Source: a virus (Duplodnaviria > Caudoviricetes). Taken from it: a stretch of 63,015 bases of DNA. Below are positions 1-63,015 of the stretch, in pieces. The notes beneath the pieces were generated by a model. That model was given only the letters and a program-made list of their open reading frames with translations, had not been told where the DNA came from and made no database searches. Numbering within the stretch: the stretch's first letter is position 1; the number at the start of each line of letters is the position of its first letter. The stretch lies in the IMG/VR virus record IMGVR_UViG_3300027983_000014, positions 1 to 63,015 of that record. One strand, written 5' to 3'. Both the position numbers and the translations under genes were made by a program.

Positions 1-204
1 GTCCGGCGGGATGTTAGTACCGACAGCAAGCTTTGCCAAGGTGATGGCGTAATCTTCAATCCCGGCCGTCGGGACCTGACTGCCTCGACCAGAGGCGTGA
101 TCGTGCTCGTCAACACGCGCCCAGTTGTCGGCAAGCTGTCCGCTATCGTAGGGATCAGTAGTAAGGTTCCAAACCTTAAGCCCTAAATTTGGCGTGGTAA
201 TCAT
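1..204 (-). CDS. Partial CDS running off the left edge; tail-fibre/virion-protein-like N-terminus
   Basis: ATG at 204 directly follows the amidase stop. Translates MITTPNLGLKVWNLTTDPYDSGQLADNWARVDEHDH...AITLAKLA, open to position 1; TPNLGL and ITxAKLA motifs are typical of fibre proteins. Confidence 0.6.
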   Translation of the reverse strand, partial: MITTPNLGLKVWNLTTDPYDSGQLADNWARVDEHDHASGRGSQVPTAGIEDYAITLAKLAVGTNIPPD

Positions 205-1044
205 TTAGACAAAAAGCTTCTTCCAAGTCTCTTTCCCCACTATACCATCAACGGTAAGCTTTTTAGACTTTTGGAATTTTTTAACGGCGGCTTCTGTTTT
301 GGCACCAAATTTGCCGTCTGCTTGGACCTTAAGCTTTTTCTGAATCGCCTCTACGCTCTTGCCTTTGCCACCGAACCTAAGTGTGCGGCCGGGGAATCTA
401 GGCGGGGTTGGTGAGGATTTGGGCTTAGGCTTAGGCTTGGTCGGGGCAGGAGCAAGGGTCCCGCCTGTGTCAGGCTTGGGCTTGGGCTTGACTGCGGCCT
501 TGCCGTCCCGAATTTCTTTGGCGAGCTTGAGCACATGCTGGAACGGATAGCCTTCTCCGCAGTCGCCATGGTTCCCTCCCTCGGCGCCAAGGTAAGAGTG
601 TTGAACGACTCCCGAAAGCAAGACCTTGCCCTTAAACACTCGGCCCCTGCGGATTGGGATGTTATGCTCCTTAGACCAGTAAACGATCCACTCTGCGGTG
701 TTCCGCAACTGCTTCTGATTCTCTTTGAGCCATGTCGATTGAGCAGTAGCCGCAAAGCCGATTTGCTCGATGTTCAAAGAGGCGCTGTTATAGGCCGCGC
801 AGGTCCATGCTTTCTTGCGATCATCGACAAAGCGCGCATCGTTACCCTCAGCGTCATTGCCAACGTGCGAAGAGGCTTGAGCAGACGGATTGCTGAACCA
901 GCTCGCCAAGTTCTTTAAGTCCTCAAGACCCGGGCGATTATGTCCTTCGGTCGTATGCAATACGATTAGCCGGATCTTAGATCCCGGCTGGCGCTCGGAC
1001 TGGTTGGTTACGTAGTTTGTGACTTCTGGTTTGGGGGTCATCAT
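205..1044 (-). CDS. Endolysin: N-acetylmuramoyl-L-alanine amidase (Amidase_2-like) with C-terminal peptidoglycan-binding domain
   Basis: IVLHTTEG, ASSH, AW-x-C, SLNIE and H...HGDCG amidase motifs; PKPKP linker; DGKFGAKTEAAVKKFQ...VDGIVGKETW PG-binding repeat. Confidence 0.9.
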   Translation of the reverse strand: MMTPKPEVTNYVTNQSERQPGSKIRLIVLHTTEGHNRPGLEDLKNLASWFSNPSAQASSHVGNDAEGNDARFVDDRKKAWTCAAYNSASLNIEQIGFAATAQSTWLKENQKQLRNTAEWIVYWSKEHNIPIRRGRVFKGKVLLSGVVQHSYLGAEGGNHGDCGEGYPFQHVLKLAKEIRDGKAAVKPKPKPDTGGTLAPAPTKPKPKPKSSPTPPRFPGRTLRFGGKGKSVEAIQKKLKVQADGKFGAKTEAAVKKFQKSKKLTVDGIVGKETWKKLFV

Positions 1045-1087
1045 CCATTACTCCGCAGGTAACGGCCCATTGTTAGGAGAAGCCAGA

Positions 1088-1176
1088 AGGCGACGGCGGT
1101 TTGCCACTCCGCGACTCGCTGGTATACCAGTGCTCTTTTGAAGGAAGACGCCTTCAGGACTCTGAGCTACGTCGCC
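1088..1176 (-). ncRNA. tRNA-like RNA (pseudo-tRNA or tRNA mimic) lacking a canonical anticodon loop
   Basis: 7-bp acceptor stem GGCGACG/CGTCGCC; TAGCTCAG...AGAGC D-arm with an inserted hairpin; CTGG-TATA-CCAG mini anticodon arm; GCGG/CCGC T-like arm; no encoded CCA. Confidence 0.65.
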
Positions 1177-1184
1177 AGCCCTAT

Positions 1185-1193
1185 AGTATAGCA
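1185..1193 (-). promoter_or_regulatory. Extended -10 promoter (TGC-TATACT) upstream of the tRNA-like RNA
   Basis: TGnTATACT lies 8 nt upstream of the acceptor-stem 5' end. Confidence 0.55.
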
Positions 1194-1197
1194 GAAC

Positions 1198-1428
1198 CTA
1201 AAGCAGAATGCGAAGAACTTGATCTTTGGTTGCGCCTGAGTCAAGAAGCTGGCGTACATGATGATGGTCAACCCGGATGGCATAGCGTCGGTTGACCTCT
1301 CCCTTGACCACCGAGGTCCGGAAAGAATCGGACAGCTTGGCCGCATCCTCGTTAGAGAACCCTAGCTCTGCAATCAACATCACTCGATATTCTTCCAGCG
1401 ATGTCATGTTGGTGTCGGTAGTTGCCAT
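1198..1428 (-). CDS. Hypothetical protein (76 aa)
   Basis: ORF fits the operon; AGAGAGGG upstream. Confidence 0.6.
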   Translation of the reverse strand: MATTDTNMTSLEEYRVMLIAELGFSNEDAAKLSDSFRTSVVKGEVNRRYAIRVDHHHVRQLLDSGATKDQVLRILL

Positions 1429-1451
1429 TGTCTGTTGCCCTCTCTGGCAGA

Positions 1452-1646
1452 TCAGTCTTTCAGATTTTGCTCTGCCCTAACCTTTTGAGGCGGGATGACA
1501 GAGAATGCAGCGTATAATGCTAGCAATGCTACCACAACCCCAGTCAGCGACAAGCTGAGGCCGGGATCGATGACCCGAGCCGCGACTAAAGCGCTTAGTG
1601 TTGCTGCCACTACGCCTTTCAGTGCTTCCACTTTTGATTTGTTCAT
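1452..1646 (-). CDS. Putative holin (2 TM segments, 64 aa)
   Basis: MNKSKVEALKGVVAATLSALVAA...LTGVVVALLALYAAFSV: two hydrophobic helices, GGGGAG RBS, located between two lysins. Confidence 0.65.
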   Translation of the reverse strand: MNKSKVEALKGVVAATLSALVAARVIDPGLSLSLTGVVVALLALYAAFSVIPPQKVRAEQNLKD

Positions 1647-1657
1647 TGTTCTCTCCC

Positions 1658-2113
1658 CTATTTCTTCTTTTTTGCAGCTTTGTAACGGGCAAACCAATAT
1701 GTTGCGCGTGGAGTCATCCCTCCGCGAAACGTCATGTGCCATGGTTCCGACATCGCGTCTGAAGAAAGTTTTCCTCCTGCGATGCCCCACCTAAATCTAT
1801 GACCGTATTTTCTTACCATGGCTTGCATTTGGTCAGACGGCAAGTCGCAGGCCTTGCCCAGACCATGATTGCTGGTTCCGGGTCGAGCGGCTAGAGGTCC
1901 GTTGCCGTTTTGATAGTTGTTGTAGTACTCCACTTGCTTGGCGTAAGTCCTATACGCACTGTTAGGACCAGTTGGAGTAAGCCAGACCCCTGTTTCGCGG
2001 CCGATGAAGTATCTCATCGCCAAGTAGCTGCGTGCCGCTGCCCCAGAAGCAAGCCTTCCTCCCGGGATGCTGGTCAGAGCGCTACTAGGAAATTTTCCAT
2101 TTGAGTAACCCAT
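1658..2113 (-). CDS. M15 (VanY-like) peptidoglycan peptidase, second lysin
   Basis: SAYRTY-x-KQ, AARPGTSNHGLG-x-ACD and EPWH zinc motifs; AGGAG RBS. Confidence 0.85.
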   Translation of the reverse strand: MGYSNGKFPSSALTSIPGGRLASGAAARSYLAMRYFIGRETGVWLTPTGPNSAYRTYAKQVEYYNNYQNGNGPLAARPGTSNHGLGKACDLPSDQMQAMVRKYGHRFRWGIAGGKLSSDAMSEPWHMTFRGGMTPRATYWFARYKAAKKKK

Positions 2114-2166
2114 TTGTTCTCCTAATATTTACACCACGGAGCAAGGGTAAATTGTTTGCTAGCGAT

Positions 2167-2592
2167 TTAATAAATGTCCTTCACAAATTCATCGAAGCCT
2201 TCGAAGTCAGACATGGCCCCATCGGGATAACCGCCGTGACGCACCGGCAGGGCGTGTTTCTCTGCCACTTTAAGAACTGAGTCGCGCAATTGTGGGTGGG
2301 TTTCAATTATGGCAATCGGCTGGGCATACTCAGCCTGCCAATATGCCCCTCCCACGTCGACCTCGCCCCATCCCATGATGGCCACAACGATGTTGTTCTC
2401 GTTATCTTCTAAGCACAAGTTGGCTCGATATGTGCGGCAACCGATTTTGTCCTGACAGTAGAGCGGTTCTCCAACCGGCCAAACCTCAGCGGGCTTTTTT
2501 AGTGTCTTCAATTGGTGCCCGTTTGTATACCCAAACCACCGGATCCCGACCGCAGGTCGATCTTCAGTAATCGTATAAGTGGTTAAAGGCAC
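2167..2592 (-). CDS. Hypothetical protein (141 aa)
   Basis: ORF in operon. Confidence 0.55.
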   Translation of the reverse strand: MPLTTYTITEDRPAVGIRWFGYTNGHQLKTLKKPAEVWPVGEPLYCQDKIGCRTYRANLCLEDNENNIVVAIMGWGEVDVGGAYWQAEYAQPIAIIETHPQLRDSVLKVAEKHALPVRHGGYPDGAMSDFEGFDEFVKDIY

Positions 2593-2595
2593 GAT

Positions 2596-2916
2596 CTAAT
2601 TATACTCAATATCTACGATCTTGTATCGGCCGCCCGAGAAGACTTGAAGAAGCGCCGTCGTAGGGCCGTAAAAAGTGGCACTGTCGACTATCAGCGAGTA
2701 TGATCCGGGGATCACACTCAAAGTGGCGTTGCCGTCGCCGTCGGTAGTGGCGGTCGTGTCTGAATATGTGTCGCCAGTGACATTGGGCGTTCTGGCAGCT
2801 TCCCGAATGGTCACCGTGGCGCCATTGACATTGTCTGTCGTAAAGCGCTCTTTGACATTGATGGTAATGCTTTCGGATCCCGGAAGGATGTTGACGTAAA
2901 CTGTGTCGGCCATCAT
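2596..2916 (-). CDS. Small beta-sandwich (carboxypeptidase-regulatory-like) protein
   Basis: GATVTI...TTDGDGNATLSVIPGSYSL pattern. Confidence 0.5.
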   Translation of the reverse strand: MMADTVYVNILPGSESITINVKERFTTDNVNGATVTIREAARTPNVTGDTYSDTTATTDGDGNATLSVIPGSYSLIVDSATFYGPTTALLQVFSGGRYKIVDIEYN

Positions 2917-2953
2917 CCTTTACCGTCTTGCTGCGATAAGCGATCTAGCGCTA

Positions 2954-5900
2954 TCAGATTCCGCAGGACCCGCCTCGACACTTTTCTTCATCTTCTTCAA
3001 AGACTACGCCGATATGATTTATCGCCTGTTCATAAGGAACCGTTGTTAGGGGCTGACCACCACGGCTGCCGTCAGGATAGGCGGTTACGCCGCGAAGCTT
3101 AGGCAGATGCTTATAAAGCATGTCCGCAAACCCCTCGGCCTCCTTTTCATCCTCAATCGCGTAAGGCAGGTTGATAGTAGACGAAATTGCATGATCGACC
3201 CATTGCTGAACCCATGCTTGAAATACAACGCGCTTTTCCACATTATAAGACAAAGCATAAGCGTCTTCGATGCTGTCAGGGTCGACACCATCCCGCTCGA
3301 TCAATCTTTGAGCAGTCGGATCGATGACATATTGGTAGTTGACCTTGTCTTTCCCATTAGTCTGAGCGGTCCGGACGCGACGCTTGAAAGCAACAGCGAA
3401 AATCGGCTCGATGCCTGTAGTTGTCTCCGCAACAATTCCGATGGTGCCGGTCGGAGCGATTGCTCGCGTCTTAACCGGCCTGCTGAGATTGTGCTGATCG
3501 GCCCACTCGGCTGCGTGATCCGTAGACGAAGCATAGAGGTCTAGCCATCCGGCCAGCTCGTCATTCGGTCCGTATTCGTAGCCCTTCTTAAGAAGCCATT
3601 CGTGGATCCCCATGAGGCCTAGGCCAAGGCGTCTGTTCTTTTCACGAACGTCATGGACCTTGTCGTAGGGGAGATCTGAATACACCGTCCCGGCGACGAG
3701 GAAGAGCGTTCCGTATTTGACAAGATCTGCCATCTCTTCCTTACTTTCTACATTAGCCAGATTGATACTGCCCAAGTTGCAGACGTCCGAATCGTCATGG
3801 CTAGTTAATTCTGTGCAATTAGAAATGATCACACCTTCGGCCATAAACGAATGCTCCAAAGCGTGCACATCGGCACAATAAACGTCTTCAACGCCATCTT
3901 CTACAACCTCGATCACCTTCACGAAAGACTGACGGTAGGAGACATAGTCACCCATCTTGGGCTTTAGCCGATGTGTCGGGATGGTTTCAGCAAAATCTTT
4001 GTTTGAGTCCGAGGCGACAACCAATTGATGAATCTGGCCTTTGCCATTGGAGATATGAGACAGGATGCCAACCTGCTCAAGCGCCCTTGACACGCCCCTC
4101 AGGAACCCTCGGTGCTTGGAAGAAAGCCTGATTCTTTGTTGATTGCCTTCGTAGTTTCCGTCAGCATCAAATAAACCGGCGATGAATGATTTTATCGTGT
4201 CGCTATCAGCTTCGTAAAGATCTTCTGGGAACCGGTCTTTAGGGCGCCCAGACCATTTTTCATCAACGCTAAAGTAGAGACGCGTATAACCTCTGCTGTC
4301 AGATTCGTTGACTGAGGCCGCTCCTACAAGCGCCGGGGCGCAGGCCTTGGATTCTTCTGTACAAAGCGTAAGGTCCACTCCGCCAGCCTTATGGAAAGAC
4401 CCGTCTCCATAAATGAATCCGAGCGTATAAGCCTCTTTGTCAATTTGGGTGCTGACAGGGTCCGGCAGAGCGACATGCAGCCGGTCGCTAGGCCGAAGGT
4501 TCTTGGCCTTAACGCGCACGATGGCATCCAGCCTCCTTCTACTTTTGCCTAGCCCCACCCACTTCTCAACCAAGAATTCGTGGTCCGGCTCGCAACGGAT
4601 GTTCCGTCCGCCAGTCATTGTAACCTTGAAAATACGGGCATCTTCGTATGTCTTCGCGAAGACGACATTCTCGGCCCACCGCATCCCGGTCCACACCGTC
4701 GTGGGTTGGTCCACAATTGCCCCTACGGCCTTGTAGCCTTTGTCGGTCAGCACATGGGTCGCCGCCACTACTGGCGCATTCCTTAAGGTCTCGCCAGCAT
4801 TGTCTCCTACGTCAATACTTAGCCCCGGCTCGGCAGTTTTAACCATGTTCTCGACGGTCATTTTGTAGATCTTTTTGGCGATCTCGTGCTTGTCGTGCGA
4901 CTCGTCGTCGTAGGCTTGAAAGAATTCGTCATTGAGGAGAACAGAAATATTCGTGAACTCCATCTCGGCCGGGAAAGAGAAGTCCTTTTCTTTGATCGCC
5001 CGAATTTCATCCGGCCAATTCTTCATGTTGATGAAGTCTTCGCAGTCTTCGTGATCCCACCTAAGACCGGCCCAGATCGCGGAATTGTGAACAAGGTATC
5101 CGTTGGTTACGAATTCACTTTTATCCTCTACCTCGATGTCCCAAGTTTCGACAGAGCGGGCCGGTCCGATTCCAATAACCTTGACCGGAGTGAATGTTTG
5201 TGGACCAAAATCTTTCTCAATTTGGTCGATGGAGATTGATAAGTCGTCCTTGCGCTTGGTGCTAACAAGTTTTCTTGGCAGCGAATATGAATGCTGGCTC
5301 CCGGTGCGGGGAGTGTAGGCGGTCTTATGACCGATGCCTCCCACCATGTCTAGATAGAGTTTAACATTTTTGTTGCTAACAATGTTCAGATGATAGAGGG
5401 ACTTCCAGTTTCCTCGCTCTGATCGGACCAGACAGATCCGGCTTGCAACGCCCAGCGTTGAAAGGAGGATTTGGACTTCCTCAAGGTGTTCCTTGTAGAC
5501 CGATGAGGCAATATTAAACGGTCGAGTATCACAAGATCCGTCTGCGTCTTGTAAGCCAGCCACATAAGCCGCTCGGATTAGCGGTGAACCATTTTGGATA
5601 AATTTAGGAATCGATATGGAGACCCCGCTTTGCTTAAACTGAGACATGTAGGAAGCAAGCTGTACCGAATAGACCATGACAACCGAACAGTCTCCGTCAC
5701 CTTCTACGATCTTGACTCCCTCCGCCCACCTCGAAAGCTCACTAACGGCGGCTTCAATAATTTCTGGACGGTCGTTTGCGCAGGCGATACCGATCCTTCC
5801 ATGTCTTTTGGTCCCAGAACTATTGTCGTCGCGTAAGGATACGTGCCCGTCGCCATGGATCAAACCAAGAAGCCATGCAGACCCTTCATCAAGGTCTGGA

Positions 5901-6814
5901 ACGGTTATACTCTTTACCGACGCCAGCCGCATCGCACGCCAGCTTCCAAGTGCCGGTTTGTCGTATGTGTTTGCTGGCCAACAAGTATCTTGTCCTTCGG
6001 TACAAGCATTCACAAAGTAAAGACTGTCCCCATCTTCAAGGTCCCCCGCTTCTTTCCAAGAGTAGCTCCCGAGTCCGTCAAGAACTGCGACCCTGTGGTT
6101 TGAGGTGCACTCTAGTGCCCCATTCTGTGTTTTTACAAAAATTGTATCTTGGATGCCTTGATTAATAACCCCGGTTACTTTGCGATATCCATCAGAAGTC
6201 ATAACATTATCTCCGACCTGAACTTCAGAGATTGCCTTAGTTTCGTACTGGGTGTGAACGGGAGAATCAAATGGCAAGCACCTTCGAGCACCGCCCTGCA
6301 TGACGCCGCGACCAACCTCATTGACCATGCGCATCAAGCTCAAAGGCCCTGAGGCTACTCCGCCAGTACGACGGATACGGGAACCCGAACAGCGGACCTC
6401 GGAATAGTCTACACCGATACCAGCGCCCGTTTGTAACGCCATGGCCGACCTGTATAGAAGCTCTGCCCAACCCTCGCGACTGTCTTCAGCCTTAAGCAAA
6501 AGGCAATTTTGGATTTGATGAAGCCCTCTGCCGGATGCGTATAGATAACGACCACCGGGCATGAACTTGCGTTGCTCAATGAAAGATAAGATCTTCTGAA
6601 ACTCTTCGTCGTAAGGGCCGTAGCCGAGAGTGCCGAGGACGTTAGAAGTCACTCGAAGGGCTGTCTGTGGCCAATCTTCAACGACATTTCCATCTTCATC
6701 TCGCCAAGCGTATTTCTGTTCGTAGACGCTTCTGGCGAACTCGCTCATCTTGGTCTTGGTCTTGGTCTCTGGAGCCTCTGTCTTTTCTGGCTCCGCTACA
6801 TCTGGTGGCATCAT
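2954..6814 (-). CDS. nrdJ: Class II (adenosylcobalamin-dependent) ribonucleotide reductase with two inteins; about 568 aa after splicing
   Basis: FMPGGR, NCLL, GIGVDYS, GGARR|SA, RNA|CTE catalytic motif, CNLGSINL, RRLGLGLMG, IAPTGT, C-terminal CRGGSC. No class I YY pair and no nrdB in the window. Confidence 0.9.
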   Translation of the reverse strand: MMPPDVAEPEKTEAPETKTKTKMSEFARSVYEQKYAWRDEDGNVVEDWPQTALRVTSNVLGTLGYGPYDEEFQKILSFIEQRKFMPGGRYLYASGRGLHQIQNCLLLKAEDSREGWAELLYRSAMALQTGAGIGVDYSEVRCSGSRIRRTGGVASGPLSLMRMVNEVGRGVMQGGARRCLPFDSPVHTQYETKAISEVQVGDNVMTSDGYRKVTGVINQGIQDTIFVKTQNGALECTSNHRVAVLDGLGSYSWKEAGDLEDGDSLYFVNACTEGQDTCWPANTYDKPALGSWRAMRLASVKSITVPDLDEGSAWLLGLIHGDGHVSLRDDNSSGTKRHGRIGIACANDRPEIIEAAVSELSRWAEGVKIVEGDGDCSVVMVYSVQLASYMSQFKQSGVSISIPKFIQNGSPLIRAAYVAGLQDADGSCDTRPFNIASSVYKEHLEEVQILLSTLGVASRICLVRSERGNWKSLYHLNIVSNKNVKLYLDMVGGIGHKTAYTPRTGSQHSYSLPRKLVSTKRKDDLSISIDQIEKDFGPQTFTPVKVIGIGPARSVETWDIEVEDKSEFVTNGYLVHNSAIWAGLRWDHEDCEDFINMKNWPDEIRAIKEKDFSFPAEMEFTNISVLLNDEFFQAYDDESHDKHEIAKKIYKMTVENMVKTAEPGLSIDVGDNAGETLRNAPVVAATHVLTDKGYKAVGAIVDQPTTVWTGMRWAENVVFAKTYEDARIFKVTMTGGRNIRCEPDHEFLVEKWVGLGKSRRRLDAIVRVKAKNLRPSDRLHVALPDPVSTQIDKEAYTLGFIYGDGSFHKAGGVDLTLCTEESKACAPALVGAASVNESDSRGYTRLYFSVDEKWSGRPKDRFPEDLYEADSDTIKSFIAGLFDADGNYEGNQQRIRLSSKHRGFLRGVSRALEQVGILSHISNGKGQIHQLVVASDSNKDFAETIPTHRLKPKMGDYVSYRQSFVKVIEVVEDGVEDVYCADVHALEHSFMAEGVIISNCTELTSHDDSDVCNLGSINLANVESKEEMADLVKYGTLFLVAGTVYSDLPYDKVHDVREKNRRLGLGLMGIHEWLLKKGYEYGPNDELAGWLDLYASSTDHAAEWADQHNLSRPVKTRAIAPTGTIGIVAETTTGIEPIFAVAFKRRVRTAQTNGKDKVNYQYVIDPTAQRLIERDGVDPDSIEDAYALSYNVEKRVVFQAWVQQWVDHAISSTINLPYAIEDEKEAEGFADMLYKHLPKLRGVTAYPDGSRGGQPLTTVPYEQAINHIGVVFEEDEEKCRGGSCGI
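3818..4774 (-). mobile_element. Intein 2 (319 aa, LAGLIDADG endonuclease), atypical Pro1 / block-F Cys, inserted just before the RNR catalytic Cys
   Basis: RNA|PVVAATHVLT...CEPDHEF...LGFIYGDG...IAGLFDADG...VYCADV...GVIISN|CTE. Confidence 0.85.
5084..6280 (-). mobile_element. Intein 1 (399 aa, canonical class 1, LAGLIDADG endonuclease)
   Basis: GGARR|CLPFDS...CTSNH...LGLIHGDG...VAGLQDADG...TWDIEV...LVHN|SA. Confidence 0.92.
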
Positions 6815-6964
6815 ACTGATCTCTTTTCTGACTTCTATATGTCGCAGACTTATGTCGCGTAACCGTTAGTGGTCGTCCAGCCTTTAGTTGCAGTGGAAAG
6901 CTAGCTTGCTCAAAGCATCCGCAGAGTCTATCAAACTGAATCTAAGATTGAGGCTTGACACGCA

Positions 6965-6973
6965 TGGTATAAT
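6965..6973 (+). promoter_or_regulatory. Extended -10 promoter TGG-TATAAT
   Basis: Perfect TATAAT preceded by TG; the nearby TTGACA (6955-6960) is too close to act as its -35. Confidence 0.55.
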
Positions 6974-6979
6974 CGCGCA

Positions 6980-7265
6980 CGGGAGCGCGTAGCGCGCCCG
7001 CGCACTGGGCCTCATAGTGAGCGTAAACTACAACTATTATGTTGTTTAGATTTTAGAGACACTACAGATAGAATTTTTAGAGAATTTAGATTTGCGTGCT
7101 AACTCATTAGCAACGTTTCCCACAGACCAATGTTTCCCGCCAGCGCAAACGTCCAGTTTGGGGAAACACTTGCATAGCTTCAGTTGGTCTGCTACAGTCG
7201 TCCTGTTGGTAGTTAGTGCCTCCTCGGGAAACGCCTCGGCATGCTGTCGGGGCGTTTTTCTGTTT
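6980..7265 (+). ncRNA. Candidate structured non-coding RNA or attenuator leader
   Basis: Lies between a promoter and a terminator. Nested inverted repeats CAGACCAA/TTGGTCTG, TGTTTCCC/GGGAAACA and CGTTTCCC/GGGAAACG; no convincing ORF. Confidence 0.45.
7228..7265 (+). terminator. Intrinsic terminator
   Basis: AAACGCCTCGGCA-TGC-TGTCGGGGCGTTT hairpin followed by TTCTGTTT. Confidence 0.7.
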
Positions 7266-7269
7266 GGGC

Positions 7270-7298
7270 TTCCAATCTTCGGAGGTTGCTGCTAACAT
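7270..7298 (+). promoter_or_regulatory. Leaderless promoter for the replication operon
   Basis: TTCCAA-17 nt-TAACAT with TG extension; ATG 6 nt downstream. Confidence 0.5.
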
Positions 7299-7304
7299 CC
7301 GGTT

Positions 7305-7625
7305 ATGGAGCTTCGCCCATATCAGGCGTGCAGGACTTCAGAGGGCTGGTGGCCAGTTGAAGTCGAGTCGTCAAGAGGCGACGGATCGAAGTATGTCGTC
7401 ATGGTTTGTCCATGGGGCAACGCTGTCGAGAACATCTGCGAATGTGCCGGATACACATATCGCGGGGGCTGTCGGCATCAAACCGAAGCGATGGATGCAC
7501 TTTGCGGCTGGATGGAAATCCATGATCCGCAAAAGTATGTCCAGACAGACGATCAACGACGACTAAAGGTCTGCCCTTGTTGCGGAGGACCGACGGTTTG
7601 GAAAATGGAGGTAGAGGATGAGTAA
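7305..7625 (+). CDS. SWIM zinc-finger protein
   Basis: CECAGYTYRGGCRH (CxC...CxH) plus CPCCG. Confidence 0.75.
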   Translation: MELRPYQACRTSEGWWPVEVESSRGDGSKYVVMVCPWGNAVENICECAGYTYRGGCRHQTEAMDALCGWMEIHDPQKYVQTDDQRRLKVCPCCGGPTVWKMEVEDE

Positions 7626-8172
7626 TCTCGATACGGTCACAGAACAATTGGCCACGGCCTACAAAGGATGGAAGTCTGGCGAGAAAGCCAAGAACAAGCT
7701 TCGCGATGAATTCTTTGAGGCTGTCGACTCGCAAATAACAAATGGCAATCTGGCCGAAAAGTATTCGAGCGTGGATGCCCCAGATGAACTTTCGGCCCGG
7801 GACCGGTTCAAGAAACAGAACCCGACTTGGGTGATAACTGAAATCCGAAAAGGCGAAGGGGATGTCTGGGAAGCCGTGCTGACCGAGAACCCGGAGTTCG
7901 TCGCCTTCACCTACGTCAACAAGGATCTAGGCGTCGTATTTCAGAAGCAGGTCAGCTCCGGGTCGGTTTACATTGACGATGAAAGGCTTGCCGAGGAAAA
8001 CCCCGATCTCTATGAGGACGTGACGTTTGTCCCAGAGCCAGAGCGGAGACTTAAAGACCTTGAAAGCCTCCCTCCGAATCTGCTTGCCAAGCTGGCTGAT
8101 TACATCTATGAAGGTCGGCCTACCGTCAAGTTGGCCGCTCCTCGCAAGGCGAAGGATGAAGAGCTTGAATAA
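7618..8172 (+). CDS. Hypothetical protein (184 aa)
   Basis: Coupled ORF with GGAGG upstream. Confidence 0.7.
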   Translation: MSNLDTVTEQLATAYKGWKSGEKAKNKLRDEFFEAVDSQITNGNLAEKYSSVDAPDELSARDRFKKQNPTWVITEIRKGEGDVWEAVLTENPEFVAFTYVNKDLGVVFQKQVSSGSVYIDDERLAEENPDLYEDVTFVPEPERRLKDLESLPPNLLAKLADYIYEGRPTVKLAAPRKAKDEELE

Positions 8173-18576: not shown

Positions 18577-19307
18577 TGGTGTCGATCAAACTAGATAAGT
18601 CCAAATTCCTTCGGAACCTTGCGGTGAATCGCAAGCTGGTCCCTCACATAGATAGCGCCTTGGCAAAGGGCGACTTTGTTTGGGAGTACAGCTACTCTCC
18701 TAAACAGGGAGACGACGCATGGCACCCCTCTGGAGATTGCACCCCCAGCCTTAATGAGCTTTTTTGGAAGGTCAAAGACCCAGAACCAGAAAAGATTGGT
18801 TTCGGTCTCTACAAGATCTTTCAGGTCGGCCACTTTTGGCACCAGTATCTCCAATGGATCGTCGAAAAGCAGTTAGAGTTCGCCGGACCAGAAGACATCG
18901 AGCGCAGCGGCAATAAGCGCTGGGGCGAAGGCCCGTTCCATTGGGCCAGAGGCTCTGGCGATATTGCCCCTTGTCGAATCCCCGAGCACGGCGACTATTG
19001 CGTTGACTTCAAGACGATGAACTCTTTCGACTACAAAAAGCAGGGCCTGCCGGATTGGTGCGCCGAAAAATACGAATGTCAGATCAACATCTACATGGAC
19101 TTCTTTGATCTAGATCAGGCGCTGATCGTAGGGATTCTAAAAGATTCGCCGCACGACATGAAGGAGTTCGAATTCAGACGAAACCAGCCACTTATCGATG
19201 CCATTTACCACAAATGGCACCTTGTGTCTGAATGTCTTGATCAGGGAGTGGAGCCACCGGAAAACGAAATCGTAGAGCTGCCCTTGCAGGGACCGGTAGC
19301 CCAATAA
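18576..19307 (+). CDS. PD-(D/E)XK (Cas4/RecB-like) exonuclease
   Basis: HPSG, GHFWH, GSGD, VDFKT, QINIYM. Confidence 0.75.
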   Translation: MVSIKLDKSKFLRNLAVNRKLVPHIDSALAKGDFVWEYSYSPKQGDDAWHPSGDCTPSLNELFWKVKDPEPEKIGFGLYKIFQVGHFWHQYLQWIVEKQLEFAGPEDIERSGNKRWGEGPFHWARGSGDIAPCRIPEHGDYCVDFKTMNSFDYKKQGLPDWCAEKYECQINIYMDFFDLDQALIVGILKDSPHDMKEFEFRRNQPLIDAIYHKWHLVSECLDQGVEPPENEIVELPLQGPVAQ

Positions 19308-19852
19308 TGATTGTGATAAGCTTTGACCCGGGTGCCGAGCGGATGGGCTATGCCGTTTTGGAACAGTCCAAAAATAAGGACATCAAAAAACTCGGGTACG
19401 GACAATTAGGAGTCCAACGACAACGTAATAAGCAGAATAAGCTAGAGGCCTATCACGCATACCGAATGCGGTTGATCGATTTTTGGCTTAAAGAAGCACC
19501 AATCCTGATTCGATCTTTCACCCCTGATATCGTCGTTAATGAAATCGTTCCGGTCGTAGGTGGCGGGAATTTTGTCGCGGCGACACAAAGCCAATTGGCC
19601 GGAACCGCCATCACCATTGTCCAAGCAGTCGCCAAGCAGTACGATTTGCCAGTGTCGCAAATCGGGGCCACCACAGTAAAGGCTAAGATCGGTGGAGGTA
19701 AAAAGGCTACAAAAGTAGCCGTTAGAAACGGCGTCTTCAAAATCCTACCGGAACTTGAAGTGCATAAAAAAGAATGGACCAAAGTGTTTGACGTAAGCGA
19801 TGCGTTTGCCATTGGTTTAACCCACCTAGGATGTGACAATGGCCGGGAGTAA
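19307..19852 (+). CDS. RuvC-like Holliday junction resolvase
   Basis: ISFDPG..RMGYA, VVNE, VKAKIGGGKKATK, DVSDAFAIG. Confidence 0.85.
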   Translation: MIVISFDPGAERMGYAVLEQSKNKDIKKLGYGQLGVQRQRNKQNKLEAYHAYRMRLIDFWLKEAPILIRSFTPDIVVNEIVPVVGGGNFVAATQSQLAGTAITIVQAVAKQYDLPVSQIGATTVKAKIGGGKKATKVAVRNGVFKILPELEVHKKEWTKVFDVSDAFAIGLTHLGCDNGRE

Positions 19853-20234
19853 GAGCCTGCTGCTGGAGCCAATCCCTCCGCATAGAATTTTAAGAGAAGT
19901 ATACAGGCACTACATGGAGTACAAGGCGTGGGTCTCTAGCACCGGAGGGTCTGTCATTGATCATGGGTATTTCGTGTACAATGAAGACGGGACCATTAAA
20001 CAAAAGATCTCGGTCAGCATCTCGTTTTGGGATCTGCATGATGCACTTCACAAGCTTTCAAAGCGCAAGCGAGAGGCCGTTTTCTACAATGTCCTTCTCG
20101 ACTGGAAACAGCGCGACGTGGCCGACAAGATGGGGATCACCACGGTCAGCGTTGGGCAATATGTCGAGCAGGCCATGTTACAATTGAGTGAAAGATACTT
20201 TGCTGAGGAGTTTGAGCACGATGATGCGCCGTAA
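19839..20234 (+). CDS. Sigma-70 region-4-like HTH protein (candidate transcription regulator)
   Basis: ALHKLSKRKREAV...KQRDVADKMGITTVSVGQY..QA. Confidence 0.75.
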   Translation: MAGSKSLLLEPIPPHRILREVYRHYMEYKAWVSSTGGSVIDHGYFVYNEDGTIKQKISVSISFWDLHDALHKLSKRKREAVFYNVLLDWKQRDVADKMGITTVSVGQYVEQAMLQLSERYFAEEFEHDDAP

Positions 20235-20688
20235 GCCAGAACGAGTTTCAACCGAAATCATTCCGGGCCAAAAGTATACGCATGGACAACTTGACCTGAT
20301 AGCCGAACAGATTCTACGCGACGACGCCAAGTCAGAGCTTTGCAGAGAGTGCGAAACGCGAGGCGAGATCACTGGCGTTAATAAAACCGAGACTCAAAGC
20401 GCAACCGACGAAGAGGGTAATCGTCTCGTTCTCAACTTCCCAGAGTATGTTTGCGCAGAGGGCCACGCATGGTTTCAGGGGGAGGGGTCGGTTCGAGGCA
20501 TCGGGGGCGACAATCCGGTGCTGTTCGAAGAGCACCTTCAGTCAAGAAAGCGTCGCGAGATTTATACGACCGTCGGCACCCCGGATCCTAACATCGTGTC
20601 TGGGATGTATAATCGGACCCACCCCCAAGGTCGCAAAGTCAACAGCGCAGAACAGCGCAAGAAGAACGGCGCTAGCTATTTTCGTTAA
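20221..20688 (+). CDS. Hypothetical protein with CxxC...CxxxH motif
   Basis: ORF in operon; start uncertain. Confidence 0.65.
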   Translation: MMRRKPERVSTEIIPGQKYTHGQLDLIAEQILRDDAKSELCRECETRGEITGVNKTETQSATDEEGNRLVLNFPEYVCAEGHAWFQGEGSVRGIGGDNPVLFEEHLQSRKRREIYTTVGTPDPNIVSGMYNRTHPQGRKVNSAEQRKKNGASYFR

Positions 20689-20690
20689 AA

Positions 20691-21302
20691 ATGCCCAAAT
20701 TCGATAAATCTCAAACACCCGCCAGCGGTAAGGCGCCGGTCAAACGCGCCGCTGCACCCGGGATCACGGAATCAAGGTGCCACGTCTGTAAGTCCCAATA
20801 TCGCAAGGCGATTGATCGTATGATCGCCATGGGAACTTCTTATGTCGAGATCAGTCGCATTTTCTCTAACGAAGAAGAGACCATGGATCGAAGGTCCATC
20901 GCCAACCATGCCGAAAAACATCTGAATTACGAGGAAGCGGCTATCCGCCGAATCGTAGAACAAGAGGCCCAAGAGGCTCAGCAAAACGTAGAGGACGGCA
21001 TTCAGGGGGCGCTTACTCGCCGCGTCTATCTCAACGTCGGCCTACAGAAGGCGCTGGAAGCCCTGTTAACTGGCGAAGCCATGGTCGAACCGAAGGACGC
21101 TATTGCTATCATCCAGTTGCTAGACAAACTGGACAGTCAGTCTGAGGGGGCCGCCCTTGAGGAGATGCGAGTGCAGTTCCAAGCGTTTGTTCAGGCAATC
21201 AGAGAGCTGCTGCCGCCTGACAAGTGGCAGGCCATTTTGGATCGCACCAAAGAAATCTTGGCGAATAGTGACACCCCAATCCTCGAAACTTCAGATAGTT
21301 GA
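20691..21302 (+). CDS. Hypothetical protein (CxxC plus HTH-like)
   Basis: CHVC...IDRMI..G.SY.EISR...H..KH. Confidence 0.65.
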   Translation: MPKFDKSQTPASGKAPVKRAAAPGITESRCHVCKSQYRKAIDRMIAMGTSYVEISRIFSNEEETMDRRSIANHAEKHLNYEEAAIRRIVEQEAQEAQQNVEDGIQGALTRRVYLNVGLQKALEALLTGEAMVEPKDAIAIIQLLDKLDSQSEGAALEEMRVQFQAFVQAIRELLPPDKWQAILDRTKEILANSDTPILETSDS

Positions 21303-23184
21303 TGACGATCTTGTTCGTCGTTTAACCGACGATGAACAAGAGCGGGCGGTCTGGCTATTTCTGGAGCCGCACCTAGACTTTGACGGCCACTGGTACGTCA
21401 ACGCGTTTGATACGGCCTTTTACCTTGACCTGCACGAGGACGTGGGACCTTACAAGGTGATCTCTCCCAACAACCTAGGAGCTTTCTTGGGTCACTGCCA
21501 AGAGCTGGGATATCGGGTCGCCTTCTTTGAAGACCCGGCAACAATATTAGACACCTATGAAGGGCTGAACGATGCGCCAGAGGTTTCGGTAGAGTCGGAC
21601 ATGCCGGGAACCGTCAAAGGACTGTTCCCCTATCAGGTGCAAGGGTTCAACTTCCTCAAGGAGAAAAGCGGCGCGGTTGCGATGTGGAGCACAGGGACCG
21701 GCAAAACGGTTCTCGCATCGGCTCTTTTAAAATACCGCCTTGACCGTAAAGACTTCGACACGGCTTGGTTTGTCGTCAGGAGTCACAACAAGGTCAATAC
21801 GCAGAGGACCCTGAAGCGCCTTACCGGCATCGACAGCATAATCATCGACGGAGACAAGCGCAAACGCAAAAAGCTCTATGAGCAGATGTCAGAATCTGAC
21901 GAGCCGGTGGTGGTTATCACTAATTACGAAAAGTTTAGGGTAGACGAAGAGCTTTTGATCCCACTATTCGAAGGTCGCGTGTTTTGCATCTGGGACGAGA
22001 TGCCAACGAAACTGAAAACGCGCACAACGAAGCTATACAAGTCTGTGTGCTCTTGCCTTTACACCTGTAAGACCCCGCAGGTCAATGCGGAAAGGGTTCG
22101 CCCTGAGTCTCTTTACCAGCTCATGCTTTCGGCCACCCCAATTGAAAACGACCCGGAGGACTGGTTCAATTGTGTGCGTCTCCTCGACCCCACCGTTTAC
22201 GGCACGGTCAAAGACTTTCGAAACGAGTTTGTGGCCAGTTACAATTGGTTCGACCGCAGCAAGCCCGAGGTCTGGCACCGCCTTGACAAGATGGGGCTTA
22301 TGGCGTCTTCAATCTGTCATCAGGTTGATAAAACCGATCCTGACATCGCCTCTCAGTTCCCCGAGGTAATCGAAACCCCGGTCTATATCGACTGGGACGA
22401 AACAGACCGCAAGATCTACGACAAATTCGCTCAAGAAGTCGCCAAAGCTGACGATGACGAAATAAATGTCTTGGCCGCCATCGGCGTGATGCAGATGCTA
22501 TGTGACGCCCCTACGATGGTCAATAACTCCGCTGCCAGACGACAAGCCTTTGAGGAGGCGTATGAGGCCTTCCTAGAAGAAGGGGGCAAGATGCCTACTG
22601 TCACTGGTTCCGAGGCCGCCATGAGGCTCTTAACGGCGCTAGGAGGCAAGCTGACAGATGAAAGGCACAGCAAGCTGGAAACTCTTCGCCAACTAATCGT
22701 CGAAGACCACCCAAATGAGAAAATTGTGGTGTTCAGCGCGTTCAATGACGGCCTTATGCCGATCCTAGAGGCCAAGCTGACGGAATGGGAGGTTAGCTAT
22801 GTGCGCTATAACGGATCCCCCGACGAAAAGCAAGCCGCACACGACGCATTTTCCGCCGACCCTGACATCCAAGTATTCTTGTCGTCCGACGCAGGATCAG
22901 ACTCCATCAACCTTGAGCAGGCAAGTGTGGTAATCCACTACGACCTTCCGTGGAAATGGTCCACGCTAATTCAGCGCCAGAACCGTATCCATCGCGTCAC
23001 CTCCGGATTTCAGACGGTAACCTTCTACACTTTGCTGATGGCTAATTCAGTTGAAGACCGCAAGCTGGCCTTAGTCAATAGAAAGTTGGGCTATCACGAG
23101 GGGACCTTCAAGGGCGCCATCGCGGACCAATCAGCTTCGGCCCGCATGACCAAAGACGACCTGCTGTACATCCTTACGGGTTAG
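21268..23184 (+). CDS. SNF2-family helicase
   Basis: YQ, STGTGKT, TNYE, WDE, LSATPIEN, KIVVFS, SINL, YDLPW, QRQNRIHR; GTG start assumed. Confidence 0.88.
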   Translation: MTPQSSKLQIVDDDLVRRLTDDEQERAVWLFLEPHLDFDGHWYVNAFDTAFYLDLHEDVGPYKVISPNNLGAFLGHCQELGYRVAFFEDPATILDTYEGLNDAPEVSVESDMPGTVKGLFPYQVQGFNFLKEKSGAVAMWSTGTGKTVLASALLKYRLDRKDFDTAWFVVRSHNKVNTQRTLKRLTGIDSIIIDGDKRKRKKLYEQMSESDEPVVVITNYEKFRVDEELLIPLFEGRVFCIWDEMPTKLKTRTTKLYKSVCSCLYTCKTPQVNAERVRPESLYQLMLSATPIENDPEDWFNCVRLLDPTVYGTVKDFRNEFVASYNWFDRSKPEVWHRLDKMGLMASSICHQVDKTDPDIASQFPEVIETPVYIDWDETDRKIYDKFAQEVAKADDDEINVLAAIGVMQMLCDAPTMVNNSAARRQAFEEAYEAFLEEGGKMPTVTGSEAAMRLLTALGGKLTDERHSKLETLRQLIVEDHPNEKIVVFSAFNDGLMPILEAKLTEWEVSYVRYNGSPDEKQAAHDAFSADPDIQVFLSSDAGSDSINLEQASVVIHYDLPWKWSTLIQRQNRIHRVTSGFQTVTFYTLLMANSVEDRKLALVNRKLGYHEGTFKGAIADQSASARMTKDDLLYILTG

Positions 23185-23602
23185 ACAGATAGACCTGTTT
23201 GCGGGCGTATAGCTGTCGGCCTCGGCTGTCCCGAATTCGCAAAACTGCCTGCACGCTGTAGTGGCTGTTGATCCAAGTTGAATATTGGTGTGTAGCGGGA
23301 CTACCCCAGCCTTCGATGCCGTCTCCAAAGTCCCAGTGGTATTCTAAAATTGTTGCGTCTGACACCGACGCCGTGGCAGTAAAAGTGATCTCGGTGTTGA
23401 TGGGCGTATAATCATAATCAGTGGTATAGGTTTCCGATCCCACGGCGTAGGAATATGGGACCAGCGCCTCCGCATGCGAAACCTCAAATGAGACCTCTAC
23501 GTTTGGAGCCTTGGTCGGCCCCGTGAGAGACGGTAGGTCTGGCACGACCAAACTGCCACTGCGCGCCGAAAAGCTGAACGCGCCCTTGTCGTAAGCGGTC
23601 AT
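23174..23602 (-). CDS. PKD-domain virion protein
   Basis: ITFTA...YHWDFGDG...THQY...DSRG. Confidence 0.75.
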   Translation of the reverse strand: MTAYDKGAFSFSARSGSLVVPDLPSLTGPTKAPNVEVSFEVSHAEALVPYSYAVGSETYTTDYDYTPINTEITFTATASVSDATILEYHWDFGDGIEGWGSPATHQYSTWINSHYSVQAVLRIRDSRGRQLYARKQVYLSNP

Positions 23603-26466
23603 ACTATCGCCACCGTTGTTTGACTGGCATCTTGCCGCCCCTGATCGTCGGTTACGGTCAGGCTAACGTCGTAGGTTCCCGGCAGCTTGTAATAGTGTTT
23701 GACTTTAGGACCGAAATCGTTAGTGCCATCTCCGAATGACCAATACCAAGCGACATTGGTCCCGCCCGTATTTGAAGAGCCGGTGCCGTTGAACGTCGCG
23801 GTATTCCCACTGGCCGTCGCAGAGATGCTGGCGGCGGGTGATGTAGACGGAGGTTCGGGGTGGGCGTCTGGCCAATATAGACGACCAAGCTCTGAATACT
23901 TGGGAAGCGTCTTCACCTCTGTAACGAAGGAGTTTTGTCGCAAGGCCTTGCCTCGGATCTGCACCTCTTTGCCGCGCTCTTTGAAAACGGTCCCGCCATC
24001 AACGGTGTTAGTGGTGTTCTTAAACTCTGTCCATCCGTCTGGCGCCATCCCCCAAGGATCTGGACGGCGTGATCGACCGCCCCACTCAAGAGAGCGCGCT
24101 GTGATGGAGAACCTGTCGATGTACCATGTTGTATCAAGGGAGGGTAACGACTGTATGAGCATAAAACGGTAGTCGCCAGACTGCAAGAGGTCGTTCTTTA
24201 GAAAGAACTTGACCGTACGCCATTTGTCGGGCGCGGACCCGCCGATAGACAGGGGCACGATGCGTGCGTTTTCGCCATACAGAAATGCTTCTAGAGAGGA
24301 GCCGGGGGAGCTGACACTTGGGAAGAACAGGTCGAATGTTATTTCAGTGTGGCTGAAGTCGTCAACGACAAATTTGTTAGTTTGGATTCCTTGGTGGGGG
24401 CGCCCCGCTGATGTGACAACTTCGAACCCGTCTTTAGACGGAGTTTTGTCGCGGCTAGTCGTAACGGTTGTCCCGCCCCACGGAGCGGCCGCGATAGATT
24501 CAAATAGTCGCCTGTCCGAGGATCCGGCGACCTGTAACTGCGCTCCATCAACGGGGGTGATGCTTTGGAAGCCTTGGGTCACCACCTCACCATAAGACTG
24601 GGACCTTGGCTGGATGCTTGCCAGATAGGCATCGCCGTCGGCAAAATTGGCGTACCAACCGAACCGGCCTTTACGCCGTTTCAAAATTGCGTCATCAGTA
24701 ACCACGGTGCTGTCGAACACCTTGCCGTAGGCGTCTGGGTTGCCGAAGGACCCCGCTTCGTCTAGCCGGTATATGCGCGCCCTAATGCTGTTATTTTCAA
24801 GGTCAACGATCAAGTAGTAATGCCTGCTTGCCGACAAAGAAAACCCGGAGAAAGTCTGCCCGTCTCCGTTTGCATTTTGAATGGTCACGCTAGCATCGCC
24901 GGAATACCAAGTTAGCCTCACCTCAATGAAGAAATCAGACACATAGTCAGGAAGCCTCTCTATGTCAAACTGGGTGTCTCCATCCAAGGTTGCCTGTGTT
25001 TCAATGCTGAGGTCGGCTTGAGTTCTGGAGTTATACTTTGCTACGTCGTAGTCAAGCTGATTCCCAGCCGAATCTAATTCAGCCATCGTGGTCCCGTCGA
25101 CATCAAGCTGAGTTTGCAGATCTAGAGGGATTTCCCGAAAATAGAGTGAAATGCTGTTTTTGGCAGAATCGGTAGAAGCGCCTAGACCGAGTGCCCCCTC
25201 CACATGTTGGAAGGCCACAGAGTAGGTCCCGTCATGCGCATTGATCGAGTCGATTATGTTGGCGGCGCCCACTGCTTCATCCAGACGCCAGTAGCCCTCG
25301 GGAGAATCTAAAAGAACCTCGTCGTAATAGCGCCCCGGAATCGCCCGTGCCGTTTGATAATGCTGTCGTACTCGTCCCGCCGAAAGAGCACTGGGGTATA
25401 CGGCGACCTCATCGACGCTACCAAGAAAGCTGCTGGAGGCAATTTTCAAAGGTTGGCTTGTACTGGCAACGGCCTGATTAGAAACGGAGGTGGAACCTAC
25501 GTTTTCGCCGTTGTGATAAAAGGTAATCACAGTGCTGCCGGACACCGGTTTGTAAAAGGTGACGACGATATGATTCCACTCGCTAATCGTGATGATGTCG
25601 GTTTGGCTAACGGCTTGGTTTGGCGAGTTTCCATCTGTGGTCCAGTCGAAGACAATCTGTCCGTCGGCATCAAGAGACATTTGGTAGCCGCGCTGATCGG
25701 CAGCGACGTCCCACTTGGTGATAAGCGCTGCAAGTCCCTCAATGCTAGACGGATTGGCCCATATTTCCAAAGAAAAAGAGCCTGAAAAGTCTAGGGCGGC
25801 GTCATCCGGAACGCTAATGAAGTCTCCTGCCTCAATCGTAAAGGCGTAATCCTGATCGCCGGTTGCAGCAAGCAGCGAACCAGATGCAAAGGAGGCGCCC
25901 ACGGACATGTCGATGGGCATGGGGTCCTTTGAAGACGAAGGCTCGTCAGACCGATACAGAACTGGCCATTCGGAGACGCTGGATGGAAACTCGTACGGAT
26001 CGTAAAGCGCACCGTTAGGAGAAACGGGCCTAGAGGCCCTGTTGTACAGGGTGTTCATGTCAATCGGAGCGTGCACCCAATCGGCAGCGACGCAACGAAT
26101 GGCTGTGGCCCTAAAGGTGCATATGTCGGATGCCTCAATGCGAAACCGGATCCCTGTGACAGCAGATAGATCGATAGTCGCCAGAAGCGATAGCGAGAAA
26201 CGAAACTCGCTGTCACCAGCGATTAGACTGATGGTCGAGCTGCTAAAAGAGACGCTGTCTGTGGGTCCGGCATCAAAGTCTCCTTCAGGGTTTGAAGTGA
26301 GATCAACATAAGACAGCGCAGGGTCGATATCAGAAAGCGGGAAGTCCGGGCAGGCTATGCTGACGAAGTCTTCATCTGTAAACGAGGTGAGGTCGATCCC
26401 AACCACGCCCCCGGTCCCCGTGAAGGATAAAAGCGCTTGGGGATCTAAAACGATGACCTGAGTCAT
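23599..26466 (-). CDS. Large tail/receptor-binding protein with LamG (concanavalin-like) and C-terminal PKD domains
   Basis: FSLEIWANP...WNHIVVTF..FYHNG..GSVDEVAVY..ALS; WSFGDG...Y.LPGTYDVSLTVTD. Confidence 0.75.
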   Translation of the reverse strand: MTQVIVLDPQALLSFTGTGGVVGIDLTSFTDEDFVSIACPDFPLSDIDPALSYVDLTSNPEGDFDAGPTDSVSFSSSTISLIAGDSEFRFSLSLLATIDLSAVTGIRFRIEASDICTFRATAIRCVAADWVHAPIDMNTLYNRASRPVSPNGALYDPYEFPSSVSEWPVLYRSDEPSSSKDPMPIDMSVGASFASGSLLAATGDQDYAFTIEAGDFISVPDDAALDFSGSFSLEIWANPSSIEGLAALITKWDVAADQRGYQMSLDADGQIVFDWTTDGNSPNQAVSQTDIITISEWNHIVVTFYKPVSGSTVITFYHNGENVGSTSVSNQAVASTSQPLKIASSSFLGSVDEVAVYPSALSAGRVRQHYQTARAIPGRYYDEVLLDSPEGYWRLDEAVGAANIIDSINAHDGTYSVAFQHVEGALGLGASTDSAKNSISLYFREIPLDLQTQLDVDGTTMAELDSAGNQLDYDVAKYNSRTQADLSIETQATLDGDTQFDIERLPDYVSDFFIEVRLTWYSGDASVTIQNANGDGQTFSGFSLSASRHYYLIVDLENNSIRARIYRLDEAGSFGNPDAYGKVFDSTVVTDDAILKRRKGRFGWYANFADGDAYLASIQPRSQSYGEVVTQGFQSITPVDGAQLQVAGSSDRRLFESIAAAPWGGTTVTTSRDKTPSKDGFEVVTSAGRPHQGIQTNKFVVDDFSHTEITFDLFFPSVSSPGSSLEAFLYGENARIVPLSIGGSAPDKWRTVKFFLKNDLLQSGDYRFMLIQSLPSLDTTWYIDRFSITARSLEWGGRSRRPDPWGMAPDGWTEFKNTTNTVDGGTVFKERGKEVQIRGKALRQNSFVTEVKTLPKYSELGRLYWPDAHPEPPSTSPAASISATASGNTATFNGTGSSNTGGTNVAWYWSFGDGTNDFGPKVKHYYKLPGTYDVSLTVTDDQGRQDASQTTVAIV

Positions 26467-26468
26467 CG

Positions 26469-26876
26469 TTACGGCCTAAGGTTGCCGTACTGCTCGGGCA
26501 GGCTGTCTTCTTCGCTGATGTCTACGAAGTAGTCATCAGGGGTGTCGCCACGGACAAAGCCACACTCGGCGATAAGACCTCGCATGGTTTCATTAGCTGA
26601 GATGACCGCCAATTGAGTCGCCCCTTGATCACGCGCCCAACCGGGGAAGAACGCGGCAGCCGATTTGAAAACGCCCTGACGCTGCCGACTGTCCTCTAGC
26701 CAAAAGCTTAGCATGTAAAGGACGTCGTCTTTGCGCTTAATACAAATGTTGCCGACGGTTTTATTTTCGACCTTCCAGTCAATGTGGATAAAGCCGTTGT
26801 CTTCTTGGCGAACCGAGCTTTGAGCATCTTTGATGTGTTCTTCAGCCCAGCCTTCAAGTTCCGCGTGGCTGCTCAT
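26469..26876 (-). CDS. GNAT-like acetyltransferase
   Basis: Motif A-like FWLEDSRQRQGVF; ARDQGATQL...ECGF. Confidence 0.55.
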   Translation of the reverse strand: MSSHAELEGWAEEHIKDAQSSVRQEDNGFIHIDWKVENKTVGNICIKRKDDVLYMLSFWLEDSRQRQGVFKSAAAFFPGWARDQGATQLAVISANETMRGLIAECGFVRGDTPDDYFVDISEEDSLPEQYGNLRP

Positions 26877-28036
26877 AGGTTCCTAACTTTCATAATTTTA
26901 AGAACCCCAATGCTCAGCGAACGATTATCCCAGTGCGCAGAAGGGTTACCTGTCGTGGCAAAAGCGGTGTTAGCATCGGTCTCTGATTTAGTGACCGCTG
27001 TGGTAGAAGCATCCCCGTTGGAATCGACATAGGTTCGAGTGCCAGCATCCGTAGAACTACCAGAGCTGCCCGTATCCGACGCCCTGCTGTACCAGTTATA
27101 CGCACCGTTGTCGTTATTGTGCGATATCGTCTTGCCCGCGATACTGTGGGTGTGTCCGTAAACGCCGTGCGTGTGTGACATGTAATGAGAATGCGAAGAC
27201 ACCGTGTGCTGATGGGTCATCCCGTGCTGATGACCGCCCACGGTATGAGAATGAGACTGGTCTGTCGTATTCGAACCAGCTTGGCCGCCAACTCCCGGTC
27301 CGGTTGTCTCGCCAGCGACAGGATTATGGGTCCCATTAGCCCATCGTACTGAGGCGGCCACTGCGCCAATCGTAACGCGGTTAACTAGGTTTGGAATGTT
27401 GCCGCTTGAATAACCCAAATCGTTGACGATGTCCGACCAAGGGGATCCATCGCACAGCGCATAATCTGATGGTAACACAGAAGACCAAGGCGCAGAGGCC
27501 GACGCAGGGGGGAACCAATCTAAAATTGTGCCAAGAGGGACGATGGCGATACTGTCGTCGATCTTAGCGGAAGTGACAGCGTCATCTTCGATCTTTGCAG
27601 TCGTTACGGCACCAGCCGCAATCTCCGCTGTGTCAACAGCAAGAGCGTCGATCTTCTCAGTCGTAACAGCATCGGTCCCGAGCTTCGCGGCAGTAACCGC
27701 GCCCGTGTCAAGCTTAGCCGTGGTAATCGACCCGTCTTCAATCCACGCAGTATCAATGGAGCTGTCGCCCCCCGGGCTGGCCTCAAAGTAGTCGGTATAG
27801 ACTGGACGCCCCGGGATGGAGACCTCTAATTCATACGAGCCTCGATCTACCCAACCGTCGACGCGACCTGATGCGTCGGTAAGCAGTGGCTGAGTGCGTA
27901 CTGTGCCAGAAGAAGACGTCGTATAGACAACGGCAGCCAAACTGGTAAGGCGGTCCACCATTGACACTTGGGCGTCCTCTACCGGGTTGTAAGGTGAGAC
28001 CGGATTGAGGACTACTACTGGAATCTCGACGCGCAT
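26873..28036 (-). CDS. Tail fibre protein with collar domain and HxH metal-binding tip
   Basis: Repeats (A/S)(V/I)TxxK(L/I); VPLGTILDW...LCDG...PNL collar; HSH/HQH/HTH repeats. Confidence 0.8.
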   Translation of the reverse strand: MRVEIPVVVLNPVSPYNPVEDAQVSMVDRLTSLAAVVYTTSSSGTVRTQPLLTDASGRVDGWVDRGSYELEVSIPGRPVYTDYFEASPGGDSSIDTAWIEDGSITTAKLDTGAVTAAKLGTDAVTTEKIDALAVDTAEIAAGAVTTAKIEDDAVTSAKIDDSIAIVPLGTILDWFPPASASAPWSSVLPSDYALCDGSPWSDIVNDLGYSSGNIPNLVNRVTIGAVAASVRWANGTHNPVAGETTGPGVGGQAGSNTTDQSHSHTVGGHQHGMTHQHTVSSHSHYMSHTHGVYGHTHSIAGKTISHNNDNGAYNWYSRASDTGSSGSSTDAGTRTYVDSNGDASTTAVTKSETDANTAFATTGNPSAHWDNRSLSIGVLKIMKVRNL

Positions 28037-28402
28037 TTAGGCAGCCTTTAGTACTGATTGTGTTGTGTTGACACCAGCGACGCACGAAAGCTCTAGCCCG
28101 CTGATGTTGTTGCGGTCAACGTTTGTGCCCACTGTGCCCCGGGTCCACTGTTCGCCATACCGAACCGTTGTCGCTCCGGCCAAAGATCCGACCTGCTCTA
28201 GGTCTACAAGATTCATGCTTAGCAGGTCTAGATAAAGCATTGGGACCAAGGCGGTGACGTCTTCATTGATGAAGCTACGGATGTCGGCATGGGACTGTTT
28301 GTACAGTTGTCCTCTTTGAGATAGCGATGCCGCGTCGTAATTTCTGAAACGACCAGATTCGCTGTCAAAGTTTTCGCTTATAGAAATATCAGCTAGTTGC
28401 AT
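28037..28402 (-). CDS. Hypothetical virion protein (121 aa)
   Basis: Coupled ORF in the tail operon. Confidence 0.55.
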   Translation of the reverse strand: MQLADISISENFDSESGRFRNYDAASLSQRGQLYKQSHADIRSFINEDVTALVPMLYLDLLSMNLVDLEQVGSLAGATTVRYGEQWTRGTVGTNVDRNNISGLELSCVAGVNTTQSVLKAA

Positions 28403-30365
28403 GCGTCACCCAATTGAAATCGACCAGTTCAAAATCGTTACTCTCAACATTTATGTTGTCGCCTGCGCTCTCGATGTAGGCTGAGTTGTCATTCTTAGAT
28501 GCGTAGTGGTCTCGCAAGAAGGCGATTTCTTTGACTCCTGCGTAGTAGGCCAGATCCTGAGAATAAGATGCAGATGCGACCCGATAGCGATGGCGGCACT
28601 CAATCGGGAAGGACATTACTGGGAAGTTTTTCTCTACCAGCACTAGCTCCCGGTCCAAACTAGACACCTCGGTTGTCATCGCTCGTTGGCGGGCAATCTG
28701 TTCACGCGGATAGTCCGTGTCGTCAGTGAACCCGTAGTCATATAGAATGTTTCCGTCTTTGCCCAAATCAAATGGCCGCTTAAGGTAAGGCCTGAACAGG
28801 GTCTTGATCTTAAACAGAGTGTCTGGGTCCACCTGATCGGCCAAAGAAGACTGAGCGCTGTTGAACTGGTTGACGATATCGGCGTTTGGCCTATTGTCGA
28901 CGACATCGAAGGACGAGAACTGGTTGCGGATATCGTCAAGGAAGTAATTGTAAGCCAATTGCATAAGGTCATAGCGCAGGTGGCTGACATTTTTCACGTA
29001 TTTCCCTGCGCTCACTTGGTCCGCATACACTTGCATGAAGTAGTCGAACACCCACTTTGGATGCTTCTTGTAAATGGTGGGAGTCTGAAAGTTTCCGGGC
29101 GAGTAATACTTCCCCTGAAGGTGCGTGAATTCAATTTTCACGTATTTTGCAGTGATGGGTCGAGGAAGCGTGTGACGGTCTTTCCGAGCTGCCAAAAAAG
29201 TGGCAGGAACGCGCTCCCAGAGCAAGTTGTTCCAACTGCTTTCGTCTGCGCCCGGAATCGGGTCGTTCGAGTAGTAGACATGGAACCATACTCCGGGGGT
29301 GACCGGGTCTAGCAGCAACTGGTCGACTACGACAGGGTCTTGTCCGTCGCGCAGATCAAAATAGAGACTTTCAACAGCAAATCGAGAGGGGTTGGGTTTT
29401 GAAAGCCAGAACCCGTCTCCGGACCCGGCGTTGCGATTGCTGTTGCGTACAAGAACGCTTCGGTAATTGTTTCCTAAAAAGTCGATGCCATCGTCAGCGA
29501 TTCCTGCCAGAATGCGGAAGCGCAACGAGACCGTGGCGGCGCCTTCCAGAATCTCGGTTACGCCATCAGCCTCAAAGGCCCGACCGCGACCTTGTAGTTC
29601 AAGAGGGTTAGGAGAAGAATACCAAGCCTTGTCAGCTCCTTGTTGGATGCTGTAGATCACTTCGTTAGATCCCGGCACCATTGAAAGAAGCGCGGGAGTT
29701 CCAAAAAAGTCAAACGGGTACTGCCTCCCCGGCCTCAGAGGGCTTTCGCTGATGTCGGGCACAAGCTTAATCTTTGCACTACCAATGGTCACATGGGTCC
29801 CGTCATAGACGTCCACCGGCTGGTTATGAACCCCCGTGTTTGAACGCCCGCGAATCCCCAGACGCCATCTGTAGCGCCATTTGTCGCCCACATCATAAGG
29901 ATCAAAGTAGGCGGAGATCCAAGCGCCCTCTTCAGCAGACCCTGAGGAAGCCGAATGAGAGGCCCCAAAAGATTGACCCTTGATCCCTCCGGTCCATCCG
30001 CTTGCAGGAACGTAGTAGTCAAGCCTCCAGTCTAGGCTCGCTATGTCTTCCATGTCTTCTGCAACCGATACGAAAACTTGAAGGCCCGTCAGGGGAGGAG
30101 TCTTGACCGCCGTGTAACGGTCAGTTGTTAAGTTGGGATCGTCTGTCCCCCGTGGATAATCGCTGGGCAGCAGGAACTCTTGATAAACCCATTCTCCGCT
30201 GGTCAGATCCACATAATGGTTATCGTTTGCCGCAAACTGATTTTGGTTGACAATGATCCCGCTAAGAGTCTCGCTGATTTGGCTAGACGGTCTCGAAGTC
30301 GGCTTTGCTACAGAAAACGTGGTCGACCCGATTAAAGAATCTAGCGTTCCCGTAAAGTCAGCCAT
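28389..30365 (-). CDS. Baseplate/minor tail protein
   Basis: Large ORF in the baseplate cluster; discoidin-like segment (WLSKPNP...LYFDL...ITAKYVKIEF). Confidence 0.6.
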   Translation of the reverse strand: MADFTGTLDSLIGSTTFSVAKPTSRPSSQISETLSGIIVNQNQFAANDNHYVDLTSGEWVYQEFLLPSDYPRGTDDPNLTTDRYTAVKTPPLTGLQVFVSVAEDMEDIASLDWRLDYYVPASGWTGGIKGQSFGASHSASSGSAEEGAWISAYFDPYDVGDKWRYRWRLGIRGRSNTGVHNQPVDVYDGTHVTIGSAKIKLVPDISESPLRPGRQYPFDFFGTPALLSMVPGSNEVIYSIQQGADKAWYSSPNPLELQGRGRAFEADGVTEILEGAATVSLRFRILAGIADDGIDFLGNNYRSVLVRNSNRNAGSGDGFWLSKPNPSRFAVESLYFDLRDGQDPVVVDQLLLDPVTPGVWFHVYYSNDPIPGADESSWNNLLWERVPATFLAARKDRHTLPRPITAKYVKIEFTHLQGKYYSPGNFQTPTIYKKHPKWVFDYFMQVYADQVSAGKYVKNVSHLRYDLMQLAYNYFLDDIRNQFSSFDVVDNRPNADIVNQFNSAQSSLADQVDPDTLFKIKTLFRPYLKRPFDLGKDGNILYDYGFTDDTDYPREQIARQRAMTTEVSSLDRELVLVEKNFPVMSFPIECRHRYRVASASYSQDLAYYAGVKEIAFLRDHYASKNDNSAYIESAGDNINVESNDFELVDFNWVTHATS

Positions 30366-32370
30366 TTCGACCAACCCTTAGGTTTTTGACTTCAACACTA
30401 AACCCATGCTGGGTGTCGGTCTTAGCGTCATACAAAAAGCGGCTATCAAGGTTGGTGCTAATGTTCATGCGAGTGAAGGAGATCCGAATAAATCGCGCAA
30501 AGATTACTTGCCCCGCGTTATCAGTAAAATTGTACTTGGCGTAGCTCCACGGCAGAGTGTCATTGTAACGAAAAGACTTTGAAAATTCGACACTGGGCGC
30601 TGGCTTTACGTCAACAAACCGGCGGAGCGGAGCGGCGTCTAAAGTGTCGTAAGATATCCCAACGTCAAATGGTTTGTTAGTGATTTCGAATGTCATAAAG
30701 TTGACTGGTTGAGGGGACCCTAGGTCGATTTCTAGATAGTCGGTCCCCTCGGGGCGCTCTATGGAGGCCCAAAACTGATCGTCTTTGTACTTGATTTGAG
30801 GCACGTTTTGGAGAAACGCGTGGTCGGCGGGATAGATTCCGTTCACAAGCGACTTGCCGTTAGACTGCGCTGACACCGTCAGCGGCTCAGCGTAATCGGC
30901 CATTGCTCGGTCAGCCGTCAATCGTTCGGTCGGATTGATTTGAGTGAAACGAAGAGGCAACGCCTTGATCTGCTCATCGCTAAAGACGCCAACGTGCTCG
31001 GAAGTTATTCCCGGTACGTAATTTCCGTCCCATGGAACGTTCGTGCCTTCGGCGTAACTGGTCGCGTCGTCTAGAACGGCGTCCGTGTAAGCGGTAACAG
31101 AAGAGGCGGAGTGGAAGCCGACATAGTGTTCCGGCCTGTCTTGACGGATTCGCGGAGCCTCCTTTTCTTTGCCCGCCTCTATCCAATAGAAAGAGTTGAC
31201 GGCGGGCCAGTTAATGTCAGGATTACCACGAACGTAGCGCAAGATTTCGTAGGATTCGCTAGTAGACGCAACAGACTTCCACGGTTGGGATGTACGAGTA
31301 CCAGACCCAGCCGAAACACTAAAGAAAGTGTCGACGGGCTTTAGGTAGTCCAGAGCGGACTGGAGGTTGTGCTGTAGTTCGGGATCTATGACCGCGGCTT
31401 CGTCGACAGATGGGACCCCGTCAGCAATCGTTGTGATTTCAATGGTCGGAGACACCCCGCCAGTCAAAGCAGAGAACGACTTCAGCCTAGGAAGATCCTG
31501 ACCGGCTAGATCGCCCGTGAAGGTGACGACATAAGGCTCTAGATATGTAGAGGCAGAGATGGTGCCCGGGCCACCCGAAACGCGCACATTGTCATCTCCG
31601 ATGTTCTGGAGCGCCTGAAGCGCAGATTGGACTTCGTTGGCGGTTGCGTCCCAGTCAAGCGTCGATGTCGTCTGACCGTTGAAAATTAACACCCAGTTCC
31701 CGGCAGTAGGGGCACCCATGATCTCGACCTTTTGTTGCTCGGACCGGCTGACATCAAGCCTTGGGACCACAATAAATTCAGACGTAGATAAGGTGCTGCC
31801 AAAGTATTCATACCCCTTGGGGTCATCTGAATGGATATCAAAGAGGGATTGGTAGTTTTCGACAATGCGAACATTGCGGCCAATGCCAGAGCGCGCAGCA
31901 AGCTCCATTCCGAAGAGAGTGTTGCCAGCACGGGCTGCATTGAAGTACTCGGTGACGCGACTGCGATAGGATTCGTCTTGCGCCCTGATGAGGTCCCACT
32001 GTTCGCGTGGCAGCAATCCGGTGGGGTCTTCCTCATGGCTCTCGGCCAGTACGCGGCCAAACCGAAACGGGTTGGCGAAGTACTTTTCAAGGTCGAACAC
32101 CTCGACATTGTTGTCGGCAAGGTAAAGGCGAGCCTCTAGGGCGTTCTGCCGAAGCCATCCGACTCCAGCGGGACCCAGCAGCGTGTACATGAACCTGATA
32201 AAGTGCGTATCAGGGGCCTTGTTGTAAATAGAATCCGGGAAACGATCAAGATAATTTTGAGGATGGGTCGGACCACTTAGCGGTTCAACAAAGAACTCTT
32301 GTCGGATGGCGTCTGTGAAAGACGGGAGGTTGGTTGTCCTACCGACAGGAGTAAATGCCGTGTTTGCCAT
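30358..32370 (-). CDS. Baseplate wedge/tail protein
   Basis: Follows baseplate J with a TAATG overlap; DESYRSR and LDYLKP motifs of gpI-like wedge proteins. Confidence 0.6.
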   Translation of the reverse strand: MANTAFTPVGRTTNLPSFTDAIRQEFFVEPLSGPTHPQNYLDRFPDSIYNKAPDTHFIRFMYTLLGPAGVGWLRQNALEARLYLADNNVEVFDLEKYFANPFRFGRVLAESHEEDPTGLLPREQWDLIRAQDESYRSRVTEYFNAARAGNTLFGMELAARSGIGRNVRIVENYQSLFDIHSDDPKGYEYFGSTLSTSEFIVVPRLDVSRSEQQKVEIMGAPTAGNWVLIFNGQTTSTLDWDATANEVQSALQALQNIGDDNVRVSGGPGTISASTYLEPYVVTFTGDLAGQDLPRLKSFSALTGGVSPTIEITTIADGVPSVDEAAVIDPELQHNLQSALDYLKPVDTFFSVSAGSGTRTSQPWKSVASTSESYEILRYVRGNPDINWPAVNSFYWIEAGKEKEAPRIRQDRPEHYVGFHSASSVTAYTDAVLDDATSYAEGTNVPWDGNYVPGITSEHVGVFSDEQIKALPLRFTQINPTERLTADRAMADYAEPLTVSAQSNGKSLVNGIYPADHAFLQNVPQIKYKDDQFWASIERPEGTDYLEIDLGSPQPVNFMTFEITNKPFDVGISYDTLDAAPLRRFVDVKPAPSVEFSKSFRYNDTLPWSYAKYNFTDNAGQVIFARFIRISFTRMNISTNLDSRFLYDAKTDTQHGFSVEVKNLRVGRNG

Positions 32371-34703
32371 TACAACTGGTTCCAAACATTCTGCGCACGC
32401 GGCCTTAGGATCAGGCCAGCGACTGAATCGCCGGTAGCAGCCACCGTCGGGAGGCTTGGAAGCTCATCATCTTGTAGATAAAAGTCGCTATTGAAAACAT
32501 AATCACCGCCAGTTAGACCAGTTGGGTCAGATGTAATCAGGGGGCGCTCACCGGCACTTGAAAAGGTGACCACAAACGGGGCGGTAGGAGTCCCGTACCC
32601 CGTGACAGAGGTCACCGGGAACGATGCGGCAGTCATAGCATTAAGGACTGGGGTGACGCCATCGTCGAAGTTGATAGCGCCTGTTTCGTTCCCCTCATGA
32701 GACAGTGTAAATGTGCCGCCCGTTGGGCTTCCGACAATGTAAAATTGTTGTACGGCTGTTGCGGTGGCGTTGCCCCCTACCCGATGGTCAACCAAAACAT
32801 TCAAAAGCGGATTGCCATAGATATCACATTCGACCAAAGAGTCTCGACTCGTAGTCAAATCGCGAGACCAGCGAACGTTATCTACCCCGGAGACATTGTG
32901 AACAACTTGCAGAAGGTCAGACAGTTGGATAACTGACCCAAAATATTGGCCAGACAGATAAGAGTTCACTGAGTCTGATATCGATTGGCTGATGTCACTA
33001 ATGCCGACTCCGGTGGAAAACATAACGGTGACATCTAATTTGAAGAACCTAGTCTTAGCGCGGTGCGCAAGCACATCTGCCGTGACCTGCTTCTGCCCTT
33101 CCAGCGCCACCTGAAGATCTATGACATTACGGTCATACCGATAATTATCGATGGAGACCGCAGAATCCGTCGTACCGGCAATGGTGGTGCCAGAGTACGG
33201 GCCTTCGCTGTAATCTGCTTCGACAAGTCCACCTACCCCGGTGGCCCATTCGATTCCGTTGCGGGCACGGACCGTGTTCCCGATCTCGGTCACATCCTCT
33301 ACCGCCCAATAGTGGATGTCTTTGGTATATGTGGCATCAGATGTGGTGATCGTGTCCGGCAAATCTGTCGTGGGCTGCCAGAAAAGTGGCGTAAAAATGT
33401 TTCCGACGACAGGCCGACGGTTGGGCTGTCCCACCCTGCGGAAGTTTTCAACGCTAAGAAGTGCGCTTTCATTGCTCACAAAAATGTTCTGGGAGCCTTC
33501 GGGCCTTGGGATAACGGCGCTTGCTGTGACTTCGTTGCTTCCGTTGATAAACACATCTACACAATTGAGGACCTGTCGGTCCCAGTCATTGCGCGAAGCA
33601 GTAGACATATAGCTATGTTCAAATAGCGCGATGTCCTGCGGGCGGACAGCTTGGACCGTTGTGTCTGACCCCGAGAAAACATTGGTAAATGTCAGGTTGG
33701 GTTGATAAAGCGTAGACGCATCGAGGGCACTTGGTCCAGTCTCTGCTATGCGCCCCCTGTAAGCGTCGCCTCGATCTTTGGATGCGTCAGTAGCATTAAG
33801 TGAAAAGTCGACCCCAGTGCGATAGAAAGTTGCCCCGGCCCCGCTCTCGCCATTTGACACAAAGTAAGGAATGGTGTCGTAAACATGCTTCGAGTAGGGA
33901 ACCATAGACAAGGCCGTTGTGTAATCTCCAGCGGAGCCGTTTCCGATAATAGAGCTATCGGGATCTGCGGTTGCGTCGTCTACATCTGGCACCTGAATGT
34001 ATTCGCGGTAGCGGCTGATCGGGCCGACCACATTTGCCTTGGTCGTATTTTGCGTAGATACAGCAAGAGCCAGATACTGGTCTTCGGTCCCCGCCAGATT
34101 GCGAAAGACGGTATTTTTAAAGCGGATCTTATACTCATCGTCCGACTCTCGCTCGACCCCACCTTCGGTCGGGACATCGTTGGTTACTCCGACGATGCCA
34201 AGAATCGGCGTAGTCCCAAACTGGCTAATCGATCCGGCAGAGACATTGCCTAGGGCACCGGCCACACCGCTACGGACGGGGACGGTGACCTTAAGGGACC
34301 CAGCAGGCAAAGTAACGGGTTCTGAGGTCAAGAAAATGAGAGATGTGACTCCCGGGCCTCCGTCTACCGAGACGCTGGGAGCGATAACCTGCGTGTTGCG
34401 AGGGATCGGGACATCGTAAACGGAAGCGGTTGTGCGCCTGAAGGTGACATAACCGGTAGCGCCTCGCGCCTGCTGACGCCCGAAGCCAAACATGCCTAAG
34501 AATTTGTCGACATCGGTCCCGAACTTGGCGTCCAAGTCAAAGGCCCCGGTCAATATGTTCATGTCGACTTGGTTCTCGGCCAAGGCCTGTGCAACCGTGT
34601 CGATGATCTTGCGCTCTGGCGTGCCAACTTCTCCCGACAAGTTGGGGTCAAGCAGCCGGAGCTGCTGGAGCATTTGTAGAGCTAGATCTCTTTGTGTAGC
34701 CAT
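32370..34703 (-). CDS. Baseplate J-like wedge protein
   Basis: ARGATGYVTF, G.LGNVSAGSI, GGVERESDDEY..R, VHNVSGVDNV. Confidence 0.88.
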   Translation of the reverse strand: MATQRDLALQMLQQLRLLDPNLSGEVGTPERKIIDTVAQALAENQVDMNILTGAFDLDAKFGTDVDKFLGMFGFGRQQARGATGYVTFRRTTASVYDVPIPRNTQVIAPSVSVDGGPGVTSLIFLTSEPVTLPAGSLKVTVPVRSGVAGALGNVSAGSISQFGTTPILGIVGVTNDVPTEGGVERESDDEYKIRFKNTVFRNLAGTEDQYLALAVSTQNTTKANVVGPISRYREYIQVPDVDDATADPDSSIIGNGSAGDYTTALSMVPYSKHVYDTIPYFVSNGESGAGATFYRTGVDFSLNATDASKDRGDAYRGRIAETGPSALDASTLYQPNLTFTNVFSGSDTTVQAVRPQDIALFEHSYMSTASRNDWDRQVLNCVDVFINGSNEVTASAVIPRPEGSQNIFVSNESALLSVENFRRVGQPNRRPVVGNIFTPLFWQPTTDLPDTITTSDATYTKDIHYWAVEDVTEIGNTVRARNGIEWATGVGGLVEADYSEGPYSGTTIAGTTDSAVSIDNYRYDRNVIDLQVALEGQKQVTADVLAHRAKTRFFKLDVTVMFSTGVGISDISQSISDSVNSYLSGQYFGSVIQLSDLLQVVHNVSGVDNVRWSRDLTTSRDSLVECDIYGNPLLNVLVDHRVGGNATATAVQQFYIVGSPTGGTFTLSHEGNETGAINFDDGVTPVLNAMTAASFPVTSVTGYGTPTAPFVVTFSSAGERPLITSDPTGLTGGDYVFNSDFYLQDDELPSLPTVAATGDSVAGLILRPRAQNVWNQL

Positions 34704-35170
34704 CAGACTGACGCCTGCACGGGAATCGAAATTTGGATAGGGTCATTACGCCCGGTAGTGATCTCTATCGTGACGGTGACCGTGTCTTCCTTGGGATTGA
34801 TAATGATGCCGTTGATTTCGTACAAGATCTCGTCCTTAGTCAAAGTGGCGTTTTTGAACGCAAACCTATCGGATTTGGCTCTGGTGAATTGAGTGGATCT
34901 GTAATCTTGAAGGATGCGGCTAATTTCAGCACGGATTTTAAGCAAGGCGGAGTCGTCTTGTCTAAGACCAATCATGCTTGGCCGCTCCATGCCGTTTTCC
35001 ATTCCGCCATCGATCAAAGACCCGTACCGGATGTGCAAATTATCAGTGCCCATAGGCTCTAGTACCCAGTGGGCCAGATCTTGTGCGACTTTCTGATGAC
35101 CAGTTGCGATGCCCAATTGGGCACCAGTGGTCGTAAAATCGCCGTTACGTATTTGCAGGCTCCAACTCAT
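34703..35170 (-). CDS. Baseplate wedge / sheath initiator (gp25-like)
   Basis: GHQKVAQDL..W.LEP.G....H..YGS; immediately upstream of J. Confidence 0.75.
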   Translation of the reverse strand: MSWSLQIRNGDFTTTGAQLGIATGHQKVAQDLAHWVLEPMGTDNLHIRYGSLIDGGMENGMERPSMIGLRQDDSALLKIRAEISRILQDYRSTQFTRAKSDRFAFKNATLTKDEILYEINGIIINPKEDTVTVTIEITTGRNDPIQISIPVQASV

Positions 35171-35654
35171 CCTGACTATTACCGGTCGGTTTCGAGTAGA
35201 TCGCTAGTGGCACGCCCCCAGCCATTATCGGGCGATCACAAGTTTTGAAGCCATGGCGCTCAAACATAGGGGCACTTGTAGGGGTCCCACCGATCCTTCC
35301 CTCCCTGACTCCGATTGTATGCCAAACGCCAAGCGCTCTGACAACGGAGGTAAAAATCCCCTGACCTTGGTGCTCTTTTTCGATGTAAAGCCCTTGGAAT
35401 TGCACCACAGAAGTGTCAGCTTCGTCGATGATGGCCCATCCGTGCCCCACCCTCTCTAAGTCTAGGATCCACTCAAACTGGACCTCTACCCTGTTACGCA
35501 GACCGTTGCCATCCCCGGGATTGTGCATCTCGGATTTAGACTGCACTTTACACAAAAACTCATCACAAGAAAAGGCTTTGGCCAATGCATATTCTGCTCC
35601 GGGATAGTCTAATAGTATATCAAGGTCGGCCATTCGATCACGCAACGCCTTCAA
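35145..35654 (-). CDS. GNAT-like acetyltransferase
   Basis: LYIEKEHQGQGIF motif A; SAPMFERHGF; AAGGAG RBS before a TTG start. Confidence 0.65.
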   Translation of the reverse strand: MKALRDRMADLDILLDYPGAEYALAKAFSCDEFLCKVQSKSEMHNPGDGNGLRNRVEVQFEWILDLERVGHGWAIIDEADTSVVQFQGLYIEKEHQGQGIFTSVVRALGVWHTIGVREGRIGGTPTSAPMFERHGFKTCDRPIMAGGVPLAIYSKPTGNSQDELEPANT

Positions 35655-35702
35655 CGATTCTCCTTGCGGTGCCGGACGATCATTAGCTAACCCTCACTGG
35701 CG

Positions 35703-35972
35703 TTATCGCCATAAACTTCTCAGAAGAACTAATCGAGATGCTTTCCAGAGATAGTATATATTGTCGCCTGTCTGCTGCTGCGCAATGATTGCCCCGTTAT
35801 TAGAAGCCCGGTGAAGGTGCGAACCAGCACCAGCAGTAGTGCCAGTGTGAGTGTGAGGGACAGACTGACCACCAGATTGATTGCCGCTGGCGCCAACACT
35901 ATGGGCGTGTGACAAAAGCGTCTCCAACCCGTCAGCGCCCTTAACGTTAGGGTTAGGTAATTGAAGAGTCAC
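35703..35972 (-). pseudogene. Short tail-fibre-tip-like ORF, possibly a remnant
   Basis: HAHS..G.QS..HTHTGTT..AGSHLH fibre-tip motifs in only 89 aa. Confidence 0.4.
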
Positions 35973-36877
35973 TACGCGACACCAGTAACTATAAGATTAC
36001 GAGTTATCCAATTGTTAAGGCCCCCACCGCACTTATAGGCCAGTGTAAACTTATTAGTTCCTGCTGTTAGTCCAGTAATAATATATGAGCGCCCCAACCC
36101 TACGTAAGTTGACGCCGGAACGCTAACAAGCACCCCGTTTGCGTCGGTGGCGCCCACGGCGTTTAACTGAACAGAAAGACGAGATGGGTTTGCGGTACCA
36201 TTAACCACGGTCGCAGTCATGTCAATCCTTGCTGTCGTACCTGTTACAAGCGAAACACTAACCGCCGTCGAGTCACTACTAAGCGTTGTGACATACGAGG
36301 CCGAGGACGAATTGGCAGAAGTGTTAGAGAACGCGCCCAACGAAGTCACACAAACCCAAACGGTCCCATTATAGATCGTCTGGATGCCCGTAGGAACGGC
36401 GTTCGTGGCTCCCGTTGCTGCCGGTACGGTCGGGGCTGTCAAATAAACAATCATTCCCTCGGTTGGAGAACCAATGGCTGAGTCACGCGCAGCCTCGTTT
36501 GTAAAAACTGACGTAGCAGTGATAAGGGTCTTGTCGGGTCCAACAACCAAATCGCCTTCAATGGATAGGCTCCCTGCAACCAAGGTGTTGCCCGTAATCT
36601 TGGTGTCTCCGGGATTAAGCGTTGAGACATCGCCAAGACCATCCTCAGGGATTTCGATTCGGCTATCTAGAATCCAGTAACCGTCATCTCGGCGGATTGT
36701 CCAAACCTCTCCTTCTGCTGGCCAACGGAACACAGCTCCGACTTCCGTAGCTCGGATCTGAACCATCGCGCCGTCTTTCAGTGTCCCCTCGATACGACGG
36801 GTGGCGGGATCGACAGTGATGATGCGTGTCGCCAATTTGCGACCATATCCGCCCTGTAGGTATCTGCTGACTGGCAT
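35972..36877 (-). CDS. Putative baseplate spike (OB-fold N-terminus) with beta-rich C-terminal domain
   Basis: IITVDP...WPAEGEVW; G.L.I.GDL.V repeat; FTNEAARDSAI..P.EGM; lies between hub and gp25-like genes. Confidence 0.55.
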   Translation of the reverse strand: MPVSRYLQGGYGRKLATRIITVDPATRRIEGTLKDGAMVQIRATEVGAVFRWPAEGEVWTIRRDDGYWILDSRIEIPEDGLGDVSTLNPGDTKITGNTLVAGSLSIEGDLVVGPDKTLITATSVFTNEAARDSAIGSPTEGMIVYLTAPTVPAATGATNAVPTGIQTIYNGTVWVCVTSLGAFSNTSANSSSASYVTTLSSDSTAVSVSLVTGTTARIDMTATVVNGTANPSRLSVQLNAVGATDANGVLVSVPASTYVGLGRSYIITGLTAGTNKFTLAYKCGGGLNNWITRNLIVTGVA

Positions 36878-36911
36878 CGTCTATTAACTCTCCTGATCGA
36901 TTGGGTTTTGA

Positions 36912-38309
36912 TCAATCCGCTTGCGTTGAGAGCACCCCGGCCCTTACCATCCCGGCACTAGCGTTTTGGCGTGTTCCCATCTTGGCATCGGCTGGAGCGA
37001 CAAATTTGACCTGAGTCTCAAAGCCAGTCTCGTAATCGAAGGTGTGAGTGACCTCGTCAACATACATTTGCAAGTCATGCTGAGGGAAGCGCACAATGCC
37101 GCCGGGATAAATCTCAGGCATAAAGGTGAGCGAAAAGTCTGCGTTAAACTGCTGGCTCCACATCAAAGAAAACTTCTGGTATGCCAAGAAGGTCTCATAG
37201 TAAGGGGAACGGACCATCGGGGCCTCTTCGAAATGCGGACGAGCGCCGTACTTGCGTAAAAACGCGATGGCTTTATGTTTCTCAGCTAGCGTAGGGCTGT
37301 CCAGAGAGACAGGAGGCTCGTCTGGTTTATCGCCATCTTCGCCGATCTGAACGGCATTCTCGTCTTTCGGATTCATAAAGCCCGCTGCAAATGCGTCAAA
37401 AACTGTAACGATCCCGTTAGTCTGAACGCGATCAAACATGTTGACGCCATCATAAAGACCAGCGATGTCACCAACCACATAAACATGAGTGGCTAAAGCA
37501 TCATCTGTTAAGTCGACCTGACCGCTCAGTATTTCGATGTCTTCGATATCCCAGTAGGGAGTTCTATGATTTTGTCCCCCGAAGTAGTCTGGGTAAAAGG
37601 CAAAAAAGTCGCCATTCGGCAAAGACTGGATGTTCCGCAAGCAAGCCTGAGCAAGCTGTTGCACAAATGGGAACAGGGGCTGATCATTCATAAGCGACTT
37701 CTTGCCGCGAAGAGCCAGACTTTCTACGTTATTAAAAAGTCCGGGAAGATCAATATAAGTTACAAAGGCAGTGGATTTAGAAAGTTTTTCGACGGTCCGA
37801 AGGTCTACTCCTCCTTCCGGGGTTCCCGGGGTAGCCGATTCCTCGTCCGACCCGGTCCGAGGCGAAAACCCATTTGTGCTACGAGCCTCTCGCCAACCAA
37901 CAGGAATGAGCTTGTTGCCGCTACCGCCAGACTCAGCGAACTTCCTGCCACCGTCCATCTCGAAAGTCATAAACGCGTGTGAGTCACTCGGATTACCGGG
38001 GATTTCGTTCACCCAAACCGTGAACTCCTTACCTTCCCCAGCCTTACCCCACACATTCAAGCCGGTAGTCGTCTGAGGCGATGTGAGCAAGCCACCAGCG
38101 TTCAACACAGACGAAACGAACCCGGAGCAATCGTACCCGTTCGGATCATTGAAGCTACCGTGGCCGCCACCCCACAAGTACAACTGCTGTCTCTTATGGA
38201 TTTCGTCAACACGAGCAATCATCCGCTCAACAAGCGCGCTTGACTGATTGGCTGGCTGCCCGCGAGGACCAGTAGTGGAACCTTCATGGTTGCGATCAAT
38301 CGCTGGCAT
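36912..38309 (-). CDS. Baseplate hub C-half paralogue 3 with N-terminal NlpC/P60 peptidase
   Basis: YLWGGGH...YDCSGFVS...H; shared C-region ESLALRG..SL.NDQPL...FMPEIYPGG. Confidence 0.8.
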   Translation of the reverse strand: MPAIDRNHEGSTTGPRGQPANQSSALVERMIARVDEIHKRQQLYLWGGGHGSFNDPNGYDCSGFVSSVLNAGGLLTSPQTTTGLNVWGKAGEGKEFTVWVNEIPGNPSDSHAFMTFEMDGGRKFAESGGSGNKLIPVGWREARSTNGFSPRTGSDEESATPGTPEGGVDLRTVEKLSKSTAFVTYIDLPGLFNNVESLALRGKKSLMNDQPLFPFVQQLAQACLRNIQSLPNGDFFAFYPDYFGGQNHRTPYWDIEDIEILSGQVDLTDDALATHVYVVGDIAGLYDGVNMFDRVQTNGIVTVFDAFAAGFMNPKDENAVQIGEDGDKPDEPPVSLDSPTLAEKHKAIAFLRKYGARPHFEEAPMVRSPYYETFLAYQKFSLMWSQQFNADFSLTFMPEIYPGGIVRFPQHDLQMYVDEVTHTFDYETGFETQVKFVAPADAKMGTRQNASAGMVRAGVLSTQAD

Positions 38310-39862
38310 TACTCTTCGCTTCCTTGCAATCGCATCGACCCCGCCCTGATCATCCCTTCGTGAGCCTTCAGGCGGCCCACACGGTTCCCGTCGCCACTGT
38401 TGATGGCTGCCGGGGCGCTTAGCTGAGCTTTAGTCATGAACCCCTGCTCCATGTCTGCGATATGTTCGACTGAATCGATATAGCATTGGATGCCATGAGA
38501 CGGAAAAGATACTATGCCGCCGGGATACAGCTCGGGCATGTAGGTAAACGTGAAGCCTGTGACAAACTGTCGTGACCACATCAGCATGAACGTTTGGTAG
38601 GCAAGAAAGACTTCGAAGTAGGGGGAGCGGACCATTGGGGCTTCTTCAAAGTATGGACGGGCGCCGTACTTGCGCAAAAACGCCAGCGTTTCGTCTACGG
38701 CAGCTTTAGCCTGCGCTGACGGCGGGTTACCATCTTCTGTTTCTATGCTTTCATCGTTGCCAGTATCGTCTTTTAGGGCCACCTGCCCTGCCGGACTGAA
38801 ATTGTCTGATATGAAGTTTGACTGGAAGGCCTCAAACACTGAAATAACCCCAGCAGTTTGAATCTTGTCAATCAGATTCACTCCATCGAAGTTGGCGATG
38901 TCACCAACTACATATACATGGGTCGCCAAACTGTCGTCAGTCAATTGCATATTGGCGTCAATAATTTCGATGTCTTCAATTTCCCAGTATGGCGTTCTAT
39001 GATTAAGGCCGCCAAAGTAGTCCGGATAAAAGGCAAAGAACCCCCCGTTTGGCAAAGATTGAAAGCTTCTAAGAGAGGCCTTGCACAACTGCTGGACAAA
39101 CGGAAGGAGCGGTTGATCGTTCATAAGGGATTTTTCTCCCCTAAGGGCTAGCGATTCCGCCATTTCCATAATGCCGGGAAGATCAATGAAAGTTGCAAAT
39201 GCAGCGGCTTTAGCAGTCCCGATGATTTGTTCAAGAGAGGCCGTGTCCACATCGGCATCAGTAGAGCTTGGGGCCGTGTCACCAAGTTGGACGACCTCTC
39301 CGTTTTGGGCGCCTTTGACCCAGCTTGTTGGGTCAGTGTTTCCGTTTCCGCCCGGACCATACCGAGCGCTCCCCGGCTTGGAAATGAACATGTGGATATG
39401 CTGGCTTCCGCCAAGGCTTCCCGTTCTGCCAAGCGGCGTCCCGGCCGGGACCTTTTGTCCCTTCTGAACGCGCACAGAGGACGGAAGCATGTGGCCGTAA
39501 CCAAGATATGAGCGGGCGGGCAAGCCCGTCTCTTCGGGCTTAGTTGGAGTGATACTAACCATCGCTTTACCCGTTCTTGATCCTGACCCCGTGTACCAGC
39601 TCTTGTCCACTGTCGCGATTTCACAATCAAACGCCGCAACTAGAACCGATCCGACATCACACACAACATCGACCCCACGATGGCCGCCCGAGTAGTTAGA
39701 GCGTGCGGCTCCATATTCGCATCCGCTACAGTTGCCGACGGCCTTCGCCCCTACGCTTGGTATAGGCCTGACTACGGCAGAAGGGCTGTCTGGCTGCCCG
39801 CGAGGACCGTCTGGCTGCGCACGAGGATAACGAGGAGCCGCTGGTCTAGTAGGTCCGGGCAT
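38309..39862 (-). CDS. Baseplate hub C-half paralogue 2 with N-terminal divergent M23 peptidase
   Basis: HRGVD, YGHM, V.KGQKV..G..LG.TG...HIH; shared C-region. Confidence 0.8.
   Translation of the reverse strand: MPGPTRPAAPRYPRAQPDGPRGQPDSPSAVVRPIPSVGAKAVGNCSGCEYGAARSNYSGGHRGVDVVCDVGSVLVAAFDCEIATVDKSWYTGSGSRTGKAMVSITPTKPEETGLPARSYLGYGHMLPSSVRVQKGQKVPAGTPLGRTGSLGGSQHIHMFISKPGSARYGPGGNGNTDPTSWVKGAQNGEVVQLGDTAPSSTDADVDTASLEQIIGTAKAAAFATFIDLPGIMEMAESLALRGEKSLMNDQPLLPFVQQLCKASLRSFQSLPNGGFFAFYPDYFGGLNHRTPYWEIEDIEIIDANMQLTDDSLATHVYVVGDIANFDGVNLIDKIQTAGVISVFEAFQSNFISDNFSPAGQVALKDDTGNDESIETEDGNPPSAQAKAAVDETLAFLRKYGARPYFEEAPMVRSPYFEVFLAYQTFMLMWSRQFVTGFTFTYMPELYPGGIVSFPSHGIQCYIDSVEHIADMEQGFMTKAQLSAPAAINSGDGNRVGRLKAHEGMIRAGSMRLQGSEE
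38874..38938. repeat. 65-bp exact direct repeat (second copy 40517-40581) inside hub C-half genes
   Basis: AGATTCACTCCATCGAAG...CCAAACTGTCGTC is identical at both loci. Confidence 0.9.
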
Positions 39863-39865
39863 TAC
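39807..39865. repeat. 59-bp exact direct repeat (second copy 41363-41421) covering the start of two hub C-half genes
   Basis: CCGTCTGGCTGCGCACGAGG...GGTCCGGGCATTAC is identical at both loci. Confidence 0.9.
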
Positions 39866-41418
39866 TCTCCTTTTACACTCGGAGGAGCTGGGGACGGACC
39901 ATTGCCCACCGTAGGAGCCTTGTTCATTGCCATGCTCCCGGCTCTAATCATTCCCTCATGGGCAGAAAGGTTGCCAGTTCTAACGGTTTGCCCATTCTGA
40001 TTTCGCGTGATGGCTGCCGGGGCACTTAACTGCGCGGTTGTGTGGAAGCCGCTTCCAAAGTCGGCGACATGGCTGACTGAATCGATATAGCACTGTATCC
40101 CGTGCCGAGGAAACGAAACGATGCCCCCCGGATACAGCTCGGGCATATACGTGAACTCAAACGTAGTCACAAACTGTCGTGACCACATCAGCATGAACTT
40201 TTGATAAGCAAGAAAAGCCTCGAAGTAGGGGGAGCGGATCATTGGAGCTTCTTCGAAATAGGGACGGGCGCCATACTTCTTCAAAAAGTTGATGGCCTGC
40301 TCATTATTAATGTTAATTTGAGCGCTAGAATCATCTTTGTACTTATTGTTATCCTGATTGTCGCTCATTGGCTTTCCTGCAAGGGGTCCGTGATGGTACG
40401 GATCTGCTTCAATTTCAGTTTGGTCGCTTGTCGCAGAGGTCGGGTTGCCAGACAGGAAGTCTGCTTGAAATGCAGTAAAAACTGTGGCCACTCCGCCACT
40501 TTGGATTTTGTCGAATAGATTCACTCCATCGAAGTTGGCGATGTCACCAACTACATATACATGGGTCGCCAAACTGTCGTCTGAAAGATCAATCTCTCCG
40601 TTCAATATTTCGATGTCTTCAATCTCCCAGTATGGGGTCCTATGATTGAGGCCGCCAAAGTAATCGGGGAAGAAAGCAAAGAAGCCTCCGTCTGGCAGCG
40701 ACTGAAAATTACGTAGCGATGCTGCACATAGCTGCTGCACGAAGGGCATGAGCGGCTGATCGTTAAGAAGAGACCTTTCGCCTCGCAAAGCCATCGACTC
40801 TGCCATATCCATAATGCCGGGGACGGCGATGAATGTGGCAAAGGCGCTAGCCTTGGCGACCCCGGCAATTTGGGCGAGGGTGGCTTGAGTGGCGTCGTCG
40901 CCCGGAACCGCCGCGCCCCCGTCTTGTGTGTCCGAGCCATCAAGCCACGGCTCAGGGTCAACCAACGTGCCATTACGCTTTAGACCAAAGTGCAGGTGCG
41001 GCCCGGTGGAGTTGCCCGTGCTCCCAACCGCACCGATGGTGTCGCCCTTCTTAACGCCCTTTCTAACCTGAACAGACATCTTACTAAGGTGCAGATATTG
41101 TGTGACAGTCCCGCCGCCATGATCAATTTCAATCATCTTGCCCGCGTCGCCTGCTATCGCGGCAAAAGTAACACGTCCGTCTTTGACGGCAAAAACGGGC
41201 GTCCCTTCTGGAGCTTGGATGTCGATGCCTTTATGATCGCTAGACGCTCCGGCAGTAGGCGAAGTCCTAGGTCCGAAGTCAGAACCGTCGCCTGTGCCCA
41301 TTTTGTATTTGCCGGGGACAGGCCACATGGGCTTGTTGCTCTCAGTCGGCGGAGTTCGAGGGCCGTCTGGCTGCGCACGAGGATAACGAGGAGCCGCTGG
41401 TCTAGTAGGTCCGGGCAT
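39862..41418 (-). CDS. Baseplate hub C-half paralogue 1 with N-terminal canonical M23 peptidase
   Basis: HKGID, YLHL, GSTGNSTGPHLHF; shared C-region. Confidence 0.85.
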   Translation of the reverse strand: MPGPTRPAAPRYPRAQPDGPRTPPTESNKPMWPVPGKYKMGTGDGSDFGPRTSPTAGASSDHKGIDIQAPEGTPVFAVKDGRVTFAAIAGDAGKMIEIDHGGGTVTQYLHLSKMSVQVRKGVKKGDTIGAVGSTGNSTGPHLHFGLKRNGTLVDPEPWLDGSDTQDGGAAVPGDDATQATLAQIAGVAKASAFATFIAVPGIMDMAESMALRGERSLLNDQPLMPFVQQLCAASLRNFQSLPDGGFFAFFPDYFGGLNHRTPYWEIEDIEILNGEIDLSDDSLATHVYVVGDIANFDGVNLFDKIQSGGVATVFTAFQADFLSGNPTSATSDQTEIEADPYHHGPLAGKPMSDNQDNNKYKDDSSAQININNEQAINFLKKYGARPYFEEAPMIRSPYFEAFLAYQKFMLMWSRQFVTTFEFTYMPELYPGGIVSFPRHGIQCYIDSVSHVADFGSGFHTTAQLSAPAAITRNQNGQTVRTGNLSAHEGMIRAGSMAMNKAPTVGNGPSPAPPSVKGE

Positions 41419-42560
41419 TACCGATACTTGCCCCAGCCGCCGCCGTCTCCGGCATTACGTGAAGACTCCCATGGCTGCATCCCGCCCGACTTGAAGAGGG
41501 AGAGAGCCGCCTTGGCGTTGTTGAAAGGGTTGCGCATGTCGCCATGTAAGCGGACTAGATCCGGATGCACCTTAACATAAATTTGCCACAAGCCCTCGCA
41601 GCCGATGCTGTTAACCAGACCGGGCTTGAGTGATGACTCAGCGAAGGCCACGCGACGAAATAGCTTTGCGTCCTTCTCGCTAAAGCCAACATACTTCGCT
41701 ATAGAAAACACCTGACTGGGGTCCAAAACGTCAGACCCATTTTCAGGGTACACTCGATCTAGGCCTTGGAGTTCAGCATCTTGGACATTGTTGTCCCCGC
41801 TATCACCACCACCATTGTCAAGTGCGCTGCCGTAAGACCCGCCACCGAGCGCCCCCTCCAAGAAATAATTGAGGTCGGCGCGGGCCGACGCCTCGGCCGT
41901 TAATGCCATTTCCTTGTAGATGTTTTCTACGGTGTCGACGATGCCGTCAGGCAAACTTTCAATGAAAATTGTTTCATCAGACCAGCCGCCGATTTCAATA
42001 AGTGTGTCAAATAGCAATCCGCCTATCGAACCATCGGTTTGCTTTACATACGGGGTTCCGTCGGGCCTGAACTTTTTCGCAGGGGCTGTTTCTTCTTGGG
42101 GATTTGTGATTCCGCCAAGCTGCGCGTTGACCTGCCACCCGTGAGACTGAAGAAACTCCCAAACAAAAGGAAGCCCCGGATCGAAATAGGTGTAGAGAAG
42201 GCGCTTAATAGTGCAACTGGCTTTGATCTTGCATGTCCCGGGGAATAGCTGGATGTACGGGGTCGTATCACAAAACCCAGTGAACACTTGCATGGGCCGA
42301 TCTTTGATCCTAGTCATTGTGATCACGATAGGGTCCATGGGATGGAAAATTGGTCCCCGTGTCGACGTCTTTGAAACCGAGTCGTAAGTCTTGCTGTCCG
42401 TCCAGATAAACTGAGGGTTGCGGAACTCTACTTCGGCCGTGCTGACTGCGTCGATTTGGCGATTAACCGAACAGCTTGTCACGTAGGGGCTTAGATCGTA
42501 AATGCCAGAATCTGTTTTGACAAATACATCGACTCTTGGAGTGTAAACTAGGCGTTTCAA
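41418..42560 (-). CDS. Baseplate hub N-half paralogue 2 with C-terminal SLT/lysozyme-like transglycosylase
   Basis: MKRLVYTPRVD N-region; VAFAESS...GLWQI...NPFNNAKAA...G.QPW. Confidence 0.8.
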   Translation of the reverse strand: MKRLVYTPRVDVFVKTDSGIYDLSPYVTSCSVNRQIDAVSTAEVEFRNPQFIWTDSKTYDSVSKTSTRGPIFHPMDPIVITMTRIKDRPMQVFTGFCDTTPYIQLFPGTCKIKASCTIKRLLYTYFDPGLPFVWEFLQSHGWQVNAQLGGITNPQEETAPAKKFRPDGTPYVKQTDGSIGGLLFDTLIEIGGWSDETIFIESLPDGIVDTVENIYKEMALTAEASARADLNYFLEGALGGGSYGSALDNGGGDSGDNNVQDAELQGLDRVYPENGSDVLDPSQVFSIAKYVGFSEKDAKLFRRVAFAESSLKPGLVNSIGCEGLWQIYVKVHPDLVRLHGDMRNPFNNAKAALSLFKSGGMQPWESSRNAGDGGGWGKYR

Positions 42561-43705
42561 TCTGCTCTCCTAATCTCTACGTCCCCTTTGCCCGAGAACT
42601 TAAGGGCCTTGGTGATTCCCGGTTCAAGGTCGATTTTATAATGTGCGTCACCCGCTTGCCCCGAGCCGTTGTCTACCTTAGTGATGAACCAAGTCTTGCT
42701 GGGTTTTTTGGGGTCTCGAATCTCTAGCTTAAAGCGGCATTTCAAACCGGTCGGGGTCCCGTCGGTCACTTCGCCCTTGATATCAAACAAATCCGCTAAA
42801 AACCCTCCGTTACGGGCCAATTTCAATTTTTTATTGGTGCCAGCAACGCCCAGTTCAGCATAACTGAATCCATTGTTCTTGGCTTCGTTCCCGCAGGAAA
42901 CATCTCCTCCGCTGTAATCATCCGTAGTGGCCCCAACCTTAACCCATTCGCCCTTGCCGACCCCAGACGTAACCGATCCGCCATCCTCATTCACAGCGTA
43001 GCCGCTTAGTGTGGCGGTCCCAATCATTTCTTTTAGCAGGAGTTTGATGTCTTTGAATGCTTCTTCGCTGGTCGTTTCGCGATCCGTGACCATGGCGGCC
43101 ACTAAGCTGATGATGCCCTCTGGTAATCCTTCTATGAAAATGGATTCAGGATCCCAGCCGCCGATTTCATTCAACACATCAAACAGTAGTTTGCCAATGC
43201 TTGCGTCATTTAGGCGAAGGGATTCATCTTCTACGCTTTTTTCTCCGCCGAGCTGCGTCAAGCCGGTTTGAGTATTAGTTTGCCAACCCTTTTCCTCAAG
43301 CCAAGTGTGGACAAAAGGAAGTCCCGGATCGAAGTAAGTATAAAGAAGTCGCTTCAATGTGCAAGAAGCGGTTAGTTCTACAACGCCCGGGTAAGCGGAG
43401 ATGTAGGGGGTCGTGTCTAGGAACCCAGTGAACACCTGCATAGGACGATCTTTGATGCGGGTAAGCGTAACGGTGATCTTATCCATAGGATGGAACACGG
43501 GAGCCAAAACCTTAGACCCATCGGAGTCTGTGCGCTCGCCATCGGTCCACATAAACTGCGGATTGCGCAGCGTTAAGTTAACCGTACTGACGGCGTTCTG
43601 GCGGCGAGTGACGCTACCCTTAGTGATGTATGGGCTGACATCATACAAACCCGTGTCAGTCTGAATAAAGGCGTCGACCCTAGGAGTGTAGACGAGTCTT
43701 TTCAT
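42557..43705 (-). CDS. Baseplate hub N-half paralogue 1 with C-terminal RlpA-like double-psi beta-barrel
   Basis: MKRLVYTPRVD N-region; VGAT...AEL...LKC..KLEI...KVDNG...IDL...KAL...G.VEI. Confidence 0.72.
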   Translation of the reverse strand: MKRLVYTPRVDAFIQTDTGLYDVSPYITKGSVTRRQNAVSTVNLTLRNPQFMWTDGERTDSDGSKVLAPVFHPMDKITVTLTRIKDRPMQVFTGFLDTTPYISAYPGVVELTASCTLKRLLYTYFDPGLPFVHTWLEEKGWQTNTQTGLTQLGGEKSVEDESLRLNDASIGKLLFDVLNEIGGWDPESIFIEGLPEGIISLVAAMVTDRETTSEEAFKDIKLLLKEMIGTATLSGYAVNEDGGSVTSGVGKGEWVKVGATTDDYSGGDVSCGNEAKNNGFSYAELGVAGTNKKLKLARNGGFLADLFDIKGEVTDGTPTGLKCRFKLEIRDPKKPSKTWFITKVDNGSGQAGDAHYKIDLEPGITKALKFSGKGDVEIRRAD

Positions 43706-43711
43706 AATCCC

Positions 43712-44518
43712 TTAGAGATTCGGGGCAGTTGGCGTCCCCCAAAGTCCAGTGGACGGAGTTTCGCGAAGCGGACCCCGTCCTTCCGTCGGCTTGGGTGGTT
43801 TGGGTGGTTTGGTTGGTTTTGTTATCTCCTGAAACTCGTTTCTTGGACGCGCCGCAAAAAGGGTCATAAAATCCGTCATCTCTTTTGGCTTCCAGCTTCC
43901 GTCTTCTAAGCGACCGGGGCCTGTGACCATCTCGGCGACTAGAAACTCAAACTCAAATGTGGGAGCGGGATCAAAACGCTTAGCGCCAGCCTGAATGTTT
44001 TTGATGTACCCCTTGGCGACCCACTGGTGAGGGCGCCCTTTGCGTGCAGTATTTGAGCCGGGGTTGGCTTCTCCCCTCAGGTCTTCATCGCTTTTTCGTC
44101 CGTTGATGCTTAGCTCGATGAGCGGATCGAAGTCTGCGTCATCTTGCGAATAATATCGCGACGATAATGCGTTGTACTGGGATTCACGCACAAAAATGGC
44201 AAACAGGTTTCTTCTGTAGCTGTCAGCGTGTCTGCCCCTGATCGTGATGCTAGGCTGAGACAGGTTGTGAGGGAAGAATTGACGAACGCTACGGCTCTGC
44301 CCAGTCGATCCGTTGATGTTGATGGTAATGTCCATGTCCTCGATCCAGAAATAGATCTCACGATTAAATTGGTCCGTCAGCTTTGCGGTGTAATTGTTGG
44401 TCGACGGATCGGTTTCCGAAATGTATCTGACCCCGTAACCTTTGCGTATGGGTAGTTCGGCCCCCGGCACATGTTTCTGGCCGTGTTTGTCGCCAGACGG
44501 GGTCCAATAATTACTCAT
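43712..44518 (-). CDS. Tail tube initiator/baseplate protein
   Basis: Downstream of the tape measure gene; IEDM.IT motif shared with its neighbour; start placed at MSNYW. Confidence 0.5.
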   Translation of the reverse strand: MSNYWTPSGDKHGQKHVPGAELPIRKGYGVRYISETDPSTNNYTAKLTDQFNREIYFWIEDMDITININGSTGQSRSVRQFFPHNLSQPSITIRGRHADSYRRNLFAIFVRESQYNALSSRYYSQDDADFDPLIELSINGRKSDEDLRGEANPGSNTARKGRPHQWVAKGYIKNIQAGAKRFDPAPTFEFEFLVAEMVTGPGRLEDGSWKPKEMTDFMTLFAARPRNEFQEITKPTKPPKPPKPTEGRGPLRETPSTGLWGTPTAPNL

Positions 44519-45335
44519 CTTGCCCGCCTCCGCTAGGCGGATTAGGAGTCGGAGCAGGAGCGCTAGGCGGATCTGTTCCTTTGCCGCCGCCACTTAGGAA
44601 CGCCGGTTTTGAATAATCGGCATTCAGACTCCGGAAGTCAGCAGCCAAGTAGGCTGGGATCAATTGTTTATAGGTCTCGGACAGATCTTTATAATGTCCT
44701 CGGACCTTGCCTTCCTCGTACTGCTTTGTGGTCGGACCAGAAAACGGGTCGTCTACCTTGAAATCGAATGCAGTGTCCTTTCCATCTGCAACGGAGCTAG
44801 TATTGAGCGTCGCTTTCCCAAAGAGAGACACCTTTTGGGTGGTCATATAAGTCTTCCCCGACTCCGGTAGGATCGCTTCTCCTAGCTCCTTATAAGCCTG
44901 CTGGCCAATGCCCCAGTCAGGTTCTACTACGGCGGCCTGCATGGTCCATTCAGGGACGACGATGTCGCGCCCATATTTGAAGGAGGGGAGGGACTTAGGG
45001 ATTAAGTGGAAAGTCCAGCCTCGTTCTTCGTAATACATGTGGACGGGAGTAGACTTGTATCCGTCTGCCCCCTGCCCCGTGTTACCTTGGGTGGCGCCCT
45101 CCATGTATTCTACAAACCAAGCAAAAATTTCTTCCATCTCCCGGTAGCTTCCAATACTTCCAGTAATGGTCATGTCTTCAATGAAGACAGACAGGATCTG
45201 AATCACCTCTCCACCATAAGTTGGGTAATTAGCCGTGTTGAGCTGATAAGACCATTCTATAGAGTTTGGTTTTACCTGTACACTAAGCGTGTTGTCTTCT
45301 CCTCTACTGGGATCTCTAAACTGAATTCCAGCCAT
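44511..45335 (-). CDS. Tail tube initiator/baseplate protein
   Basis: VKPNSIEWSY...TYGGEVIQ...DMTITG pattern. Confidence 0.55.
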   Translation of the reverse strand: MAGIQFRDPSRGEDNTLSVQVKPNSIEWSYQLNTANYPTYGGEVIQILSVFIEDMTITGSIGSYREMEEIFAWFVEYMEGATQGNTGQGADGYKSTPVHMYYEERGWTFHLIPKSLPSFKYGRDIVVPEWTMQAAVVEPDWGIGQQAYKELGEAILPESGKTYMTTQKVSLFGKATLNTSSVADGKDTAFDFKVDDPFSGPTTKQYEEGKVRGHYKDLSETYKQLIPAYLAADFRSLNADYSKPAFLSGGGKGTDPPSAPAPTPNPPSGGGQDE

Positions 45336-47533
45336 TATCGACCCCCCCCGGCGAAACGGTATTTGCTTGTAGACCCGGCGCTTGCGGCATCATCATTGGC
45401 CCGCCCGTCGCCTCGGTTGGCGTCGTCCTTGGAAGTCACTAACCGGAAGTGCTTCGCCGCCTCTCCTCTTAGCTCGATATAAGTCTTATTAGGGTCGGCA
45501 GCATCGGGCAGCAGTCCGTCAGGCAACCCCTTATCCGTAACAAAGCGTTCCATTTCTTGCTGCTGCTCAGATATGATCTGCTCAAGCCGATCCCACTCTT
45601 TGTTGTGGACCCCGCCCTTCCTGATTTGGGCAATGTCGGCACTCCTATAATTGGCGATTTCATCTATCTCTTTCTTGTATTTCTGGCCGACTATGAAGTC
45701 AGGCTCGCCCTTCTCGCCCGGGATTCGCGCCTGACGGATTTCGTTAAATGCCTCGCCCTTCGTAAAGATGTTGGGATCGTTGTCAGTGGTCCTCCCATCT
45801 AAGAGAGCTTCGACAGGAGTTTTGCCCCCCCAGCGCACCTCCCGGCTTTCAGCATTGAATTGATCGGCGTACCCCCCGCTGCCAAGCATCGCTTGCATCA
45901 ATTGCGAGTAGCCCTTTTTGACCTGCCTAGTCTGCGGGTCCATAAGCTGTCTCAATACGTCCGGAGACATATCCGTGTGTTGAGCCATGAGTCCGATCTG
46001 CTGCTCCCATCCCCCAGAGATAGTTTTAAGACCCATATCTCCAAGCTTCCCCGGAGCTTTATTCACCAAAGTTTCGAAGCCGCTTGTGGCAGTTCCAAGT
46101 TCGTTGACAGACTGGATCATGGCGGATATCTTCTGGCCGCCGCTCATGCTTGCCTGAGCGTTAGGCATAAGTCCAGTTGATCTAAACGCTGCGGACTGGT
46201 AGAACGGGTTCTGCATGTATTGCTCCATAACGGCAGGGGGCAAGCCTCCCACTCCGGTAAAATACTCCGTGTCCTTGACGGCTTGCATTGCCGTTCCGCC
46301 CATTTTTTCATAGGTCTCGGCAAGCTGCAAGGCATCTTGAACCATCTGCTCTTGAGTTACATGAGCGACATCGGCAGCCTTTGGATAACCCTCGGTCAAA
46401 AGCGTGAAGAATTCATTCATGTCGGCGTTGCCGTATCGAAGCGCCTTATCCATAAGCAAAGGGGTATTCGGATTTTGAGCCATCCGCTTGTTGGACTGCA
46501 TCATGCCGTCGTAGCCTTCTCGGTAACGATCTACCAAGTTGTCAGAAGGGGACCCGCCACCCTGTCCTCCAGTATAACCTAGCGCGCTAAGCTGCTGATC
46601 AATGAAACCCACTTGCTCACTGTTGATGCCGCCCTTGGAAGCCGACCTTTTAACCTGTTGAAATTTTTCTTCTACGCCCTTGGTAAAGGTTTGGTTGAGG
46701 AAGGGAACGCTGAGTGGCCCGAACTGTCCTCCTGTCCCGTAAGCATTGGCTGCTAGGCCACGGTCGAGGGTCGGGGCCATGGCAGTGTGATAGTTGCTGG
46801 CGTACTGTTGGGCAATTTTGTAATTTGGGATATATTCTGCCGCTTTATAAAGGCCATAGGCTGCTTGAGCAGATCTTAGACCGGCGCCCTCGGTGTCAGG
46901 GTTGTTACGATGACGTCTTTCTGCCGTCCTTTGCGCGATTCCGCCCATTGTTCTCAAAAGAGAGTCTGCTTGAAACTCTCCGAATTGAGGGATCAGCAGC
47001 GGCTCGGGAGCCTCAGGAAGCTGTGCGAACGGCCTTGAGGCACCAGAACTTGCTCCTCCTGTCCCGCCTCCGCCTCCGCCTCCGCCTCCGCCCCTGCCCG
47101 GATTTGAATACCCTCCCTGAGACACATTCGGCAAGTCGATAGGCGTCATATTACCCCACAAGGCCTCGCGCCCACTCGCTGTTAGACTTTGGCGCAGGCT
47201 GTTGAAGAAGCCAGAGGAGTGGCCTTCGCTCGGCCCCATCCCTGCGCTAGAGATCGGCTGACCGTCAGGGCCTAGTAGACCGCCGCCGCTCCTAGAGGCC
47301 TGTGCAGAATGGCCCGACTTGTAGAAGTCTGCATTGATCCCCTCGGCAAGATTCTTCTGCGCCCTTGTGGCTTCGGCTATATTGACGGAAAGCGCATCAA
47401 TACTTGCCTTGAGCTGGTCGATCTCTTGACGAAACGACCCCATGTTCTCGGTTAGCTGCTGAAGGTTTACGGACCCCAAAAGGTCTACAATCCTTACGTC
47501 AAGTGGATTTTTGTCGTCGCCGAGGGCCATCAA
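45335..47533 (-). CDS. Tape measure protein
   Basis: Follows tube and chaperones; rich in A/G/Q/M, helical, 732 aa. Confidence 0.7.
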   Translation of the reverse strand: MMALGDDKNPLDVRIVDLLGSVNLQQLTENMGSFRQEIDQLKASIDALSVNIAEATRAQKNLAEGINADFYKSGHSAQASRSGGGLLGPDGQPISSAGMGPSEGHSSGFFNSLRQSLTASGREALWGNMTPIDLPNVSQGGYSNPGRGGGGGGGGGGTGGASSGASRPFAQLPEAPEPLLIPQFGEFQADSLLRTMGGIAQRTAERRHRNNPDTEGAGLRSAQAAYGLYKAAEYIPNYKIAQQYASNYHTAMAPTLDRGLAANAYGTGGQFGPLSVPFLNQTFTKGVEEKFQQVKRSASKGGINSEQVGFIDQQLSALGYTGGQGGGSPSDNLVDRYREGYDGMMQSNKRMAQNPNTPLLMDKALRYGNADMNEFFTLLTEGYPKAADVAHVTQEQMVQDALQLAETYEKMGGTAMQAVKDTEYFTGVGGLPPAVMEQYMQNPFYQSAAFRSTGLMPNAQASMSGGQKISAMIQSVNELGTATSGFETLVNKAPGKLGDMGLKTISGGWEQQIGLMAQHTDMSPDVLRQLMDPQTRQVKKGYSQLMQAMLGSGGYADQFNAESREVRWGGKTPVEALLDGRTTDNDPNIFTKGEAFNEIRQARIPGEKGEPDFIVGQKYKKEIDEIANYRSADIAQIRKGGVHNKEWDRLEQIISEQQQEMERFVTDKGLPDGLLPDAADPNKTYIELRGEAAKHFRLVTSKDDANRGDGRANDDAASAGSTSKYRFAGGGR

Positions 47534-47555
47534 TGTTTACGTGCCAGTAACATCC

Positions 47556-47584
47556 TTGTAAGTTCGGTGCCAATCTGCTATCAT
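47556..47584 (+). promoter_or_regulatory. Sigma70-type promoter TTGTAA-17-TATCAT (TG-extended)
   Basis: Upstream of the antisense-oriented ORF at 47613. Confidence 0.55.
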
Positions 47585-47612
47585 AATTACAAACCAACAC
47601 AAGGAGAAACAC

Positions 47613-47936
47613 ATGGGGAAGATTATTGACTGGGTACTCACCTTGATTAACGTCGTCTTGGATGAGCTTAACTACTCAATCGGCAATCCTCACTTCCAGA
47701 AAGATCCTGACGGCTCTATCGTCTACAGGCCCTCATGGGTCAGTTCAGGCCACTACCGTGGACGTCATTTCATCCCTGACGAGCAACAGGGACCCGTAAA
47801 CGAAATGGCCGTTCGGTACTTCCATAGGTGCACGCTTCGAGGCTGCGGCTGCGGATACGATGGGATTTGGATCTATCCATCGGGCTGTTCGGCGTTGCGT
47901 GAGGACATCCTGTATAATCGCTATAAGGGCTACTAG
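47613..47936 (+). CDS. Hypothetical protein; moron-like insertion opposite the tail operon
   Basis: Own promoter and AAGGAG RBS; fills the gap exactly; HRC...CGC. Confidence 0.65.
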   Translation: MGKIIDWVLTLINVVLDELNYSIGNPHFQKDPDGSIVYRPSWVSSGHYRGRHFIPDEQQGPVNEMAVRYFHRCTLRGCGCGYDGIWIYPSGCSALREDILYNRYKGY

Positions 47937-48163
47937 AAGGCTCCCATCCGCTTCATGTCGTCGACCATCGCCTGAAGCTCGTCCACGTTGTCCGGCTGCA
48001 TCTCAATGAACTCCATGTCATCGACCTGAGCCATCTCGTCTTTGAAGATTTGATTGTAAAGCTCAGGACTGTTAGCGAACACAAGCCCTTTGAACTCAGC
48101 GTCGCTGGTCTCGAACTGAGACTCATCTTCCTTACGAATAAGGAACGAGAGCAGCTTGGACAT
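47933..48163 (-). CDS. Tail assembly chaperone (second)
   Basis: Lies between the first chaperone and the tape measure gene; acidic. Confidence 0.55.
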   Translation of the reverse strand: MSKLLSFLIRKEDESQFETSDAEFKGLVFANSPELYNQIFKDEMAQVDDMEFIEMQPDNVDELQAMVDDMKRMGAF

Positions 48164-48171
48164 TAGGGAGT

Positions 48172-48714
48172 TTAGTCCTCCAGAAGATCCAGCGTTTCGT
48201 CCGCCTTCTCCGAATCCGGCTCCGAATCGCCCTTGTCTGTCGAGGAATCTGCAAAGGGCGTAAACATAGGCAGGTTCCCTTGCGATAAATCCTCTGCTGC
48301 TTGCATGGCTTCAGATTGTCGCTCTTGGAGATCGGTATAAGTCTGGAAGACAGCCGCTGCAACTGGCCAGAACCAATTCTGCGTAATGTATTTGAAACGC
48401 GCTCTGGCGTAAGCCATACGGTCTGGACCGGCCTGAGGACAAAAGGACTCGTTGCCGTCAACAGAAACCAAAGCAAGACTGATAACTGCCCATACCCACG
48501 CTCGGGACTGCCCCAGAGTCTCAACGTACTCCTTCATGAGGGCGGAAGCCATAAGCTCTTCGTCGCCGCGCAATGTGCGGACCACAAAGCTGTGTCCGCA
48601 GAACTCAAGATCTTCCTGTAGATGTCCGAGCCAAATCAGACCGTCAACGGCCTGCTGAGTCTCTGGCGGGAACTGTGCCAGACCTTCAGGTTCCTGTACT
48701 TCACTTGTCTCCAT
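48172..48714 (-). CDS. Tail assembly chaperone
   Basis: Follows the tube gene; GHSFVVRTL...LVSVDG. Confidence 0.65.
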   Translation of the reverse strand: METSEVQEPEGLAQFPPETQQAVDGLIWLGHLQEDLEFCGHSFVVRTLRGDEELMASALMKEYVETLGQSRAWVWAVISLALVSVDGNESFCPQAGPDRMAYARARFKYITQNWFWPVAAAVFQTYTDLQERQSEAMQAAEDLSQGNLPMFTPFADSSTDKGDSEPDSEKADETLDLLED

Positions 48715-48756
48715 ATACTTTCCTTTATGCTCCGTTTTAGGAGCTTATCTTTTATA

Positions 48757-49416
48757 TCAGGAGTAAGACTTCGGCTGAGGAGAGACGTTGCTTTCCGCAT
48801 CACCCAGTTGGTTACCGGCGAGCAGGTGGTTCCTGCCGCTGCGCGTTAGGTGGGTGTAGTTTACGACAATCTGCTTCAGGACTTCCATGGTCCCGACTTC
48901 AATCGTTTCGCCATCCTGAAGTTGCGAAATGACGCAGTTCCTGTACTCTTCTGTGTAGTAGCCAAGTGCGTTCCCCACCGCCGGGTTGAGACCGACAGCA
49001 CGGTTGGGCGGCTTGATGTACTTGATAATGTTGATTGGAGTACCAAGGCGGGCGACATTGTCAAAAATACCAGCAAGATCTACAGGACCGCTAGTCTCGT
49101 TGCCCGGACTTGTGTTCAAATATCCAGCAAGGCGCTCCCAAACATTTGATCCGTAAAGCTCGTAAAGCTCAAGCGTGAGCGTACCCATGCTTGTCGCCTG
49201 TGGGGTCACAAGCTCGACCGGGTACGGAGTATCCATCGGGTGGATCGGCACAGTGCCCGGACCGACAGGGGCAGGGGACTGATGGCTGATCTGACGAGCG
49301 TACAGAATGGGACTTCCATCCCACCAGAATACGGTGAATCCAGAGCCGCCAACGCGAGCGCGTGTGCTGTTGCTGATGCCCCCCGTGAAAGACCCGTTTC
49401 CTGTGGGAAATGCCAT
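48757..49416 (-). CDS. Tail tube protein
   Basis: Follows the sheath gene; P.ELVTP...GTLTL...Y.NCVI. Confidence 0.75.
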   Translation of the reverse strand: MAFPTGNGSFTGGISNSTRARVGGSGFTVFWWDGSPILYARQISHQSPAPVGPGTVPIHPMDTPYPVELVTPQATSMGTLTLELYELYGSNVWERLAGYLNTSPGNETSGPVDLAGIFDNVARLGTPINIIKYIKPPNRAVGLNPAVGNALGYYTEEYRNCVISQLQDGETIEVGTMEVLKQIVVNYTHLTRSGRNHLLAGNQLGDAESNVSPQPKSYS

Positions 49417-50909
49417 TAGCCGACCTCAGCAGTTGTGTTCGTAGTTGTAAGCGACCCGGTATTAAGATTGAGCGAGAACCCAACATTGATGTAATTGACC
49501 GGGAAGGCGGGCCGGTAAGAGAACCGTACCTCGATGGTTGTTGGATCCAAGGACAATGTGCGAGCCTGAACATCACCGAAATCCACAATGTCCTTGACGA
49601 AGCGCAAGTTGCTCAGTACACTGATAACGGCGGTTCGTACTACCGTAGGGGCGGCGCTATCAGCGATGACCTTGCCGATAACCTGAGTCTCCAGCGTGTC
49701 GCGCACCGACTCGATGACACGATGCTTGGCGCGGACAATTGAGATCTCACGGGTGGCAGACCCTCCGGCAGTGTCCAAAGTGATTCCGTGACGGATGAGT
49801 ACCGACCGACCGCGCTGTTCGATTACAGTCAGGCCAACCTCAGCATCAGCGTTCTTGTCAGCTTTGGACCGGTAATCGGCGACTGACTGGAAGCCAGAAA
49901 GGCGCTTACGGGTGAGCGGAGCCGATACGGGCTGAGCAGCAAGCACCCCAGCGATTGCGGCAGCCACATACTGGCCGCCAACATGGATCGTCCCGCTGAT
50001 GGCGGGAGTCGACCTAGTGAACTTGGATGGGGATACGAAAACCATCTGCTCAGATATTTCGCCGTTATAGCGAGAAGCGACCGTGCTAGCGTGCGTGCGG
50101 ATCGTTTCCTGTTGAGCCACAGATGAAGACGCCGAAGAGTCTTCGCCGACAACGCCGATGATGTACTGCTGCTCGGTCTTCATAAACTTGATGTGGTCCT
50201 GAAGCGTCTGGATAACGGACAGTTGTGTCGAATCGCCAACGCTAGCGTGCGACTGACCAATGATTGGGACAATGATATTAATGTCAACAAGGTCTCTTAG
50301 GGCTTCGTAATTAGAAGCCCATGTTGTGGCTGAAGCGGCTTGGCCATCAGCGGGCGACTGACGAGTTCCGCTATTGTTGTAAAAGAGCGGGAGCAGCGTT
50401 AGCTCTTGGGCGCCGTTTTCAAATGCGATCTGAGCCGCGTATGTCAAGCGAGAATTAATCTCTGTTCCGGCATCGTTGTAGGCTGTGCCAAAGCGATCTT
50501 CAATGTCGGACAGGGTGTTAAGCTTGATCGGGAAGTAGTAGTCGGCAGGAGTGAACGTATAGGTAACGTAAACGGTGGCTCCATCAGGGATGTCACCGTC
50601 TTCATCACGGGCCAGAGTATGAGCAGAGGCGTCAAGATCCCAGTCGTCGTCACTGACATAACCCTCCGGAGCTAGGCCCGGGTTGGTTGCGTCCATGACT
50701 GAAACAATCGACCCAGAGGTCATGGTCGCATCGACGGGAGCGCTCGGTAGCACCACGGCTGTCTCGCCAGCCAGAGTGATAACATCAGTGCGCTGCTGAG
50801 TCCCTTGGGCCTGTCCGATAATACAAACGTTTGCAGGGGCAGCTAGCAGCGGATTGATCACCGGCTCGGTGAACTCGGTTACTTTTACGCCCGGTGGTGT
50901 ATAAGCCAT
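49416..50909 (-). CDS. Tail sheath protein
   Basis: MAY.PPGV.V.E; AAAIAG; PLTRK.L.GF; IRHGIT; EISIVR; Y.PAFPVNYI.V.F. Confidence 0.92.
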   Translation of the reverse strand: MAYTPPGVKVTEFTEPVINPLLAAPANVCIIGQAQGTQQRTDVITLAGETAVVLPSAPVDATMTSGSIVSVMDATNPGLAPEGYVSDDDWDLDASAHTLARDEDGDIPDGATVYVTYTFTPADYYFPIKLNTLSDIEDRFGTAYNDAGTEINSRLTYAAQIAFENGAQELTLLPLFYNNSGTRQSPADGQAASATTWASNYEALRDLVDINIIVPIIGQSHASVGDSTQLSVIQTLQDHIKFMKTEQQYIIGVVGEDSSASSSVAQQETIRTHASTVASRYNGEISEQMVFVSPSKFTRSTPAISGTIHVGGQYVAAAIAGVLAAQPVSAPLTRKRLSGFQSVADYRSKADKNADAEVGLTVIEQRGRSVLIRHGITLDTAGGSATREISIVRAKHRVIESVRDTLETQVIGKVIADSAAPTVVRTAVISVLSNLRFVKDIVDFGDVQARTLSLDPTTIEVRFSYRPAFPVNYINVGFSLNLNTGSLTTTNTTAEVG

Positions 50910-50962
50910 CTAGTCTTTACCTTGTAGAGGATCATCATAAGATAGGTCATCATTCTGATTTG

Positions 50963-51697
50963 CTATCCCGATGGAAATTCGTTTAGCGGGTCGTTAAGAA
51001 CCGGCGTCCATTCGCCTCCGTCGCCGACATCTCCGGTAGGGACTTCTTCCGGACCTTCTAGATACGGATACGCCAAGACCTGCTCGATGAACGGAGCTGG
51101 TAGGTCTGGGGGCAAACTATAGAATTCGCCGAACACCGGGATGCGATAATTGGACAAGTAGAGCAGGTCGTCTTCGCTCTGCCACGGCACATTCTGCTGT
51201 GTCTCTCCAAAGCCCATAATGTTGTCAGAATTGATGTTGATGTAGTGACTGGCCGAGTCTGGGTATTGTTGCTGGTTGCTCGTGTAAATTCGACTAAAGA
51301 AGCGATTGGTGTAGGCTTCTAAGTCGCCCATGGCAATTGTTTGCACGAGGCTGTCAGTGATGAGGTCGCGATCTAAAGACGACAGAGAGTAAGTCGCAAG
51401 CTCGATGTCGCCCTTATAGAAATAGTGTTTGAATTTGAACGTCCCGGCGTAGCTTCCATCCGCGTTGCTTAGCTGGATCAGCTCTTCATGTCCGATCCCG
51501 GCGTTTATGATCTCTTTTTCAAAGAAACGAACAATGACTGAAGGGTAGTCTGATTCGGTTCTAGGAAAGTCAATAGTCACCTTGGTGCGGGCTAGATGCT
51601 CGTCTACGTGGTGATCAAAAACGTCACGCAGAGCATCTACTGCCGCCGTTTTGATATACGTTTTGTACTTGATGGTTTGTTGAGGTAAATAATTCAT
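50963..51697 (-). CDS. Tail terminator/neck protein
   Basis: Immediately upstream of the sheath gene; YPSVIV motif. Confidence 0.55.
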   Translation of the reverse strand: MNYLPQQTIKYKTYIKTAAVDALRDVFDHHVDEHLARTKVTIDFPRTESDYPSVIVRFFEKEIINAGIGHEELIQLSNADGSYAGTFKFKHYFYKGDIELATYSLSSLDRDLITDSLVQTIAMGDLEAYTNRFFSRIYTSNQQQYPDSASHYININSDNIMGFGETQQNVPWQSEDDLLYLSNYRIPVFGEFYSLPPDLPAPFIEQVLAYPYLEGPEEVPTGDVGDGGEWTPVLNDPLNEFPSG

Positions 51698-52584
51698 CGG
51701 TCGACGTTGACATCATAAAGGACATGTTGACGCGGAAGCAGGACCATTTGGAACCCTTGGTTGATGACATAGCGGTTTCCTAGGTCTCCGCCATATTCTT
51801 GGCTCCCTCGATGGTCAAGCCCACGGAGCGAGACCGGATTGACCATCTTTGCCTGATACCTTTCGAAAGTGTCAACAATGTCGCCACTGCTGTCAAGTTC
51901 GACATGGATTATGAGATCATTATCGTTAATGTCAGGCCACCACAGAGATTGCGCAGTCGCGGTCTGGATGCGCACAAGGACCCCCTCTGGAGTATGCTTG
52001 TAAAAGTCTTCAGCAACGTCAGGCTCGACGATGTAAGTCAAATATCCCGGCCCATAACCTCTGTACTTGGGGGCCTTGGTTCCTCCGGGCACATTTAATT
52101 CAGAGGTATAAATCGTCCCGTTGGTGTTGATATATTCGTTCTCAGATTTAAGCATTGAGACATACCCAGTACCGAGAGAAAGCGGGTCACGGTTGCGCGT
52201 TTGCCCATAAACGTCGTTGAAGTTAGGAGACTTTTCGGCGACCCCAAGGTTTGCGTCGCGATCCGTGAACATCCGTTTGATGATTACGGGGGTCCCCATT
52301 CGCCGCATCGTTTCGCTTGAGGAGCGCCTCAGCCGCTTGATGTCACCGGGCACGTTTGGCTCCCCGACATACCGGAGCACCCTAAACACTCCCTGAGGAT
52401 GCCTGCGGACCTGAAGCCCTTGTACGACAAACGTCCCGGAGGATGTCATGGTCGGCATGCTGCTGGGCGCGCCAACAAGCATTTCCGCCTCTGCCACAAG
52501 GTCCGAAGACCGAGTTTGGTTTCCCCCTACGAAAAGTCCAGACTCCCCGCTAAGTGGTTCCAGTGCCGTCCCGTACTCAGTCAT
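51694..52584 (-). CDS. Head-tail joining (neck) protein
   Basis: Position in the neck region. Confidence 0.5.
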   Translation of the reverse strand: MTEYGTALEPLSGESGLFVGGNQTRSSDLVAEAEMLVGAPSSMPTMTSSGTFVVQGLQVRRHPQGVFRVLRYVGEPNVPGDIKRLRRSSSETMRRMGTPVIIKRMFTDRDANLGVAEKSPNFNDVYGQTRNRDPLSLGTGYVSMLKSENEYINTNGTIYTSELNVPGGTKAPKYRGYGPGYLTYIVEPDVAEDFYKHTPEGVLVRIQTATAQSLWWPDINDNDLIIHVELDSSGDIVDTFERYQAKMVNPVSLRGLDHRGSQEYGGDLGNRYVINQGFQMVLLPRQHVLYDVNVDR

Positions 52585-52594
52585 TGGAGCGGGA

Positions 52595-52996
52595 TCAGTC
52601 TAGAGTCAGAGTTAGTCCACCTGAGGTAATACTGAACGAGTCGCCAGTGCCGACAGTGACACTAGCCGAAAGCGGCCCGTACCAGAGCAGATTGCCGCCA
52701 GTCAAGGCGTCGGATACGCCAACGGCGACGATGGTTCCCCAAGACCCGGTGGCGGATCCGGACGAAGGCCAATTGATGGCAGACGAATTGGCGATAGCTC
52801 CGTTAGAGGCGCTGCCCCAAGCAATTTGTTGGCGCGCATACCCATCGGAAGCCGTAACCTCGGTTCCAGATGCGCTGTCGCTAGGGGCGACAACATAAAG
52901 CGCCGCATAAGTGTCTGTGGGCTTAGTCCAAAGGGTCTTGCCCGTGGAGTGCTCTAGTAGAGCATTTTCAAGATAATTTGTTAGATTGCCAGCCAT
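52595..52996 (-). CDS. Small virion structural protein (paralogue of 53014-53421)
   Basis: GYARQ...ATGSWGTI..VG..DA.TGGNLLW..L...V..GD. Confidence 0.7.
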   Translation of the reverse strand: MAGNLTNYLENALLEHSTGKTLWTKPTDTYAALYVVAPSDSASGTEVTASDGYARQQIAWGSASNGAIANSSAINWPSSGSATGSWGTIVAVGVSDALTGGNLLWYGPLSASVTVGTGDSFSITSGGLTLTLD

Positions 52997-53013
52997 GGTC
53001 TGTCCATTACACG

Positions 53014-53421
53014 TCAGTCAAGTGCCAGTGTGAAGGGTCCGACAACCAACGTATCTCCATTAGCAACGGTGACCGGTTCATCGAAATAAGCAAACCAAGC
53101 TAAAACTCCTGCTGCTGTGTAGATCCCCACTCCGTCGACAGTGCCCCAGTCTGCGGTTGCTGCACCAAAGGTCACGCTTGACGAACGGGTTATAGAGCCG
53201 CCGCTTGCGGACCCCCAATTCCCAGCGGCAAGCTCTTCTCTATCGTATCCGTCTCCGGCCGGAAGCTCTCCCAGACTTGTGGTCCCAACGGAGACCCCTT
53301 CTACGTCGCCGCTTTTGAAAAGCAGTCCGGCAAGCATGATGTTATGGCTGTATTCGCCAACCCCTGTCAGATAGTTCAGAAGAACATTAGAATATGCGTT
53401 GGTAATGCCAGCCATTACCAA
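53014..53421 (-). CDS. Small virion structural protein (paralogue of 52595-52996)
   Basis: GYDRE...ATADWGTV...W...VTVANGDT. Confidence 0.7.
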   Translation of the reverse strand: MVMAGITNAYSNVLLNYLTGVGEYSHNIMLAGLLFKSGDVEGVSVGTTSLGELPAGDGYDREELAAGNWGSASGGSITRSSSVTFGAATADWGTVDGVGIYTAAGVLAWFAYFDEPVTVANGDTLVVGPFTLALD

Positions 53422-54263
53422 AATCCACGCCCTACATTCCGAGTCCGCATCGGAGCCGGGATAAGGCGCCCCGCCTTAGCAGAGACGAGCAGGCGGGACT
53501 GGCCGAGTCCGAGGAACCGGCGCTTGAATAGGGCCAAGATCCGCCTGTACTGCTCTTGCTCAATGGCGTAAACGGTTTGCCAGCGCTGGAGGTAGTCTCG
53601 ACGGTCATGCCATGCGATCTGTGCTCCAACCGGATTGGGCTGCTCAGCGTAAGAGCGCATTAGGTGCCGAAGCACCGCCATAAATACGGCTTGAGAGATG
53701 AGAGGAAGGTCCGCCGTTGCGTATGTCTCTGCCCCTCTTTGATGTACGAAAGCGCCTTCTCCGAGGTCGGTGGGAGGATGCTGGACGTTAATGTCGAATA
53801 GGGCTTCGCTGATAAATGCTTCCATCTTGTCCTTGTTGAAGTAGTTCAGCGTCATGTCGCGCAACCACGGACCCTCGTCTTCTGCGTCGAAACAGTCTTC
53901 CAGCTTTCTCCAAGCCGCGTCAGCAATAACCCAAGACGGAGAAGGAGAGGCATCATCGAAGGGGTCGGCGACCTCAAAGTCGGAGCGAGCCGACTGCCTC
54001 CCTTGCAGGGTCGTGAAAGCGGCTACGACTAAGTACTGTCCGACCTCGTCGGTCCCGTTCCACCGCAGGGTCCCGGTGCCGTCGTTTTCGACGGTCCCGA
54101 TAACCGGACCCACCTTAGTTTTGTCCGGCTTTTGGATCGTAAAGTTGACGCCAAGGACATTCGTTGTGATCTGCTCATCGTTGCTGTCATAGATGCCGAC
54201 ACTGATCTCAGCGGTGTCGTTGAGGCTAACCAGATTCTTTTCTCTGTCGTAACCGAGACTCAT
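53415..54263 (-). CDS. Head-tail adaptor-like protein with N-terminal Ig-like domain
   Basis: Position; beta-rich N-terminus, helical C-terminus. Confidence 0.55.
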   Translation of the reverse strand: MSLGYDREKNLVSLNDTAEISVGIYDSNDEQITTNVLGVNFTIQKPDKTKVGPVIGTVENDGTGTLRWNGTDEVGQYLVVAAFTTLQGRQSARSDFEVADPFDDASPSPSWVIADAAWRKLEDCFDAEDEGPWLRDMTLNYFNKDKMEAFISEALFDINVQHPPTDLGEGAFVHQRGAETYATADLPLISQAVFMAVLRHLMRSYAEQPNPVGAQIAWHDRRDYLQRWQTVYAIEQEQYRRILALFKRRFLGLGQSRLLVSAKAGRLIPAPMRTRNVGRGFW

Positions 54264-54302
54264 CGTAGATTACATGCTCGATGCGGTGCTATAACCTCTG
54301 AC

Positions 54303-54470
54303 ATGAAATGTGAAGATTGCGAAGGCAAAGGCCAGATTCGTGAAATGACCATTATGGGCGTGTCGCTATTTCGTTGTCCGGTGTGCCGGGGGACTGGGAC
54401 AGTCCATCGTGCACAGACACAGGCGCGTAGTGCGGATTCCGCATCTGCCAAGTCTGTACGCCCTGCTTAG
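54303..54470 (+). CDS. Small DnaJ-type zinc-finger protein (CxxCxGxG twice), leaderless
   Basis: MKCEDCEGKG...CPVCRGTG; TGC-TATAAC 7 nt before the ATG. Confidence 0.6.
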   Translation: MKCEDCEGKGQIREMTIMGVSLFRCPVCRGTGTVHRAQTQARSADSASAKSVRPA

Positions 54471-54714
54471 ACTCTTTTACGACGGTCAGCATAGGCTCGT
54501 TAATCGCTTCTGCGGTTAAAGTTCCCGTCTGCTTGAAGTGGCTGTCGTTTTCCGGAGTATCCTCAGCAAAAGCCGTCACAGCGTCGTAGGGGTCCCCTGA
54601 GACGACGCGAGGGATGTCGGTGGCAACGGGTCCAGATTCCATGTACTTGCGCACAGCAAGTGCTGCATTGCCCTGTGAGGGGACATAGATCGTGTACTTG
54701 GCCTTTGCCATCAC
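54352..54714 (-). CDS. Hypothetical protein
   Basis: ORF downstream of a terminator; 3' end overlaps the antisense zinc-finger gene. Confidence 0.55.
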   Translation of the reverse strand: MMAKAKYTIYVPSQGNAALAVRKYMESGPVATDIPRVVSGDPYDAVTAFAEDTPENDSHFKQTGTLTAEAINEPMLTVVKESKQGVQTWQMRNPHYAPVSVHDGLSQSPGTPDNEIATRP

Positions 54715-54738
54715 CTTTTATGGCGCAGGAGGCGGTAA

Positions 54739-54774
54739 CAAAAAGCCCCGCCGATAAGGGCGGGGCCTTTCTTT
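54739..54774. terminator. Intrinsic terminator, possibly bidirectional
   Basis: AAAAA-GCCCCGCC-loop-GGCGGGGC-CTTTCTTT. Confidence 0.75.
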
Positions 54775-54955
54775 ATTCGCCCTTCTTCCGGTGGCACGAA
54801 CAGCAACAGAGCGAACCACAATGCTCACATTCGACGTCGTCAGCCTCAAAGTCTGACGTTGCGTGATCAAACGACTCGCAACACTTGCAGACGTGATCAG
54901 ACTCGTGCAAATGAGTTCTTTTCAGATTGTTACCGGTCTGTTGAAAAAACTTCAT
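54773..54955 (-). CDS. Small Cys/His-rich protein
   Basis: CKCC, CEHC, CCCSCH. Confidence 0.55.
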   Translation of the reverse strand: MKFFQQTGNNLKRTHLHESDHVCKCCESFDHATSDFEADDVECEHCGSLCCCSCHRKKGE

Positions 54956-55110
54956 TCGTCGATACTTGCTTCAAGGCGCTTGATTTCAGCCTTATGTCGC
55001 TCAATCAGAACGTTTATCTGATGATTGTGTGACTGCACGACGGGATCGATGTCCTTAGTCGGGGCCTTAGGCTTTTCAGCGTTGACCTTCTTCTTCTTCT
55101 TAGGAGCCAT
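54952..55110 (-). CDS. Small hypothetical protein (52 aa, below the ORF-track cutoff)
   Basis: MAPKKKKVNAEKPK...KRLEASIDE; ATG directly after the upstream stop, ATGA overlap downstream. Confidence 0.6.
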   Translation of the reverse strand: MAPKKKKKVNAEKPKAPTKDIDPVVQSHNHQINVLIERHKAEIKRLEASIDE

Positions 55111-55755
55111 TTAATTCCTTTGCGTCGGCTGCACGCTTACATTGAAAGCCGAGCGGAGCGAATCTCCGTCCGCGTCACGAGCAAGCTGATCTAGCTGGCC
55201 CTCTGTGACTTCGTTACCACGGGCACCGGGAGGGGAAACAACCTCAGGAGATTCGCCGGAACTGCGAACGAGCTGATGGTTGTTCTGCGTGAAACGACCG
55301 TCTCCGGTGTTTTCCACTGTGGCCACTACCTCTCCCTGCTTTTCGAATACCTTCTCGACAGTGGCTTCGCCCTCATATGGCTTGCCGTACTCGTTGAGAA
55401 GCTGATCAAAAGCCGTAGGATTCACACTTTGGTTTGTGGCCTGCTTGTGTAGGATGTCTTGAGCCTGTTCAGATTCCAAGATCTCCCAGATCATGCCGAC
55501 GTTCTCGATAACGCGAGCGTCATCCATCTCGTCCTTGGTCAGCGAGGCCATGTCGCCGCGCTCTCCACGAGGCTTCAGCTCAATGCGTCGGCCATTCTCT
55601 AGAGTACACCGGACAATGATGTTCCGGATGTTGCGAACGAACTTCGCGACATTCTTCTTCTTAGGAGCCGCCTTCCTAGGGGCGGGCCTGTTAGCTGCAA
55701 CCGGGCGTTCTGGGGTTGCGGCTTTTCCTCTGGGTGTTACTTTCTTCGGTGCCAT
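55111..55755 (-). CDS. Hypothetical protein downstream of the capsid genes
   Basis: AAGGAG RBS; basic N-terminus. Confidence 0.7.
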   Translation of the reverse strand: MAPKKVTPRGKAATPERPVAANRPAPRKAAPKKKNVAKFVRNIRNIIVRCTLENGRRIELKPRGERGDMASLTKDEMDDARVIENVGMIWEILESEQAQDILHKQATNQSVNPTAFDQLLNEYGKPYEGEATVEKVFEKQGEVVATVENTGDGRFTQNNHQLVRSSGESPEVVSPPGARGNEVTEGQLDQLARDADGDSLRSAFNVSVQPTQRN

Positions 55756-55873
55756 TTGGCACTCCTTTCCCTTGTCAATATAGAACTGGGCTTGGTGACC
55801 TTGCGGTCCTTACTGATTACTTGACGGAGACCGGGCTAAATATAACGGTTGCCCTTTCTGCTATAATGTGGTT

Positions 55874-56092
55874 ATGCATAGATTCATTGCTTATGTCGAT
55901 GATCAAAAGATCTACGGTGGCCGCTCGCTAGAAACAGCGGTCAAGTTGGCGCACGCTCAAAGCCGCGAAGGCAAGCACAATGTGATCGTATACGACAACG
56001 ATTACGCCGACGACGGGATCGGCGCTGTATATGTCGACCGCTGGGATCAGTCCGATATCGATAAATACAAGCGCGATCACCCTCCAGCTTGA
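55874..56092 (+). CDS. Hypothetical protein, leaderless
   Basis: TGC-TATAAT-6 nt-ATG. Confidence 0.6.
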   Translation: MHRFIAYVDDQKIYGGRSLETAVKLAHAQSREGKHNVIVYDNDYADDGIGAVYVDRWDQSDIDKYKRDHPPA

Positions 56093-56117
56093 CTTATAGG
56101 CCTGCCCCTGCTATAAT
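56089..56117 (+). promoter_or_regulatory. Near-consensus promoter TTGACT-17-TATAAT (TG-extended)
   Basis: ATG 6 nt downstream. Confidence 0.75.
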
Positions 56118-56123
56118 ATGCTT

Positions 56124-56399
56124 ATGAGCAACGCAGACAAGGAGAACGAAATGGACCTCACCCAAACGATGACCACAACGCAACTCGCGATCCCAGAGGG
56201 GTTCAAGACCGGCACGGCAGGACGGCAAGGCAAGAAGGTTCACATCGCCTACCCGAATACGCCCGACCCGACACGCCCGCAGCATTATCGCGCAGTCTGC
56301 GATCAGTGGCTTGACCTCCATCACTTCGTCGAGCCGACCGACGCATCGATCTGTAACCGATGCCTGCAATCCCGATGCCTGCCGATTACAAATGCGTGA
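56124..56399 (+). CDS. Hypothetical protein with H...C...CxxC motif
   Basis: Leaderless ATG, or AAGGAG-preceded ATG at 56151. Confidence 0.6.
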   Translation: MSNADKENEMDLTQTMTTTQLAIPEGFKTGTAGRQGKKVHIAYPNTPDPTRPQHYRAVCDQWLDLHHFVEPTDASICNRCLQSRCLPITNA

Positions 56400-56724
56400 T
56401 AACTACTGGGACCTAGTGGACTCCGACCCTCGGCCGTGGTCACGCGATCAAAAGATCCTCTTCTGGTGGGTGGCCTTGCTGCTGCATAAGGTTGTCCAAG
56501 GCGGAATCATTGCCGCCCCTGATCCGGCCCCTCTCAAAGACGATGAGGTCGTTCAGGTTTTCAATGAACTCCTCCCCAAGGAAGGTACAAACGAGCGTAG
56601 CTACTTGGACGTGATCTGGGTTTACAAAAACCAAACTGTCATCATCCCCACTTCGGAAGGCAACATGGCTACCATCAAAAGCGGCAAGATCGAAGTAAAT
56701 TTCTTACTGAACCTTGCGCTCTAA
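56392..56724 (+). CDS. Hypothetical protein
   Basis: Coupled ORF (MRDNYW...). Confidence 0.5.
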   Translation: MRDNYWDLVDSDPRPWSRDQKILFWWVALLLHKVVQGGIIAAPDPAPLKDDEVVQVFNELLPKEGTNERSYLDVIWVYKNQTVIIPTSEGNMATIKSGKIEVNFLLNLAL

Positions 56725-56755
56725 AGTTCAGTAACAGAGATTCTTACTGAACCTT
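56701..56755. repeat. TTCTTACTGAACCTT direct repeat with an inverted core copy between
   Basis: Direct copies at 56701-56715 and 56741-56755; AAGTTCAGTAA at 56724-56734. Confidence 0.7.
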
Positions 56756-56841
56756 ACTCACACCGACAGGAGAACCATGATCATCAAGACCAACAAAGTC
56801 CACACAATCAAGATCAATGCTGACAGCATTGAGGATCAGCT

Positions 56842-57099
56842 ATGAGCGCGTTGTCAAATAGCGCAGCTCTATGGCTGCTCACCGCGTCCTGCGGCAACAA
56901 CGGAGGAGGCCTCCCGGACTGTGGCCACCTCTACGGGGAAACGGACTGCGGGCGCTCCTGCGAGGCTCCAGACGGAGAGCCGTGCCTGCACGGATACTTG
57001 GGCGCACGGGATAGTGCGGAAGCCCTAGGCTGGATCACCAACGAGGACAACGTCACGGATGCAGGAGTCGCCGCGATGGTGTCCATATCGTTAGTTTAG
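56842..57099 (+). CDS. Hypothetical Cys-containing protein
   Basis: ATGA-coupled to a 22-codon ORF (56777-56845) that has an AGGAG RBS. Confidence 0.5.
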   Translation: MSALSNSAALWLLTASCGNNGGGLPDCGHLYGETDCGRSCEAPDGEPCLHGYLGARDSAEALGWITNEDNVTDAGVAAMVSISLV

Positions 57100-57108
57100 C
57101 TCGCCCTA

Positions 57109-57143
57109 GAAACAAAAAGACCCCCGCTTTCGCGGGGGCCTTG
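57109..57143 (-). terminator. Intrinsic terminator after the major capsid gene
   Basis: GGCCCCCGC-GAAA-GCGGGGGTC-TTTTTGTTT on the minus strand. Confidence 0.85.
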
Positions 57144-57167
57144 AATGCGTCCTATTCAGCTATCTGC

Positions 57168-63015: not shown

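Follow-up and report, generated by a model that had tools for sequence, protein, structure and literature searches.

A probable tRNA-gene descendant that cannot decode lies between a predicted tRNA-type promoter and the endolysin gene of an actinophage-like myovirus

The stretch of DNA analysed here (hereafter the window, 63,015 nt) is IMG/VR record IMGVR_UViG_3300027983_000014, a 39%-complete fragment of an actinophage-like myovirus. Positions 205-6814 are coding entirely on the minus strand, with no plus-strand gene upstream or nearby, and begin with a lysis cassette. The endolysin gene (205..1044, minus strand) encodes a 279-aa N-acetylmuramoyl-L-alanine amidase with a peptidoglycan-binding domain (Pfam Amidase_2, 3.4e-12; PG_binding_1, 2e-14), of which homologues exist at 70-78% identity (BLASTP). 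Upstream of it on the same strand are a 44-nt linker read directly from the sequence (1045..1088), with GGAG at 1051-1054, 6 nt before the ATG; the tRNA-like element that is the subject of this report (1089..1176); orf76 (1198..1428), a conserved small protein of unknown function from the ORF list, the stop codon of which falls 21 nt before the element; a 64-aa translated ORF with two hydrophobic stretches (1452..1646), which may be holin-like; and a 151-aa VanY-type peptidase (1658..2113; Pfam VanY, 4.1e-08), a second lysin. Syntenic homologues of orf76 at ~36% identity occur in two related records (G012 and G004), while Pfam and PHROG searches with this protein returned no match, and the longer ORF of the putative holin had no family match. 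In five relatives the VanY domain is N-terminal in a LysA-like open frame of 450-469 aa. The Pfam calls on the neighbouring ORFs (Amidase_2 and PG_binding_1 downstream of the element, VanY at 1658-2113) bear out the lysis-cassette setting that a preliminary description, made from the sequence alone, had proposed. Intergenic gaps within positions 1-7000 are ~20-55 nt, as compared to 153 nt for the gap that bears the element, which suggests that space is not otherwise left idle here.

The preliminary description covered positions 1088-1193, a range that also includes an extended -10 sequence; the element proper is 88 nt long (1089..1176, minus strand) and encodes no CCA. Its sequence is as described, and its minimum-energy structure (RNAfold) is exactly the cloverleaf that had been drawn. 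A 7-bp acceptor stem (1170-1176 with 1089-1095) is followed by a TA spacer and a 4-bp D-stem (1164-1167 with 1132-1135), the loop of which contains an extra 6-bp hairpin (1139-1156). After a single A come an anticodon-arm remnant of 4 bp with a TATA loop (1119-1130), a variable region of 6 nt (1113-1118) and a T-arm remnant of 4 bp with a 9-nt loop (1096-1112). Each of the 25 pairs is Watson-Crick, the tRNA junction spacing is exact (2 nt, 1 nt and 0 nt), and the core letters T8, A9, GCTC, A14, G15, A21, GAGC and A26 of tRNA are present. The geometry of a canonical tRNA is thus retained in the 7-bp acceptor, 2-nt spacer, D-stem, 1-nt spacer and the T-arm abutting the acceptor, with a T stem of four pairs instead of the canonical five. 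The canonical anticodon arm (5 bp and a 7-nt anticodon loop) is replaced by 4 bp and the 4-nt TATA, and the consensus of the elbow is missing: the 9-nt loop lacks TTCRA, and the D-loop lacks GG and holds the 6-bp hairpin. The element cannot decode, as had been noted from its 4-nt loop. No second copy of the D-loop hairpin was found in the window or in any fetched locus, and a repeated mobile hairpin was rejected on these grounds; an integration-site remnant was also set aside, as the element is a complete cloverleaf rather than the 3' part of a tRNA and no integrase was noticed in the vicinity.

ARAGORN reported 0 tRNAs in the window, relaxed thresholds included, and Rfam gave no match at gathering score in the window and none at E <= 10 within 900-1400; the window therefore contains no canonical tRNA by either tool, and the element is not detected as a member of RF00005. 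A pseudo or low score in tRNA finders had been foreseen. An all-Watson-Crick, tRNA-spaced cloverleaf descriptor, applied to both strands of the whole window, found 1089-1176 only, and found nothing in 150 dinucleotide shuffles (0/150). With G-U pairs allowed, the window contained 6 cloverleaves versus 5.6 +/- 2.9 in 40 shuffles. The folding energy of the element is unremarkable (z = -1.33; 20 of 200 shuffles fold as well), and the plus strand folds better (-37.8 kcal/mol, z = -3.16, with 0/200 shuffles as good), because four A-C mismatches of the minus strand turn into G-U pairs.

The synteny comparison covered five related records from the ribonucleotide reductase (RNR) gene to the tail-fibre genes. 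In all five, this stretch consists of a tRNA array in which the lysis genes are embedded; the arrays hold 39 tRNAs in total (12, 3, 5, 6 and 13 per relative, which in each case is the whole tRNA count of the record). A tRNA-less record, G011, was rejected for this comparison as too distant (RNR 35% identical). Across the lineage, tRNA content is highly variable, from 0 to 44 in records >= 90% complete and from 3 to 13 in the five VanY-type relatives, indicating that tRNA loss is frequent. In G004, the end of tRNA-Leu(UAA) lies 32 nt from LysA, and the gap between tRNA-Leu and the lysin gene in G012 is ~31 nt, so that the order promoter, tRNA-Leu, ~31-32 nt, lysin in two relatives parallels the order promoter, element, 44 nt, amidase of the window. 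Other tRNAs of G004 lie directly 5' of the holin-like gene, of orf76 and of a tail-fibre gene. The amidase is not orthologous to the catalytic part of the relatives' LysA, the match being confined to the peptidoglycan-binding domain, and the parallel is therefore one of architecture rather than strict orthology. Against named phages, the LysA of G004 had weak matches to Arthrobacter-phage endolysins only.

A promoter scan identified the extended -10 TGCTATACT (1185..1193, minus strand), with the end of the hexamer 8 nt before the first acceptor base, as the preliminary description had it, and a weak -35-like TTCGCA (1209..1214, minus strand) within the final part of orf76, separated from the -10 by an 18-nt spacer and assigned by its consensus match only. 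Promoter-like sites in positions 1-8000 occur at chance frequency (6 versus 6.4 expected), and GTAGCTCAG by itself showed no enrichment in the window. Among the 39 tRNAs of the five relatives, 16 have TGnTAnnnT starting 14-21 nt upstream, where 0.46 would be expected; the element's own extended -10 starts at -17, and the identical 9-mer TGCTATACT precedes tRNA-Arg in G014 and tRNA-Leu(UAA) in G004. These figures identify the predicted promoter of the element as one typical of tRNA genes in this lineage, so that the promoter part of the earlier claim of a promoter-driven element holds. No minus-strand terminator-like site was detected in 1045-1200; the single terminator-like site in that range is on the plus strand (1117-1132) and has a T-rich tail.

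A covariance model built from the element alone could be aligned end to end with most of the 15 tRNAs that ARAGORN reports in the array of an unrelated phage, and it also aligned to many of the 39 tRNAs of the relatives. Its best match among the relatives was the tRNA-Thr(UGU) of G012 (26.5 bits, E 8.5e-5 over 90 kb), the acceptor stem of which differs from that of the element in two pairs, both sides being changed in each. Scored with the same model, the plus strand reached 16.5 bits versus 120.8. The tRNA units of the lineage (promoter-tRNA-Leu(UAA)-LysA of G004 and G012, and their tRNA-Thr(UGU)) share with the element their region and strand logic, an extended -10 at the same distance, the 7-bp acceptor, the TA spacer, the GCTC/GAGC D-stem and the junction spacing, and some are located 30-45 nt before a lysin gene, as the element is. 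They likewise encode no CCA, at the ends that were read, and its absence from the element is thus lineage-typical and no sign of decay. In contrast to these tRNAs, the element has no 7-nt anticodon loop and no T-loop consensus, has a 4-bp T stem and a D-loop hairpin, is missed by ARAGORN and Rfam, and has an amidase rather than LysA as the downstream lysin. Based on the core letters, the tRNA-type promoter, the position in a region occupied by tRNA arrays in relatives and the mutual recognition with true tRNAs, the sequence comparisons show the element to be, in all probability, the descendant of a promoter-equipped tRNA gene that has lost its decoding features. The fold, the shuffles, the model alignments and the synteny together confirm what had been observed, namely a tRNA-shaped and tRNA-derived element; the interpretation offered with it is partly supported, as discussed below.

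The element is known from one sequence, on which the selection for shape suggested in the preliminary description is also based, and the homologue search proposed there produced no homologue in the phage records, contigs and loci searched. A DNA search with the region and the element yielded no useful match among 50,697 phage records, and the spacer matched only itself by blastn-short and nhmmer against 88 loci. In viral contigs, exact and gapped patterns retrieved either no relative or one unrelated analogue together with three chance matches that are not tRNAs. In 30 related records the covariance model detected no copy that was convincing, the two top matches (E ~0.08) scoring about as high as the reverse strand of the element itself, and in 30 loci around related lysins it matched true tRNA(s) alone. 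Searches with the neighbouring proteins were similarly limited: the amidase matched viral contigs only in its peptidoglycan-binding domain or as relatives at 51-58%, the VanY search found no close relatives, and the orf76 alignment no relatives beyond the two already known. The best alignment of the amidase in metagenome contigs was 62%, and ARAGORN found no tRNA at the 20 closest metagenome amidase loci. A look for RNA runs containing this stretch turned up none listed, and four sequencing runs gave two short, identical contigs, neither reaching the element, and no variants.

The unit of promoter and element leads into the amidase gene, and our tentative reading, which we place somewhat short of an even chance, is that the element survives as a leader that acts in cis on the amidase message, signalling its processing or adding to its stability. 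Promoter-equipped tRNA genes would have punctuated the lysis and tail-fibre genes of this lineage, the element being a descendant of one of them. The phage represented by the window would have lost the canonical tRNAs of the region while one unit stayed, consisting of the extended -10, a tRNA-shaped RNA and the amidase 44 nt further on. This unit would have been remodelled, with the anticodon loop cut to 4 nt, the T-loop consensus gone and a hairpin added in the D-loop. Transcription would start within ~3 nt of the acceptor stem, and the acceptor and T stems, forming 11 stacked pairs, may still be recognised by host RNase P or RNase Z; alternatively, this stack may merely cap the 5' end. By either route, the element would determine where the amidase mRNA begins and how stable it is, in a manner similar to the t-elements of plant mitochondria. 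We infer on this basis that the element is transcribed, that it is cleaved or protects the message, and that it may have an effect on lysis. Several points count against this leader reading, among them the lack of a convincing copy in the related records searched, the ordinary folding energy and the downstream amidase, which is not orthologous to LysA in its catalytic part. RNase P and RNase Z normally use the T-loop/D-loop elbow as well, and this elbow is remodelled in the element, the T stem of which has 4 pairs instead of 5. Furthermore, while a transcript that begins at the promoter is again predicted to adopt the cloverleaf at minimum energy, the acceptor stem is broken in the predicted minimum-energy fold of a longer read-through RNA. 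Of the two roles suggested in the preliminary description, a processing element for the amidase mRNA is nevertheless the one that appears to fit the synteny better, given the promoter-tRNA units directly 5' of lysis genes in the relatives.

The t-elements, tRNA-like structures at mRNA ends that act as cleavage signals for RNase P and RNase Z (PMC1920247), are the parallel for the proposed mode of action. They resemble the element in being non-decoding tRNA shapes beside the end of a message in a genome with tRNA-punctuated transcripts, but belong to another biological system, and the element is likened to them by position and predicted fold alone. The fold of the element ends 44 nt before the amidase gene and starts ~8 nt after the -10, a position corresponding to that of a t-element, with the mRNA ends being predicted. 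Our literature searches brought up no account of a phage lysin preceded by a tRNA-derived leader, which is no proof of absence. A tRNA or tRNA-like RNA is co-transcribed with a longer RNA and freed by tRNA-processing enzymes in the tRNA-tufB operon of E. coli and in MALAT1, the source of mascRNA; the tRNAs of the tufB operon are fully functional, and mascRNA, which is eukaryotic, forms a 3' end and has a more tRNA-like elbow.

In relatives the equivalent places are occupied by ordinary tRNAs. This is half of what the preliminary description had named as telling against its interpretation, and it means that decay to a relic has to be taken seriously beside the leader reading, although on balance we judge it rather unlikely. 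The element would then be a non-functional tRNA pseudogene caught between the amidase gene and the promoter that this gene still needs, and the same picture would be expected of a simple remnant flanked by a promoter and a gene that are both required. Frequent tRNA loss in the lineage, the loss of all canonical tRNAs of the region from the window, the failure of every tRNA detector, the ordinary folding energy and the lack of a copy in 30 relatives are all consistent with such a relic, and three mutational events could explain the loss of function. The erosion would have proceeded by a few large events, in which the anticodon loop suffered a deletion, the D-loop gained a palindrome and the T-loop was replaced. 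However, 25 of 25 pairs are Watson-Crick, and both novelties are perfect helices (the 6-bp hairpin and a 12-nt palindrome). Most positions of the T-loop region have changed while no stem pair is broken, which seems unlikely under unselected point decay. The other tRNAs of the region are also gone without trace, and the nearby gaps measure ~20-55 nt, so idle DNA is seemingly removed here, which speaks against a relic.

In a further alternative, which we regard as doubtful, the element would act in trans as an anticodon-less tRNA mimic, an RNA of ~90 nt that binds a host factor recognising tRNA and can be neither used nor cleaved; a tRNA-targeting defence nuclease, a processing or modification enzyme and a synthetase are candidate targets. 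Its own promoter and tRNA-like ends would suit such a role, and shortened anticodon arms recur in other viral contigs. A scan of viral contigs for an anticodon-truncated tRNA-like pattern gave >= 120 matches, and among the matches listed there were >= 57 distinct sequences of this truncated class. The acceptor and T stems are intact in 93 of 120 listed matches; of these 93, 60 had no ARAGORN call and 13 were called 'tRNA-???' only (73 together), and 39 had a stem of >= 4 bp and a loop of <= 5 nt in the anticodon region. Another ARAGORN tRNA was present within 1 kb of 53 of the 120 listed matches. One family of the class has a conserved Shine-Dalgarno-like sequence at the anticodon position. 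In an unrelated 191-kb phage, one tRNA-like gene of the tRNA array combines a hairpin in the D-loop with an anticodon loop of 4 nt. Within the truncated class, one member (L187:10213-10299) has a hairpin in the D-loop. We found no description in the literature of anticodon-truncated phage tRNA-like genes, again no proof of absence.

Members of the truncated class have a tRNA body with a 3-5-nt loop in place of the anticodon loop, and the element shares a short hairpin at this place. Yet they keep a canonical D-loop, a GGTTCRA T-loop and often CCA, and are scored as tRNA by Rfam where tested, whereas the element has none of these; homology is apparent only at the level of the general tRNA core. 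The usual elbow would thus not form in the element, which counts against a mimic, as does its position as a leader 44 nt before a gene rather than in an array. Anticodon nucleases chiefly read the anticodon loop, and this loop is absent from the element. A decoy, the other role raised in the preliminary description, found no direct support, and the D-loop and T-loop consensus expected of a full tRNA mimic is missing. The tRNA-like domain of tmRNA and YrlA, a Y-RNA-like molecule of bacteria and phages, are non-decoding partial tRNA mimics. The element differs from both, with no Rfam match, no G3:U70 (3:70 is C:G), no T-loop consensus and no mRNA-like part, and it also lacks the long Ro-binding stem of YrlA. 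The mimic draws some encouragement from the proposal that the anticodon loops of phage tRNAs evolve so as to evade the anticodon nucleases of the host (PMC10264068).

A broader version, which must be considered speculative and improbable, is that the exapted tRNA gene is an RNA switch or decoy tied to lysis and an extreme member of a widespread class of anticodon-less phage RNAs. This class would engage the host machinery that handles or cleaves tRNAs without decoding, and tRNA-processing enzymes or tRNA-targeting defences would gate the endolysin.

Two remaining readings are very improbable. That the spacer simply holds chance inverted repeats or ordinary regulatory hairpins (an attenuator or terminator) would agree with the chance rate of G-U-tolerant cloverleaves, the weak energy z-score and the fact that a single finding from a very large scan could be chance, but is close to refuted by the shuffles of the all-Watson-Crick version, the tRNA core letters, a tRNA-gene promoter of the lineage at the right distance, the tRNA array in the same region of relatives, the retrieval of true tRNAs by the element's own model and minus-strand hairpins that have no T-run behind them. 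A functional plus strand, providing either a terminator or an RNA antisense to the lysis leader, would account for the more stable plus-strand fold and for the terminator-like site at 1117-1132, and has against it the uniformly minus-strand coding of 205-6814, junction spacing, core letters and promoter that suit the minus strand only, and the low score of the plus strand with the element's model.

If the leader reading is true, the window would show how a tRNA gene becomes nothing more than a signal for RNA processing or stability in the service of a lysis gene, with the ancestral state, in which tRNAs punctuate the lysis genes, still visible in relatives. Expression of a lysis gene would then be tied to the host tRNA maturation enzymes, a control point that our searches did not find described for phage lysis, and the idea of tRNA punctuation and t-elements would be extended from mitochondria to phages. 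Such elements are invisible to tRNA finders, which calls for caution in annotation. Lastly, tRNA-shaped genes with truncated anticodon arms are present in many phage contigs, and may bear on what phage tRNA genes are for.

The minimum free energy (MFE) structure returned by RNAfold for the 88-nt sequence 1176→1089 (minus strand) is exactly the cloverleaf drawn in the preliminary description. Read along that strand, the element comprises a 7-bp acceptor stem, a TA spacer after its 5′ strand, a 4-bp D-stem (GCTC/GAGC) whose loop carries an additional 6-bp hairpin, a single A, a 4-bp stem with a TATA loop at the anticodon position, a 6-nt variable region, and a 4-bp T-position stem with a 9-nt loop lacking the T-loop consensus, followed by the acceptor 3′ strand. 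All 25 pairs are Watson-Crick, and CCA is not encoded. An extended −10 sequence, TGCTATACT (1185–1193, minus strand), is separated by 8 nt from the first acceptor base and was partnered with a weak −35 in the promoter scan. The element starts 21 nt past the stop codon of orf76, which encodes 76 aa, and the amidase (279 aa, with a peptidoglycan-binding domain) starts 44 nt past the element. Its placement inside the lysis cassette also holds, with the amidase downstream and genes for a VanY-type peptidase and for a small hydrophobic protein among the close upstream neighbours. The linker to the amidase contains a 9-codon upstream ORF (1042–1070, minus strand) whose terminal ATGA overlaps the amidase start codon; inspection of the sequence found no obvious ribosome-binding site for it.

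A descriptor requiring a cloverleaf whose junctions are spaced as in tRNA and whose pairs are all Watson-Crick was scanned over both strands of the 63-kb window, where the element was the sole match; 150 dinucleotide-preserving shuffles gave none. With G-U pairs permitted, the window held 6 such folds versus 5.6 ± 2.9 in shuffles, and the folding energy of the element is ordinary (z = −1.33). Within the window, the 9-mer GTAGCTCAG is not enriched and promoter-like sites are as numerous as expected by chance. The tRNA finders passed over the element: ARAGORN reported no tRNA in the whole window, relaxed thresholds included, and Rfam gave no match either, whether across the window at gathering score or near the element at E≤10. 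A covariance model was built from one sequence, the element, and its fold. Run with filters off on the tRNA array that an unrelated phage (L187) carries, it aligned along its entire length, all four arms in register, with most of the 15 tRNAs called there by ARAGORN. Many of 39 tRNAs from related phages were aligned as well, the top match being tRNA-Thr(UGU) of G012 (26.5 bits). This tRNA is identical to the element at 13 of the first 15 bases, while two acceptor pairs differ, both sides being altered in each. The element retains the tRNA core letters T8, A9, GCTC, A14, G15, A21, GAGC and A26, and it is these, combined with the covariance-model, synteny and promoter evidence, that place it above a chance fold. 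The element is tRNA-shaped.

The window comprises one complete IMG/VR entry (estimated completeness of the phage 39%), and its gene products include a tail sheath, major head protein, DnaE-type polymerase and DnaB-type helicase. The head protein shares ∼55% identity with its counterparts in 137–165-kb myoviruses of Mycobacterium, Gordonia and Rhodococcus (e.g. Myrna and Phabba), with identities of 49–100% in 80 related viral contigs. The window sequence occurs in freshwater, estuary and microbial-mat sequencing runs, with no RNA run among those listed; contigs obtained from such runs did not span the element. Thirty of the longer related records were searched: seven had any match to the window-type amidase, and in five a 450–469-aa lysin-like open frame (LysA) begins with the VanY domain. 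Amidase homologues of 70–78% identity are also known at the protein level. For the five VanY records, 14–19 kb around the lysin locus was analysed (L311–L315, from relatives G012, G001, G006, G014 and G004). The window and the five loci are syntenic, with the ribonucleotide reductase (RNR), VanY, orf76, the tail-fibre N-terminus and genes beyond RNR in matching order. The window RNR ORF (2954–6814, minus strand; 1286 aa) carries two insertions with LAGLIDADG-like motifs, at about residues 179–577 and 688–999, which are absent from all five relatives, where the matching segments are contiguous; these are most likely two inteins. Elsewhere on the minus strand, three tandem paralogues of 465, 517 and 518 aa (36912–41418), the first matching a virion structural protein family, and another paralogue pair (41418–43705) appear as long diverged direct repeats.

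In all five relatives, the stretch from RNR to the tail fibre is a tRNA array enclosing the lysis genes. ARAGORN identified 12, 3, 5, 6 and 13 array tRNAs per relative (39 in total), the same 39 were recovered by Rfam, and each array count equals that of the whole record. The gene order in G004 is tRNA-Leu(UAA), 32 nt, LysA, tRNA-Thr, 28 nt, a holin-like gene, tRNA-Lys, tRNA-Gln, orf76, a 255-aa ORF, tRNA-Gly and the tail fibre; in G012, tRNA-Leu(UAA) lies ∼31 nt upstream of LysA. Within these loci, tRNAs are found directly before lysin, holin-like, orf76 and tail-fibre genes. In the window, the same region holds the matching protein genes, zero canonical tRNAs and, flanked by orf76 and a lysin, a single tRNA-shaped element. 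Numbers of tRNAs ranged from 0 to 44 among the 30 related records; of the eight that were at least 90% complete, seven had 28–44 and one had none. The window's phage has otherwise lost its lineage's tRNA array. The UAA-anticodon tRNA preceding or neighbouring the lysin is 75 nt in G012 (L311:10739–10813) and G001 (L312:11889–11963); at that length it lacks a long variable arm, which is unusual in tRNA-Leu. The corresponding tRNA in G004 is 85 nt.

The motif TGnTAnnnT starts 14–21 nt before the first tRNA base in 16 of the relatives' 39 tRNA genes, versus 0.46 expected from the background rate of the same loci. The element's own motif begins at −17, and exact TGCTATACT lies upstream of two of the relatives' tRNAs, tRNA-Arg (G014) and tRNA-Leu(UAA) (G004). 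The promoter class of the element is genuine for the lineage. Strict matches number six in the window, some just upstream of other genes. In L311–L315, the extended −10s of the tRNAs end 6–10 nt before the mature 5′ end, so the pre-tRNAs would be nearly leaderless. Given a lineage-type −10 and the usual −10-to-start distance, transcription of the element would likewise start within ∼3 nt of the acceptor stem. The cloverleaf is the predicted MFE fold of a transcript begun at this promoter; the predicted MFE fold of a longer read-through RNA disturbs the acceptor stem, at very low ensemble frequency.

The element is very probably the descendant of a promoter-equipped tRNA gene from the lineage's array. 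We read it as a tRNA-derived, non-decoding cloverleaf that now stands as the 5′ leader of the endolysin gene, and tentatively favour an action in cis as leader of the amidase message. It is rather unlikely that the element is a relic generated by three large events, although on a single element sequence such a relic would look much alike. Against a relic, the 153-nt intergenic spacer holding the element is conspicuous among neighbouring gaps of ∼20–55 nt, and the changes themselves fit selection on helices: every stem pair is intact, each of the two new features forms a perfect helix, and the T-loop differs at most of its positions.

Other tRNA bodies with remodelled anticodon arms were sought using two patterns. 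The first, which combined the sequences flanking the element's D-arm with an oversized D-loop, yielded one true analogue (L187:10213–10299). It belongs to the tRNA array of a complete phage, 191 kb long, whose genome lacks the window's head protein. In this 87-nt gene the D-loop contains a hairpin and the anticodon arm is replaced by a 5-bp stem closed by 4 nt, whereas the T-arm is canonical and CCA is encoded. Another aberrant tRNA-like gene there (L187:10410–10492) shows an anticodon stem of 7 bp with a loop of 13 nt, and the ORF after it resembles, by eye, peptidyl-tRNA hydrolase. The second pattern, an ordinary D-arm and T-loop with too few bases between, had at least 120 matches in viral contigs (L191–L310). 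Acceptor and T stems were intact in 93 of the 120 matches listed; among those 93, 60 had no ARAGORN call and 13 were called ‘tRNA-???’. These 73 genes, at least 57 distinct sequences, include 71 with an ordinary D-loop and at least 21 with an encoded CCA. At least 39 of the intact-stem genes have an anticodon region with a stem of ≥4 bp and a loop of ≤5 nt, another ARAGORN tRNA lies within 1 kb of 53 of the 120 matches listed, and the genes that were tested score as tRNA in Rfam. In L243:1094–1162, L263:427–497, L285:2255–2320 and L237:7576–7646, for example, the anticodon arm is a short hairpin and the D and T arms are ordinary. The literature searched contained no description of anticodon-truncated phage tRNA-like genes. 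A recurrent family among the matches listed (16 loci, e.g. L298:938–1006, L207, L232 and L304) combines a near-constant anticodon-region sequence containing a Shine-Dalgarno-like AGGAGG with variable acceptor and T stems showing compensating changes. At L298, the Rfam abiF RNA motif (895–931, 41.9 bits) lies directly upstream of the tRNA-like gene, and L274 and L290 share, by eye, upstream sequence with L298.

The commonness of such bodies in phage contigs keeps a trans-acting (decoy) reading alive, and the anticodon loops of phage tRNAs have been proposed to evolve evasion of host nucleases (PMC10264068); for the element this reading is nonetheless improbable. Unlike the other truncated genes, it retains neither the D-loop nor the T-loop consensus and is placed as a leader, for which reasons it was not classed with them. 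The preliminary description, which had proposed a promoter-driven tRNA mimic selected for its shape and serving as a decoy or as a processing element for the amidase mRNA, is upheld as an observation and supported in part in its interpretation. Among known kinds, the element resembles tRNA-like processing elements and tRNA pseudogenes, and plant mitochondrial t-elements (PMC1920247) are the nearest described precedent.

Under the favoured cis-leader reading, the ancestral unit would have been promoter, tRNA, short spacer and lysin, as found in the relatives. When protein genes are interspersed with tRNAs in this way, the ends of the messages depend on tRNA processing. RNase P and RNase Z chiefly recognise the acceptor/T-arm stack, and bacterial mRNAs are stabilised by helices at the 5′ terminus. 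Once the need for decoding had gone, only those parts read by processing enzymes or capping the 5′ end would have been retained.

Follow-up and report, generated by a model that had tools for sequence, protein, structure and literature searches.

A probable two-piece baseplate hub, multiplied to five genes with different putative wall-hydrolase domains, in an uncultured tailed phage

The five-gene array and its genomic context

The window, i.e., the whole stretch of DNA analyzed here (63,015 nt; IMG/VR record IMGVR_UViG_3300027983_000014), is a viral contig assembled from a metagenome and incomplete by CheckV (39%). ORF calling placed five tightly coupled genes on its minus strand at 36912-43705, in the order A, B, C, D, E. 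All five ORFs named in the original prediction were thus found, with stop/start overlaps at each of the four junctions (TTGA at A/B; TAATG at B/C, C/D and D/E) and AGGAG-like motifs located 5' of B and of D. The array and its surroundings comprise the following features:

45335-47533, minus strand: 732-aa ORF, tape measure by position only, without a PHROG match, in the place of E3 gp116
43712-45335, minus strand: two genes (293 and 274 aa), possibly tube initiators, matching phrog_2777 and phrog_2786
42557-43705, minus strand: gene A (382 aa), N-half hub module (residues 1-235, about 43001-43705) and a C-terminal small beta domain of about 147 aa (42560-43000), possibly a DPBB-type lytic transglycosylase
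41418-42560, minus strand: gene B (380 aa, TTG start), N-half hub module (residues 1-245) and a C-terminal SLT_3 lytic transglycosylase domain by Pfam (residues 287-364, about 41469-41702)
41357-41421: 65-nt repeat, copy 2, GTAATG junction and first 62 nt of gene C
39862-41418, minus strand: gene C (518 aa), N-terminal M23 peptidase domain (residues 61-155, about 40954-41238; Pfam E 2.8e-33) and C-half hub module (residues 179-500)
39801-39865: 65-nt repeat, copy 1, GTAATG junction and first 62 nt of gene D
38309-39862, minus strand: gene D (517 aa), divergent M23-like peptidase domain (residues 60-163, about 39374-39685; Pfam score near the cut-off) and C-half hub module (residues 208-513)
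36912-38309, minus strand: gene E (465 aa), NlpC/P60-like domain (Pfam match below cut-off at residues 43-78, about 38076-38183) and C-half hub module (residues 168-463)
35972-36877, minus strand: 301-aa gene, candidate central spike, with an OB-like N-terminus and a C1q/BclA-like knob as a lead only
32370-35170, minus strand: gp25/W-like gene (34703-35170) and Baseplate_J-like wedge gene (32370-34703), by profile matches

The gp25/W-like and Baseplate_J-like genes, with matches to phrog_2669 (E 6.5e-22), Baseplate_J (E 6.2e-21) and phrog_6 (E 2.5e-45), fix the baseplate context. Furthermore, the order of the 732-aa ORF, two small genes, array, 301-aa gene, gp25-like and Baseplate_J genes is that of Rhodococcus phage E3, where the tape measure gene (gp116, 'putative tape measure protein') is followed by small genes, gp119 ('baseplate protein'), W, J and I. 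By synteny with E3 gp119, the array occupies the hub slot between the tape-measure position and the gp25/J wedge genes, as originally proposed; in related actinobacterial myophages, this slot holds a single gene of 800-1100 aa. The phrog_2777 and phrog_2786 families, both of unknown function, sit at the position of E3 gp117-gp118. For the 301-aa gene 3' of the array, neither Pfam nor PHROG gave a match, and its structural neighbours in the Atlas were weak (TM 0.22-0.58). The phage itself is most likely large, contractile-tailed and infects Actinomycetota.

Two groups of paralogs make up the array. A and B both start with MKRLVYTPRVD and are 45% identical overall, with the similarity stopping after about residue 235, while in C, D and E conservation is almost unbroken over the last 300 or so residues (59% identity for C/D, 43% for C/E). 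One profile HMM for the N module and one for the C module matched each copy far beyond chance (E 1e-102 to 1e-137).

With regard to the enzyme domains, the glycan-cleaving ends predicted for A and B fared differently. In B, the SLT-like assignment held, with SLT_3 at 33.8 bits against a cut-off of 27 (E 4.6e-8) and SLT at 20.6 against 21.3. For the C-terminal domain of A, the Pfam scan gave no match and neither the Atlas nor AF2 a usable fold; the RlpA-like DPBB assignment is suggested by an hhalign comparison of its domain family with the DPBB_1-positive relative P0026 (probability 71%, E 3.7e-5), and DPBB_1 also matched, below cut-off, one of 13 proteins carrying the domain. Among the peptidases predicted at the starts of C, D and E, the M23 domain of C is clear (114.4 bits against a cut-off of 28.7, with PDB M23 matches down to E 1.1e-11). 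That of D lies at the same cut-off, scoring 27.6 bits when the full-length protein is scanned and 31.0 bits with residues 1-201 by themselves, and its sequence contains H-x-x-x-D and H-x-H, which we take to be M23 motifs. The NlpC/P60 match of E stayed below cut-off (19.2-20.8 bits against 23, over 35 residues only) in a domain modelled by AF2 at pLDDT below 50; E contains Y-x-W-G-G...D-C-S-G-F, presumably the NlpC/P60 motif, and 2 of 49 split C-half proteins gave an NlpC/P60 match at E<=0.001 (best E 4.3e-7).

Two modules of one hub family

All five proteins matched phrog_2810, a virion structural protein of actinophage myoviruses (E 3.7e-40, 1.3e-33, 1.7e-53, 7.5e-51 and 8e-57 for A to E, respectively), each group at one end of the 952-position profile: A and B cover positions 47-267 and C, D and E about 621-921. 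In cultured-phage records, 223 matched the N half (223 places) and 224 the C half, with both halves lying under one annotated gene in every top record, e.g., the 806-aa E3 gp119. Similarly, the N and C modules were present in a single ORF of 800-1130 aa at 55 of 65 related IMG/VR loci. These fused relatives show the order N module, SLT or DPBB-like domain (about 270-410), M23 (about 430-580) and C module, and scanning 48 of them returned M23 in 26, SLT in nine, and Phage_lysozyme2 and SLT_3 in six each. Since the fused order is N - glycosidase - peptidase - C, the gene cut falls between both inserted enzymes. The single-gene hubs of related myoviruses support the idea that the cut in the hub gene lies within the enzyme insertion and that both halves were multiplied. 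Curated hub families in Pfam and NCBIfam gave no match in the five proteins or their fused relatives, and neither did a PDB sequence search with the scaffold modules.

The AF2 models had a mean pLDDT of about 66, with confident scaffold parts (above 90 at residues 10-120 of A; confident at residues 200-460 of E). The C-half model returned 21 Foldseek PDB matches at E<=1e-3, and those listed were all hub-type baseplate, tail-tip or spike proteins of phages, tailocins or contractile injection systems. By VIA-align, the C module aligned with hub folds at Z up to 9.9; in particular, residues 132-367 of Mu gp44 were superimposed on E 174-465 (Z 9.3, 192 residues aligned at rmsd 4.0), residues 156-368 of T4 gp27 on E 181-462 (Z 6.9) and residues 205-619 of the phi812 hub on E 175-456 (Z 8.5). 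The N barrel (A 1-120) matched the phi812 hub 1-124 (Z 7.2), HFTV1 20-116 (Z 8.4) and Mu gp44 3-169 (Z 6.1); tail-tube proteins scored about equally (Z around 6, compared with 6-8.4 for hubs), so that from the N half by itself no more than a tube-like barrel can be recognized. The models thus predict that the N module is the first barrel, and the C module the rest, of gp27/Mu gp44-type hub chains, the fold of which comprises two tube-like barrels and two lower domains. Taken with the profile ends and the fused genes, these successive fold matches agree with the original view of the two regions as complementary parts of one gp27-like hub.

Complex prediction was run for A 1-235 with E 166-465, as a 1:1 model of this one of the six N/C pairs, and binding of A to E was predicted with an ipSAE of 0.76, compared with 0.00 for the best of three controls. 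In calibration, 58 of 80 solved complexes scored this high, as did 2 of 110 mismatched pairs, although these counts apply only roughly because our own alignments were used; moreover, if a split fold has solved relatives, its halves may pass through resemblance alone. The contacts agreed between runs by at least 77% and partner pLDDT was at least 65. The model contains around 300 contacts, among which strands pair between N 28-34 and C 419-425 and between N 188-191 and C 235-237. Residues at the predicted interface were the better conserved ones among the paralogs (Fisher p 0.005). A and B agree at 45 of the 62 positions in the interface and at 81 of the other 173, and C, D and E all agree at 43 of 66 and at 106 of 234, respectively. 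Such conservation is expected anyway, since some of these residues also belong to the core.

Uncultured relatives commonly have split hubs as well, in other copy numbers: three N and one C genes were found at eight loci, one of each at two, two of each at one, and at one further locus a split N/C pair adjoined a fused hub gene. In addition, 218 protein clusters had N-half-only length, and 40 of the best 150 C-half representatives were 400-600 aa long. None of the loci examined held more than three copies of N or C, and multi-copy arrays have been kept in several diverged lineages. The N paralogs cluster by genome, while the enzyme domains group across genomes. Two loci differ in their cargo: in L021 the N half (246 aa) is almost without an enzyme domain, and in L029 the NlpC/P60-like module of E is carried on an N half. 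The original remark that no described equivalent was known stands for the literature searched, where we found no published description of a split, multiplied hub; given this recurrence, the array itself is not a one-off.

Integrity of the array and possible modes of assembly

In our judgement, the five genes probably encode a two-piece hub of the gp27/Mu gp44 type, the paralogs of which most likely co-assemble in one ring. An ancestral single chain would have held glycan-cleaving and peptidase domains inserted between its first tube-like barrel region and the remaining hub. A cut between both enzymes would then have yielded an N piece, composed of the first barrel and a subdomain of about 110 aa with the glycosidase as a free C-terminal domain, and a C piece, in which the peptidase became a free N-terminal domain ahead of the other hub domains. 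An N piece and a C piece together would form a hub protomer through strand pairing, and three protomers a ring at the end of the tail tube. Duplication to two N and three C pieces would have kept the scaffold in each copy with a different hydrolase. If all five products enter the virion, mix within one hub and are enzymatically active, as many as five different wall hydrolases could sit on one tail tip. One point against a two-piece hub is that, with two N and three C genes under coupled translation, the pieces would not be made 1:1.

Mis-assembly of strain variants had been named as a finding that would overturn the prediction, and concatenation of variants of one or two genes might be suspected in an incomplete metagenome contig in which the two 65-nt copies are 98% identical, compared with 66-78% for the other repeat families of the array (D1-D6). 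Logan contigs break in both copies (at 41392 in copy 2), which is why no short public k-mer contig spans the B/C or the C/D junction. However, single contigs bridge the A/B, A/upstream and D/E junctions, and per-contig depth was equal over the five genes and their flanks in runs from two other studies (203-235 in X3, 200-242 in X4 and 84-104 in X5; contigs at least 95%, and mostly at least 99%, alike to the window), which argues against collapsed strain variants. Furthermore, the paralogs are 41-57% different at the protein level and have enzyme domains of different families, and are thus not strain alleles; the sole alternative resolution of the repeat would leave gene C as a separate circle, and similar arrays occur on unrelated contigs. 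An artefact is accordingly very improbable. Somewhat less remote, yet still improbable, is the reading that one N/C pair is structural and the other copies are redundant duplicates facing loss or scaffold-tagged soluble lysins acting outside the tail. The Pfam scores of the D and E enzyme domains, at or under the cut-offs, and the N half of L021 would fit it; all five ORFs are nevertheless intact, with full-length scaffold modules at the HMM E-values given above, multi-copy arrays persist in diverged lineages, and catalytic-type motifs, as we presume them to be defined, are visible in B, C, D and E. An alternative with a better claim, though we consider it unlikely, is that the hub is split but each particle or hub is built from only one N and one C paralog; particles would then be mixed by enzyme pair, a form of bet-hedging across wall chemotypes without multi-enzyme tips. 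The hubs resolved so far are homotrimers in the accounts available to us (phi92 gp137, phiKZ gp101, phi812 gp110), Serratia VgrG1 and VgrG2 stayed unmixed under native conditions according to the available part of PMC4924876, and scaffolds diverged to 43-59% identity could encode self-preference. Against this stand the translational coupling of all five genes, by which all products would be together during assembly, and the better conservation of the predicted interface.

A stricter form of co-assembly in one ring, which we put forward only tentatively, is a hub that must assemble as a hetero-oligomer from three N and three C pieces, with different paralogs at the three ring positions, so that the tip is chemically asymmetric. 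Each tip would then bear a constant set of wall hydrolases, up to five or six different ones, and ring geometry would cap each piece at three copies, the maximum seen at the loci examined. Gene conversion would keep the scaffolds mutually compatible, as suggested by the clustering of N paralogs by genome and of enzymes across genomes and by the 98% identical 65-nt tract at the C and D 5' ends. The split would also have turned loop-inserted enzymes into terminal cassettes, swappable via a single in-frame junction and, given the position of the NlpC/P60-like module in L029, even between N and C scaffolds.

Comparison with known hubs

The closest counterparts are the single-chain phrog_2810 hubs of Rhodococcus phage E3 (gp119), cluster-C-type Mycobacterium phages and Gordonia phages Pupper and Skog. 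They share the gene position, homologous scaffold modules (about 30-34% identity) and wall-hydrolase domains between the modules, but consist of one 800-1130 aa gene in one copy per genome, in contrast to two plus three genes, each with its own enzyme. The hubs gp27, P2 gpD and Mu gp44 are alike in the predicted fold of the C module and N barrel, while likeness by sequence profile is undetectable with Pfam. Known gp27-type hubs are single chains that form homotrimers, whereas the array, known here from sequence, consists of split genes. In T4, the trimeric hub of gp27, the fold of which matches the C module (Z 6.9-7.0), is associated with three gp5 lysozymes as wall hydrolases; unlike in the array, the enzyme is of one kind and sits on the spike protein, and gp27 is one chain.

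In Staphylococcus phage 812, the available part of PMC13433997 describes gp110 with domains I-IV, a clamp and a CHAP 'cleaver', placing, as in the array, a peptidoglycan hydrolase on the hub at the tube tip. Similarly, gp147 of Bacillus phage 0305phi8-36, a 'hyperplastic' gp27 homologue, combines a conserved hub domain with exchangeable peptidoglycan-cleaving domains, although it is described as one large gene, for which the portion of PMC2147016 available reports neither a split nor a paralog array. The likeness to type VI VgrG proteins is an analogy of function, with family membership limited to the shared fold: VgrG is a gp27+gp5 fusion of a bacterial weapon, and the array would encode a split gp27-type hub of a virion. 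Some VgrG paralogs do not mix (PMC4924876, in the part available). Heterotrimeric VgrG spikes have, however, been reported for Vibrio cholerae and Aeromonas dhakensis, alongside 'evolved' VgrGs, and from the accessible text of PMC8668125, VgrG paralogs would work much as proposed for the array, as gp27-type trimeric tips with different enzymatic or effector loads that can give one machine several activities.

The five-gene array and the integrity of its assembly

The window contig, which is incomplete and linear (63,015 bp; CheckV estimate 39%), carries on its minus strand a contractile-tail module composed of a 732-aa ORF, which by position would be the tape measure, two small genes, an array at 36912-43705, a 301-aa gene, a gp25/W-like gene and a Baseplate_J gene. 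The array consists of five genes, in which N module denotes a ~235-aa N-terminal scaffold and C module a ~300-aa C-terminal scaffold.

Genes of the array and their enzyme domains
Gene A: 42557-43705, minus strand, 382 aa; N module, then possibly DPBB (profile comparison only, 71% probability)
Gene B: 41418-42560, minus strand, 380 aa, TTG start; N module, then SLT_3 (above cut-off)
Gene C: 39862-41418, minus strand, 518 aa; M23 (clear match), then C module
Gene D: 38309-39862, minus strand, 517 aa; M23 (at cut-off), then C module
Gene E: 36912-38309, minus strand, 465 aa; NlpC/P60 (below cut-off), then C module

Stop and start overlap at all four junctions, as TTGA between A and B and as TAATG at B/C, C/D and D/E. 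The first ~235 residues of A and B are common to both and the proteins diverge beyond them, while C, D and E have their last ~300 residues in common and unlike N-termini; each copy was matched by the HMM of its shared module with E values of 1e-102 to 1e-137. ORFs, alignments and module HMMs thus bear out the original prediction in its description of five coupled genes with two shared N modules and three shared C modules. For the C-terminal domain of gene A, searches of Pfam and NCBIfam returned nothing, and an RND-adaptor barrel, suggested by low-score Atlas leads (features 0.78, TM below 0.4), was rejected as not being family evidence.

Several observations were also made on the neighbouring genes. 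In the Atlas model of the 301-aa gene (35972-36877, minus strand), the N-terminus is OB-fold-like (TM about 0.2 to the IF-1 and Mu gp45/V clusters), the part from residue 91 to 301 is similar to a knob of viral hypothetical proteins and of a collagen/BclA_C-bearing cluster (TM 0.41-0.58), and a C1q-bearing cluster is among the nearest by features; this gene may be a spike candidate with a binding knob. Between it and the gp25-like gene, a 169-aa ORF (35145-35654, minus strand) gave a weak match to an acetyltransferase PHROG (phrog_1249, E 7.5e-5). The 274-aa and 293-aa ORFs, as listed, overlap by 83 nt (44511-44593), and the latter probably starts about 25 codons further downstream, at an internal ATG, with which the overlap would disappear.

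The original prediction had named a mis-assembly of strain variants among the explanations that would undo it. Eleven public runs from 8 studies contained the window or part of it, and in six of them half or more of its sampled words were present; the habitats in which the phage is abundant are freshwater or estuarine. RNA runs were absent from the list, which bears neither way on expression. Contigs were compared from four runs other than two that may be its source. All 30 bins were covered in runs X3, X4 and X5 by contigs at least 95% alike, most of them 99% or more. Per-contig depth was flat over E, D, C, B, A and the flank (203-235 in X3, 200-242 in X4 and 84-104 in X5), a pattern that collapsed strain alleles would not produce. 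Single contigs bridged A/B and A/upstream (X3, 41392-44600) as well as D/E (in contigs of X3 and X4 that share an in-frame deletion of 24 nt at 38269). Junctions B/C and C/D were unbridged because contigs end inside a 65-nt repeat, which is a limit of short k-mer contigs and not counter-evidence; the sole alternative resolution of this repeat would leave gene C as an isolated circle. Given the flat depth in three runs, the bridged junctions and the recurrence of split arrays elsewhere, we consider it very improbable that the array is an assembly artefact.

The 24-nt deletion lies in the N-terminal region of gene E, and the X3/X4 variant probably corresponds to a related protein, P0121 (457 aa, 8 residues shorter, 95% identical over the first 165 residues of E). 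Loose contig ends at 38270 and 38304 point to a short stretch that other sequence may have in common with it.

Derivation of both modules from one hub gene

All five proteins matched phrog_2810, a profile of 952 positions, with A and B aligning at 47-267 and C, D and E at about 621-921; the two modules are therefore the two ends of one protein family. When 50,697 phage records were searched by tblastn, the N module was found in 223 and the C module in 224, at one place per record, and in the top rows both always fell within the same annotated gene. The hosts of these phages were Mycobacterium (209), Gordonia (9), Rhodococcus (4) and Mycolicibacterium (1), together with one Eggerthella record matching the C module only. 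In Rhodococcus phage E3, both modules reside in gp119, an 806-aa 'baseplate protein', and the order of its genes (TMP gp116, gp117, gp117.5, gp118, gp119, gp120, W, J, I) is identical to that of the window. The comparison with single-gene hubs of related myoviruses, proposed at the outset, thus identified the N and C modules as two ends of one gene.

Fused relatives, which carry both modules in one ORF, also indicated where the gene was cut. In the 854-aa fused protein of locus L080, the N module (2-232) is followed by SLT (275-356), M23 (433-519) and the C module (563-851); P0126 (902 aa) has SLT at 273-362, a weak M23 at 435-511 and the C module from 586, and P0178 and P0185 carry the domain of A's C-terminus at about 260-410, then a weak M23. 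Since such proteins hold two enzymes between the modules, the ancestral hub would have read N, glycosidase, peptidase, C, and would have been cut between the two enzymes. Among the 48 fused proteins scanned, matches comprised M23 (26), SLT (9), Phage_lysozyme2 (6), SLT_3 (6), SLT_2 (3), 3D (2) and NlpC/P60 (2). The 112 scanned carriers of an N half showed SLT_3 (13), SLT (8), VanY (5), Phage_lysozyme2 (4) and one each of M23, SLT_2, DPBB_1, M15_3, 3D, S58 and GDSL, and the 49 carriers of a C half showed M23 (17), Amidase_2 (2), NlpC/P60 (2), GDSL (2) and VanY (1). To judge from these profile matches, the split proteins retain the ancestral division of labour between N-half and C-half enzymes.

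Fused hubs also contain the enzyme domain of gene E, as does the N half of L029. In L041 (8685-10001) and L085 (6795-8111), a 438-aa gene just upstream of the fused hub ends in E's NlpC/P60-like module (35% identity over 120 aa), so that a further baseplate protein is a carrier of this module too. A nested insertion, with a B-C unit placed within an A-D unit, was considered and rejected, as the C and D peptidases find their best relatives outside the fused proteins with the glycosidase domains of A or B.

Occurrence of split arrays, paralog evolution and host

Related loci were not recovered with gene E as a single query and alignments were needed. With the N-half alignment, 65 loci were found in IMG/VR and typed by the two module HMMs. 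Fifty-five encode one fused gene and eight encode a row of three N genes and then a single C gene (L014-L021, counting both L015 and L016, which look identical). L024 encodes a single N and a single C gene, and in L029 (7291-12808) a split N and C pair (393 and 515 aa) is directly followed by a fused 935-aa gene with M23, which could represent an intermediate, or else a genome equipped with two hub systems. Six of 12 loci on metagenome contigs were fused, two were cut by contig ends and one was without a module; the remainder were L079 (two N, two C), L081 (one N, one C) and L083 (three N, one C), the last of which seems to duplicate the L020 contig. Among the loci examined, two N with three C was seen only in the window, and none exceeds three copies of either piece. 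In searches of large protein collections, the N module matched 218 clusters (210-669 aa); for the C module, the best 150 representatives included 40 of 400-600 aa and 103 of at least 760 aa, and 20 of the 25 best were short. The split-and-multiplied hub is thus widespread among uncultured relatives of actinobacterial myophages. A 'bare' N half of 246 aa, with only 12 residues past the scaffold module, lies beside two enzyme-bearing N pieces in L021 (10001-10741).

In a maximum-likelihood tree of 36 N modules, copies from the same genome or from close lineages cluster together (e.g., N1-N3 of L018, of L020 and of L014), and A pairs with B with weaker support (80/76). The enzyme domains on N halves group across genomes: one group comprises L015_N2, L017_N2, L018_N2, L019_N1, L021_N2 and the L029 N half, another the Amidase_2-bearing N1 genes, and the domain of gene A groups with L015_N3 and that of gene B with L014_N3. 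This difference between scaffold and enzyme fits concerted evolution of the scaffold, shuffling of enzyme cassettes, or both, and the tree alone equally allows repeated independent duplications. The 65-nt repeat (39801-39865 versus 41357-41421) comprises the GTAATG junction and the first 62 nt (21 codons) of D and C and is 98% identical, other repeat families within the array being 66-78% identical; its sequence looks like a recent gene-conversion or recombination tract.

With regard to the host, a scan of genome contigs with the N-half alignment found nothing, and the C-half alignment recovered six loci, each of them fused, in Ca. Solirubrobacter pratensis, three Streptomyces records and two MAG contigs; in both scans the split form was absent from named host genomes. 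From the hosts of all cultured relatives and from the Solirubrobacter and Streptomyces records, we infer that the host is probably a member of the Actinomycetota. The G+C content of split loci is 37-54%, and the 63,015-nt window contains no tRNA genes. The Ca. Solirubrobacter pratensis locus (L091, 8228-11008 on a 602,736-bp scaffold) encodes a fused hub of 926 aa with a C module 54% identical to that of gene E; it may be a prophage or tailocin and offer a host lead in Thermoleophilia. A fused hub of this family is also encoded by a record filed as plasmid pRLB1-9.1 of Streptomyces sp. cg35 (L094, 151,251 bp), and likewise by two further Streptomyces contigs of 152-156 kb. These 151-156 kb records are possibly phage genomes or phage-plasmids.

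Predicted fold, pairing and comparison with known systems

No hub family of Pfam or NCBIfam matched either module, and sequence searches of the PDB with A, the three C halves and the A-domain family retrieved M23 structures alone, with no match to the C-terminal domain of A or to the scaffold modules; structures were therefore predicted from alignments of relatives. The gene E model had a mean pLDDT of 66.6, with residues 200-460 mostly at 75-96, and the enzyme domains of A and E were modelled poorly by AF2 (pLDDT below 50). Foldseek against the PDB gave 21 matches to the E model at E<=1e-3, and all those shown were baseplate, tail-tip or spike proteins of a phage, tailocin or contractile injection system, among them those of phages 7-7-1 and Milano, MuSo2, Mu gp44 and the PVC and AlgoCIS spikes; T6SS VgrG, pyocin R2 and T4 gp27 came next, with E values slightly exceeding that threshold. 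By VIA-align, E 174-465 was superposed on Mu gp44 132-367 (Z 9.3, rmsd 4.0, 192 aligned), and 181-462 on T4 gp27 156-368 (Z 6.9). A Z of 8.5 was reached both for E 173-440 against residues 111-325 of the R2 pyocin hub and for E 175-456 against residues 205-619 of the phi812 hub. The gene A model, with residues 10-120 mostly above pLDDT 90, aligned to the starts of the same hub chains (phi812 hub 1-124, Z 7.2; HFTV1 20-116, Z 8.4; Mu gp44 3-169, Z 6.1; 3d37 6-171, Z 7.8), with Z values that are middling and about equal to those reached by tail-tube proteins. By itself, the modelled N module shows no more than a tube-like barrel; its assignment as hub domain I draws jointly on the order in which the matches fall, on the fused homologues and on gene position.

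The original prediction expected N and C pieces to rebuild one hub fold. When A 1-235 and E 166-465 were modelled together, each with its alignment, the complex scored 0.76, and the best of three controls 0.00; 58 of 80 solved complexes attain this mark, against 2 of 110 mismatched pairs, counts that are only a rough calibration as our own alignments were used. Runs agreed in at least 77% of contacts, with partner pLDDT of at least 65. The predicted interface, of about 300 contacts, includes strand pairing between N 28-34 and C 419-425 and between N 188-191 and C 235-237, which is what a split domain would show. The expectation was thus upheld in part: A and E are predicted to bind, for the one pair modelled, and the pass may reflect resemblance to solved hubs rather than binding. 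Residues at the predicted interface are more often identical between paralogs than those elsewhere (A=B 45/62 versus 81/173; C=D=E 43/66 versus 106/234, Fisher p 0.005), a pattern compatible with interchangeable pairing and also expected for core residues.

Altogether, it is well supported that a hub gene was split between its two inserted enzymes and that both pieces were multiplied, each copy with a different hydrolase family. The N and C pieces are predicted to re-associate, and three of each would form the usual ring beneath the tube; each first barrel in such a ring would touch two C pieces, and therefore all copies would have to stay compatible. If paralogs mix, one tail tip would present up to five kinds of wall hydrolase, compared with two in the fused ancestor; the heteromeric, combinatorial tip of the original prediction is plausible. 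The cut would also make terminal domains, exchangeable via one in-frame junction, out of enzymes that had been held at both ends within a loop, which fits the wide range of enzyme families on split pieces.

A keyword search of the open-access literature found no published description of a split or multiplied phage hub, although such absence is not proof. A peptidoglycan hydrolase on a hub is already known, the phi812 hub gp110 being described with domains I-IV, a clamp and a CHAP 'cleaver' (PMC13433997), and for phage 0305phi8-36 exchangeable wall-cleaving domains have been noted on a conserved gp27-like core (PMC2147016). The current view of baseplate hubs is that of single-chain homotrimers; the resolved hubs of phi92, phiKZ and phi812 are one-chain homotrimers, 'heterotrimer' in the papers on them referring to wedges. 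A mixed tip would predict symmetry-breaking, which C3 symmetry imposed in cryo-EM processing would average away, and it suggests a way for phages of thick-walled hosts to concentrate a mixture of glycosidases and peptidases at a single site on the wall. For exchangeable enzyme display on a tail tip, two small scaffold modules with terminal cassettes would also be a natural design, and the hundreds of metagenomic scaffold-tagged hydrolases would amount to a ready catalogue of putative virion-associated lysins. The nearest functional parallel is the VgrG paralog set of type VI secretion, in which paralogs can form heterotrimeric spikes with different loads (PMC8668125) and some do not mix (PMC4924876). 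If the proposed assembly is correct, a split, multiplied hub with varied peptidoglycan hydrolases would be the phage counterpart of multi-VgrG T6SS spikes.
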